Assembly: GCA_001643675.2 (NCBI GenBank) | Contig: LSRY02000011.1 | Span: forward strand, 124,001 to 188,000 | Reading direction: 5' to 3' | DNA from: Monocercomonoides exilis PA203 | Taxonomy: Eukaryota > Protista > Preaxostyla | DNA length: 64,000 bases | In this document: positions 1-64,000 of the stretch, piece after piece | How positions within the stretch are numbered: position 1 is the stretch's first letter | Layout of the letters: every line of letters starts with the position of its first letter | The notes under the pieces: generated by a model | Database searches by the model: none | What the model was told of the DNA's origin: nothing | The model's input: only the letters and a program-made list of their open reading frames with translations | Translations under genes and position numbers: made by a program

Positions 1-1570
1 TTTGTGTCTGCTGCATTTGTTGAATCTGTTGTATTTGCTGTATTTGTTGTATTTGTTGGTATTGTTGCATCTGCTGCTGTATTTGCTGTTGCAACAGCAT
101 CTGCGCCATTCTTTCTTCTTCTTCTTCCTCTTTCGCTCTCTCTTGCAGCATCAGACATTCCCACGCCTGCTGGTCCATTTCTGCCGGCACAGCTAAATTT
201 GATTGCGGGTCAACTTCATTTGTTTTGCTAACCTTTTGTTTTTTGATCAAATTCTTCTTCTTCTTCTTGTTTTTCTCATCGTGCTTAGTGGAAAGAGAAG
301 GAGTTAAAGAAGAAGAAGAGTGAAGAGCATTAGATGTCTTGTTATCTTCTTTTTCCTCTTTGTTTTGCTGTTGTTTTTGAAGCTCATTCAGAATATGCTG
401 ATCGCTCAAATGGAGCTTCATCAGTTTGTTGATCTGCTCCGTCTCTTTGAATGAGGACGATATCTGAGAGGATGTTTCACTGGAAAGCGTGGCCTCTGAA
501 GAGGAAGAAGAAGAAGAAAATGAAGAGCTTGAAGAAGAAGAAGAAGAGGAGGAGGAGGAAGAAGAAGAAGAAATAGAAGTCTGAGAATCTTCTGACAAAT
601 CATGTGATTCAGACATTTCCCTCCTCTTTTCTTCTTCTTCTTTTTCGTTTTCTCCTTTTTCTTTTGAAAGAAATGGTGTTGACAATTCAGAAGCATCATT
701 CAAAAAGGGAGCATCTTTGTGCATTTTGTTGCTGTTTGTTTTGGGTTCTTTTCTGAATTTTTCCATTTTTCCATTTTTTCTTGTTGAAGATTCCTTTCCT
801 GATGAGTGCTCAGACGGCGAAAAAGAACTGGAAGCGGTTGTTTGATGCAAAGAAATAGTATTATTCTTTCTATCCCATAGATTGCTCTGCTCTTTTAGAT
901 GAGTATTAGCTTTGATAATGTTAATAGCCTTATTCTGTGGTGGAGTTGAAAGCGATGAAAGGAGCGACAATGAAGATAAAGTCGATAAAGAAGATGACGG
1001 AGAGGACTTATTATGATAAGATTGTTGAGGAAATGAAGACGATGTTACGGAAGACGACGATGTAGAAGGTATTGAACTGATATTGGAGTTTGAACCAGAA
1101 GATGAAGAGAAAGAAATCGGAGAAAGATACGATAAAGATGAATCTGTTGTTGGAGATGATATAGATAAAATTTGCGATGCATCCTCAAAATCCGATTTTT
1201 GAGAATGCATATTAAATTGATTTTGGGGAGTTGAAGAAATTGATTGCGTCAAGGAAATTGAAGGAGAAACCAAAGGAGATGAAATTGGATGCAAAGGTGG
1301 CTTTTCAGCTGAGCCAGGAACCTTAATATCTTTATTATTAGTTGGAGTACTAAGAAATACAGATGGGGAAGGAAAAAACGATGAGGGATATTGCCTCGCT
1401 GGAGTTTCAGAATCAAAGTCTGTAAAAGTTGAACTTTCATCTTCAATGACCGTTTGAGGGATTGAATCTCCAACAATCGGTGAAAATTGAGGAGACGGAA
1501 ACTCGCGAACGGATTTTATTACTCCATTTCTAGGAGGAGTTTTAAAGTTCTCCACTAAAATAAACAACAT
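1..1570 (-). CDS. Partial (3'-truncated by window edge) low-complexity Ser/Pro/Lys/Gln-rich hypothetical protein
   Basis: In-frame ATG at 1570 (MLFILVENFKTPPRNG...). The frame was spot-checked open at both ends and runs off position 1, so it is absent from the ORF track. Ends in (IQQ)n repeats. Confidence 0.7.
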   Translation of the reverse strand, partial: MLFILVENFKTPPRNGVIKSVREFPSPQFSPIVGDSIPQTVIEDESSTFTDFDSETPARQYPSSFFPSPSVFLSTPTNNKDIKVPGSAEKPPLHPISSPLVSPSISLTQSISSTPQNQFNMHSQKSDFEDASQILSISSPTTDSSLSYLSPISFSSSSGSNSNISSIPSTSSSSVTSSSFPQQSYHNKSSPSSSLSTLSSLSLLSSLSTPPQNKAINIIKANTHLKEQSNLWDRKNNTISLHQTTASSSFSPSEHSSGKESSTRKNGKMEKFRKEPKTNSNKMHKDAPFLNDASELSTPFLSKEKGENEKEEEEKRREMSESHDLSEDSQTSISSSSSSSSSSSSSSSSSFSSSSSSSEATLSSETSSQISSSFKETEQINKLMKLHLSDQHILNELQKQQQNKEEKEDNKTSNALHSSSSLTPSLSTKHDEKNKKKKKNLIKKQKVSKTNEVDPQSNLAVPAEMDQQAWECLMLQERAKEEEEEERMAQMLLQQQIQQQMQQYQQIQQIQQIQQIQQMQQTQ

Positions 1571-1820
1571 TAAAAATTTAGTTAAAGTAATTCATATTCA
1601 ATTTTCATCAATATAAAAAAAGTATAATGAAACATCAAAATTATATAATGCAGTAAAGAATGCGCAGAAAAAAACAATGAATTATTTAAGGAGTTAAAAT
1701 GAAAACAAACTTCGAATTTTTATTTGATTTTATGTAAGTAAGGGTTAGATCCAAATTATAATAATTAGTGATGACGATCGAACCCTAAGATCATATTTTA
1801 TTTGAAGTTGCTCACGTCTA

Positions 1821-3041
1821 ATGGCAACCGAACAAAGACAAATTACTATTAATGATATTAAAAGAGCTGCACAAACACTTGCACCTATACTTGAACGAAC
1901 GCCTGTTATTAAGTCACATCTTCTGTCAACGGAAACACAAGAAGTGTTTTTGAAGATGGAAAACCTTCAGAGGACAGGATCATTTAAAGTCCGTGGTGCT
2001 TTTAATAAGATTGCAAGCCTATCTGAAGAGGAAAAAAAGAAAGGAATCATTGCAAGCAGTGCTGGAAATCACGCTCAAGGTGTTGCACTTGGTGGACAAC
2101 ATTTTGGCATTCCAGCAGTCATCGTGATGCCAGATGGAACTCCAAAAGCAAAAGTTGAAAATACACGAAGTTATGGTGCAGAAATAGTTTTTGGCGGTCC
2201 AATCTACGACGATGCATATGCAACAGCAAGAAGATTGCAAAAAGAAAAAGGATACACATTCATTCATCCATTTGATGACGATGTTGTGATAGCAGGTCAG
2301 GGAACTGTTGCACTCGAAATTATGGAGCAGCTTAAAGAAGTTGATGCTATTGTCGTTCCAATCGGAGGAGGAGGACTTGTTTGCGGAACTGCAATTGCAG
2401 CTCGTCATTTCAATCCAAAGATCAGAATCATAGGTGTACAAGCCAGCCATGCAGCATCAATGAGAGATAGCTTGGCTCACGGATCTGTTATTGAATTGGA
2501 TAAAGCAAAGACTATTGCAGATGGAATCCAAGTGAGAAGACCAGGAGATCGAACATTTGAATTATGTCGTGAATTGGGTGTTGAAGTCGTGACAGTGGAA
2601 GAGGAAGAGATCCAAGAAGCAATTTTATTCCTTCTTGAGAAGCATCATATTATTAGTGAAGGAGCAGGAGCTGTTCCAGTGGCAGCGTTTATGAGCAAAA
2701 AAATTGATCCTTCCATTGGAAAAGTATGTCTTCTAGTGTCTGGTGGTAATATCGACGCACACGTTGTTGCTGAAATCATTGACAGAGGACTTCTTTTGCA
2801 AAAAAGACGGTTCAGATTTACTACAATGATAGATGATAAGCCTAATGCACTTGGTCGACTCACATCTCTTATTGGAGAACTGAAGATCAACATTATGCAA
2901 ATAACACAGACACGACAGAAATACGGGTTGGATCTGGCCTTTCAAGTTGTAGACGTACTGGTGGAGACAGGAGGAAAAGAACAGACGAATCATTTGGTCG
3001 AGACGCTTAAAGAACATGGATACAGCGTAGAGGAATTGTAA
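1821..3041 (+). CDS. ilvA: Threonine/serine ammonia-lyase (threonine dehydratase), PLP-dependent, with a single C-terminal ACT domain
   Basis: ENLQRTGSFKVRGA (PLP lysine), SAGNHAQG, PIGGGGL, SGGNID, C-terminal ACT-like IDDKPNALGRL. Intronless, 406 aa. Confidence 0.95.
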   Translation: MATEQRQITINDIKRAAQTLAPILERTPVIKSHLLSTETQEVFLKMENLQRTGSFKVRGAFNKIASLSEEEKKKGIIASSAGNHAQGVALGGQHFGIPAVIVMPDGTPKAKVENTRSYGAEIVFGGPIYDDAYATARRLQKEKGYTFIHPFDDDVVIAGQGTVALEIMEQLKEVDAIVVPIGGGGLVCGTAIAARHFNPKIRIIGVQASHAASMRDSLAHGSVIELDKAKTIADGIQVRRPGDRTFELCRELGVEVVTVEEEEIQEAILFLLEKHHIISEGAGAVPVAAFMSKKIDPSIGKVCLLVSGGNIDAHVVAEIIDRGLLLQKRRFRFTTMIDDKPNALGRLTSLIGELKINIMQITQTRQKYGLDLAFQVVDVLVETGGKEQTNHLVETLKEHGYSVEEL

Positions 3042-4208
3042 GCATTGATGAAGAGGAATTGAAGAGACGAAGAAAGTGAGGATTTCGTTGCCTGTAATCT
3101 TCACTTCTAACGGAATTTTGATTAAATGAAAAGATTCTCATCAAATTCACATGAAAAAATTTAAATTTTGTGAAAAAAAATTGTTCGCATTAAACAATGA
3201 AAAATTATGAAAAAAAGAAAAGAAGAATTTTTATATAATTCTTTAATTTCTTTATCTTAAAGTTGAGGTGCCTTCTTTGACTTTGCTTTTTCTATTTTTT
3301 GTGAACCGTTTTTTGTTTTGTTTTGTTTTTTTCTCTGTTTTGAAATATCCTTTTTTCTTTTCTGTTATAATCTTTGTCTTTACTATTTAGAATATCTTTT
3401 CGCCAAACTTATTTCTGTATTCAAGTTGCGCGTGAAGAGAATATTTAGTACGTTTTGCTGCTAAAATAATGAACTATTATCAATATTTATTTATTTATTT
3501 TTTTTACAACAAAAATTTTGATAATTGAAGGGAATAAAAATTATTTTTTTAGAAATAAACTCTTTCGAAAATTGCATCAAAATACAATAATTTGTGATTT
3601 GGCATTTTTTCTTTTCGGATAGTACACCAAAAATTATTCAAAATGAAATCTTTAACATTTGAAACAATGATTTTCACATTCAAAATAGTGATTCATTTCG
3701 ATATTTCATAATTTATTCATCATTGCATGAAAAATTTCAAAAATCATATTTCCACATTTATGTTGGTATCATTTCAATTTATTTTTGAACTTTTTTTCTG
3801 TGAACAAACAATATTTGATAATTTTCTCTTTTTCACAAAAACAAGAAATAACTATTCCTCATCAAATTTATGTTCAGTTGATAATATTTTTTTTGTTGTT
3901 CATCCAATTGCAACATGTAATTTTGCTTCTGTTTTTATTTTAGCAATATTCACTTTTATTTGCAGTCGTAAATGTTAATAAAAAATAATAATCAAAAAAT
4001 AAAAAAATAAAAAAATAAAAAAAACTACTTTAAGAGAGGTTCACTATTAAAATCATATAAGAAATAAAGATTTTATTTATTCTTTGTCGCACAAAATTGT
4101 TTGATCGAATCTTGCCACATTTCGTACTTTGTTTAGTGATAATTTTTCATTTTTCTTTCTTTGTCTTGGTTCGTTTTCTCGTGAGTGCAGCTCAACATAG
4201 CTCAGTAG

Positions 4209-5564
4209 ATGTCTCTTCAAGCCACAGATGAACTTATATGGACATGCATTAAGCATGGATTTTGTTCATCCAGAGCAAAGTTTTTGATTTTGATTATTTT
4301 ATTATTTACATTTTTTCCCCAGAACAATTACTCAAAATTTTTGTAGGAATCCAATGAATGTTTCCGGGTTATGCAAGAGAAGTTCTTGCCCACTTGCAAA
4401 TGCATCTTATGCAACAGTTGTTGATAGAAAAGGTTAATATTCTTGATAATTTGTTTGCTGTTAAACAAAAAGTAATTATTTGAAACTTTTTGTGTAGGAG
4501 AGATATACTTAATGATAAAAACAGCTGAAAGAATGCAGTTTCCGGCAAAACTTTGGGAAAAAATAAAACTTCCAAATAATAAACGAGAAGCCAAACATAT
4601 CATAAAAGACAGATTGCAATTCTTTTCCACTTTTATGCAAAGAAGTGTTCTACGTAGATATAGACGCATTCTTCAAATTCATGGGAGAATTCGTCGTCTT
4701 CGTCATAGGATAAAGTATGAAAGCATCAATTTTTATTCTTAATAAATATTGTTGTTATGTAGGCCTCATGAGGTTGGCATCAAAGTGAATGTTGAACGAA
4801 AAATGCGATTGAAGGAAATAAGAGCAGAGCGTGCAGCGGACATTGAAGAGACATTGAAGAAAACTCTTTTGAAGCGATTATCAACTGTTTGATATTATTC
4901 AAATTTTAAATTTTGAAATGAATATTTTTTGAATCATTAACAGTATCAAGAAGAAGGTGTATTTAATTTCCCACAAAAGGCATTTGAAAAGGCTTTGGAA
5001 GAAAAGGGGGCCGAATCGGATGAGATTGATGAAGGGGAATCGGATGAAGAAGAAGAAGAAGAAGAGGAAGAACTGAGCGAAGAAGAGGCAAGAAGCAAGA
5101 AGAGAGGTAAGGCGGTGAAGCCCAGATTGATGTATGAGATGGAGATGGAGGATGCCCATGCTGCTCCAATGATGCTTTCTCATTCTGCTGCTTCATCTGC
5201 ATCATCAAAATCTTCTTCTTCGGTTAAAAGGAAAGAAGCAGATGATGAAGATGATGAAATGTATGTTGAAGACGAGGATGAGGATGATGACGATGAAGAT
5301 CCGAGCGATATTGAGGAAAGTGATAGTTATGAAGAGCTAAGCGATGAGGATGATCAGGATTTAAGTGGTTTAGATAGTATCAACAATGAAGACGATGAAG
5401 ACGAAGAAGACGAAGAAGATGAAGAAGACGAAGGCAATGATAGCGAAGAAAGAAAAGATCATAAAAAAGCTCCTAAATTAAGGAAGAGTGACAAAAATCA
5501 AATCACTCTTCGAAAGACCCAGAAAAAGAAACTTCATTCTGGAGATATTGAAGATATTGTTTAA
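4209..5564 (+). CDS. MAK16: MAK16 60S ribosome biogenesis protein (5 exons)
   Basis: Spliced reading [24 protein letters not shown] / ...[27 protein letters not shown] / [25 protein letters not shown]..., then an acidic C-terminal tail. Four GT-AG introns keep the frame. Confidence 0.92.
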
Positions 5565-5811
5565 AAAAATCAAAAATACAAAAATTCACTTCATCACTTC
5601 AACAAGTAATTTAAAAAGTATGGATTATGTTATGCATTTTTATTTATCATTTTTAAAGAATTTTATTTTTTGAATGTTAAAAAAATGAGGGGTCTGCTGT
5701 ATTAGGTAATTTAAAGATCAGACTTTTTGTTTGTGGTGCTATTTCTTTTCATACAGGCAATTTCAACGTAAATATCATTTTTCTGAATTGATATATTTTT
5801 ATTTTAGCAGC

Positions 5812-6445
5812 ATGCCAGTTAAACGCAGAAACGGAGGTCGCTCAAAACATGGAAGGGGACATACACGCGCAATTCGCTGTGTGAATTGCGGAAGATGCTG
5901 CCCAAAGGTTTGAAAGTATTATTGCATTGCTTGCTTATTTATTTATTTCTTTTTTTCATAAAATCAGGACAAAGCTATTAAAAGATTTGTCGTTAGAAAT
6001 ATGGTTTGCAGCTATTTTCTTTTTTTACCACCTTGTTTTGAATTGAATTAATTTCGCTGTATGAAATAGGTCGAAGCCGCTGCACTTAATGATATCAAAG
6101 CGGCAACTGCTTATGATAGTTTGAACTTGATTTCTATTTTTGGATGATATCTGAATAATTTTTCATTTTTCAGGCTACACAATCCCAAAGCTTTACATGA
6201 AAATGGAATACTGCGTCTCCTGTGCTGTACATTCACATCAAGTGCGTGTCAGGTCTGATGAAGCTCGTCGCAATCGCGACCCTCCACAACGTCGTAGAGT
6301 ATGAAATTTGCCTTTCAAATGAAAGCTTTTGAATTATTTGTTATTTTTCTTGTTTTTTTCATTATTGAAGCCCACTGACAAAAAAGACGAGCAACGAAAA
6401 CCCGGTGCGACTCCAACAGGACAAGGAGCCGCAGTTAGAGCATAA
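5812..6445 (+). CDS. RPS26: 40S ribosomal protein S26 (eS26), 5 coding exons
   Basis: [32 protein letters not shown] / [12 protein letters not shown] / VEAAALNDI... / [27 protein letters not shown]; stop TAA at 6443-6445. Confidence 0.97.
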
Positions 6446-6724
6446 GCACCTCACTTATTAAGTTTTATAAAATAAATGCTTTTAAAACGATTCTTAATAG
6501 GGCAGAATAGAGAAGTACTGAGAAATTACTCACTTTTTTCTGTCAACAACAACAAAAAAAAATCAAACAAACATATCTTCAAATGATAGTCCTATTTTTT
6601 GAATGAATTTTGTGATTTTGCTGTTTTTTCAGTAAAAAGCTTCAAAATATTGCCAAATAACTAATGACAAAAGAATACGAGATGTTCATTACAAAGCATA
6701 AATGATGTTAGAAGAAAAATTCGT

Positions 6725-7867
6725 TCAGAGGTCTGTCCACTCAGAAAAAACGAATGAGGCTGTTTGTGTGATTTCCAAGTGGCTTCGCGAGAATGTTTCA
6801 TCGAGTACACCTCCGATAATCCAATTCACATTCGATTCATTGCGAAGCACGCGCATAGATGCAATATTATCTTCGAAGCATACAAAAAGCGGCTTAATTG
6901 CTTGTTTTGAAGAAGAAGTAATTGAGGAAGAGGGCAAAGATTGCTCACATTGCTTGCAGAGAATATGAACAGCTTTCATTGCATTTTCAGTGGAGATGAG
7001 CGAAGGTGTGAAAGTCTTCGGTACCATTGACAATGTTGTATCTGTTTGAGTGGTTTTTTCAGAAATTATCTCCTGCTCCCTTCTGCGTGAATGCTCAATG
7101 AGTTTCTCCAAGGGCCTTTCAGCTTCACTGAGTCCAACTATATCGGTCGCCGTTCGCATAAAAATATCTGCTGCAGGTTTTCCGTGCTCAAACTGGTCTG
7201 AGCTCCGCACTTCCACAAAATAATGTAAAATTCCATAGTGACTTAAAACAACCTCTGCCATCTCTCGTGTGGTTGATGTAGCAACTCCAAGAGGAATTCC
7301 TGCTGCACTAAATCGCTGAAGCACCTTTCGCACACCGCTTTTCAGCGAAGCATGTGTCTTGAACTCCGGCAGCAACTCTTCATTCACCATGTCTGCAATC
7401 TTGTTTGTTAATTCTGCAAATGCTGCATTTGCTGCAGGAAGCGCGTCTAAACTTGGAGCTTCTTTTTTTTTCAAAGGATTTCTGAGAATAAGATTAAGAT
7501 AAGAGACGAGAATTTTTAAAAGATTTGCAAAATGTAATAATCAAAAATAAACACATATTTGTTTCTGATAGATGGAATTGTCGAATATATCGTTCAACAA
7601 ATGAACGAACACTTGATGGGTCGAACATTTCTTCTTCAGTAACCTTATGTTCAACTCCGAGGCGCTTCAGCACGTTCTCCCAGATAGATTCCCAGATGCA
7701 ATTGCTCGATAACAGCGTTCCATCTAAATCAAAAACCACTCCAAGCGGCTTTTGTTGAATTAATTCGTCTGGTTCATTGTGAACGCCATTTCATCTCGGT
7801 CAAAACTGGAAAAGCAAATTCATTGGTAAAACTATTGCAAACCAATTTTAGAAGATTGTTTTTGCAT
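6725..7867 (-). CDS. HAD-superfamily (subfamily IA, beta-PGM/pseudouridine-5'-phosphatase-like) hydrolase; 5' end has an apparent frame break
   Basis: Motif I VFDLDGT, motif II VATS, motif III GKPAADIF, motif IV CFEDN. A GTGTTT...CTCAG intron near 7485-7554 joins the two ORFs in frame. Start uncertain (7867 or 7794). Confidence 0.8.
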
Positions 7868-8501
7868 CTCTAAAGATATTCAATTTTTATTTCTTAATAA
7901 AATAAAATATAAAAAAAAAAATCTGATATTTGCATAATTTAAATTTTTGAAAGACTTGAGAGTGAATAATCCTTCCATTACTGAAAAAAAGGTTTAGAAA
8001 AATGAAATTACATACAAATTTTATAATTATTTATGGATTGCAATTATTGGAGTGATATTTGGTTATTTAAGATTTTATTAATTTCATCAATTTTATTTCG
8101 TACAAAAGTGAAAAGAAAATATCATATAGTTTAACTTTCATTGAAATTTTTTGAAACAATTTCCTATGTCGATGATTATTTTACCGCATATCCATTAATT
8201 GTACATGAAAAGCCACAGAATTTATGAGTGGTAAAACATTGGAAAGTTTGTGATGAAGTTCAAATGAAAAAATCTATTGAACATTTATTAATAAAATTTT
8301 CGCTCTTCACTTTTTTATTTGGCTCAAATTTAGTTTTCAATTTTAAATTCAAAATCACAAACATAGAATTCTTAACAATACAACAATGCAGTTTTAAAAT
8401 CACGGAAATCAAATCATCAAACAAATCAAAATAAAGATGAAAAAACTCAACGTTTATTGCTAAACATTTATTTAACAATATTGTTTTGCGTTTAAACTTA
8501 A

Positions 8502-8921
8502 TTAGTTATATTTCATAGTTACACATAAGGTTCCAGCATCTGGGTCATTCTTATCTCCCAAATAAATATAGCTTTCTGCGTGGAACAAACAATTACTTGC
8601 TTTTCGAAATGTAACTTTGAATGTTACATTTCCTTCTGTAATAATTGTTTTATTCCCAGCAATTGTAGAAAAATACACATCTTGAACTTTTTGAACATCA
8701 CTTGTAATTATGTAATCACAAAATTGCTTCAAAACAAAATTTCCTTCAGTAATATTTCTTGTTGCATATAAGTTGAAGGTTAGCTCAGCATTTTCTCCAG
8801 CTTTTGGTTTGTCCGGCTTTGAAGAAACATTAACAAATCTAAGTTTGTTCATTCCCGTTCCGCATTCTTTACCAATAATTGCGCAATTTGAAGTCAGGAA
8901 GAGAAGCAAAAAACCGAGCAT
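8502..8921 (-). CDS. Secreted ML-domain (MD-2/NPC2-like lipid-binding) protein
   Basis: Signal peptide MLGFLLLFLTSNCA, then ECG...FVNVSSKPDKPKAGENAELTF..., C-terminal TLCV. Size (139 aa) and Cys pattern fit ML domains. Confidence 0.7.
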   Translation of the reverse strand: MLGFLLLFLTSNCAIIGKECGTGMNKLRFVNVSSKPDKPKAGENAELTFNLYATRNITEGNFVLKQFCDYIITSDVQKVQDVYFSTIAGNKTIITEGNVTFKVTFRKASNCLFHAESYIYLGDKNDPDAGTLCVTMKYN

Positions 8922-9266
8922 TTTTTATGTTTTTGCATGATCATAACCTATTTTTCAAAGTTTTTCCAGAATGTTATCAGACCAATCCAAATACTTTCAC
9001 TTCAAACTTAATTGTTTTGCTTTCTTTTCTTTTTTGAATATAGAAAAAAATTTCTTTAAAGAAAAAAAAAATTTTTTTTTCTATTTTACAAAATAACAAA
9101 GAACTATTTTTGACGAACAAGATTAAAGCTTAAAAAACTAAAAACATTATTTTTAAAAACAAAAGAAATTAAAACAAAAGGGTATATATTTTTTATTAAT
9201 TCCACAAGCAATTAAACAAATAAAACATTTATTCTAATTATGAAGATAAAATGGTTTAAGAAAATA

Positions 9267-17173
<7,907 letters not shown>

Positions 17174-17687
17174 ATAAATTTGTGTTTTGCAGTAAACTCA
17201 AAGTTTCACTTCATGATCCACATTTCCCACTTCAAAAGTTTTTCTTTTTCTTTGCAAAACCAAAAAAGTACAATATCTTTTGTTTAAATTTTTTTGCAAC
17301 AAATATGAACCATTCCGAAGAAATTTTTGATTAAATTGCCAATTTATACCCAAATTTGTTTCTGAAACTTTTTTTTGAAAAATCTATTTCGCTTTTCAGA
17401 TAAAACAAAAACAATTATTCATAGATAATTAATGATAAAAATGACAATGTGCATATTTTAAAAGTGTATATTGCAATTTTTTAAAAAAGAGCATTTGTTT
17501 TTCAAAAACAAATTGTTTGATAGAAATAATGAGTAGATATAAAAGAAAATTTTTAGAATATAAAAAGGATTTACCTTGAATCATATGATTTGATTGAAAT
17601 ACAAAAGGATTCACATTTTTGAATTACAGATAAAGAAGTTTGCTTTAAATGGTTTTCAACCAAGATTTTGTATTTCATATGTAATTA

Positions 17688-18525
17688 GGGTCAACTTTTA
17701 TATGGGACTTTTTCCCTTATTGGCACTTTTTTTGTTTTTGACTGCCAACTTTCTACAAACGTTGATTGACTTTTTTTCACTTTTATTCAATGTTCTAACA
17801 ACTTTTTAACAATTCATTACTAGTTTGTTTTATTATTTTTGTTTGTTTCTCACTGAGTTATAGCGTCTTTTTATATTTTTAAAAGTCACTTTTCACAATG
17901 AACCAAGATTTACAAAAAAATGTGAAATACAGTTTCATAAACTGTAAACATTTATCTATTTGTATTTTAAATTTCAATTTCCACATGTCTAAATTTTTTT
18001 GAAAAGTTCCTTTTGTGTAATTTTCTAATAAAATTAAATTTTCATATTTTCATCAAATTTATGTTCCCAATTATGAAACTTCACAAAAACGGTGATGATA
18101 CTTTTTTTTTGGATTTGTTTCCATTTTGGTGAAGTTTCTTGAGTAGGAACATAAATTTGATGAAAATATGAAAATTTAATTTTATTAGAAAATTACACAA
18201 AAGGAACTTTTCAAAAAAATTTAGACATGTGGAAATTGAAATTTAAAATACAAATAGATAAATGTTTACAGTTTATGAAACTGTATTTCACATTTTTTTG
18301 TAAATCTTGGTTCATTGTGAAAAGTGACTTTTAAAAATATAAAAAGACGCTATAACTCAGTGAGAAACAAACAAAAATAATAAAACAAACTAGTAATGAA
18401 TTGTTAAAAAGTTGTTAGAACATTGAATAAAAGTGAAAAAAAGTCAATCAACGTTTGTAGAAAGTTGGCAGTCAAAAACAAAAAAAGTGCCAATAAGGGA
18501 AAAAGTCCCATAAAAAAGTTGACAC
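17688..18525. mobile_element. 838-bp foldback/MITE-like palindromic element, 380-bp inverted arms, TA-flanked
   Basis: 17688-18067 is the reverse complement of 18146-18525; I see only 2 mismatches, both near the outer ends. TA at 17686-17687 and 18526-18527. No ORF. Confidence 0.85.
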
Positions 18526-19012
18526 TAAACTTCATATTTTTTTTGTTCTCAATTGTTCTCAATGCATTTGGTGGGGAAAGTATGAATTAACTCTTTTTCA
18601 CTTTTTTTTTAATAAAAAATAACATATTTTTTTTGTTAATCTCTTTCTGCAAATGAATAATGTTGATGAATCAATGAGCAACGAAAATTATTCAACAATA
18701 ATCAAAATTTCAGAATACTCAAAATAGATCATAACATAAGCATTGATTCATTGTTTCTATAATTGATAGTTCATATCCGAAAACAGAAAAGCTGAAAATA
18801 TGCTTGCATATGGAGGAATTATAATTTTTCGCAGAACTTCGCAAACACAAACCAATCAATAAACAACAAAAAATTCTCAAATTCAAATTAAAAAAAAGGT
18901 ATATTTCACAAAATTGCTCAAAAGAAAAGTCAACGAAAACTTTCAAGGATACTTATTGAAAACAAACATTAACCAGCAAAAGATTGAAAAGATTGGGGAA
19001 AACATGAAAAAT

Positions 19013-22000
19013 TCAAGAGTGCTGAGTAATAAATGATACAAGGGTATTGAAAAGTGCTTTATATAGAACTGGAAGAGTGAGTGTTGTTTGGTTAATTTGA
19101 GAAGGGGTATTTCTTTGTTTTGTCACACATGAAGATGCTATCAAAAGAGGAGGAAGAACGGAAGGAACAGGTGACTCAAGTGAGGATAAATCAGAATGAA
19201 AAGACGGAGACGGTAAGCTGAATGTAGGCATTCGACTTGTTGCCTTGAGTTTTCTTGAAGAAGGAGGAATTGACGATGAAGATTGAGGAGAAGACGATTG
19301 ATCTCGTGAAGGTGATTGCTGATGGAATGAATGTAATGTCACATCTGACTCAGCTGATGATCCATTGGATTGTGCAAGTGGTGGAATTTCATCTTTTACT
19401 TCATTCTCATTTTCAACAAGAGTAAATTGTGCATCGCTTAATGAAGATTCAGTTGTTGGCGACTGTTGACGAGAAATGGTTCCTTCAAATTCAGTGGAAG
19501 AGACAATTTCTTCGGAAAAAGTTGAAGATTCCGCAAACGGAATATCTTCAAAAGCATCGAATTCATTATCCATTTTGAAAATATCTGAATCCTTTCTTTT
19601 ATTTTGCTTCTTTTGATCGAGATGTGCTCCTTCACTATCATCGTCAATTAACTCCACATCATTTTCAATGTCTTGTGAATTGCATTCATATGAATCACTT
19701 TTGGTAGGATATTGCAGAAAATTAAGGAACGATAGAAGAGGTTTTGTTGTAGCCATCTTTGCAGATGAGATAAGAGAGAGACAAATAGACAATGAATACG
19801 GAAGAGATGCAGCAAACAGCTCATCTATCAGTGCAATTAACTGTCTTGTATCTTCATCGAATACGCTGTTCATAATCGACTCCTTCATCCCAGAAGGATT
19901 AGATCGCACAAATATTGATGCTTTTGGAAGTGTTTTATCGAAAGAATCGTCAATACGAGGAGAAGCACTCGAATGCGAGTTCGAATGATTTCCAAAAACA
20001 GGCGAAGAAGAAGGGGAACGCAAGTCTTGCAATGGTGGCTCAGCAGAATGTCCATACTGCTGCTGCTTGCATTTCCCAAGAAGAGAAGAATTAGGAATTT
20101 CATCAAATGATGGAAGAGAAAGAGAAGGCGAGTGCTTTCCAGAAATAAGTGAAGATGCATCATTAGCTTGCAAATGAGGAGATGCAGCAGATGACAAAAT
20201 CTTTGTTGGAGTCAGAGAATTCAGATAAGCGTCAGGAGAAAGAATCTTATTCGGACTTGCAGTCAAATTTGCTCTATCCTCACACACATTCGAACGAAAT
20301 GGCGAGAGTGGGATGCCTGCAAACTTCACAAGTGGAATTGCTCTATAGAATCCGCCAAGCTGTGCCAGAGGCTTGAACAAATTAGAAGAAAGAGAAGAAA
20401 CATCATAAGTGAGTGGATCACTTGTAAAGAACACAGTTGATGCTGTGATGGAGTGATGGACTATTCGAGGAGTGCATCTGTAGTGCAAATGCAAGAGTGC
20501 TGCACACAAATCAAAAGCTATTTTTATAATAACTATCGGAGAAATAAGAGGGCAGAGATACTCTTCCCCAAAGAATGAGTGAATCTTTTTCTCATCATCA
20601 ACAAAATCAAAAAGAGATGTTGGAGAGTTCTGAGGTTGTTTGCTTTGAGAGTTCAATTCATTTTGCAATTCCTTTGATGTTCCTTTGCTCAGAGATGGAA
20701 AGGCGGAAGAGGAAGGCAGCACACGAGGAAGGACAGATGAAGAATGAGCAAGTGGATGGGGAAGAACCATTTGTGCAATTGGCTGATGCTGAAGCATTAC
20801 ATCTCGAGTTGCTGTTAAATACCATTTCTTAATATTTGAAGTTTTCGTTCTTCTCATCTGTGTCAAAGAAGAAACCAGTGATTGACAAGAAATTAAAGAT
20901 GGAGACATTTTCATTACAACAGAAGGAATAACGCACAATTTGTGGCAACGAACAATACACGGATGGCTGATCATTGACTGCAAATATGAAGCCATCAGAA
21001 AATCTTTTAATGTTATAACATCGAAAGAAGATGACCAAGGGGGAGTTGAGATGGCTGTTAAATCAATCCGACGCGTCAAAAGCGACAAAAAGTGAGAAAG
21101 AAAACAGGAAGAGGATGATTTATCACAACCAGAGTTCGATGAAGATTGCGAAAAATCTGCAGAGCTGATTGACAGAGAATGAGGCACATCTGCAGAGAGT
21201 TGAGCTTGATGAAACAATCCTTCTTGATCTTCTTCAACATTTTTACTGTTATATTCGAAACAATTTTCAACAGAGCTTGAAGGAAATTGAGTCGAAAGGC
21301 TTGACTCACTTTGTGATTTGATTTTAACAGAGCTGTGAATGATCAACAATGGGGTCAGTACTTCTTTCAATTCAAATGCATTTGAAGGTGACTGAAACAA
21401 TGAGAAGTTATAAAACTCACCTGAAAACCATTTTACGAAAGAAGAAAAGAAAGAATTCAAATACGATGAAGATGACCTGGAAACGGATGATCTGCCAATC
21501 GAAAACAAATTATATGAAGATGGAACATTTATGGGCATCTCGCTTTCATTTGGTGCAGAGGAAGTAATCACACTAAGTGGATTTTGAGAGAGTTCAACGT
21601 CCTGCAGAGGTGTGAGGAGTGGAGGCAAAGACATTGAAGTAGAGACAGGCTTGAGAGCACTCGGCTGAGAAATTGAAACAGATAGATCTGTTTCTGACTC
21701 TGACTCTTCCACAGACTTTATCGCTTTTCTAACAGACGAACTTCGATTTAATTCTACATTCACTCGCTTTTCAGATGTTGTTCTGTGTCTTTTTGTTTGA
21801 TGCTTGATTCGCTTGCTGTTTGAACAGACAAATGATGCGTCAAACAATTTCCACCAGGAAAGAAGGGCAGAAAGATCAATAAAGGATTCATATGTGATTG
21901 GAGGAGACAATTCTGGGACAGTGCAGAAGAGCAGTTGTTTTAGATATTCTTCATCATTCGCATCAAATTTGCCATCGCCTTTTCTTCCTTTGCAAGCTGC

Positions 22001-25000
22001 ATTTTCAGCTTGTTTGAGCACATCTTCCTTAATATTTTCAGCTGCTAAATCTTCATGGCCATCAGTTATCATTCCTTCGTCTTCTTCAGAAGTTGAACTC
22101 TCATCTTCATTTCTAAGAAGTGCCGATTCACATTTTTCTCTCACAAACCGCATCACATCAACAGGAGGAGCAGCTGCAACGGAAGTGGATATGTCGTTGA
22201 AGTACTCACGTGAGGAATATTTCATAATGGAAGATATTTGAGTGTTAATCATAAAATGACACGCTTCCCAATCGTCCTGGCTGTGCTTGAAAGAAAATGA
22301 AGATGAATCAGAAACAACATCCTCAACGAAACGTGAATGCTCGGCAAATGAATCACAATGCTTTGAAGACTGACATAGTTTCATTAAATCGCAAATCTTC
22401 TTTTCTTCATCTTTAGAAACAATTTGAGAGTGAATAGGAACAAATGCTGAGCAAGTTATTGAATCTAATACATCAGATTTATTGAGATTTTTGAATTCAT
22501 CTTCTTTTTTCTTTGCAGGAATATGAAGCGGAGGAAGGCTCTCAACGACTGAATATTCAGATATATTTCCACCTCCATAACAAGAACTAGTCATTGTTTG
22601 TATCATCCTTCTAACAGAGTTGCAAAGAACGATAAACAACATTTTTCCCAAATGTGGATTGTGTGATGCGACTACAACCTTCACCCAGCTTGTTGCTGAA
22701 TCTGGTTTTGATGAATTGCGACCATTTGGCCCAGTTTCAATAAGAAATGTGAGATCGTGATGAAGGCAAAGCGACTGAAATATTGTCGAAGGAGTTGTTA
22801 CTTCAAAAGCCTTCTTCTTCATTTCTGAGTCAGATGATGTTAATACTGAAGGCCTAACACAATCTATTGCTTTTGAATGATCGATTTGAGTGGCTGAGTT
22901 CGCTTCACTGTCTGTGAAAGACTTGCGAAGTGAACTGTCGTTGCGATTCACTGAAGAAAGATGTGTCATCTTTCTCTTTGTTGATTCAGGAGCACAAAAT
23001 GATTCAAAATTGCAAATATTTCCCTTCACAATTTCAAGCATTTTATCTGCAGTTGGGAAATATCTAATATAATCCTTTTCTTCTTCTGTCAAAGATGATT
23101 CTTGAGGTAAAGATGTAGAAATCAAAGAATCAATGTGCTCCTTTTGTTCATTCCCAAATATGTTCCATTTCTTCTTTTTCTTCTTTTCTTTATCTTTATC
23201 CTTATCTTTCTTTTTCTTCTTTTCTTTTTCTTTTTCTTTTTTCTTCAATTTCTTTTCCTGTTTCATAGCTTTCTTTTCTTTCTTCTTTTGAATAGACTCA
23301 ATTGCTAATTTCTCGCAATGTTCACCTAAAAGCATTTCTAATTGAGAAGGAAGCAAAACCTCTGCAAACGTCTTGAATCCTCCAATAACGCCACAGCTAT
23401 CAAACTTCTTTTCTGCTGAAGATGTCCAAGGAACAATAAAAGAAGCAACAGGAAAGTTGGACGAATGAGTTGGATGATCAACTGACTGAGATGGGCAGCT
23501 TTTGCTTCCAGTATCCAAATCACTGTTGGAACAAAGTGAATCTTGATGCTCTTTTGTGCTGTTATTTAGCTGCTCTTCGGTGATTCTCACAAAAGATGTA
23601 AGAGATGGAAGGAGAATTGAGACAAGAGCAGAAACATTTGCAGAAGTTACAAACAGTCGAATATGCTGTGCGATTCCAAGAGAAAAAGAAAGATCACTCA
23701 AAGAATCCGATTTTAACAATTCAGATGAAGATGGATTTGTGTTTTGTGGTGCATTAAACGAAGAAAGAGAACTATCAAGAGTTGATGAAAGATTTCTGTT
23801 GGATGATTTACAACGCCATTCAATTGGAGAAAGTTTTAATGATGGCCACAAATTGTTGTATTCCACACCAGTTGGCTTAATTCCAAGATGGACATTCATC
23901 CAAAGATGCATAGTTGATGGAGAAAGTGAGAAGGCAGGTAAATTGAATGAAGAAATAGACGGAACATGAGTTGTTGCACAAAATTGAGACGATACATAAG
24001 AACGCTCTGTTGGTTCTTGATCCACATTTGAAATTGATATTTGTTTCTTCTTTTCTTCTTGTGCTTCCAATGGATCAATCCATTTAACTTTCCCAAAAAT
24101 TCGGCATTCAACAAACTGCTTCAAGCACATCAAAGAAGTCATAACAGCTGATTGTCGCTTTGACAATGAAGTTCCTGTGCATATAAGAGAAAGACATGGA
24201 TTAACATTTGAATCATTTAATGCTATAGAAGTGGCAAATGAAGAAGCTGCAAGATTTCGCGATTGCTGAAGAGAGTGATTTTCTTGATTGCTTCGTTTGC
24301 CTGAATGGCGACGAGAACGCTGCTGAGAAACAGCTGGAACGTTGCATGATGCATCGAAGGTTGTTAGCACCGAATAGACCCAAAGAGCATCTGACATAAT
24401 AAGGGAATCGTTATTTCTATATAATGGGAGAATAAAAGAAGAAGGTGAACAAGAATTAGAGTTCATATCTTGTTGTGTTTCATTGTCATGGCAAGTAGCT
24501 AAGATTGTTTCTCTATCGTCAGTTTCATTTTTCCGCATCAACGAGTAGCATGGTAATCGCATGAATATACCCCATCTCTGCATGATTTTCAAGAAAGAGA
24601 ATAAGTCCTTTCCATTCAATCCAATGGCAAGTGCATCATTTTCCAGTGCTTTTCTTTCAAAGCAAATTTGTCCTGCTCTCAACAGCAATGGTAGGAAATG
24701 AGTTCGTGCATTGACTGCAATGGCAGATTTTTCTTTCTTCTGAGACAAACATAATTCAACAATTTGCTTCATCTCTCCAGTGTGCAGCAGATGCTCTTCT
24801 TCGTTTTCATTGCTGTCTCCGAATGTATTTGTCTTTGAATCGTTTGAATTTGGCAAATGAGATTTCATCCAAAACTCATTCCACAAAGAAAGATGAGAAG
24901 ACTGAATAAACTGTGAAGTAGCAAGAATTGAAAAAGAAGAAAGAATCCGTCTGAGCGATGATAAAAGAGGAAGAGCACCGAAAAGCTGTGACTTTGAGGA

Positions 25001-28000
25001 TGAAGTTGCAGAAGAAGAAGATGATGATTGAATTTGTGCAGAACGTTGATGCGTTGCAGGAAGCGTTGCATCTCGCATATGAAAAGGAGTTGGTGTTGAT
25101 GCATCTGATGGCAACAACGTTGGTCCAATCTTTTTTGTATGGATCACAAACCAAAACGGATGATGGAAGCTATTTTGTTCTTTTTCAGAGCACAAAAAGC
25201 TAGATGATGGTGACAAGCCAGCGCCTGGCGTCAAAAAGGCCATTTGAGGAAGCGGTGGATATTCATTGCTGCTTTGTTGGCTGCGTCCCTTTGTGAGGCT
25301 GCCAGAAAGAGTTACCTGCTTCTCGCTGAAGTCATCAAACATTGAGACAAGTTGAAGTCCCAAGTTATTCTTTATTTCTGTTTCTGCATCCAAAATATCT
25401 GAAGAAGACGGCGAAGATGATGACTCGACTATATGGACTTGTTTAGACATCGAATCGTAAGCATCGTGAGTTATCAGAAGAGGTGGTGGACCTGCAACAA
25501 ATTGAAGAAAGCCTTCGGAACAAGCAATTGGTCTTTGATTCTTATGTGAGTGGCTGAGTTTCTGCTCTTCTTTGTGTAACTCAGTTGAAGGAAAGCCGTA
25601 AAAAGAATGAGACACATTTGTTCCTGCAAAGAAACCTTGAAAGAGAGGAGGGCAATTTGCCAGCTTGACTAATCTCTGCTCTGATAATAAGTGCTTTGCT
25701 ATGCTTTCTTTTCTATCTTTTGCGATAGTGTTGCACCGCTTGTCAATTGCTTGGCACATACTTGCATGATGCACAAACAAATGTGGATTCAAAGATGAAG
25801 AAAGATCAACAAGAGGTAGAGCAACGTTGCGAAATAGAAAAGTTGTTGATAAAGAAGGCAAGAGTGATTCTGTGGTGATTGAACCAATTGAATGTCGATG
25901 TAAATGAGACTTGATTTTACTTTTTGAGTCTGCTTTTTGCACTGTGGATGGTGCATCAGATTCTAAATGATGTTTTTGAGTTTCCTTCCGCAAAAATGGA
26001 GTGTGTGTTGATTCCAAAGCATTTGGCGAAAAAGTGTCGGTTCTTTGCTGATTCTGCTGTTGCAATGCCGATTGCTGTTTTCTTGATGATACCGTGCCCT
26101 GTGAACGCAGAGTGTCTGGTGAAGACATGAGAGAGAAAGATGGGTCGAAGGGAAGCAATGATTGGTTGTCCAACAAAGAAGTTGAAGGAACACTAATAAG
26201 ACTGGTCTTTTGATTCATTCCAGAAACAGAAGAGCATTTCAGCACTTCAGAAGGTGGAAGGCCGTGAAGTTGAGACACAGCAGAGGCAGACGTGATTGGA
26301 GACAATCCATTCAGATCGTGCAATTCTTCAACGCTCATTTTGAGTGGAGAAAATGAAGATGAGTCAAAAAAGTCGAAGAATTGGTCATTATCTTCAGTCA
26401 GGTTATTATTTTTGCAATCTGTATTATTTACGCAATTAACGTTCTTCGAATCTGCTTTCAAAGAAGTATTGTCAGATGCAGATTGTGACAAAGATGAATA
26501 ACATTTGCTCTTTTCCACTTCTTCATCTGCCAAAACTTTTTGCAACGTCTGCTGTTGCTGTTCTGATAAGTTTTCACTTCCATTTGAATGAAACAGCATC
26601 AATTCACCTTCGTTGCACATTGTTCGAGTAAATCGAGCTAAACACTCAACAACTGCATCAGTCAGCTGTGCCACTTGTTCTCCAATCGAAGCCTTGATCT
26701 TTTCTTCTTTGCTTATATTCTTTTGATTAGCTTTGTCTTCGCTTCTTTTTGAAAGCATATGATTTTGTGGCTTGCAAGAATCAGACAAAAACAATGGGGA
26801 TGGAGCCACTGGCTTTTGAACAGGTTTGAAAGGAGGTTTCGGAGATGGAATTTTTGCTGAATCAGAGCGATTTTTTGTGGTTGATAGAGATACCAATATT
26901 TCATCTGCTTTAACTTCTACCTCTTCAGAATCTTCCTCTTCTTCATATTCAAAATCATATTCACTTCCTTCTTCATATTCTTCTTCATTTTCATCATAAT
27001 CTTGAAGCTCAATTTTCATTCCCAATGTTTTTCTCGTTGTGTTTGAACTTGATGGAGTTGTCCTTGAACATTGCTTTATCTCCTCTAATTCTGAACGTTT
27101 TTCAGATCCTTTGATTGATTTATCACTCCAAATTTTTGATTCTTTTCTGTTTGAAGAACTTTCGCTTTCATTGATTGCAGCATCCACCTCTTCCTCTTTG
27201 CTTTCTTCATATCCCTCATCTTCATTTCTCATATTTCGATAGTCCAATACACTTCCTTTCTCTTGTTCTTTATATGCCTCTTGCACATAATCATCAATAT
27301 CATCAATGCTCAATGATGACACTGATCCGTCATCATCTGCTCCATCCACACCATCGATTTCCTCTGAGTTCTCAGAATCATCGCTTTGTGGTTCTTTCAA
27401 TGAATAGATAGAAACAGCTCTGTTTTTGGATGTTTTTGATGATTTGACTGAAGATACTGAAGAAACCCAAAATGATTTGGCAGCCGAAGTCAAAAATGAA
27501 TCTTCTTTCTCAGATTTTGTCTCAGAAAGACTACTTTTATTATTACAAGCATTTTTCTGATCTTTTTCAATGATGCTTTTTTCGTTTTCAGCATTTTTAT
27601 TTGAACTTAAATCCTTGTCATTGCTCAATTCCTTATAATCCTTAACAGCTGATAAATTAATTGACTGCTGGGCAAGTGATGCTAAAGTTGCATATTCACT
27701 TGGTTCAGCAGCCTTTTGAAGAGGCGAAGAACGAAGAGCTTCTTTCAAAAGAGCTTCGTTCCGTTTTTTGTTCAGTTTTTTAGCAACTTTTTGGCGAAGT
27801 TGCTGGATTGGCACATTCTTCTTTGCGGGAATGACAAGATCATCAACAGAAGCCTCAGCCAAAACAGCTGGATCGATAAAAGTGTTGATGACGGTGTACA
27901 CAATGAATCGTAAGCGAAAACTGCGTGCGATGAAGTTCAAGTCATTCAGAGTGGAATACAAAGCATTTACGAAAGAAGAAGGCAGAACTGTTTGAGAAAG

Positions 28001-31000
28001 AGCAGATGCTGAAGAAGAACAGGAGAACGCAAAAGAGATTGCTTGAAGAGGCAGCGAGAATGACAGAAGGATTGGCGTTGGAAAAGTCACAATCGCAGGC
28101 AAAGAAGATGGTTGTTGTGAATCTGAGTGGAGAAACGAGCGAAATGAGAGGCAAAGCCAGAACAGCCTTGTGAGTGTGGATGAAGGGGAGAGGTGAAGCA
28201 GCTGAGTGTGCTGCCCTTTTAGCGGAGTGTCAAATAAAATAAACGATTCAGCAGAAGATGGATGCACAGGAGAGGAAAAATGATCGATTGAAGCATTTTC
28301 CTTGGAGTTGCTTTGAGAAGAAAGTGAATTGCTGTTTTTGGTTGGGGCGATGTGGGAGAAAGCTTCGTTGAATGAAGAATGCGACATTTCGTTGAACAGA
28401 ACCGAAGAAAGTTGAGAAGGGTAACGAGAAAATGGAGGTGTTTCAGCTGTTTCTGTGCTGCAGCTGGAGCCTTCGTTTGAAATGGCAAGGATGCGCAAAA
28501 ATGAGAGCGGAAAAGGAGTGATCGGGAGCGGATTGTCAATGGCATCAGACAATGGCTCGTCTTTCTTCTTCACCGCAGCAGAAGTGCTCTGAATGGCAAG
28601 TGATTCACTTTCTTCCTTTTCGTTTCCTTTATCTTTTGGATTTTCGAATTCAGTTTTTTCATTAGAAAAAGTTGAATGCTTTGTTGATTTTGAAGTTCTT
28701 CTCTTTTCCCATTCAGAACAATCAGCTGATTCTAACATCTTCCAATGCGATGACTTTTCAGTCATTTTTTGCAGTTGAACAGTGAGTGACGAAATATAAC
28801 TGTCAAATGCTGATTTCTGCTCTGCTCGAAGAATAAAAGAAGGAGGCGTTCTCAGCTTTTGCAGGAGCGAGACAAAACTATTTGAAGCTATCAAGGGTGT
28901 TGAGGCAGAAGTGGAAGAAGAAGATGATGATGAAGATGCAGACGAAGACGATCGAGAGTTTTCAGATATTTTCGGAGCATTCATAAATAGCTGTGGTGAG
29001 AAAAGAACTTCGCCGGTTGGCTGATAAATAAGAAGGTTACTCACAGAAGAAGAAGACGAAGAAAGAGAACGAGACGAAGCAGAAGTTAATTCAGGAGGAG
29101 GCGGAAGCGAAGACGATATGTTCCGATGGGATATCAAGCGGATGGCAGAAGTGAAAGAGCGAGGAAGAGAGAATGAGTAAAGAGCAGGCGATATAACATG
29201 CGCAAATGGAGGATCAGATGGGAAAGAGCTGTGCTGAGGCAGAGGAGGATACAAAAGAGGCGGAAGGTACTTCAGAGTGAACGGAGATTTGATGCTGAAA
29301 GGAGAAGAAACGAAAGAAGGAGGCGAAGTGTCCAGAAAGCTGGAGTGTGCAAGTTGAACAGAAGAAGAAGACTTTTTGTCGCTTCTAGTCGTTTCTCGAC
29401 TGTTTTGCTTCTTTTGCTGAGGAGACGGTGAATAAACAGGAGAAATCTGTTTGGATGGAGCAGGAAGTGTGTTGCCTGACGACTGAGACTTCTTTGTTGT
29501 TGTTGAAGTTGTCTTCGTCTTTGAAGGTGAAGGCAAAGTTGAGGAAACAAATGTTGATGTTCCTGTTTTCAAAGCATTTGATGGACTTGTAGAAGCAGAT
29601 GAAGGCAATGCATCCTGATTTTTCATTTCTTTTCTCTTTCTCAGATGCTCCATTTTCATTGTGAGTGACTCGATCTGTTTTGTCTGTTTGATGACATGGC
29701 TGACTTCTGAGTCAATTTGATCTTTCTGTGCTTTGGCATTCATTCTGTCTTTGATCAACGAGATTTCTGAGTTGATAAGCGAATAAGGAGAAAAGTCTGT
29801 GCAGCGAGAAACAGCAGAAAGGCCACGGGAAGAAGGAGAAGATGAAAACAAAGAAGACGAAAATAAAGATGAACTCACATTAGACTGAGATGAAGAACCA
29901 GAATGGGCTGAAAGCAAAGTTGGAGAAGACAAAAATAAAGAAAGAGAAGTGAGTTTGTGCAGAAGTTGTGGTGATAAGGTTATGAAAGTGTTTCCAGAAA
30001 TGTTTAAAAACTTAAGATTGCGCAACAAAGATAACTGAAGAGGAAGTTGAGTCAAAGAATTGTTTGACAAATCAAGATACTCCAATGTGTGTGAAATGCC
30101 GCTGGAAAATGAAGAAGAGGAATGGAATATAGCACTTGGCAAATGGTTGAGTGAACATCCTTTCAGAGAAAGATGAGTCAGGTTTAATGAAGACAACACA
30201 GAAAAAGGAGAAAATGATAAGCATTCACAGTGTTTACATGAATTGCTTTGAACAGTTGTAGAAGTTGTTTGTGATTGTGGAACTGCAGAAGCAAAAGGAA
30301 CAACCTCAGAAGATTGAGCAGAATGAGGAGAAAGCAGAGAATATGATTGTTTTGGTTCAAATGAACATTCGTCCCACTGAAAGTTTTGCAAATTGCTTGA
30401 GATTTGATAGTCATGCAATGAAGCTGTATCCAACATAGCAAAAATGTGCAGCGATGGAAGGGAAGATTGAGTGATGTCAAACTGTGGAATGAAAGAATTG
30501 CTAAGATTGATCGAAAAGCAGCTGCTCAGACAACTTTTGATGGATGTAAATGTCGATGGAGTGATGCACTTGATGCTCTGAGAAAGCTGAGGAGGAATAA
30601 AAGTGGGGAATATATTTGTGCTTGAAGGGATATTGAGAGTATCAGAAGAAAAAGGAGAAAGTGGATTATCATCAAAAGCAGAAGAGGAAGAAGTGGAAGA
30701 CAAAGAAGAAACAGTTTCATTCTGTTTTGGGAGAAGCAATTCTGTTGAGATCAATTGCGATGCAATTCTTCTCGTGCCATCCAAAAACATCGGAAGCTGC
30801 TTCACAAAATCGAGTGAATGAAGAATGAGCGGAAGAGAACGAAGCACAATTTGTGATGCTGGATTGCTTGTATTCAACACAACATCAAGACCAGAGCTCA
30901 GAAATGGAACGAATCTTTGAAGCAGCAAAAGTGATGCTTTTTGAGATGAATTCGAGCAATCTGATGAACTGCAATGCTTTTCATCAAATGAATCGTCGGA

Positions 31001-34000
31001 AGAGTGAGCAGTTTCATTTTCTTTGCCAATTTGCTTCGCCATCTTTGATGAGTTATTCTGACTGTCTTTCAATGAACAATCAATTTTATCTGGCAAGAAA
31101 AGTTCGAAATGCTTCATCAATCTCTCTCTTTTGCCATCGGTATTGTCTTCCCCATCTTCCATGAACACTTTCTTCACAGCCAAATACTCAGCCACTTTCA
31201 TCATCACCATTCCCATCCGCACAAACAGAGACGGATCCACCTCAAACATCTGCCCCAGTGCATTCACGTCTTCCTTCGCGCGGATTCGCTCCACGCCGCC
31301 TTTTGCAGCCATCGTCCGCATCAGAATCATCGCTGCCTCTTCGTCGTCTTCTTCCCGCAACTTCTGCCTCTCAATCAGCAGCTGCTTCCACTCTGCACTT
31401 TGGTTCTCGTCCTTCAGAATTTCTGAGAAGAACAGAGCAGCTTCAGATAGAGAGGGAAGACAGAACAATGAAAAGGAGGATTTTGAATGAGAATATTGAG
31501 AAGGTCGAGAAGAAGGCGAAGATGAGGTATCTAAATATTCATTATTTAAACATTGCTCATTTTGTTCAAGTTTTAATTTTTCCGATTCAGTATAATTTTC
31601 AGGATGATTTGATGAAGTTGTATCTTTCTTCTCCAACAAAGCATCGTTATCTTCCGATTCTTCAATTGTCCTATGATTTTCTTGCTTTTCTTTTGCTTTC
31701 CTCGTTTCCATCACTTCTGCCATTGCCTTGTTTCCCCATTCTTCCATTACACACATCAAATGCTCAATCCCTTCGCTTTCACAAATTGCCTCTCCAATTC
31801 TGAATTGGTCTCCACCCGACCTCAACAGCCGCAGCACATGAAACACAGCAAACACATGTTGATACACAGAAATGGGTCTTTTTGTGGGAAGAGCAAAAAG
31901 AGAAGAGGCTGAACTGGAAGTGACAGGAAGAGATGACGAAATAATGGCAGCTTCAGCTGATAGAGGATCAGAAAATGCATCTTCGTCGCTGTAATATCCA
32001 GCCCATTCAACTGAATCTTCATCGACTTCTTCCTCGTCATTCTTTCCTTTTGTTTCATCACTCTCTTCTTTTGTGTTGTTATTTTTCAAGTCATTTTGTC
32101 CATCCACATAAATTGGCACTTTCATCAGATCTTCAATGAGCGAATGGTCTTCTGATATTTTCTTCTGCACTGCTGGGCAGCTCAGCACAGCATTCAGCAC
32201 AGCCGACGGGAGCGTAGCCATCAACGCAACAGCACTCGCATTTGGAAGAGGTTTGCTCTGCAGAAACAGACGCGTCGCTTTTCTGATGTTGTTGCAGCTG
32301 ACAATCACAGAAGGAATGATGTGTGAGTCTGCGCTGACTTCTGCTGATGTCACAATGTCAGTCACTTTCTGAGACAAACAGGCATTCGAGTTGTCTGAAG
32401 CATCGCCAGATGGAAAAGTTCGAAGAGCATTCATCACAATGCATTCAGCCTTCAACATCATACGAATGTCCATGCTTCTCACACGAGAATATATCAACCC
32501 ATCTATTTCATCTATTCTTTCTTGTTCTTCTTCATCTCTCATCTCCTTTGTCACTTTTATGGTATCATCCTTTTCTTCCTCGTGATGCAAATGCTTTTCC
32601 TCCTCAACCTTTGTAGCTGTCTCTTCATTTGTTGTTTTGATTTGCTCTTCAGCCTGCAACGCAGCAGCAGCATCGTTGACCATGTCTGATGGAATGTCGT
32701 ATCCTCCAAACAGCAACAAAGACACAACACAAAGTGAACCAGTTGACAATGCTCTTATCAATGGATGGCTGCTTTGTGGAGAGAAAGGCAGGGAAAGAAG
32801 AGGGTCAATGAGAAGCTGCTTGGACTGAAGTGAAGAGCGTGGAGGAGGAGAGGAGAAGAGAGAATACGAAGACATCGGAGAAAGAGGAAGAGGCGGAGAA
32901 AATCGGATTGAACGGGAAGGTCGCTGTGGAGAGACAGAACGAGCTGAAGAAGATGCTTGCTGAGAAGAATAGATTGAGGGGGAGGACACAGCTGTTGTGG
33001 CAGAACGAGGCAGAACAGAACGTGGCTGTGTTTGAGTTGCTGATTGTTGTGGAGGCTTGCTACGAAGCTGAGCTGTGGAAAATGAGGAGAGGGAATACGA
33101 ACTGAATGAAGATCGCCTCTGGGATTCAGGCTGTGACAAGTTGAGGATGATGGAGAGAGGCTGAGAGAGAAGGGCTGCAAGTGGAATGAAAGGCAGGAAG
33201 AACGAGCGAGTAACGATTGAATGTTTGAAATCGCTCTGAATGCGTCGCTGCTGAAGTGATTGTTGAGAAGAGGCATGCGGAGAAGGCTGAGTGTTGCCAT
33301 GAAGAGTGCGAGAGGAAGAGGAAGAGGAAGAGGAAGAAGAAGAGGAGGAGGAGGAGGACTGATTGGAAGTGAGACGAGATGAATCAGTTGAGCCATTCAA
33401 ATAGCAAGATGACGATGCAACAACAGAAGAGAATGCGAATGGAACTAATCCGTTTGGAGTTGATGATTGAGGTGAAGAAGATGGTGATGGTGATGCATTC
33501 ATTGATGAAGAAGGAGAAGACGAAGATTTGAGAGAAGAATTAAAACCAGAATGAGGTGGATCAGACGCTTTGTTGTTGTTGTTGTTGTTTGAAGATGATT
33601 CAGAGAGAATTGGGTCAACATGAAATGAGTGTGAGAAAAGGAGGGCAACAAGAGGAAGGCAGAGTGACTGGATGGCTGCGATGAGAGGCGTGAAATGAGC
33701 AGACAGCGCAAAAGTGGATGTTCTCTGAGACAGCGACGGCCGAAGAGAATGGTCTGAAATGGGAATCAGAGAAAAAGAGGTTTCTTCGCTGTGATTGGAA
33801 TGAGGGTGTTCTGAAAGATGGAGAGATGAAGTGCCAGAGGAATTAAGAGGAGGAGAGGAAGGCGAATGTGATGTATGCTCTGAATGAATTGTGTTTGCAG
33901 CAGAAGGAGAGGAAGGAGAAGAAGAATGTGAATGCGGAAGAGGAGAAGATGAGGGCGAAATGGACAAGTCGGTTGGAGTGGAAGCTGATGCCAGATGCAG

Positions 34001-36331
34001 CGAGGATGAGATGCTGGCTGTTTGTGTGTGTTTCTGGATGAGCTGTGCCCACGACGTGATCTTCGGCTGGTTGATGGTCAGTCCACGTGGCAGCGGGGCG
34101 CTGAAGGAAAGCGAAGTGCAGCTGTTTGGGTCGCAGCCAGCATCGAGCAGAAGCTGCACAACACCCAAACTACCTCCTCGTGCAGCACAGATCAGCGGCG
34201 TGAGGCCTCTTTCGTCGGATGAGTGGGGATCAGCGCCGTGCAGCAGAAGAGTGTGCACAACACGCGCATGCCCCGCAATGCACGCCAACTGCAGCGCTGT
34301 CCATTTGTGTGCAGAAACAATGCTGACACACGCGCCTCGCAGCAGAATCTCATCGACTGCATCGAGCGAGTTGGCAATGCACGCACACATCAGCGGAGTC
34401 ACCCCATCTGCATCGGTTGACAGCGCATCGATTGACATTCCATTCTCCAGAAAGAAGCGAATGAGAGAAGTGTTGTTCTCTTCTGCAGCATTGTGCAGCA
34501 TAATCCCCTTGTTTCGCTTCTCGCATCCAAACATCTCCAGTCTCGACAAGTGTGTGCAGTGTTTTGCCAGCGCTCGAATAGACTCGTCTCCAATCTGCTC
34601 GCAGTCTTCGAGCGAAAGCGACTCCAACTGCGGACAGCGCAATGCCAGTGCCACAATTGAGGCATCAGTCAGCGCTGAGCAGCTTTTCAGAGTCAGCTTC
34701 TGCAGATTAGCGCAGGCAGCAGCCAGACGAATGATCAAATCGTCTGTGACACTGGTGCAGTAAGCGAGATTAACAGAGGTCAGATTCAATTGATGGTCAG
34801 GTGAAAAAAGTTGAAGTGATTCCATAATTTCTGGTTCAGTAAAATCGCAAGAAATAATAGAAACAGATTCAACAGAGGATGGAGAAGAAGAAGCAGAAGA
34901 AGTTTCGCTTGACGCTGAAGTGAGCAATGAAGACTGATGCAGCATCGTCAAAGAAGGAGTGCACACCGGAGAAGGAAGCGGTGGTGACTGAGGCAGCGGA
35001 GTCATCGTGCGGCTGGCCAAATGAGCACTGCCAGGCTCGCTGAGTGTCTGTCGTGTTGGAGATTCCACATCGTGTGGAGGAGAGGCTGATGCAGAGAATG
35101 ACTGCATTTTCAGATTTTCTGTCAGATCCAGGCAGCGCAAGTCCAAAGTGCTGAGAAATGGAAGGCACTCGCAAACAGACGACAGTCCCCTCGCGGTCAT
35201 TCGCGTGCACCATCCGATTTTCAACTCTCTCAACTTGAGCAATCCAAACGGCGCATCTTGCTCTGATAAAGCTGAACCAAAATTACCATTCACAGAAGAC
35301 GATATAGAATGAGAACCAACTTGCTCCGGAGAAGAACATAATGTCGGAGAAGACATATTTTCTGTGGGTTCATCTGCCGTTGCACACTGAAACTGGGGCA
35401 AGTGGGGTGAAAGAGGTGGAGAAGATGATAGCTGATGTGTCACATTTAAAGATGAATTTCCATGAGTCAAATATTCATTGTTCACTCGATCCAACAATGA
35501 ACGCGAAAGTTTGCTTTTCTGTCCACAAATAAAGAACAGTGTATTGTCTGTTAGCGATGTGCAACCAATTAAATTGAGCTTTTTAATGTTCCTGCAGTGA
35601 ACACATAATGGAACTATTGAATAATCTCGAATTTTGGAACATCCGCGCAACGACAGATCCTCTAAACATATCAAATTGCGACTTATATCAAATATTGCTT
35701 TGTCTGTTAGTTCGGAAGCTCCATATAGTTTTAATGAAGTCAATTGCTTGCAATGTTGAGAAATTGCAGTGATTGCAGAATCATCCAATGAATTTCGAAG
35801 AAGCGAAAGATCTAAAATTTTCAGCGAAGTAAACATAGGTCCTTTAAATATGCTAAATCCTGCAGAAGAGATGTTTGTTTGACGAAGAGATAATGACTGA
35901 AGATGTTGAAGATTTCCGAGAATCTTGATTAAACCGTTTCCAATTGGACAAAGATTTAAGGAAACTGTTTGAAGATTTGGGTTTCGTAAAATAAGTTCTG
36001 CAGCTATTCCATCATCAACTTCTTCGAGTCCATCAAGAAAAATTGATGTCAATTTTGAAAAATGGTCAAAAGATTCTGAATAATTCGATAGATGCAAGTG
36101 GATATTATGAGAAAGATTTAACGAATGAATGTTTTCAGTTTGGCGGCATAGGCGAAAGGTTTTTTCTTCATTAAGTTTCAAAAGAGAAAAATCAAGTATT
36201 GTTGTGTAATTTTGAAGCGCCAAATGAAATCGTGAAGAAACAAGAGATAACGGCAATCTAGATGAAATTCCGCATCGAGAAAGAATATCTCCAAGAAGTG
36301 GAAGCGGAAGAAAATTGAGATTTGCCGCCAT
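19013..36331 (-). CDS. Giant intronless F-box/LRR-ankyrin-LRR protein with degenerate ROC-COR and pseudokinase (Roco-like), 5,772 aa
   Basis: F-box LNFLPLPLLGDILSRC...LSLVSSRF; FBXL-type LRRs (LTSLKLYGASELTD, LEDLSLRGCSKIRD); ankyrins (DGVTPLMCAC, WTALQLAC, RGLTPLICAARGG); typical LRR (LEYLDLSNNSLTQLP); C-terminal kinase-like HPCIVR and KIAFDLCAALLHLH...IVHHSI. Confidence 0.85.
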   Translation of the reverse strand: MAANLNFLPLPLLGDILSRCGISSRLPLSLVSSRFHLALQNYTTILDFSLLKLNEEKTFRLCRQTENIHSLNLSHNIHLHLSNYSESFDHFSKLTSIFLDGLEEVDDGIAAELILRNPNLQTVSLNLCPIGNGLIKILGNLQHLQSLSLRQTNISSAGFSIFKGPMFTSLKILDLSLLRNSLDDSAITAISQHCKQLTSLKLYGASELTDKAIFDISRNLICLEDLSLRGCSKIRDYSIVPLCVHCRNIKKLNLIGCTSLTDNTLFFICGQKSKLSRSLLDRVNNEYLTHGNSSLNVTHQLSSSPPLSPHLPQFQCATADEPTENMSSPTLCSSPEQVGSHSISSSVNGNFGSALSEQDAPFGLLKLRELKIGWCTRMTARGLSSVCECLPFLSTLDLRCLDLTENLKMQSFSASASPPHDVESPTRQTLSEPGSAHLASRTMTPLPQSPPLPSPVCTPSLTMLHQSSLLTSASSETSSASSSPSSVESVSIISCDFTEPEIMESLQLFSPDHQLNLTSVNLAYCTSVTDDLIIRLAAACANLQKLTLKSCSALTDASIVALALRCPQLESLSLEDCEQIGDESIRALAKHCTHLSRLEMFGCEKRNKGIMLHNAAEENNTSLIRFFLENGMSIDALSTDADGVTPLMCACIANSLDAVDEILLRGACVSIVSAHKWTALQLACIAGHARVVHTLLLHGADPHSSDERGLTPLICAARGGSLGVVQLLLDAGCDPNSCTSLSFSAPLPRGLTINQPKITSWAQLIQKHTQTASISSSLHLASASTPTDLSISPSSSPLPHSHSSSPSSPSAANTIHSEHTSHSPSSPPLNSSGTSSLHLSEHPHSNHSEETSFSLIPISDHSLRPSLSQRTSTFALSAHFTPLIAAIQSLCLPLVALLFSHSFHVDPILSESSSNNNNNNKASDPPHSGFNSSLKSSSSPSSSMNASPSPSSSPQSSTPNGLVPFAFSSVVASSSCYLNGSTDSSRLTSNQSSSSSSSSSSSSSSSSRTLHGNTQPSPHASSQQSLQQRRIQSDFKHSIVTRSFFLPFIPLAALLSQPLSIILNLSQPESQRRSSFSSYSLSSFSTAQLRSKPPQQSATQTQPRSVLPRSATTAVSSPSIYSSQQASSSARSVSPQRPSRSIRFSPPLPLSPMSSYSLFSSPPPRSSLQSKQLLIDPLLSLPFSPQSSHPLIRALSTGSLCVVSLLLFGGYDIPSDMVNDAAAALQAEEQIKTTNEETATKVEEEKHLHHEEEKDDTIKVTKEMRDEEEQERIDEIDGLIYSRVRSMDIRMMLKAECIVMNALRTFPSGDASDNSNACLSQKVTDIVTSAEVSADSHIIPSVIVSCNNIRKATRLFLQSKPLPNASAVALMATLPSAVLNAVLSCPAVQKKISEDHSLIEDLMKVPIYVDGQNDLKNNNTKEESDETKGKNDEEEVDEDSVEWAGYYSDEDAFSDPLSAEAAIISSSLPVTSSSASSLFALPTKRPISVYQHVFAVFHVLRLLRSGGDQFRIGEAICESEGIEHLMCVMEEWGNKAMAEVMETRKAKEKQENHRTIEESEDNDALLEKKDTTSSNHPENYTESEKLKLEQNEQCLNNEYLDTSSSPSSRPSQYSHSKSSFSLFCLPSLSEAALFFSEILKDENQSAEWKQLLIERQKLREEDDEEAAMILMRTMAAKGGVERIRAKEDVNALGQMFEVDPSLFVRMGMVMMKVAEYLAVKKVFMEDGEDNTDGKRERLMKHFELFLPDKIDCSLKDSQNNSSKMAKQIGKENETAHSSDDSFDEKHCSSSDCSNSSQKASLLLLQRFVPFLSSGLDVVLNTSNPASQIVLRSLPLILHSLDFVKQLPMFLDGTRRIASQLISTELLLPKQNETVSSLSSTSSSSAFDDNPLSPFSSDTLNIPSSTNIFPTFIPPQLSQSIKCITPSTFTSIKSCLSSCFSINLSNSFIPQFDITQSSLPSLHIFAMLDTASLHDYQISSNLQNFQWDECSFEPKQSYSLLSPHSAQSSEVVPFASAVPQSQTTSTTVQSNSCKHCECLSFSPFSVLSSLNLTHLSLKGCSLNHLPSAIFHSSSSFSSGISHTLEYLDLSNNSLTQLPLQLSLLRNLKFLNISGNTFITLSPQLLHKLTSLSLFLSSPTLLSAHSGSSSQSNVSSSLFSSSLFSSSPSSRGLSAVSRCTDFSPYSLINSEISLIKDRMNAKAQKDQIDSEVSHVIKQTKQIESLTMKMEHLRKRKEMKNQDALPSSASTSPSNALKTGTSTFVSSTLPSPSKTKTTSTTTKKSQSSGNTLPAPSKQISPVYSPSPQQKKQNSRETTRSDKKSSSSVQLAHSSFLDTSPPSFVSSPFSIKSPFTLKYLPPLLYPPLPQHSSFPSDPPFAHVISPALYSFSLPRSFTSAIRLISHRNISSSLPPPPELTSASSRSLSSSSSSVSNLLIYQPTGEVLFSPQLFMNAPKISENSRSSSSASSSSSSSSTSASTPLIASNSFVSLLQKLRTPPSFILRAEQKSAFDSYISSLTVQLQKMTEKSSHWKMLESADCSEWEKRRTSKSTKHSTFSNEKTEFENPKDKGNEKEESESLAIQSTSAAVKKKDEPLSDAIDNPLPITPFPLSFLRILAISNEGSSCSTETAETPPFSRYPSQLSSVLFNEMSHSSFNEAFSHIAPTKNSNSLSSQSNSKENASIDHFSSPVHPSSAESFILFDTPLKGQHTQLLHLSPSSTLTRLFWLCLSFRSFLHSDSQQPSSLPAIVTFPTPILLSFSLPLQAISFAFSCSSSASALSQTVLPSSFVNALYSTLNDLNFIARSFRLRFIVYTVINTFIDPAVLAEASVDDLVIPAKKNVPIQQLRQKVAKKLNKKRNEALLKEALRSSPLQKAAEPSEYATLASLAQQSINLSAVKDYKELSNDKDLSSNKNAENEKSIIEKDQKNACNNKSSLSETKSEKEDSFLTSAAKSFWVSSVSSVKSSKTSKNRAVSIYSLKEPQSDDSENSEEIDGVDGADDDGSVSSLSIDDIDDYVQEAYKEQEKGSVLDYRNMRNEDEGYEESKEEEVDAAINESESSSNRKESKIWSDKSIKGSEKRSELEEIKQCSRTTPSSSNTTRKTLGMKIELQDYDENEEEYEEGSEYDFEYEEEEDSEEVEVKADEILVSLSTTKNRSDSAKIPSPKPPFKPVQKPVAPSPLFLSDSCKPQNHMLSKRSEDKANQKNISKEEKIKASIGEQVAQLTDAVVECLARFTRTMCNEGELMLFHSNGSENLSEQQQQTLQKVLADEEVEKSKCYSSLSQSASDNTSLKADSKNVNCVNNTDCKNNNLTEDNDQFFDFFDSSSFSPLKMSVEELHDLNGLSPITSASAVSQLHGLPPSEVLKCSSVSGMNQKTSLISVPSTSLLDNQSLLPFDPSFSLMSSPDTLRSQGTVSSRKQQSALQQQNQQRTDTFSPNALESTHTPFLRKETQKHHLESDAPSTVQKADSKSKIKSHLHRHSIGSITTESLLPSLSTTFLFRNVALPLVDLSSSLNPHLFVHHASMCQAIDKRCNTIAKDRKESIAKHLLSEQRLVKLANCPPLFQGFFAGTNVSHSFYGFPSTELHKEEQKLSHSHKNQRPIACSEGFLQFVAGPPPLLITHDAYDSMSKQVHIVESSSSPSSSDILDAETEIKNNLGLQLVSMFDDFSEKQVTLSGSLTKGRSQQSSNEYPPLPQMAFLTPGAGLSPSSSFLCSEKEQNSFHHPFWFVIHTKKIGPTLLPSDASTPTPFHMRDATLPATHQRSAQIQSSSSSSATSSSKSQLFGALPLLSSLRRILSSFSILATSQFIQSSHLSLWNEFWMKSHLPNSNDSKTNTFGDSNENEEEHLLHTGEMKQIVELCLSQKKEKSAIAVNARTHFLPLLLRAGQICFERKALENDALAIGLNGKDLFSFLKIMQRWGIFMRLPCYSLMRKNETDDRETILATCHDNETQQDMNSNSCSPSSFILPLYRNNDSLIMSDALWVYSVLTTFDASCNVPAVSQQRSRRHSGKRSNQENHSLQQSRNLAASSFATSIALNDSNVNPCLSLICTGTSLSKRQSAVMTSLMCLKQFVECRIFGKVKWIDPLEAQEEKKKQISISNVDQEPTERSYVSSQFCATTHVPSISSFNLPAFSLSPSTMHLWMNVHLGIKPTGVEYNNLWPSLKLSPIEWRCKSSNRNLSSTLDSSLSSFNAPQNTNPSSSELLKSDSLSDLSFSLGIAQHIRLFVTSANVSALVSILLPSLTSFVRITEEQLNNSTKEHQDSLCSNSDLDTGSKSCPSQSVDHPTHSSNFPVASFIVPWTSSAEKKFDSCGVIGGFKTFAEVLLPSQLEMLLGEHCEKLAIESIQKKKEKKAMKQEKKLKKKEKEKEKKKKKDKDKDKEKKKKKKWNIFGNEQKEHIDSLISTSLPQESSLTEEEKDYIRYFPTADKMLEIVKGNICNFESFCAPESTKRKMTHLSSVNRNDSSLRKSFTDSEANSATQIDHSKAIDCVRPSVLTSSDSEMKKKAFEVTTPSTIFQSLCLHHDLTFLIETGPNGRNSSKPDSATSWVKVVVASHNPHLGKMLFIVLCNSVRRMIQTMTSSCYGGGNISEYSVVESLPPLHIPAKKKEDEFKNLNKSDVLDSITCSAFVPIHSQIVSKDEEKKICDLMKLCQSSKHCDSFAEHSRFVEDVVSDSSSFSFKHSQDDWEACHFMINTQISSIMKYSSREYFNDISTSVAAAPPVDVMRFVREKCESALLRNEDESSTSEEDEGMITDGHEDLAAENIKEDVLKQAENAACKGRKGDGKFDANDEEYLKQLLFCTVPELSPPITYESFIDLSALLSWWKLFDASFVCSNSKRIKHQTKRHRTTSEKRVNVELNRSSSVRKAIKSVEESESETDLSVSISQPSALKPVSTSMSLPPLLTPLQDVELSQNPLSVITSSAPNESEMPINVPSSYNLFSIGRSSVSRSSSSYLNSFFSSFVKWFSGEFYNFSLFQSPSNAFELKEVLTPLLIIHSSVKIKSQSESSLSTQFPSSSVENCFEYNSKNVEEDQEGLFHQAQLSADVPHSLSISSADFSQSSSNSGCDKSSSSCFLSHFLSLLTRRIDLTAISTPPWSSSFDVITLKDFLMASYLQSMISHPCIVRCHKLCVIPSVVMKMSPSLISCQSLVSSLTQMRRTKTSNIKKWYLTATRDVMLQHQPIAQMVLPHPLAHSSSVLPRVLPSSSAFPSLSKGTSKELQNELNSQSKQPQNSPTSLFDFVDDEKKIHSFFGEEYLCPLISPIVIIKIAFDLCAALLHLHYRCTPRIVHHSITASTVFFTSDPLTYDVSSLSSNLFKPLAQLGGFYRAIPLVKFAGIPLSPFRSNVCEDRANLTASPNKILSPDAYLNSLTPTKILSSAASPHLQANDASSLISGKHSPSLSLPSFDEIPNSSLLGKCKQQQYGHSAEPPLQDLRSPSSSPVFGNHSNSHSSASPRIDDSFDKTLPKASIFVRSNPSGMKESIMNSVFDEDTRQLIALIDELFAASLPYSLSICLSLISSAKMATTKPLLSFLNFLQYPTKSDSYECNSQDIENDVELIDDDSEGAHLDQKKQNKRKDSDIFKMDNEFDAFEDIPFAESSTFSEEIVSSTEFEGTISRQQSPTTESSLSDAQFTLVENENEVKDEIPPLAQSNGSSAESDVTLHSFHQQSPSRDQSSSPQSSSSIPPSSRKLKATSRMPTFSLPSPSFHSDLSSLESPVPSVLPPLLIASSCVTKQRNTPSQINQTTLTLPVLYKALFNTLVSFITQHS

Positions 36332-36709
36332 TCTGTTTCTCAAAGAGAAAAATTTTTATTGGAAATTAGATCAAGTCTTTCAATAAACACATATGAAACA
36401 AAAGCAATAAACACAATATCATTTCCAAAAATTAAGATTAGCAAATAAACTTTCATTTGCGAAAAATAAAAAAAAAAGACCGCACTCATTTTGAAAATTA
36501 AAAATATAAAAATATTACATAGATAAAACATATGATTTCACGCAAATATAAATATAAATTTATACAACATATGAATAAATTCAAAAATAATCACATTACA
36601 ATAATAATACAATTGATGGATGCCTCAACATTTTAAAATGCAATTCTCGGCATAAAACAAAATAAATACGAAATTTTTGTAACTTTCTCGAAACAATTTC
36701 TCTTTTCTT

Positions 36710-37559
36710 CTAACTTTGCAAAACCACTCCTTTCGCCAATGACTCTTCTATAAAGCTTGACTTTGATATTGGACGTTCTTCTTTAAGTTCAGATGGCGTC
36801 ACTTCATCTTTCTCTTTTGCGTCCGTTTTTTGAATATTCTGTGTAAGATTTTCGATTTTCTTTGCAATAAAATCTTCCTCAGTTTCCTTTTGTAGATTCG
36901 TGGCTTCATCTGAAGCACCAGTACTTGATTTTCTTTCAGTCAATCCCAAAGAACTTTTTGATGAATTTAGCTTTTTATTCTTTGGTGAAGATAAAGAAAA
37001 TGGATGCTTACAAATTTGTTTGCAAATTGTTTCTGATTGCTTCCAATCCTTTTCCAATTTTTTAAAATCCATCGTAGGCTTTTGCATTTGCAGGCGTTTC
37101 TTTAAATACTAAAAGAATTAATATTTTTCTTTTCTAAAAACAAAAGAGAGGAACAACAAACTTCGTTTTCATTTTTCACTTTTTGTTTTTCTCTATCTCT
37201 TTCAATGGTTCGAGATGTCTTTTGATGAAACTTTTCTGGAGGCAAAAGATCAATTGAGCCTTTTCCACGAAGAATTTCTGACATTTTTACCAATAAAATT
37301 GCATTCACCTTTTCAATTTCACTGAATTTTTCTAAGGGTCATTAATATAAGTTCAATTTATTCACTAAGCTTGATTAAATTTCAAACCTTCTTCTATTTG
37401 TGCTTTTTTTCTTTTCGTGGATAAATGAGTCCAATTTGCTGTATTATGACAATCTATCGAAGATTTAACCAATTTGACTTTTGTTTCAATGCGTTTTCGC
37501 TCTGTTTCAAGCATTTCTTGTTCATTAATCTCTCTTTGTTTTCTTTCACTCAAACTCAT
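36710..37559 (-). CDS. CFAP97/KIAA1430-domain cilia/flagella-associated protein (3 exons)
   Basis: Spliced HLSTKRKKAQIEE/EKFSEIEKVNAILLVKMSEILRGKGSID...KRLQMQKPTMDFKKLEKDWKQ matches my recollection of the KIAA1430/CFAP97 domain pattern. Two GTTTG...AG introns. Confidence 0.7.
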
Positions 37560-37787
37560 TTTTTCTTATGTTTTGGATCGAATGTTATTCAATTCATTTA
37601 ATGTACAAGCATATGAAATATATTAAATACATGACATGATTTTGATTGTTTCAAAGAAGCCCATAAGTTGTTTGCTGTTTCATTTTCAACTTTGATGGTT
37701 ACAAAGCCAGAAGAATTTTGCCTGAAAAACAATAAGCGGAGAAGATTTTATATTCTCAAAAGAAAGCCAAAAGAAAAGTGCAGGCAA

Positions 37788-38970
37788 ATGGATCCAGATT
37801 TCAATCATCCTGGAGAACCACCTCTTGAAACAATGTTTAACAAAACGAGACTTCACCATCCGATTTCGATCAAAAATCAAGTTGCACTATTAATGTGGGC
37901 TCCTTTTGGTTTGGTTTTGGCTTGTATCAGATTTGTGAGTTTGTTTGTCGTTGCAATGCCTCTTCTTGGAGTTTTCCATGAATTTGATGCTGAAAAATAT
38001 TATTGGCGCTATGTGATGAGATTATTTGGATTTGTTACTCATTTGAAGAACAGAAATTATATGGGCACTGCAAAAGAAGCTCCAATTATTGTTTGCAACC
38101 ACGTAACTGATTTAGATGGTTTGTCATTTTTATCTTTCAAATTTTCACGTAAAAGTTCAATTTTTTTTAGGGATTGCATTTTTCCCAATTGTACACACAA
38201 ACAAATCCATAAATCTTACAACTGTATTTTTGAAGCCTTTAGTTAATTGGGCAAAAATTCTTCATTGGCCAATCAGAGTTGTTATTCGTGAGTCAGATCC
38301 AACAAGAAAACATTTGACAAGAGAGAAACTGCTTGAAGCCTTTGACGATGAAAAAGAAGAAGGAAGAAGACTGTTTATTTTGACCGAAGGCGCAACAACA
38401 AATGGGCAAGTTGGGTTTGAATAATCAAAAAATTATCCCTTGAAACATAACAATCTTTAATTTTATATATAATTTGAAAATATGTATGCTTTATGTAAAT
38501 TATCATAGGCTTCTACAATACAACCGTTTTGTATTTTCCCTCAATCGGGGCATACAGCCAATGTGCTTGCGCATCAATCCTCATATTTCCATCAACGTTG
38601 ACAAGCCATCAAAGAATATGTTCCCCAATCTCTTCTGGTTTTTCTTCTGTCCGTATGTCACGTATGAGTTTACAGCTCTTCCTGTACAGTACATCGGAGA
38701 GGATGAAACGCCTGAACAGTTTGCACACAGAGTGCAGAAGATGACAGCAGATAAACTTCAGATAGCATGCACTTCTTATAGCTACAAGGACAAAGTGTGC
38801 TTTTTGATTTATTTATCAAAAACTAACTTTTAATTCTAATTTTGTAACTTTTGATTTTTCTTTGGATTTCAATGAAAATTTTTCAAATAATTTGATTTTT
38901 GAATAATTATTATCGAATTGTTTGTGCTATATTACGCAACCAGAATAAGATGAAGCATGTTGTCCGCTAA
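37788..38970 (+). CDS. Lysophospholipid acyltransferase (LPLAT; LPCAT/AUP1-like), 4 exons
   Basis: N-terminal TM segment, catalytic CNHVTDLD (NHX4D), FILTEGATTNG, IQPMCL, ETPEQFAHRVQ; last exon NKMKHVVR*. Confidence 0.85.
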
Positions 38971-39470
38971 ATTTATGAGTATTTTCGTTTTCTTCCTCAT
39001 ACTTTATTGTGGCTGTGAAGTTGTATTCTCCAAGAGTCTTGTTTTTTAATTTTTTGGTTTTTATTTTTTAAGTTTTTTAAACTTTTTCGAGTATGAGGAT
39101 TATTTTTGTGAGTTTGACTCTAAAAGCAATTTCAAATGGAATTTTATTTTATTTTATTTTATTTTTGTAATGTTATTTTTATGGATTAATATTAAGTATT
39201 TTATTTAAGTCCTCCAGTGCAGTTCAATTCACATTTTATTCTTCTTCAAATGATAACGTTTTGCTGGAAATTTTATTTTTCTTTTAAATGTTTTGCTTAT
39301 TTCATTTCCCATTTAGAGCTATTCTTGGTTTTTTTTTTAAATCTTATTATACAAACAGTTTAATGCAGAGCAAAGTAAATTGAATTTTTATGATCTTACG
39401 CCCATTTCTTCAAACAACAAAGTAAATTCGAAAATAAAATCTGGCTTTTCCTACTCTTTAGAAAGGAACA

Positions 39471-41772
39471 ATGGCCATGAGAACATACGCAAGACAGGCA
39501 GGGATACCCTTAGAATATTTGAACGATGTACCACCTTCATTTAATGTTGATGACACAATATCGGAATTAATTTCTGTTAATCATCCAACTCATGCAAAAT
39601 TTGTGAATCTTCCGGAATCTCTTATCAAAGGTATTACATTGCTAAATCATTTTAATTACAAGTATTCATTTTTAACATGTTCGTTTCCCAAATTGTTTCA
39701 AAGCAATCATTTTATCTGCAAGAGAGGTATTTCATCAAGAAGAAACGCTTTTGCAACTTGAAGCTCCAATCAAGATTTGTGGCGATATTCATGGACAGTA
39801 TTATGATTTAATGAGATTATTTGACCTTGGAGGCTTTCCACCGGATCAAAAGTATCTATTTCTTGGAGGTTTGTTTTATTTTTAAATGAACAAATATAAA
39901 TTTGTTGCATGAACTTTATTTAATTTAGATTATGTTGACAGAGGTGAATTTTCTATCGAAGCTATCACATTACTTCTTTGTTATAAAATAAAACATCCTC
40001 AGAGAATATACATGCTTCGTGGGAACCATGAGTGCGCACAAATTAACAGATTATTTGGATTTTTTGACGATTGTTTGATTATCAGTAATTTTATTTTTAT
40101 TATTTTTATTTTTTATTTTTTATTTTTTTTTGAAAAAATAACCTTTTACTGATAGGCTTTACTCGATATTCAAAATCACTGTGGAGGATGTTTAATGAAT
40201 TGTTTTCATATCTGCCAATTTGTGCTGTTTGCATCTTTTTCTATTTCTAAATCGTTTTCTTTTATTCTCTTATCCATCGATATGTTGCTGATTCTTGTGA
40301 ATCAAATTTTATTTTCAATACTCTTTTTCCTCCTCTATTCATCTCTTTTTTTAAATTTCGAACAGATTATTGATGACAAAATATTCTGCACACACGGAGG
40401 TCTTTCACCATCATTCCGGTCATTGGAAGAAATTCGCCAAATCCCTCGTCCCCTGCAGATTCCAGACAAAGGTCTGCTGTGTGATCTTTTGTGGGCTGAT
40501 CCAACAGACACTGAGCCGCTGTGGGGTCCAAATGAACGAGGCATTTCATACACCTTTGGAGAGAAAGCGGTGTCGAGCTTTCTTCAGAGCATCGGCTATG
40601 ATCTGATTGTGAGGGCACACCAAGTGGTGACAGAAGGGTTTGAGATGATGATGGATCAGCAGCTGGTGACGATATTCTCCGCGCCGAACTACTGCAACGA
40701 ATTCGACAATGCAGGTGCCATTCTGAATGTGGATGAGTCGCTTGTGTGCTCATTCAGTGTGATCAAGCCACGCGACACTCCCCTGATCATCCTGCACAGC
40801 AGCTGCGAGCGCCACTATCCGCCAGGCATCACGATGAAGATGCGCTTCTCGCCAAACGACATTATGATGGACCAGGACGAGCCAGCTGTGTCTGCGCTGA
40901 GCGAGTTTGGCGACGCAGAGTTTCTGCCAGACGAACTCGAAGGCGAAGAAGAGGAGCCAGAAGAGATGATGTCTTCCAGGAGAAGAAAGACACCTGTGAA
41001 GCCAAAGAAAGCACCTGCTCTGAATTCTTCTTTTTCTTCTTCCTCCTCTTCCTCCTCCTCCTCATCATCATCATCCTCATCCTCTTCCGTATCTTCAGCA
41101 ACACCAGACAGTTCTAAGAATCAGAGCAATTCTTCTGCTCCTTTCAAATCTGCTGCATCATCTCCGTCTGCCTCGAAAGTGAGGAAGCTGAAATCTCCAA
41201 CATCTCAGCAATCCAATTCACTTTTGTCTTCTTCCTCTCTTTCCTCCTCTTCTCCATCATCATCATCTTCTTCTTCTTCTTCATCCTTCTTGTATTCCTC
41301 TTCTCTTTCCTCAAAAGCCTTCTCTCATCCAACATCCTCTCCTCAGTCATCGTCTGCTGGAATATCTGCACTTTGCACCCCGTCTCATCGCCATGATCAG
41401 CACGGACGGCCTCTTTCGCCTCCTCTCTCTCGCCTCTCCTCTAAACCAGCATCTTCCTCTATTTCATCTTCCTCCTCCTCATCATCATCTTTTTCTTCAG
41501 GCACAGGATCTTCTGCAGTGTCTGCTTCTTCGACAGCATTGGGCACGCTTCTTTCCATGTCACCATCGGCAGCAAGTTCTTCGTCTGCTTCTCAACTTCG
41601 CTCCAGAAGCAATTCTCCTTCGTCTTCCTCTTCCTCTTCCTTGTCCTCTCCCAGCACAACCTCTTCAACCACATCAGCATCTTCACATCGAAGTGTTTCT
41701 CCTGCCTCAAAAAGCCAGTTGTCTTCCCTTTCGTCTCAGCCGTTGCGCCCTCGTTCAGGTTCGAAGTGCTGA
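39471..41772 (+). CDS. PP1-like PPP Ser/Thr phosphatase with long Ser-rich C-terminal tail (5 exons)
   Basis: [53 protein letters not shown]. Four GT-AG introns keep the frame. Confidence 0.93.
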
Positions 41773-42349
41773 GAAATGCTGTTGGTGTTTGCATCCTCTT
41801 CCATTAAATGTGTATTTGAATTTATGCGAATTGGCTTGTTAATCTCATTTCTGTCTTTTTTATTGAAATCTGTATTGGAACTTTTTCTGAAAACAACGAT
41901 GCTTCATTTTAGTAGACATTTTGAAATTTTTTCCAATCGATGATTTTAGACTTCATAAAAAACGAGGAAATTGACAAAAGAAATAATTCTGCTATTTGCA
42001 TGGCAAATGGTCATTTATATTGAATGGTGTTAAAAAAAAGGAAATTATTCGAAGATGAGATTAAATCAAGATTTATTCTAAATAACAGCATGACAAAATT
42101 GAAAAAGTTTATCAAATAAAGTTGTATTAGAAAGATGCTTTTATCCATTCGATTATTTTTGTTTTGATTTTTAAGCAAAATATTCAGATCAATTTATTCA
42201 TAATAAAATAATTCATTGTTTGAGCAGATTTAAAATTCGTTTTAAAGAGCGAATTTGAGAGTTTTTGTGAATATTTTATGATTTTGAAGCATTACAAAAA
42301 CTGTACATGTTGCTTTCCTTTCAATGATACGAGGTGAAAGCGGAGTGAT

Positions 42350-44000
42350 ACGATTGAAGAGCATTTTCATTTTTATTTATTAATTACGTTTTCTCCACGC
42401 AAATGAGAGAAATGATGTCATTGGAAGCACGGAAACATTAACGAACAAAACGTTTTCAATTGCATGAAATGCGTTCGCGTGCTTGCTTGCTGAAACAATT
42501 TTCGACGAGAGAAAATGTTTTCTTTTTTATCAAGATTTTTCAAGATAAGAGTGCACAATGCGAATCACATTTGCTCACTTCTTTCATATTAACTATTGAC
42601 TGCTGATTGTTCATTGAAAATGAGTGGAAACAAAAAGAAATTGAAAAGGCAAGGCGATGAAGAATAATGGATATCTGAATTAAGCCTATTGAAAGGAACA
42701 TTTGAAAAGCAGGTCTTAAAAGCAGGAAATTTTTCATATATATTGAAAAATTCCTTTAGGGATGTAGTTATAGCTTCAAATATTTATTCCTTTGATGAAT
42801 CAATGATATTTGTGTTTCAATTTCTGAAAATGCTATCACACAACTGCGTTGAATCTTTCAAATTCAGCAAAAGTGCCTGTTATTATTTGCAAAAACATTA
42901 TCTGGAGATTGAATGAAAAGAAAAGCAAAAACACCTTTGAAAAATCACAATTTGAGAAGAATTATAGGCTTTGTGAAAGAACTACACAAAATTCATGAAG
43001 TTTTCTGCCAAGGTGAGCTATTGATGGAAAGTCATTCCCTCGAAACTATATTATTGAACCACGAACATTGGAAAAATACCAAAAACTACATTTGGATGCG
43101 TTCACTTAATTGGATGCATCTCCAGTTTAGGCATTAACACTTCTTTATCTTGTCATTGGATGGAAATTACACTACATTCAAAACATATTTTTGCAATGAA
43201 AGTTTTATTTGATTGCAATTACTCATTGAATACATATTTTTTCCTATTTGCACACATTCAAGATTATCGGGCAACATTTCTTTTTCTCTAATGTGTCTGT
43301 CTTCATCTTTTTCTTTATCTTTTTCTTCTTTATCTGCTTCAACTTCTGGAGCAAAAATTCATCAATATATTCCATCATTACCATTTTAATTGACATGTTC
43401 ATCATTATCAAAATTAATTCCACATTAGCCGTTGTTCTTATCAAAATTTATGAGCACTTGAATCCGTTTTTGATCGAGGTTGCGTTATATTTCATTTATC
43501 CATTGGAATAATCTGTATTTTGATTTATTATTTTTCAAATTGCTTCAAATTATTTAGAGACTTATTAATTCTCAACAAACTTGCTGAAGCATATTTTCCA
43601 TGGAATGCATCTGCCATGCAAGAGACAGCTTGAAAGAAAATAATATTGGCAAAGCATTTAAAGGATAATGATGCCGTTGGATGTATTTTTGAAAGCAAAA
43701 TGAAGAAATATTACCTGAGGAATCTGAATCTGATGACAGTTTCAACTCAAGGAAAATACACAAGCAAATGCAATTTGGTACGTAAGGGTGCATCTGAAAA
43801 AATCTGAAGGACGATGATAACTTTTTGATAATCGAAGAAGCAATCAAAATTGGAATAAATAATCAAATATTGATTGTGAATACAAATTGTTTATTCAAGA
43901 AGAAATTCTTGAGCAACGATATTGAGCTCGTTAAGAATCTGATGTTTAGCTTGTAACAATTTCAATAAAGCCTGGGGAAATTTGAAGACAGCTGCAATGC
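42350..44000. pseudogene. Possible decayed coding remnant(s)
   Basis: Less AT-rich than neighbouring intergenic DNA. Protein-like stretches interrupted by stops (e.g. LNKLAEAYFPWNASAMQETA*KKIILAKHLKDNDAVGCIFE at ~43570 on +). No family recognised. Confidence 0.25.
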
Positions 44001-44379
44001 ATTGAATCAACACTGGGTGAATTCACAGCTTACGTTAATACTTTTAAGCTGATATTAGGGTTCAAAACTTTTAACGATGAAATATAATCAAAAAAACATA
44101 AAAAATGCCATTTTTGACAATTACATTACTGAAAGATGTGAAGTGCCATAAATTTTGAATCAAAAGTGTGATCATTGAAACTGAAACAACAAAAGGCGGC
44201 ATTGTACGAATTATCGGAGCAAGAGTATTTTCAAATTAATATTCTCCAAAAAAACAATCTCAAAAAAACAATCATCAGCCTCAGCATTTTCTGTCATTTA
44301 TTTTGTATCCATTTATATATTAATTGTTACAAGAGCCCATTAAGTTCCTGTTAATAATTAAAAAAAAAAAAAAATGAAT

Positions 44380-47300
44380 TCACAGCAATGTCTCACCGCT
44401 TTCGAGTTCGCTTTCATTTCCGTTGAACCTTCCTGATTCTTCAAGAGCAATTGCATCTGTCATCGTCAGTATAACCGCTCCTGCCGGAAAGCACTGGATG
44501 AACTCCCTTTTCAGAGCATTGAGGGTCATCCTCTCAGAGCCTTTGTCGCACCAACAGGATCTCACAACCAAGCTCAAGTGGGACTGCTCAATAATGCCTA
44601 TTTTTGGCCTCTCACCGTTTACTATCTTCTGTCCCGCCACTTCTGCTTCATAGTCTCCAAACGGAATCTTCAGCGTCAAGCATTCCCACAACATCATCCC
44701 AATCGAAAATGAAACAGATTCCTTTGTAGCTCCCATCTTCTTGTCGATCAGCAACTCAGGTGCCTTCCACCTCAAACACTCTTTTTTGAAATCGTCCTCA
44801 TCTTCAAAGGCAGACGAGGGCAGAGATTCCTCCTCGTCATCATCACTGGTAGATATCGCAATAGTTGATGAAGAGCTGGATGAGGAATCAGAATCATCAG
44901 AAGAAAAGTCTGAATGCATCACAATGCAGATCACCATGTGTTCTGAGAAGAGCACAATATGCGGACTCAAATTGGCAAGTGATTGGAGTGGATTTTCCAT
45001 CCCATCGAAAGAGTGGAGAGCGAGATTTGCCACCCAGAACAGGATTTGGGCAGCTGTTTGCTCTCTTTGCTGAAGACTCCCAATCGCCATTTCTTTCTTC
45101 CCATTCCTTCCATGCAACAACATGAACAGCGAATCCCTCAGATCCACAATCAACTTCTCATGAGGCGAAGAACAGGCCATTGCATCCACCAGATTCGACA
45201 TTGATGAGGTGGTTGGACACAAATCCTCTCCCCGAACAAATGTTGAATCTGAATCTGAAGTGTCTGTGGTTGAAGTGGATGAAATGGAAGGTGATGGTGT
45301 TCGTTTTCTCGTTTCGTCCTCGATCTCTTTCTCATCGATTTTCTCCAGCATCCATTGAGGGATCTTGTCAGAATCTCTCCCCAAAATGTATTCTGTGGAG
45401 CCATTCTCACTCAACAAATACTCTTCTGACTCAGAATGCTGCATCTCCTTTCCATACACCCTCTTCTTTATCCTCTCTTCATTTTTTTTCTCTGCCTCCC
45501 TCTCTGCTCTTCTCCACTGCTCCTCAGGAGACATCTCCATCGTCACCATCTCAAACGCCTTCGGATCCTTTCTGATGTTATCATTCACAATCTCTCTCAG
45601 ATCTTCTGCTTCATTCTTTGCCTTCCTCCATCTAATTGTAACAATAATTGAAATAATCAAAACAATCAAAAGAATAACAACAAGCACAATTACGATTATT
45701 GACCATATCGATCTTTCTTTCTTTCCTCCTTCAGCAATCCTTTCATCTCCAGTTGTTTTGGATTCACTCCTGTTCTTCAGAATGAAAGAATCAGTGGCTG
45801 ATGGAGAATCAGCATCCCCAAACAAAATGAACACAGACACTTCAGCTTCTTCAGAAGATGATATAATTGATGGAGACACTGTTGAAAAATTAATTTCTTC
45901 TTCTGAAATGAGATTTTTGCTTTCCAATAAGTGCGTTTCAACTTCTTCTCTGTTTCTTATTAACACTGAAATACCCAGAGAAAGGTTACATGGGAGAAAA
46001 AGTGTTCCTTTTAAAATCAATGCGTCTGACTCTTCTTTATTTCCGTACTCCACAAAATTCAGAGTTGGGATGAAGAATGGTGATGCCCTTTCACCAGCTC
46101 TTTCATAAAGCTTGCAATCGCGATTTCTTATCCACAGTGATGTGTTATTTTGCAGACCATCACCTCCTTTTAATCCAGTAATTTTCAACTCTCCGGATCC
46201 ATCACAAATTATGTTCCTGCGAGCAGATGGGTATTTGATGTTTTGAGCTGTATTGTTAGCGAATACTCCTTTCTCAATTGTAACATTTGCATTGTCAATA
46301 GAGAGGCCACCGTGATGTGAACCAGATATTATTGTGTCCATCATTTTTGCTGAGCAGTTGCTCAAATCTACGAGTGAACCATTCCATTCGCAAACATCTT
46401 CAACTTCCATTATTCTTTCATCATTTAAAACTTCTCCAAAAAATTCACAGGATTCAATAATAATTGGATGGAATAAACAAAGTTTAACTTGTTTTCCTTT
46501 CTCTTTTGTTGTTGAACTGTTTGACAGTGAATCATTGAGAAGTGCTAAGCATAATTCGGAGCTCCGATAGGATGATGAAACAGATATCACAGAACCCTGC
46601 GGAGATGAAATGTTTCTGAGCGAAAGCAACGACAAATCTACTATTTTGCTATGTTCAATGTTTTCGAATTTTTTATTGAAAACTATTGCAACTGTATTTC
46701 CATTGTGAATAAATAAATCCACAAATGATGAATTTGTAATAGAAATGTTTTGTGAAGATTCTATGAGCAGGCACTCGCTTTGAAAGATTGCCATTGTTAC
46801 CAACATCTTTGAAATAATCAATGAAGATTTGTTTGTAATCATCAAACTTGAACAATTTATATCGCTGAAGTTGATTTCATTCATTTTGATTGAAGATGAG
46901 TAACTCAAACTCATCATTTCTCTTGATATATGCAAACAATGGAATTTGACATCGAAAATTGAAAGATTTCCACAAAATACTGATAGAATTGTCGAATTAA
47001 CAATGAGCGAAGCGCATTCAGTTTCGAATCCTGATGATGAAATTATGAGATTTCCTCCTGTTAAACACATAATTGCTTCGTGAGAACATGAAAAAAAGTT
47101 ATCAAATAAAAATAATATTCTTTCAAACGATGAGGACATTTCAAAAAGAAGTAGCGAATGCTCGTCATGTTTTGGAAATGATGAATTAAAAATAATTTTT
47201 GCATTTTCATTTGTGCGAATACTTTTTATGGCAACCTCAGGAACACTTTGTGAGTTTGAGAACTTAATTTTGTCAACTACAATAAGCTGACTGTAAGAGG

Positions 47301-50300
47301 AAGATAGAACATGTTTCAAACCATAATGCAATGACTTACAAGGCATTGAACTGTTTCCGCAGAGGTTGCTATCTGAAGCGTTAGATGAGGCATCAGATAC
47401 AAAGATTAGTTCACTTCTGTAGATCAAGATTTGAGGAATGAGATCAACATCCTGTTTTGGCATGGTAGAATCGATGCCCCAAATTGAATTATTTCTAAAA
47501 AATATTGCTTCACGCAAGTCGAGATGGAACAATGTACTGTCGATTTGCCATTTAATTTCATTGCATTCAATGAAAATGTCCCTTCCAATGGCTGCTGTAT
47601 TATTCATAAAAATAACATTATCAAACAAAAAAGGAAGTAATTCTTTTTTTGTGGTTGTGCAATTGAGGTAAATTCCTCCTCCTTTACCAATATTTGCCGC
47701 ATTGTGAGAAACTGTTGAATTAATTATTTCAAACAATCCAACTGATCCAAGGGAATTCAGAGTGGTTCCACCATGAAGTGAATAATTTGCTGAACAGCGA
47801 ACAATGGAAGTATTGACGAATTGAATGGATAGTGGTGATTCAAATTGTGAATGAAACAGAACACTGGGTAAATCTTTTTGTTGAATCAAAGAATCGAAAA
47901 CACAAGAGTCAATGACGATTTCTTTTGTGTTTTTTGATGAATTTTCACTTATTTCTTGAGAAGAAAAAGAAAATGGCATCACAATGAATGAATAAGAAGA
48001 TATAAAAGTTGAAATCATGGTTACACTTCCCCTGTTGATTTTTATTATTGTGAAAGAAATTGTTTCATTTGATGAGCAGTGAAAAGAACTGTTTTCCACA
48101 ACAAGCATGGATCCAATCTCGTTCGTCAGTATCAGGGATGAATGATTGTTTTCAAAATGAGAGGGAAATGTTATTTCAATGTTGTATAATGATGCTTGGA
48201 AAACTGTTATAATGTTTTCTTTCGTTCTGGTAAGTGAACTGGAAATATTGATCTGAGCTGGTATTTGAAATGATGAATTTATAATATGATTATTCAATTC
48301 TATTTCAGAATTGATGCAAGAAGATTTATCCACTATTATCTGCATTTTTCCATCTCCTACTGTTCTTGTTACTCCAAATTCAATAGTTCTACAATGAAAA
48401 TGAGGCTGACCACACCCAATATTGTTGCAACCCTTTGAGTTATTAACAAAAATTATTGAGTTGAAATATCCAACAATATAATAGAATAAACTTTCATCAT
48501 TAAAGAACCATGATTGATCTTTCCCCACCAAGGAGTTGTTTCCGTTTTCTTCACTCAAATTTTTTGCAAAAGCAAATGAGATTGGATCAACAATCTTCAA
48601 AATATCATTACACGAAACGAAAATATCGCATCCAACAAAAGCTTTGTTTTCTGAAAAAACCAATTCCATAAAGAATAAATGAACGTTATGCGACAAGCAA
48701 ATCAAATGCAAAAACCCACCTTTTCCAGCAAATTCGTTTTCACATCTGCAACTGAATGCATTGGAAGAACCATTGATAATAACTGTGCTTTCTTCGTTTT
48801 GCTTCAATTCCAAAGCTCCTCCATGTTTACATGTCTCAGATGCAATATCTTCAAATGAGCAATTATCGATAACAGTATGCGAGCAATTAGTCAATGATAT
48901 TACGCAAGGATAATTGAAGTGAGATAACGATATGTGTTTGAAAGTGCATTTATTCAGTAAATATGTTTGTTCAGTGCGAATTTCAGAATCTTCTTTATTG
49001 CTGGGTGCATCATTTTTTATGTTGAAAATCTGAACTTCGTTCAGAGAAATGTCATGAACAGATAATGAACGTAGTTCTGCATGCAACTTACTTGTAAATA
49101 CAAACGGTGATATTACAAATTCCATTGAATGGACTGATGTGTCTACCATAGTAAGATGACCTTCTGAAGCTCTAATCAAAGTCACATTAATTGAGTTTTC
49201 TGACTGACAAGAAAAAGAACAGCAGATCATCTGAAGATTTCCGCTTCTGGTTGAAGAATCCAGTATTACTGAATGCGTAGAATAAAATAAACAGGGTATT
49301 GAAAACTCTATCTGTGAAAAAGTGGAATCTTTATGACTATGAAATACTACATCATTGGAATCATTGGTGATGTTGTTGCAAAATATGAATATTGCTTTTT
49401 CAATAGCATTTTTTGAGGAGAGAAAATAATTTGAAATGTCATATTCATCGTGTATTTCGGAAAGTACATCCACAATAACTGTTTTTTTATCACTTAAAGA
49501 AATTGCTTTCTGGAAAGCATTCCACATAGAATAGCACGGAAAAGGTTCACTACCGCATCGAAGGAGATCATATCCTGATGGAGAAATATAGATGGTATCA
49601 CTTTCAAAGTTTAACAAATACATAAGCAAATCAATTTCAGAGAACAAAATATCATTCCCCACAAACGCATTTGGATCATTTGCCCACTTTTCAGCAGAAA
49701 TGATAAGATTGCTTTTATTTATTGTATCATTTAAATTTTCACATCTGAGGAAAATGTTTTTTCCTGAAAATGCTGAATTTTCTAAAAATGCAATATCTTT
49801 TATGCAAAAATCAGAAGCAGTGTTCAATATGTCTAAATACAAAAAGCCCCCTTTCCCAGTTAAAAGTGAACATGCGCAAGATTTTGCGCAAGCATGTTCT
49901 GTAAATGCTTCTCCCTTTATTAGCAATGCTCCTTCTGATTCAATGTTGGCTTTTATTCCACCTCCATCACTGCTATCTGAAGATTTCAAGTCAATCATTG
50001 AACAATTCAATAATTGAAGAGTGCCAGAGATAGTGGATGATAGCATGGAAGGGGTTGATGTTTGCCAAGAAGTGGCAATTGTGGAACATGTGACGTTAAT
50101 TAGATTGATAGACGACTCTTTATTTTCAGGAATTGTGTTTGAAATAAGCTCGAAAAGAGTTGTGTTTCTCAATGTGAAATTAGATATTTGAGAATTTTCG
50201 AAAATCACTTCGGCTGACAGATCGATTTCAAAAGGCACAGAATCAAACAGATGAGAAACAGTTGGAGAGCCAAAGAAACAATCTGTAATTACCAATTTCC

Positions 50301-53271
50301 CACTTTTTAAGTGCAGGAGCGAGTAAGATAGGGGATTTCCTTGATAAATACAAATCATGGAGGAATGTGATAAAGCAAATGAACCATTTCTCAAATCAAA
50401 GATGCAAATCTGTCCATTTTGAAAGGATAATGGAAGATAAAAATTGACATAATTAATTTGTGATTGGCCGCAGTTGTGAATGATTCCTGTACTTTGAGGA
50501 TATAGTTTTTCAATATCAGAATGAACTGTGATGATGCATTGAGAACTTGTGTTAGATTGGATAATGTGTTTTGAAAACAATAGTTCGCAATCAAGAAAAG
50601 CTTTTGAATTAACAACCAATGAAAGATTATCGGATTGTGATATCATGTGAGATACAGCCTTTTGAATGCTTTTGCATTGCCACTCTTTCATTCCACAGAA
50701 ATTTGAGTCATCACCATAATCTTCGCTAACATGAATAACGTTACTCTTAAACCCATCAATAAATATGAATAAATTAACGTTTATTAATGAAAAATTTTGT
50801 TCATCCCTACCAAAAAAAGAGTCAGATTTACTTGTAACAGAATCTGCAAAAGATAAAAATGATGTAGTTGCGATGGAAGGGAGTGATTCGCACTCCAAAA
50901 ATAAGTCTTTGCCAATATTTGCATCGTTTCCATTGAAAACAAGTGAATTAAGAATTGGGATATTGTTTTGATTAATGGTAAGGAAAATTGAACCTCCTTT
51001 TCCATTTGCGGAAGTGGTGGAACAATTATAAAATGATGAATTCTCAATTGTAACTTTGTTTGAAGATGAATGAGTTAATCTCAAAACACCTCCTTTTGAA
51101 GATGCTGCAGAACAATTTTCAAAGAAGCATTGAGATATGGACAAAATTGACGAAAATAGCAAAATGTTAGAGAAGACTGATGGCGAGTCGTCTAGTGTTC
51201 TATGAAACGAGATATTGGTTTGCGATAGAGTTATCCTTCCAGCTAGTATATCCATCAATGGCTTGCTTCCATATGTTGAAGATGAGCCAATCAATGAAAA
51301 AGAATCCACAGAAAAGGATGAGTTATCTCCACTGCAATGAACAAGTTGAATCTGATTTTGACTTTTTGAAAAATCAATACAAAATGATGATAAGGAAAGA
51401 CTGGAGCCTGAACAAGAGAAAAAAGAGTTACAATTATGTGCGTGGGTTACACATATTTTTGATATTTGAAATCCATTTCCTTGGATACTCAGAATGCGTT
51501 GAACAATATTGTGTTCAACGTATAAAGCAGAAGAGTGATTCCCATTAACAATATGAATTAATGTTATGTTTTGCATGAGTGGTTCTTCCAATATATGTCG
51601 TAATGTTGCACATCCATAATTTACTGTTAATCCGCACCATTCATTATCCATTCCTGCAGTACAATCAAGATATCTGCTCTGATTTGCAGTATCAATCCAA
51701 TTTGATAAATCATCATCGTTACTGTTTTTTATTGAATCGTTGTTTCGAGTTGAATAGCACATGAAAAATGGAGAATCTTTTCGATTGAACTCTGATATAT
51801 TTACATAAACATCATTTCCATTGTTATTTGAAGCGCTATTATTGTGGAAGAAGCAGTAACTCACAAACGGTGATGCTCCATTCATCCAAGGTTTACAAAA
51901 GAACCAATACCCTCCTCCAATAGTTGCTTGATTATTTATCCACGCACAGTTTGTGATCAGATATTTATCAGATGTGAAAAAAATATATGTTCCACCGCCA
52001 ACTTTCGAAATGCCACTTTCAAATAGACTATCAATAATACTAAGTGGGTTTGCATTTTCACCATTACGTATTTGAAGTGCTCCCCCATTTCCTTCGTTTG
52101 TTTTGCAATTCATAAAAAATGTGCTTCGAATTGTTATTCCATTCATATAAAACAAATATGCAGCTCCTCCAAAAGATGCGGATTCAATGAAACATTGCTT
52201 GAAAAATGAATTATTGATAATTCCGTGAGAGCAATTCATCAAGAAAACAGCGCCTCCTTCTTTCATTGAATGACAATTATCAAACGTACAGTTCTGAATT
52301 GCAAATACAGTACTTGATCCAGTTGCATATAATGCACCTCCGCCATTTGATCCTCCATCGCAGTTGATGAATTGATCACTGATGAAGGACTTGGATGAAG
52401 TGAATTGTTGCCTACTGTTGAACTCTTCATTTTTCATTTTTCGAAGGCATTGCATGTAACTGCAGTTATGTGAGGAAAATAATAAAGATTCTTCAGAATT
52501 TATATTACTGATTACGCCTCCGAATAATGCGTCGTCAACTCCAAAGAATGAACATGAATTAATACTTGTCGCTGCTTGCGATCTTTCAAGATTATTGGAA
52601 TACTCATTTTTTCGAAACTCCATTGATATATTCGTAAAACCCACTCGTTGCAAACTCAAGGATTGAAAGCATTTATTTGAAAACAAAGGATAAGTTATAT
52701 GTGAGAAATCTAAAAAAATTGAATCTCTGATAAACAGTGTTGATGGGATTGAAAAAATCCTCGAAACTACAGGATTTGTGAAAATGCCTTGAAAATGAAA
52801 GTGTTTGAAATAAGGGATTATTGTGAGATTTGAAGCTTCGAAAATGCTTTCATTCATTGTGAAAAGTTCTCCATTCACACTTCTGGAAATATTTAAAACA
52901 CATGATGATAAATCCAGTCTTGAGTTGTTAATCAGTATTTTTACAAGGTCACTTTGCTCAAACAACAGTGATATTTCAATCTGAATGCATGATGAGTTCG
53001 TGAAGACAAAAAAACTTGACACAAGAGGATTTTTGAAACGATTATTTTCATCTATTTTTTGAAATTGGTTTGTATTATTCAAAGAAAGATTAGAAATTTT
53101 TTCATTTGCTTCGAAAATTTCGATGATTTGATTTTTACATTGAGTTTTCTGAATGTTATATGCAAAACTCATTTTTGAACTGCTTTCAAATTTATGATGA
53201 TTCCTATTTTTTGATGAATTGATATTTAAACAAATCAATGTAGCAAAAACGAAGTTGAACAGATTCATCAT
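44380..53271 (-). CDS. Type I membrane protein: signal peptide, beta-helix/Pmp-like Cys-rich repeat ectodomain, TM helix, cytoplasmic TK/TKL-like pseudokinase (~2,963 aa, intronless)
   Basis: MMNLFNFVFATLICLNINS leader; GGALY/GGAVF/GGAAY repeats; TM WSIIVIVLVVILLIVLIISIIVTIRWRK; C-lobe CLRWKAPE...SFSIGMMLWECLTLKIPFG...NGERP; no HRD or DFG. Confidence 0.85.
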   Translation of the reverse strand: MMNLFNFVFATLICLNINSSKNRNHHKFESSSKMSFAYNIQKTQCKNQIIEIFEANEKISNLSLNNTNQFQKIDENNRFKNPLVSSFFVFTNSSCIQIEISLLFEQSDLVKILINNSRLDLSSCVLNISRSVNGELFTMNESIFEASNLTIIPYFKHFHFQGIFTNPVVSRIFSIPSTLFIRDSIFLDFSHITYPLFSNKCFQSLSLQRVGFTNISMEFRKNEYSNNLERSQAATSINSCSFFGVDDALFGGVISNINSEESLLFSSHNCSYMQCLRKMKNEEFNSRQQFTSSKSFISDQFINCDGGSNGGGALYATGSSTVFAIQNCTFDNCHSMKEGGAVFLMNCSHGIINNSFFKQCFIESASFGGAAYLFYMNGITIRSTFFMNCKTNEGNGGALQIRNGENANPLSIIDSLFESGISKVGGGTYIFFTSDKYLITNCAWINNQATIGGGYWFFCKPWMNGASPFVSYCFFHNNSASNNNGNDVYVNISEFNRKDSPFFMCYSTRNNDSIKNSNDDDLSNWIDTANQSRYLDCTAGMDNEWCGLTVNYGCATLRHILEEPLMQNITLIHIVNGNHSSALYVEHNIVQRILSIQGNGFQISKICVTHAHNCNSFFSCSGSSLSLSSFCIDFSKSQNQIQLVHCSGDNSSFSVDSFSLIGSSSTYGSKPLMDILAGRITLSQTNISFHRTLDDSPSVFSNILLFSSILSISQCFFENCSAASSKGGVLRLTHSSSNKVTIENSSFYNCSTTSANGKGGSIFLTINQNNIPILNSLVFNGNDANIGKDLFLECESLPSIATTSFLSFADSVTSKSDSFFGRDEQNFSLINVNLFIFIDGFKSNVIHVSEDYGDDSNFCGMKEWQCKSIQKAVSHMISQSDNLSLVVNSKAFLDCELLFSKHIIQSNTSSQCIITVHSDIEKLYPQSTGIIHNCGQSQINYVNFYLPLSFQNGQICIFDLRNGSFALSHSSMICIYQGNPLSYSLLHLKSGKLVITDCFFGSPTVSHLFDSVPFEIDLSAEVIFENSQISNFTLRNTTLFELISNTIPENKESSINLINVTCSTIATSWQTSTPSMLSSTISGTLQLLNCSMIDLKSSDSSDGGGIKANIESEGALLIKGEAFTEHACAKSCACSLLTGKGGFLYLDILNTASDFCIKDIAFLENSAFSGKNIFLRCENLNDTINKSNLIISAEKWANDPNAFVGNDILFSEIDLLMYLLNFESDTIYISPSGYDLLRCGSEPFPCYSMWNAFQKAISLSDKKTVIVDVLSEIHDEYDISNYFLSSKNAIEKAIFIFCNNITNDSNDVVFHSHKDSTFSQIEFSIPCLFYSTHSVILDSSTRSGNLQMICCSFSCQSENSINVTLIRASEGHLTMVDTSVHSMEFVISPFVFTSKLHAELRSLSVHDISLNEVQIFNIKNDAPSNKEDSEIRTEQTYLLNKCTFKHISLSHFNYPCVISLTNCSHTVIDNCSFEDIASETCKHGGALELKQNEESTVIINGSSNAFSCRCENEFAGKGGFLHLICLSHNVHLFFMELVFSENKAFVGCDIFVSCNDILKIVDPISFAFAKNLSEENGNNSLVGKDQSWFFNDESLFYYIVGYFNSIIFVNNSKGCNNIGCGQPHFHCRTIEFGVTRTVGDGKMQIIVDKSSCINSEIELNNHIINSSFQIPAQINISSSLTRTKENIITVFQASLYNIEITFPSHFENNHSSLILTNEIGSMLVVENSSFHCSSNETISFTIIKINRGSVTMISTFISSYSFIVMPFSFSSQEISENSSKNTKEIVIDSCVFDSLIQQKDLPSVLFHSQFESPLSIQFVNTSIVRCSANYSLHGGTTLNSLGSVGLFEIINSTVSHNAANIGKGGGIYLNCTTTKKELLPFLFDNVIFMNNTAAIGRDIFIECNEIKWQIDSTLFHLDLREAIFFRNNSIWGIDSTMPKQDVDLIPQILIYRSELIFVSDASSNASDSNLCGNSSMPCKSLHYGLKHVLSSSYSQLIVVDKIKFSNSQSVPEVAIKSIRTNENAKIIFNSSFPKHDEHSLLLFEMSSSFERILFLFDNFFSCSHEAIMCLTGGNLIISSSGFETECASLIVNSTILSVFCGNLSIFDVKFHCLHISREMMSLSYSSSIKMNEINFSDINCSSLMITNKSSLIISKMLVTMAIFQSECLLIESSQNISITNSSFVDLFIHNGNTVAIVFNKKFENIEHSKIVDLSLLSLRNISSPQGSVISVSSSYRSSELCLALLNDSLSNSSTTKEKGKQVKLCLFHPIIIESCEFFGEVLNDERIMEVEDVCEWNGSLVDLSNCSAKMMDTIISGSHHGGLSIDNANVTIEKGVFANNTAQNIKYPSARRNIICDGSGELKITGLKGGDGLQNNTSLWIRNRDCKLYERAGERASPFFIPTLNFVEYGNKEESDALILKGTLFLPCNLSLGISVLIRNREEVETHLLESKNLISEEEINFSTVSPSIISSSEEAEVSVFILFGDADSPSATDSFILKNRSESKTTGDERIAEGGKKERSIWSIIVIVLVVILLIVLIISIIVTIRWRKAKNEAEDLREIVNDNIRKDPKAFEMVTMEMSPEEQWRRAEREAEKKNEERIKKRVYGKEMQHSESEEYLLSENGSTEYILGRDSDKIPQWMLEKIDEKEIEDETRKRTPSPSISSTSTTDTSDSDSTFVRGEDLCPTTSSMSNLVDAMACSSPHEKLIVDLRDSLFMLLHGRNGKKEMAIGSLQQREQTAAQILFWVANLALHSFDGMENPLQSLANLSPHIVLFSEHMVICIVMHSDFSSDDSDSSSSSSSTIAISTSDDDEEESLPSSAFEDEDDFKKECLRWKAPELLIDKKMGATKESVSFSIGMMLWECLTLKIPFGDYEAEVAGQKIVNGERPKIGIIEQSHLSLVVRSCWCDKGSERMTLNALKREFIQCFPAGAVILTMTDAIALEESGRFNGNESELESGETLL

Positions 53272-53810
53272 GCGTTTTGAAATCTCATCATTATGGAAAC
53301 AGATCAACAAGAAAAAATTGAAATTATTTGTTATTTGCCAAAAAACATAATCTTCACAAAATCAATTTTCTAAAAATTGAAATACAAATGACAAATTCTT
53401 GTCATAATAAAAACAAAATTTATGTAAATTTCACGAAGAGAAAGCAATATGAAGTGTAATAAAACACAAGATAATATCTTCCGACTATTTCTTCATAAGT
53501 TTTTTTTGCTTAAGTACTTGAAATTCCATTTTTTTGTTCTTTGACTTTTGTTTGTGAACACATTGTTCGAATAAAGATAAAAAATAAAAGACTTTTCGAT
53601 TATATGCTCTTATGAGATTCTTTGAAATCAAAATAATAACATTTTCAAACATATTAATACGTTATGATTCTCTTCGAAAATCACAAAATGGAATAATAGA
53701 AAAATTGAAAATATGAAAATGGATGATTTTTCTTAAAAGTTTTTCTTTTTTCGGGATGTTGATGATAAAAAGGGTTTCAACTATTTCTTTAAAAAGAATT
53801 ATCTTCCATA

Positions 53811-54080
53811 TGGGGCAAGATATTTTTCTTCAGGCATTTTCATAGAAAAATTATCCACTTTTCATTGATATTATGAGATCAAAATAATTATAAAAATGGT
53901 CCTATTTTTTAACATTCGTGAAATATTAGAAAACTTAATGTTTTGATATCAATGATACCTGTTTACGTATGTGAAAATCAAATTTATTTTGAAATCTGAG
54001 AAAGTGAAATAAAGTTATAAGTGAATCAATTTTTCTGTGCTTTATGCAAAAAAAAGCTTGTAAGTCAGTATTTTCGCCCA
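53811..54080. mobile_element. ~270-bp MITE copy 1 with degenerate TIRs, TA-flanked
   Basis: TA|TGGGGCAAGATA ... AAAAGCTTGTAAGTCAGTATTTTCGCCCA|TA. Diverged reverse-complement copy at 54871-55136. Confidence 0.6.
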
Positions 54081-54870
54081 TATAAAAAATGGATAACAGA
54101 AATTTTCGAATTCGAAGTTTGAAATGAAAGAAAAGCAGAGGTGTTGTAAAACAGAGATATCACTTGTCAGTGTTAAGTAATAGATATTCAAAATAAATAT
54201 TCGAACTGAAATTCTTGACAGGAAAAATTAGATTTGGTAAATGAGTCCATTGCAACCAGTTTGAAAAATGTCTTCAAGAAGAATTATTAACCATTCAAAA
54301 CATGAACAAAACAGATGAAGAGGTTCGCATAAAGGAGTAATATCTATTTGAAAACTGAGAATAATTGTTGTTAATAAGGTATTTTGACAAAAAAAATTAA
54401 AATTATAATTTTCTTTAAATTTAAATTTAAAATTGAAAATAGACATCCATTAACAATTTTTGGGAATCTTTTAACGTGGCTTTCATGTGGAAATAAAGAT
54501 TTCTGTATTGTTGATTTGTAAATTTTGTGACAGGTTATATGAATGATTATTTTCGTAATCATGACTTTTTTCGGGATGTATATTTTTCAAAAAATGTTTG
54601 TTTTTGGAAAATTTTTTTTGTTTTTAAATGCTAAATTCATAACAACTGTATCAAAAATAAATGTTTCAACTCAAATGATGATGATGATTTCTTCTATTAG
54701 CCTTTTCATTTTTTCGTGTTCTTTTGTTGATATTCAAGTGAAATTTTCAAACCGAAATTTTCAACAGAAAAAATCTGATTTCATAAATAATCACACATAT
54801 GAAAGTTTTTTTTTAACAATTAACTATTTAATTATTTTTTTAAAATTTGAAGAAATTTTCTGATAATTTG

Positions 54871-55136
54871 TGGGAAAATATGAACTATCAAGCTTTTTTT
54901 GCACAAGGCACAAAAAATATTTCACTTATAACATTTTTAAACTTAACCAGATTTCGAAATAAATTAGATTTTCATATCTGTAAACAAACATCATTGACAT
55001 AATAACAAAATGTTTTGTGTTTTCGCACGTATTTAAAAAAAATAAACCCATTTTTATCCAATTTTTTGATCACAAAAAGTCAAAAATAGTGCATAATTAT
55101 TTAATGAAAAGCTTGAAGTTACATATTTTCCCCCAT
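54871..55136. mobile_element. ~270-bp MITE copy 2 (opposite orientation) with ~27-bp TIRs
   Basis: GGGAAAATATGAACTATCAAGCTTTT ... AAAAGCTTGAAGTTACATATTTTCCC. The body aligns by eye to the reverse complement of copy 1. Confidence 0.6.
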
Positions 55137-55879
55137 TTTTCCTTATTGGATTGCCAAGACAGGTTTTCACAAATTAATATCACTGAAATTTGAAAATCAT
55201 TTCACAAATAAAACCTTTGTGAGCTGAAGATAATTTTTATTTGAATATGATTATTTCCCGGAATGAACGAACAAGAATAATGAAATTGCGTTATCCAAAT
55301 ATTATTCATGAACAAGACAAATTATAGCCTATTGACCAAAAAAAGAAATATTATTTAACGATTTTTAATTATCCTTGTGACAATCTCGATTCTTTGTTCA
55401 AGCTTCATAAAATACACTTTGAGATGCAATGAGTACTTGCAATTGCAAATAGCATATATTTGGAAATTAAAAAACCTAAAAATGCTTTATTGTTTTTAGC
55501 AAAACAATTTTCCTGTCAGTTTCTCTTTAACGAAAATTTTGAAAAATGCACATTTGTTTTTTAAAAAAGAAATTTCGCAAAAAGCATAATAAAACAAAAA
55601 AGAATCTTTCAACATCAAAAAATGTTGATGAAAGTTGGTTTGCAAACATGATGTATCTTCAAAATGCGAATAATTAATAGAACCTGGAACCTTGAAAAAA
55701 CCGAATTTACAAAATTCACATTTCAATTAAAAAAACCTCTTTGACTCAAAATGTCATAACAAGTATTTTCACAAGTCGCTATTCACCCTCTCATCAATTG
55801 ATTTTAAAGAAATCACTCAAATGTCATTTTTTTTTTTTGAATAACCTTTTTTGAATTATTGTGAAGGAAAAAATCTTCA

Positions 55880-56157
55880 CATATGACATTTTCTTTTGAA
55901 TTTATCGACTGATTCTTTATATGGAAAAGCTTATTACATTTAACCTCCGCCACCAACTTCTTTTTGTCCATCATTTTGTATTTCAAGAAAAGCAAAATTT
56001 TTGGTCAAAAGTTCAAAAAAGATAAAAAACAATAAGTATTATGTTTTTAACTTTAATTTAAAATGATGGACAAAAAGAAGTTAATGGCGGAGGTTGAATG
56101 TAATAAGCTTTTCCATATAAAGAATCAGTGGATTTATTCGAAAGAAATTTTCATATG
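55880..56157. repeat. Foldback inverted repeat, ~98-bp arms, ~82-bp spacer
   Basis: 55880-55977 (…CTGATTCTTTATATGGAAAAGCTTATTACATT…CTTTTTGTCCATCATTTT) is the reverse complement of 56060-56157 with scattered mismatches. Confidence 0.85.
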
Positions 56158-56236
56158 CTCGGGTTTTTTAAACTCACAATTATTTGCATAAATATGTTAA
56201 CCTCTAATTGTGATCAGATATTTGTATCCACTGATG

Positions 56237-56869
56237 ATACACTAAAAATAATTCAAAGTCGAAAAACTTTCAAACGAAACCGAAAATTTGACAGAAAAAA
56301 TAACTTTAAATCAAGAGAATTCAATTGAAGAAAAATGTTGTTCTTTTATTTTTGCGAACATTATCAGCTATGTGTGTTGTTGATTTCTGCAAAATTTGAA
56401 GATTTCGAACCAAAATTAACTCAAAAATTAAAGCTTAACATAACTTAAAACATTTGTTTCCTTCAATAAGAAATGAGTTGTTTGTGATTAAAAAACACGA
56501 ATTAAGAGAGCCAATGCTGTATTTTTCATTCTTCATAAAATAGGAAGAAAAATAAAAAATTACAATGGAAAATTTTCTGTGAAGAAGAGTGCTTTCAATT
56601 GAAATGAGATAATAATATGTCAGTATTTCTCTCATAATTTTTAATATGTGATTGGATAAAACAAAGCAAATAAAAATATCGGGAAAAAAGATGAAAAATC
56701 ATTCAAAAAACTATTATCATTGATATTTCATCAATAAAAATGTTTTTTTGACTTTTATTTATAATTGTCAACTTTTTGAAAATTTGAAGTTAATCGAACT
56801 TTCGACTTTGCTTGAAAGTTTTTCGATTTCGTTTGAAAGTTTTTCGACTTTGAATAATTTTTGGTGTAT
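56237..56869. repeat. Inverted repeat pair, 50-bp arms (putative TIRs of a ~630-bp non-autonomous element)
   Basis: 56237-56286 vs 56820-56869, 3 mismatches. The right arm has a locally duplicated ~21-bp unit (TTGAAAGTTTTTCGA). Confidence 0.7.
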
Positions 56870-57288
56870 TTCACCGGAATGGAAATTTGTCCTGTTTAAT
56901 ACTTTTATTTATTATCCAGTGATATTTCATGAGAAAAATTCTATAATTTTTTCAAAGCATGAAGTTTTTTTGATTATTGAAATAATAATATATATTCAAA
57001 AAGAAAACATTTTGTGGAACAAAGTTCAAAAAGAAAGAAATTTCGTTTCATTTATATGTTGCATGCGCACGTGCATCGTTTTTTCATAAAAATTTTCAAT
57101 AGATAACCCGTTCTATTTTAAAGCCCAGAAATTCATACAAATACACTAAAGTTTTAAATAGATTAACCTTTTGTTTGAAATAATAAAAAAATAGCAAAGA
57201 AACAAATAAAACAAAAATTAAAAGTGATATAAAGTTATACATATTTTACAATTATGAAAGGTAAAGAACACTTGTTAATTTCCGATAA

Positions 57289-60200
57289 TTAACAATCCAT
57301 TATCTCGTTTCTTGCTTGAATTGAAACATCAAAAAATGAATGAAATAAAGAATCAATATTTGTTATTGATGATAACGGAAACGAATACTCTTGAAAAGCC
57401 GATATTATTGCATTTGCCACTTCAATAAGCGATGGAGAAGAATATAAACAATTTCTCATTGGAAGAAATCTATAGATTTTGTGTATTTGATAATAGAAAA
57501 GAGCAGATGTTGCTTTTTGTGAAAAGAAAAGAATTGGCAGCATTGATATCCGATCTGTAGAAGCAGCATGTTTGTGGGCAAATGAATTATCCATTTTTGA
57601 TGAGATAGAGTTTGATCTATTTTGAAAAGATGACAAAATGTCATCTTGCAAATTGATAAAGTTAAATGAAAGCGGTGCCTCTGTTGCCAAAACTTTACCT
57701 TCAGAATTCTTTGAATTACACTTTGAATTCAAAATCATTTGAGAAGTTAAGGAATTTGGAAAAGATTTCATATGCTGTTTTGCAAAAATCCCTTTCAAAG
57801 CAGCCTCTGAAATTTCAGTCAATTGAAGAGAAGAAAATGACTCAGCAAAAGCACAAAAAATACGCTCCCAGTCAGACATTAGCTGCTGGTACTTTCGGCG
57901 GAATCCACGGATTCTAAGTTGTGTTGGTATGAATAAAGGCAATGCAGATGATAATGCGTTGTCAACATATGGAGCGCATAATGTGGTTTTTGTAAAAACT
58001 GTTCCCTTTACTGGAGCATTTGTCGCACTTGGAGGTTTTGGAGATGGAAGCTTCATAAAGAAATTCAGAAGCGAAGGCCAGACAGACAAAAAGATCAGAT
58101 CACATGATGAGAAAGGAAATAGTGTGTAAATAGGAAATTCTTTCTTTTCATTTTCTTGAATGGAATGTTCTACAGGTTCATCATTCATCAGATGCAAGAT
58201 AGCATGTAAACGTGATAGAATACTATGAGATGCAGCGACAATACGCGATGCTACAACTGCAGATGTTTTGTGATAATTTCCTTGATAATAGATAAATTTG
58301 TGTTTTTGCAAATCATCATTAGTACAATTTGATGATTGAAGCAGAGCTTTTGAGTTGGGGCACTTAGAAGACATGGAAGATGAAGACGACGAAGAAAGTC
58401 TAAACGAAGTAAAAAAGCAATCCAAAACATAAAGTGATAAATGAGACAAAGGAAGTGTTGACACGGTTGAAGATGAACCAGAGTAGGATCCAATGAGATG
58501 CTGCAGCGATGGACGAAGATGAGAATACATTGAGAATGGAGAGAACGGATTCATCTGAAGCGAATTATCTTTCGCAGGCAATTCAGCAAAGAGAAACTGA
58601 AGCAGAGTCGAGATGATGACTCTTAAAGATTGAGATGGCTGAATATTTGAGCGGAAGGTGGATAATTGTAACTTAGTATCCTTTGACAAATTCGAATCAT
58701 TTAAACTTTTCATTTTTGAAATTGGCTGATTCGACTTTAAGAGAGTATCTTTGAATGAGATAATTATATCAGAAGCAACTGAAGGGGGCAATGATGAAAA
58801 CGGAAGTACAGTTGCATCTTGAATTCGGAGAGAAGAAACAAAAGATAAATCCATGTCTGAATAATCACTTGCAAATGAAGCAGAAGTCTGAGTAATTTTT
58901 CTATTGTCATTTGATTCAAATTCTTTCGAATTATTTTGAGCTTCCATCCACTTTAATGCAAAAGCAGATGCATTTGGTAGAAAAACAGTGGAAATGGCTT
59001 TAATAAGCAATGAGGAAATTTCCGTGTCGTTAAAGTTTAGTGATGCAATAGATGGTATTTGCGAAGCAAAAAGCATTGGATAAGAAAAAGATGTTGTTGA
59101 ATTCTGAGCTGCTAACGGAACAATTGGTGGGAATAAGCACATAGGTGGTTCAGCGCTCGAAGAGTTGTTACCGTTGCTGTTGTAGTTTTCTGGAATTCCT
59201 TCGAGTTGCGTTGTTGTGCAAAAATCAGAAGATGCTGATACTTCGGTTTGCATCACATTACCATCCAATGAAGATGACGAATCAGAAAGTGAAGGAGGAT
59301 TCACATATGGCTTATGAGAAGTTGACGAAACAATGAAAGAGCTCTTTGTCTTTGACTTTGCAACAATTCTTCCATTATTAACACAAAACACATTTTCACC
59401 ATCTTCTTTCACAGAAAGGATTGGCACGCAGCATCCATCAATCAAAAATGAGAGTGTGCTCGTTGGAAGAGGATTCACCAAGCAAATTGCGTTGCTTCTG
59501 ATTGGATTAACAGCAGCATTAACATCATTCTGCGCTACAGACAAAAACATATCACCTTCAGACTGCTGTAAATTGCCATGAACGGGGGCAGTTAATGCTG
59601 ACTTGAGGTTTGAGATAATAAGCTCGCTTCTTTCGGTTCTTTCAAAGTTATTCTGAGAAGATACATTTAACCTCATTGAAGCATGAGAGCGAGATGAAGG
59701 AAAGTCCATTTTTGGAAGTGAACGAGACATTTGTGCTTTTTCAGTCGGAGCAGGAGGAAGAGGTGGAGAATAAACTCGATATGAGATTCCATGCATAGCC
59801 ATTACAGAATTCAAGAGAGAGCAGAAATGCTCTCGATTCAGAAACTTCAGATATCCCAAATCAACTTTCTCGTTCCTGGTTGTTTCAAAGCTTCTTTCAT
59901 TCACTTTCAATGTGTCATATTCTTTGCCAAGGAAAGCATCATCAGAGGCATTCAGCTGGATTTCAGGACATACTTCACTTACTTCTTTAGTATTTTGAGT
60001 GGTAATCGGAAGTGCTGAAACTTGAAAAACTGCTTCTTTATCATAAGCAGTTTCCTGGGATAAATGTGCAATTTCGCGATGTGAATATTCTCTGGATTCG
60101 TAACTGGCTTTTTCTGTGTATTTCGTTTTTTCATTTGATTCATCTTCAGTTGCTAATAAATAACCACTTTCGCCTGTTGTTTCAACAGAATTTGATTTTT

Positions 60201-63200
60201 CTCCACTCTTTTGATTCTTCTGAGATATTTTATCATCAGGAACAAGATTGTCTTGATCTTTTATGGATTCTCTCTTTTGCTCCTTTAAAGAATCTGACTT
60301 TGTAATCAAAAACTTGTCCAATTTTGATTCTTCATCGTCATTTTCTTCTTCCATTATTATTTCCTGTTTGTCAATTGTTCCTTCATCACCATCAAATGTA
60401 TCTTTCCTTTCAGCAAGTATTTGTTTATAATTGTCGGAACTTGTTGCAGAGTTTAATAAATCACTTGAAATTTGAACAGCTTTCTTTTTCTTTGTCTCTT
60501 CTTTGAGTGAAACGCCAAGCTTATCTGGGTGATTGGCGGCAAACATTATTTGTGAGAATAAAGATCCCTCAACTTCATCCTCAGAAACATTTAAAGTTTT
60601 GTGTTTTTCCAGTTCCTCTTTTTCGTTGGGGCTGATATCCTCTCCTTGTGTCTGCTTTTCTTTTTCAAGATTTCCAATTGTCATCAGCTTTGTTTCTGTT
60701 CCTGTCTGAGAAGCTGAGGCTGTTGTCCCATTATTGACGAAAATGGAAAACTGATCAGATGAAGTTTCGATTGATGCTGAAGATAGCGGCATTAGTCTTG
60801 TTGTTTTTGGCAGTACAAAAGAAGTTGATGATTTCAAAATAGGACGAGAATTAGCAACAATGCTTTGTTTTTCGTCTTGTGATGGAGAACGTTGAGAAGA
60901 ATTAGATGAGCCAATGGATGAATGCAGCTCCGAGTTAGTAATTCTTTTCGAAGGGAAATGAATTGTATTTGATTTGAAAGCAAATTTCTGTTTATGAGCA
61001 GGAGCAACTGCAAGAGACAATGGCCTGAAAAATGCAATTCGATGTCTTTTGAACGTATCGATGCAATGGTGAAGAAACTCAGCAGACACAACATTCCACT
61101 CATTTTGAGAGTAAACCTCAGCCTGGTCTTCAAAAGCAAATGGAAGTTGTGCAAATGAGGAAATGAATGAGTGATGATTTATACAACAAAGTGGAGGCAA
61201 CGAAGGAAGCCATTGAAAGTTGCATTTGCATTGTTGCTTGTTTGAAGATTTGAGGTCTTGATGAATCTGTGGCATTTCTTGGTCCGTTCCTTTCACATGC
61301 TTTTCTACAGCATTTTTGATGCGATTGAGAATTGAGGAAAGCGATGCGTTTTGCTTCAGATTGAGGAACTGACTAACATTGAATGAAAAAGTCGCAGGAA
61401 AATGAGAAAACACAAAGAAAAACAACTCCCACAACATTTGTCTAACCTCAACATATTCATCAGGCTCTTGAGAAGAAGAACCGAATAATACATGTTGTTC
61501 ATTCAGCACCTGTGCAAAAAGAGCTATAAGAGTAGAAACAGCAGAAAATCGTATTTTTGGCACAGCAACAGAGATTATCAAGAGAGGGTGTACAAGTTCA
61601 TACAAAATAGCAATTGAATACGAAGCATGGATAAAAGAACAAGCAAAAGAAAATGTTTCTAGCGTGGTTGATAGAAGTTTTAATGAAGATAAATATGAAT
61701 GAAGCAGAAGCTTTAACTGAGGAGAAGTAAATCTGTTTGATTTGACATCATTGCTGCAAGGAGAATGTTTTGAGGAATTGTCAAATGATTCCATTGGCTT
61801 TTCGCTTCGTTCGTTGTTAAAAGGTTCAAGTTGAAGGTCAACATCAGACAGATTAAAAGAGTCATATCCATTTGCAATGAGATATTTCGAAAGGTGGGAA
61901 TATTGACTGAACGCAAAAGTCAGCATTCTCCAAGCAGCAAAGACAAGTGCAGCTGATAAAGATTCTATTTCATTTGATTGCAATGAAGAAGAATTTTCAC
62001 AATCTGAATGGTTGTCTTTCAATAAGTTAATTTGAAGAGAAAGGAAGGCTGCAATAAAAGTGAATGAATGAGAAGCGGCAGCGTGTATAAAAGGAAGAGT
62101 GATTGTTCCATGACTGTAGCTATCTTCAAATGCAGATGTGACTGTTGGTTGAGCAGAGAATGAGGTTGAAACATATGATGAAGACAAAATAAGCGAAGGA
62201 ACAAGATAGCATGGCCAAGACAAAGATGGATTCTCAATAGCTCTGTTGAATTCAGAATCTTTTCTTGTTTTTGCAACTGTCTGTTGTGTTCGTATAAGAA
62301 TTAATTTGCTCTGTTCATTGACTGAATTGTCCATTGTTTCAGATGGCAAAGCGCCACAAGCGTCACATATCGTTGAATCTTTTAGAATGGAATCTTCATT
62401 GGAATTAGTTCGCAAATCAGTCTCAGATTGAGAAGCATCAACATCAATCACATCTTCAAATTCAAAATCGCTAGAAATCTTAAGCAGTGAATCCTTGTGA
62501 ATTTTATTATTCTCTTCATTTCTCCTCTTCTTCTCCACAGAATCCTGAATCTCATTCCAAGTTAAGTAAGGTCCACATGGTGGTGCTTCATAACGATGCC
62601 CCACATTTCCAGTGATTGAGTCCTGAAATCGTGCAGATGACGAAACAAACGTTCGGGGAAACGGAGAAATAGAAGAAGAGCATAACGAAATGATTGAAAG
62701 AAGTCGTTGAATATCATCATGTGAAGTAATAACTGGAAATTGAGTATCGAAAGAGTAAACAGGATATTCATAGCTGTCTTTTTCATTGCTTAGTAATGAT
62801 GATTTCAAGGGCATTTTGCAATTCGATGACTCTTCATCTGTATTCGCTTGCTCATTTGCTTCGTTAGTTTCATTGCTTGTATCAAATTTCTTACTCTGAA
62901 CATTCTTTAGAGGTTTTTTATTTTTTGCCAATTGCTTATCATTCCCTATCTTCGTTTGTCTTCTTGAAATTGGCCTTTTGCTTTCTCTTTCTTTCTCATC
63001 ATATTCCATTTCGCATTGCTTCTTCCATTCGCAGCAGCATGGAAGGTGTAAAGATGCTGTTTTCTGTTTGAATGAATACAACCCACTTTCAACAAAGTAA
63101 TCTTGATTCAACGATTCAGATGTTTTTGTCTCTGATTCATCAATCTCTTCTTCATAGTCGCTCAGCGCATTATTGCAATCACTCAATTCGCTCGCATCTG

Positions 63201-64000
63201 CTTCCGTGCCCTCTCCATATCCTCCACTTCTACCTGCTCTAAAGCATCCATCGCCTTCTGTTGGCTTTTCCTTTACCATCCGCTTCCTCCACACACGAGA
63301 CAGTGCACGCTTCTTCCCATCCTTCATTTCAGTTGTGGCTGGAAGCTGAATTCCTGACTGCGCAACATACTCTGATGACAGTGCAGAAAGATACTCGTCG
63401 CCCAAAAGAGCTCTGGTGAACGATGATGAAACAGCCCGGGCAGCTTTGCAGATGCGCAAGGGAGTCGACGAAAGGGCAGTGAAAAACAAGAGGGGATCAA
63501 TCAGCGTTCGAGACAGCATTGGAAGAAAAGGAAATGGGCTACGATGAGAAAAGCTGTGCATAAGAGAGGTTGAAAGAGCTAAAAGAGGAGGAGGAAGTGG
63601 AGGCAACCGGAGAACATCTGTTATTTGGTTTAAACTTGCTTGTGACGAAATTTCATTGGAGGTTGGTAAAGAATCAGAGGACAAATGCGAAGGAAAATGA
63701 GTCGATGAAGCAGAGGTGAGCTTGGGAAATGCTCCAAAAGGCAGGAAAGCAGGTGGCATCAGGCGATATGCTTCTTTTGACTCTATCTTTGATTGATTCT
63801 CAGATATCGGATCAATCGATGCACCAGACAAATTTGTGGAAGATGAGGCAGAGCTTGAAGAAGCTGATGATCCATTTTGATTTTCCAGCATCTGAAGCTG
63901 TAATCTCTGTTTGTTCAAAGAATAATGATGCAAATATAGATCGTACTGGTATTGAACATCAGATGGCACACGAAGAGGAGTTGATGGAAGTGGAAGAGCA
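57289..64000 (-). CDS. Large hypothetical protein, 5'-truncated by window edge (>2,230 aa), Ser-rich with helical hydrophobic blocks
   Basis: Uninterrupted ORF open to the window end; no recognisable motif. Confidence 0.75.
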   Translation of the reverse strand, partial: ALPLPSTPLRVPSDVQYQYDLYLHHYSLNKQRLQLQMLENQNGSSASSSSASSSTNLSGASIDPISENQSKIESKEAYRLMPPAFLPFGAFPKLTSASSTHFPSHLSSDSLPTSNEISSQASLNQITDVLRLPPLPPPLLALSTSLMHSFSHRSPFPFLPMLSRTLIDPLLFFTALSSTPLRICKAARAVSSSFTRALLGDEYLSALSSEYVAQSGIQLPATTEMKDGKKRALSRVWRKRMVKEKPTEGDGCFRAGRSGGYGEGTEADASELSDCNNALSDYEEEIDESETKTSESLNQDYFVESGLYSFKQKTASLHLPCCCEWKKQCEMEYDEKERESKRPISRRQTKIGNDKQLAKNKKPLKNVQSKKFDTSNETNEANEQANTDEESSNCKMPLKSSLLSNEKDSYEYPVYSFDTQFPVITSHDDIQRLLSIISLCSSSISPFPRTFVSSSARFQDSITGNVGHRYEAPPCGPYLTWNEIQDSVEKKRRNEENNKIHKDSLLKISSDFEFEDVIDVDASQSETDLRTNSNEDSILKDSTICDACGALPSETMDNSVNEQSKLILIRTQQTVAKTRKDSEFNRAIENPSLSWPCYLVPSLILSSSYVSTSFSAQPTVTSAFEDSYSHGTITLPFIHAAASHSFTFIAAFLSLQINLLKDNHSDCENSSSLQSNEIESLSAALVFAAWRMLTFAFSQYSHLSKYLIANGYDSFNLSDVDLQLEPFNNERSEKPMESFDNSSKHSPCSNDVKSNRFTSPQLKLLLHSYLSSLKLLSTTLETFSFACSFIHASYSIAILYELVHPLLIISVAVPKIRFSAVSTLIALFAQVLNEQHVLFGSSSQEPDEYVEVRQMLWELFFFVFSHFPATFSFNVSQFLNLKQNASLSSILNRIKNAVEKHVKGTDQEMPQIHQDLKSSNKQQCKCNFQWLPSLPPLCCINHHSFISSFAQLPFAFEDQAEVYSQNEWNVVSAEFLHHCIDTFKRHRIAFFRPLSLAVAPAHKQKFAFKSNTIHFPSKRITNSELHSSIGSSNSSQRSPSQDEKQSIVANSRPILKSSTSFVLPKTTRLMPLSSASIETSSDQFSIFVNNGTTASASQTGTETKLMTIGNLEKEKQTQGEDISPNEKEELEKHKTLNVSEDEVEGSLFSQIMFAANHPDKLGVSLKEETKKKKAVQISSDLLNSATSSDNYKQILAERKDTFDGDEGTIDKQEIIMEEENDDEESKLDKFLITKSDSLKEQKRESIKDQDNLVPDDKISQKNQKSGEKSNSVETTGESGYLLATEDESNEKTKYTEKASYESREYSHREIAHLSQETAYDKEAVFQVSALPITTQNTKEVSEVCPEIQLNASDDAFLGKEYDTLKVNERSFETTRNEKVDLGYLKFLNREHFCSLLNSVMAMHGISYRVYSPPLPPAPTEKAQMSRSLPKMDFPSSRSHASMRLNVSSQNNFERTERSELIISNLKSALTAPVHGNLQQSEGDMFLSVAQNDVNAAVNPIRSNAICLVNPLPTSTLSFLIDGCCVPILSVKEDGENVFCVNNGRIVAKSKTKSSFIVSSTSHKPYVNPPSLSDSSSSLDGNVMQTEVSASSDFCTTTQLEGIPENYNSNGNNSSSAEPPMCLFPPIVPLAAQNSTTSFSYPMLFASQIPSIASLNFNDTEISSLLIKAISTVFLPNASAFALKWMEAQNNSKEFESNDNRKITQTSASFASDYSDMDLSFVSSLRIQDATVLPFSSLPPSVASDIIISFKDTLLKSNQPISKMKSLNDSNLSKDTKLQLSTFRSNIQPSQSLRVIISTLLQFLFAELPAKDNSLQMNPFSPFSMYSHLRPSLQHLIGSYSGSSSTVSTLPLSHLSLYVLDCFFTSFRLSSSSSSSMSSKCPNSKALLQSSNCTNDDLQKHKFIYYQGNYHKTSAVVASRIVAASHSILSRLHAILHLMNDEPVEHSIQENEKKEFPIYTLFPFSSCDLIFLSVWPSLLNFFMKLPSPKPPSATNAPVKGTVFTKTTLCAPYVDNALSSALPLFIPTQLRIRGFRRKYQQLMSDWERIFCAFAESFSSLQLTEISEAALKGIFAKQHMKSFPNSLTSQMILNSKCNSKNSEGKVLATEAPLSFNFINLQDDILSSFQNRSNSISSKMDNSFAHKHAASTDRISMLPILFFSQKATSALFYYQIHKIYRFLPMRNCLYSSPSLIEVANAIISAFQEYSFPLSSITNIDSLFHSFFDVSIQARNEIMDC

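Follow-up and report, generated by a model that had tools for sequence, protein, structure and literature searches.

What kind of protein is encoded by the single open reading frame at positions 19013–36331 of the minus strand in the window (the whole 64,000-nucleotide stretch of Monocercomonoides exilis DNA that was analyzed)? F-box proteins recruit substrates to SCF ligases, while LRRK/Roco proteins have the domain order Ank-LRR-ROC-COR-kinase. A sequence-only reading proposed that this 5,772-residue protein combines the two, as an F-box adaptor fused to a complete but catalytically dead Roco scaffold. Our evaluation points to a different answer. The protein is probably a giant FBXL-type F-box/ankyrin protein with a pseudokinase tail, a member of a three-gene family that would act as an SCF receptor or scaffold, and not demonstrably a Roco protein.

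The stop-free frame extends from 19013 to 36343 (5,776 codons). Its first ATG lies at 36331, giving 5,772 codons and a stop at 19013–19015, and the gene is intronless as far as can be seen. All features described below lie on the same minus strand. The M. exilis genome contains exactly two further collinear paralogues, C55 and C9, one of 5,055 and the other of 7,368 residues, each a single ORF, and NCBI names C55 "putative F-box and leucine-rich repeat protein 2/20". The N-terminal methionine lines up with that of both paralogues. Because both also open with the same F-box and close with the same C-terminal tail (BLASTP and alignment), the head-to-tail fusion is conserved. BLASTP identified nine collinear conserved islands shared with both paralogues and separated by Ser-rich filler. 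Roughly a third of the entire protein falls in the conserved blocks, and the rest is low-complexity filler that lies in transcribed sequence according to RNA contigs; overall serine content is 18%. The final stretch (aa 5545–5772; 19016–19699) is a low-complexity tail in which conservation ends at aa ~5578. No family members were found outside M. exilis, leaving three genes in total. A word-index search with aa 1–770 added nothing, as animal giant ankyrin proteins swamped the list.

The N-terminal head begins with an F-box (aa ~4–45; 36197–36322), its F-box-like stretch being placed at aa 8–38. In this copy the Pfam F-box model scored 15.6 bits (E 0.016), below the 20.5 cut-off, but on the aligned stretch of the paralogues it scored 25.1 bits (C55) and 21.4 bits (C9), both above it. 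The predicted F-box of this copy is thus supported through paralogue homology and not through its own Pfam score. A first block of FBXL-type, cysteine-containing LRRs follows (aa ~46–290; 35462–36196), evident from profile matches to FBXL2 and from Pfam LRR_6 matches in all three copies. In a PDB profile search, aa 1–300 matched FBXL2 (E 1.1e-37), FBXL17 (3e-18), TIR1 (3e-9), and SKP2 (1e-7). An additional LRR fragment was found at aa 364–406, and a second FBXL-type block (aa ~517–612; 34496–34783) matched Pfam LRR_4 and LRR_6 with 53–65% identity to the paralogues. The head closes with about four tandem ankyrin repeats (aa ~613–745; 34097–34495; Ank_2 E 3.3e-25, Ank E 4e-22), of which three to four stretches match Pfam Ank/Ank_3. 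The sequence-only reading had placed an N-terminal F-box with FBXL-type LRRs here and ankyrins at ~34.1–34.5 kb. The ankyrins are confirmed at 34.10–34.49 kb and the LRRs are well matched; the F-box clears the Pfam threshold in the paralogues only.

These features suggest how the protein may work. The F-box would dock on Skp1, for which the genome holds three gene matches (best E 1.6e-16), and this docking would make the protein a substrate receptor or scaffold of SCF. Its LRRs, ankyrins, and middle islands, like the pseudokinase, would then provide surfaces for binding rather than enzyme activity. An F-box need not imply a receptor, since it might instead control the stability of the protein itself, bind Skp1 outside SCF, or be a relic in what is otherwise a giant scaffold. 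The sub-threshold Pfam score of this copy and a length about 13 times that of FBXL2 (424 residues) are compatible with such roles, as is Dictyostelium MEKK-alpha, in which an F-box and WD40 repeats lie beside a kinase domain and stability is under the control of ubiquitination (review, PMC5666861); the F-box/WD40 region is the part reported to exert this control. However, the N-terminal block of F-box and LRRs, at 42–48% identity, ranks among the best conserved stretches of the three paralogues, an argument that its function has been retained, and the LRRs specifically match the SCF receptors FBXL2, FBXL17, TIR1, and SKP2. We regard a role other than substrate receptor as unlikely.

At the other end of the protein, a kinase-like domain (aa 5076–5544; 19700–21106) was identified by PDB profile search and hhalign. 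It carries two large inserts, at about aa 5196–5260 and 5336–5490. All 14 matches in the PDB profile search were protein kinases, aligned at helix E and the catalytic loop, with a best E of 0.0019; the best of these were plant receptor-like kinases and MLK4. Against the kinases of the M. exilis genome itself, hhalign gave a Prob of 88–90% with the inserts kept. After rule-based insert removal this was 96.6% (E 6.4e-10) over 93–150 columns spanning helices C to F, compared to 0.1% for a reversed control. No Pfam kinase model matched this protein or either paralogue at E<=1. The equivalent of the catalytic loop (aa 5290–5302; 20426–20464) reads H-H-S in this copy, H-Q-A in C55, and H-H-A in C9, with Thr or Ser at the position of the catalytic Asn. 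All three copies lack the HRD Asp, the catalytic Asn, and the DFG Asp; no HRD, DFG, or VAIK motif was found in any of them, nor a VAIK-type Lys within the domain. Because the catalytic residues of active kinases are absent, the domain is classed as a pseudokinase, and a catalytically dead kinase-like domain at aa 5076–5544 is supported by the profile matches, as the sequence-only reading had claimed. AlphaFold2 modeling of this island from the three-sequence alignment was unusable (pLDDT 33.5), so the assignment of the kinase fold comes from sequence profiles only. Placing the pseudokinase in a kinase group failed, as scores against the genome's own kinases were too low to discriminate.

About 4,300 residues separate the N-terminal head from the kinase-like tail. 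Among them only one element can be recognized, a short block of canonical LRR type (aa ~2035–2133; 29933–30229) that matched Pfam LRR_4, LRR_8, and LRR_1 with E of 1e-4 to 1e-3. It is below the Pfam cut-off in this copy and above it in C55 (37.6 bits) and C9 (27.6 bits), which bears out, at 29.93–30.23 kb, the second LRR type proposed at ~29.9–30.2 kb. The other middle islands were defined by collinear BLASTP matches with the paralogues. Island 3 (aa 1339–1849; 30785–32317) had no Pfam match and no meaningful PDB match. Island 4 (aa 2586–2826; 27854–28576) is 48–49% identical to the paralogues, and both an exhaustive profile search of 1.84 billion proteins and a word-index search returned only the paralogue. 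It looks alpha/beta and is the only plausible "ROC" candidate. Island 5 lies at aa 3206–3247 (26591–26716), and islands 6 (aa 3502–4330; 23342–25828) and 7 (aa 4415–4833; 21833–23089) had no PDB profile match. Apart from the canonical LRR, the middle islands thus appear, at the level of sequence, to match no recognized domain. Conserved islands among Ser-rich inserts had been described as standing in Roco order; the islands are real, but the order is not confirmed, the kinase-like last island alone being recognizable.

The defining feature of a Roco protein is ROC followed by COR, and we searched for this tandem by several routes. Pfam Roc was not found in the three paralogues at E<=1, and none of the 83 Pfam Roc matches in the M. 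exilis genome falls in this gene. Pfam COR-A was absent from all three copies and, at E<=1, from the whole 82-Mb genome. A search of all pieces of the three paralogues against the Pfam and NCBIfam libraries returned no model for Roc, COR, or a kinase at E<=1. Structures of LRRK2 and bacterial Roco proteins are present in the PDB, and profile searches with islands 4, 6, and 7 returned nothing at E<=10. Comparisons by hhalign against 24 real Roco ROC-COR segments or small GTPases, with cyanobacterial Roco genes used as a reference, gave 0.1–0.5%, while the positive control reached 99.3%. A scan for small GTPases with whole-length windows likewise gave a Prob of at most 0.5%, with island 4 at 0.1% against ROC. 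A block-order permutation test scored the real order at 14.8 and permuted orders at 15.1 ± 0.6. Structure-based searches gave nothing usable. The AlphaFold2 model of island 4 (three-sequence alignment; pLDDT 43.6) was as unusable as that of the tail, Foldseek found nothing for it at E<=1e-3 (best E 0.047, TM about 0.2, noise-level similarity to alpha/beta P-loop-type folds), and feature searches of the ESM Atlas gave no usable match for islands 4 and 6. Modeling and fold comparison, which had been suggested alongside the Roco claim, yielded no usable structural match.

A few hints could still be read as a ROC-COR tandem degraded past profile recognition, which would make the protein an F-box–Roco/LRRK fusion with both a dead GTPase and a dead kinase. 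In LRRK proteins, too, ankyrins are followed by a canonical LRR and then by a C-terminal TKL-like kinase domain, although the Roco features that are present, an LRR toward the N-terminus and a kinase-like domain at the C-terminus, are both common outside Roco proteins. Strand and helix predictions alternate in the low-confidence model of island 4. A Walker-A-like A-x4-G-K-T occurs at aa 2429 of C55, homologous to aa 2616–2621 of the protein studied here but kept in C55 only; chance alone would produce about 0.5 matches of this kind (an estimate from composition for the 18.2 thousand residues scanned), and we did not accept the motif as proof of ROC. In this copy, a "DT..GQ"-like motif follows a hydrophobic strand at aa 2697–2708. 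Finally, in one windowing, hhalign matched aa ~3849–3920 of island 6 (24572–24787), about 1,000 residues downstream of island 4, to 65 columns in the C-terminal half of COR-A (Prob 15.5%, P 0.0017), where reversed sequences never did better than P 0.27. This hint was discounted because it depends on the windowing and did not last: a different alignment brought P to 0.24, stripping the inserts brought it to 0.55, and hmmsearch --max with decoys failed to recover the signal. The same helices can be fitted to COR-A by eye in two mutually exclusive mappings that are equally plausible.

Weighed against the absence of Roc and COR-A from all three paralogues, the empty PDB searches, the hhalign scores far below the control, and the null result of the permutation test, these hints leave a degraded Roco core improbable. 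The same low expectation applies to the more specific proposal that the final recognizable traces of ROC-COR lie in islands 4 and 6, in the form of a Walker-A-like motif, a "DT..GQ"-like remnant of switch II, and a COR-A-like helix-wing stretch. The complete Roco scaffold claimed by the sequence-only reading is not shown because ROC and then COR lack support from Pfam, NCBIfam, the PDB, the 1.84 billion proteins, hhalign, or block order, and neither was recovered by profile search after the inserts were removed (P 0.55 for COR-A; hhalign 0.1% for ROC). Its idea that inserts hide domains from standard annotation holds for the kinase tail, which rose from no Pfam match to 96.6%, but does not extend to ROC-COR. 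A double pseudo-enzyme is likewise not shown: a dead kinase alone is seen, and a dead GTPase has no profile support. What stands of the proposed SCF receptor or scaffold made from a Roco protein is the F-box/FBXL-LRR/ankyrin head and the dead kinase tail, without the Roco core. Judged by its sequence, the protein is not demonstrably Roco.

Transcription was evaluated with RNA contigs assembled from one study, in which transcript ends are invisible and some of the material may be DNA. Four RNA-seq runs held 88–96% of the words of 30401–36400, and contigs from the same study tile 24401–30400 with zero mismatches and zero splice joints; contig cover was thus present in both 6-kb stretches examined. 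Together with the single ORF and the aligned methionine, this identifies 19013–36331 as one real, transcribed gene, with a single full-length transcript beyond the reach of the contigs, the longest of which do not span the whole 17.3-kb gene. It is very improbable that the long frame is an artefact of annotation or assembly, a pseudogene, or a pair of neighboring genes read as one. Contigs cannot display transcript ends and no single one holds the gene, but the frame runs stop-free for 5,776 codons where the G+C content of the window is mostly 25–49%, the head, island order, and tail are common to three paralogues that are each in a single frame, and the RNA contigs are free of mismatches and joints over one 6-kb stretch and hold nearly all words of another.

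Taken separately, F-box/LRR receptors, ankyrin repeats, and pseudokinases are well known. The papers open to search do not describe their union in one polypeptide of 5,000–7,000 residues, which this amitochondriate protist keeps in three paralogues. The sequence-only reading knew of no described F-box–Roco fusion, and the literature that we searched likewise contained none; the M. exilis genome paper (PMC6759080) makes no mention of Roco, LRRK, F-box, or TKL. The analysis demonstrates that a Pfam-invisible kinase-like domain can be recovered by stripping lineage-specific inserts, and the ~4,000 residues that are conserved yet unrecognizable are targets for structure work. It also corrects an attractive but unsupported Roco/LRRK label before it spreads into annotation. 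If islands 4 and 6 did prove to be remains of ROC-COR, the protein would be the first F-box–Roco fusion: an LRRK-like scaffold, dead in both of its enzyme domains, that is tied to the ubiquitin system through SCF. It would occur in a lineage with no detectable canonical Roco (no COR-A in the genome) and would link LRRK-type scaffolds to SCF ubiquitination.

Several known systems share parts of this architecture. Integrin-linked kinase and the ankyrin-bearing dead NEKs of Giardia combine ankyrins with a dead kinase fold as a scaffold, as in the M. exilis protein; to our knowledge, these ankyrin-repeat pseudokinases are small and have no F-box or LRRs. No specific sequence relation to either was found, the best PDB matches being the plant receptor-like kinases and MLK4 noted above. 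Dictyostelium MEKK-alpha has an active kinase and is much smaller than the M. exilis giant. As a described MEK kinase whose single polypeptide carries both an F-box and a kinase-type domain, it provides a precedent for linking ubiquitination and kinase signaling, although it bears WD40 repeats rather than LRRs or ankyrins and is compared here by its described domains only (PMC5666861).

LRRK/Roco proteins are likewise large and multidomain, and resemble the M. exilis protein in the order of ankyrin, canonical LRR, and C-terminal TKL-like kinase domain. The M. exilis protein differs from them in having no detectable ROC-COR tandem, in its F-box/FBXL head, and in its dead kinase, as well as in its spacing, with about 1,300 residues between ankyrins and LRR and about 2,900 between LRR and kinase-like domain. 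With SCF receptors of the FBXL2/FBXL20 type, it shares an N-terminal F-box followed by cysteine-containing LRRs. Here Ser-rich inserts interrupt the run of LRRs, and whereas FBXL2 ends after its 424 residues, the M. exilis protein goes on for ~5,000 more, through ankyrins, conserved islands, and a second LRR type to a pseudokinase.

The minus strand of the window is free of stop codons in one frame from 36343 to 19013, and translation from the first ATG (36331) gives a product of 5,772 residues, 18.2% of them serine; no other ORF in the same region exceeds 290 aa. The FBXL2-led PDB profile matches and the Pfam F-box, LRR and ankyrin hits identify the head of this protein as an F-box/LRR module of the FBXL type to which ankyrins are added. 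Built from the window protein and its two paralogues, a profile of aa 1-300 matched FBXL2 best in the PDB (E = 1.1e-37), followed by FBXL17, TIR1, SKP2, RAD7, KDM2A/B, FBXL5, COI1, and MAX2. The F-box (aa 8-38) scored 15.6 bits in the window protein, below the Pfam cut-off of 20.5, whereas the aligned F-boxes of the paralogues on contigs C55 and C9 exceeded it (25.1 and 21.4 bits, respectively). It is followed on the same strand by LRR_4/LRR_6 matches (aa 540-590), ankyrin repeats (aa ~613-745, 34.10-34.49 kb; Ank_2, E = 3e-25), and a second LRR of the ordinary L-x-x-L-x-L-x-x-N type (aa ~2082-2135, 29.93-30.23 kb), for which Pfam LRR_4, LRR_8, and LRR_1 were weak in the window protein but above the cut-off in both paralogues. 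The N-terminal F-box with FBXL-type LRRs, the ankyrins at ~34.1-34.5 kb, and the second LRR type at ~29.9-30.2 kb had all been proposed in the sequence-only reading and are borne out here.

The paralogues were found by searching the six-frame genome (82.3 Mb, 101 contigs) with the C-terminal 877 residues. Both are single open frames, C55:345262-360432 (5,055 aa counted from the first Met) and C9:578901-601004 (7,368 aa), with the same F-box-like N-terminus, and the tail is common to all three copies. BLASTP between the window protein (residues numbered W) and the paralogues delimited nine collinear conserved islands with 22-65% identity (W 14-418, 517-767, 1339-1849, 2484-2831, 3206-3247, 3502-4330, 4415-4833, 5086-5354, and 5486-5578 for islands 1 to 9, respectively). 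The filler between them could not be aligned, and under a fixed conservation rule the conserved blocks amount to 1,857 alignment columns, about one third of the window protein. Genome profile searches with islands 4, 6, and 8 returned only these three genes. The fusion is conserved, and because three independent copies keep the head, the island order, and the tail in one frame, there is strong evidence that the ORF encodes one protein.

Over 24401-36400 the gene is also covered in RNA libraries, as judged from contigs of a single study in which transcript ends are not readable and DNA carry-over is possible. Four RNA-seq runs contained 88-96% of the words sampled from 30401-36400, and contigs tiled 24401-30400 with no mismatches, indels, or splice joints, so the RNA libraries include the Ser-rich inserts, which are not spliced out as introns over that 6 kb. 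The sole contig joints in this stretch were chimeric and fell on three short repeats rich in GAA/GAT. These repeats (25010-25030, 29045-29063, and 29828-29838), which code for Glu/Asp/Lys and are common to many other transcripts, are where contigs break or join chimerically and where summed RNA depth rises about ten-fold; the breaks are an assembly nuisance, not splicing.

Profile comparisons indicate that the tail is a catalytically dead kinase-like domain. No Pfam kinase model matched the window protein at E ≤ 1. When all PDB sequences were searched with a profile of aa 5076-5544 built from the three copies, there were 14 matches at E ≤ 10, every one a protein kinase and every one falling on helix E and the catalytic loop, with the pseudokinase NFR5 first (E = 0.0019), followed by SOBIR1, BRI1, BAK1, and MLK4. 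Aligned by hhalign to 14 M. exilis kinases, the tail reached Prob 88-90% (P about 1.5-3e-6) before insert removal and Prob 96.6% (E = 6.4e-10) after removal by the fixed conservation rule, with 0.1% for the reversed query. The alignment spans 93 columns (150 with a lower posterior threshold) and includes helix C, strands 4 and 5, helix E, the catalytic loop, the activation segment, and helix F; two large inserts lie within the domain at about aa 5196-5260 and 5336-5490. The equivalents of H-R-D-L-K-x-x-N are H-H-S-I-T-A-S-T, H-Q-A-V-F-P-S-S, and H-H-A-I-T-P-S-A in the window protein, C55, and C9, respectively, a conserved DFG Asp is absent from the three-copy comparison, and no VAIK-type Lys was found within the domain. 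No kinase group assignment was obtained. The AlphaFold model of the tail was unusable (pLDDT 33.5), so the fold assignment rests on the profiles.

Skp1 homologues are present in the M. exilis genome. The F-box would recruit Skp1-cullin and the remainder of the protein would provide binding surfaces, making it a putative SCF substrate receptor or scaffold. Alternatively, the F-box may regulate the stability of the window protein itself, by analogy with Dictyostelium MEKK-alpha, for which such a role of the F-box has been described (PMC5666861).

The proposal that the islands form the ROC-COR part of a complete Roco scaffold is unlikely to be correct. Roco proteins are defined by a ROC GTPase followed by COR, and the leads toward them were at the level of motifs. 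W 2697-2708 resembles the switch II 'DTxGQ' but is two residues longer, and C55 residues 2429-2436 (homologous to W 2616-2621) read A-L-S-D-E-G-K-T behind a hydrophobic strand, a Walker-A-like A-x4-G-K-T; this is the one such match in the 18.2 thousand residues of the three copies, against about 0.5 expected by chance from residue composition, and the window protein and C9 carry Ser-rich insertions at that position. Pfam Roc and COR-A were absent from all three copies at E ≤ 1, none of the 83 Roc matches in the genome fell inside the window gene, and COR-A had no match at E ≤ 1 in any of the six frames of the 82-Mb assembly, hence no canonical Roco protein is detectable in M. exilis. The PDB holds LRRK1/2 and bacterial Roco chains, yet profiles of islands 4, 6, and 7 matched nothing in it at E ≤ 10 by the method that recovered kinases for the tail; island 3 gave two weak, unrelated matches only. 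For island 4, exhaustive HMMER over 1.84 billion representative proteins found only the paralogue, and the ESM Atlas recognized neither island 4 nor island 6.

We also compared the islands with a reference set of 24 genuine cyanobacterial ROC-COR segments, taken from Roco genes found with Pfam COR-A at E ≤ 1e-32 (P-loop intact in 23). In the positive control, M. exilis small GTPases reached Prob 99.3% against the ROC portion of these segments, or 97.4% when one sequence was used alone; islands 3, 4, 6, and 8 gave 0.1-0.4%, equal to the kinase negative control. When overlapping windows of 500 columns (step 250) were scanned along the full three-paralogue alignment, the comparison with small GTPases gave at most Prob 0.5% and that with ROC-COR a single hint (Prob 15.5%, P = 0.0017, 65 columns), in which W ~3849-3920 aligned with the C-terminal half of COR-A. 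This hint was taken seriously because reversed-sequence scans never fell below P = 0.27, but it weakened to P = 0.24 with local-pair alignment. With the inserts removed it stood at P = 0.55, and the mapping was then different and incompatible. Insert removal, suggested in the sequence-only reading as the route to hidden domains, thus strengthened the kinase match and left no profile match to ROC or COR. With hmmsearch --max for ROC, COR-A, and COR-B, real sequences did no better than reversed or locally shuffled decoys. When conserved blocks from islands 4 and 6 were joined in their real order, the score against ROC-COR was 14.8, compared with 15.1 ± 0.6 for permuted orders and 14.0 for the reversed order, and so there is no signal for the claimed Roco order. 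For island 4, AlphaFold gave a model of pLDDT 43.6 that alternates strands and helices, and Foldseek returned P-loop-type folds at noise level (best E = 0.047, TM about 0.2); neither proves anything.

Inflated, Ser-rich giant ORFs occur commonly in M. exilis and seem to characterize its genome as a whole; many kinase matches sit in open frames of 4,000-6,900 codons (e.g., C52:244016 and C23:935922). Three further ORFs of 2,200-3,000 aa lie in the window. That at 44380-53310 (-), 2,976 aa, has a single Pfam match (aa 2840-2936 against PF07714 positions 162-257, E = 3.2e-7), to the C-terminal lobe of a Tyr/Ser-Thr kinase, and may likewise encode a giant protein whose kinase domain is truncated or partly concealed; those at 9267-16070 (-), 2,267 aa, and 57289-63969 (-), 2,226 aa, had no Pfam match at E ≤ 0.001. 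Two apparently ordinary genes, 1821-3041 (+) and 40195-41772 (+), were annotated by Pfam, one as a serine/threonine dehydratase-like PLP-dependent enzyme with an ACT domain (PALP, E = 2.7e-88) and the other as a calcineurin-like metallophosphoesterase (E = 6e-14).

The observations of the sequence-only reading were therefore largely right and its interpretation half right: it holds for an F-box adaptor fused to a pseudokinase scaffold and fails for a complete Roco. The window protein is a new combination of known kinds of parts. It resembles Dictyostelium MEKK-alpha in joining an F-box to a kinase-type domain, whereas MEKK-alpha carries WD40 repeats together with the F-box beside its kinase (PMC5666861).
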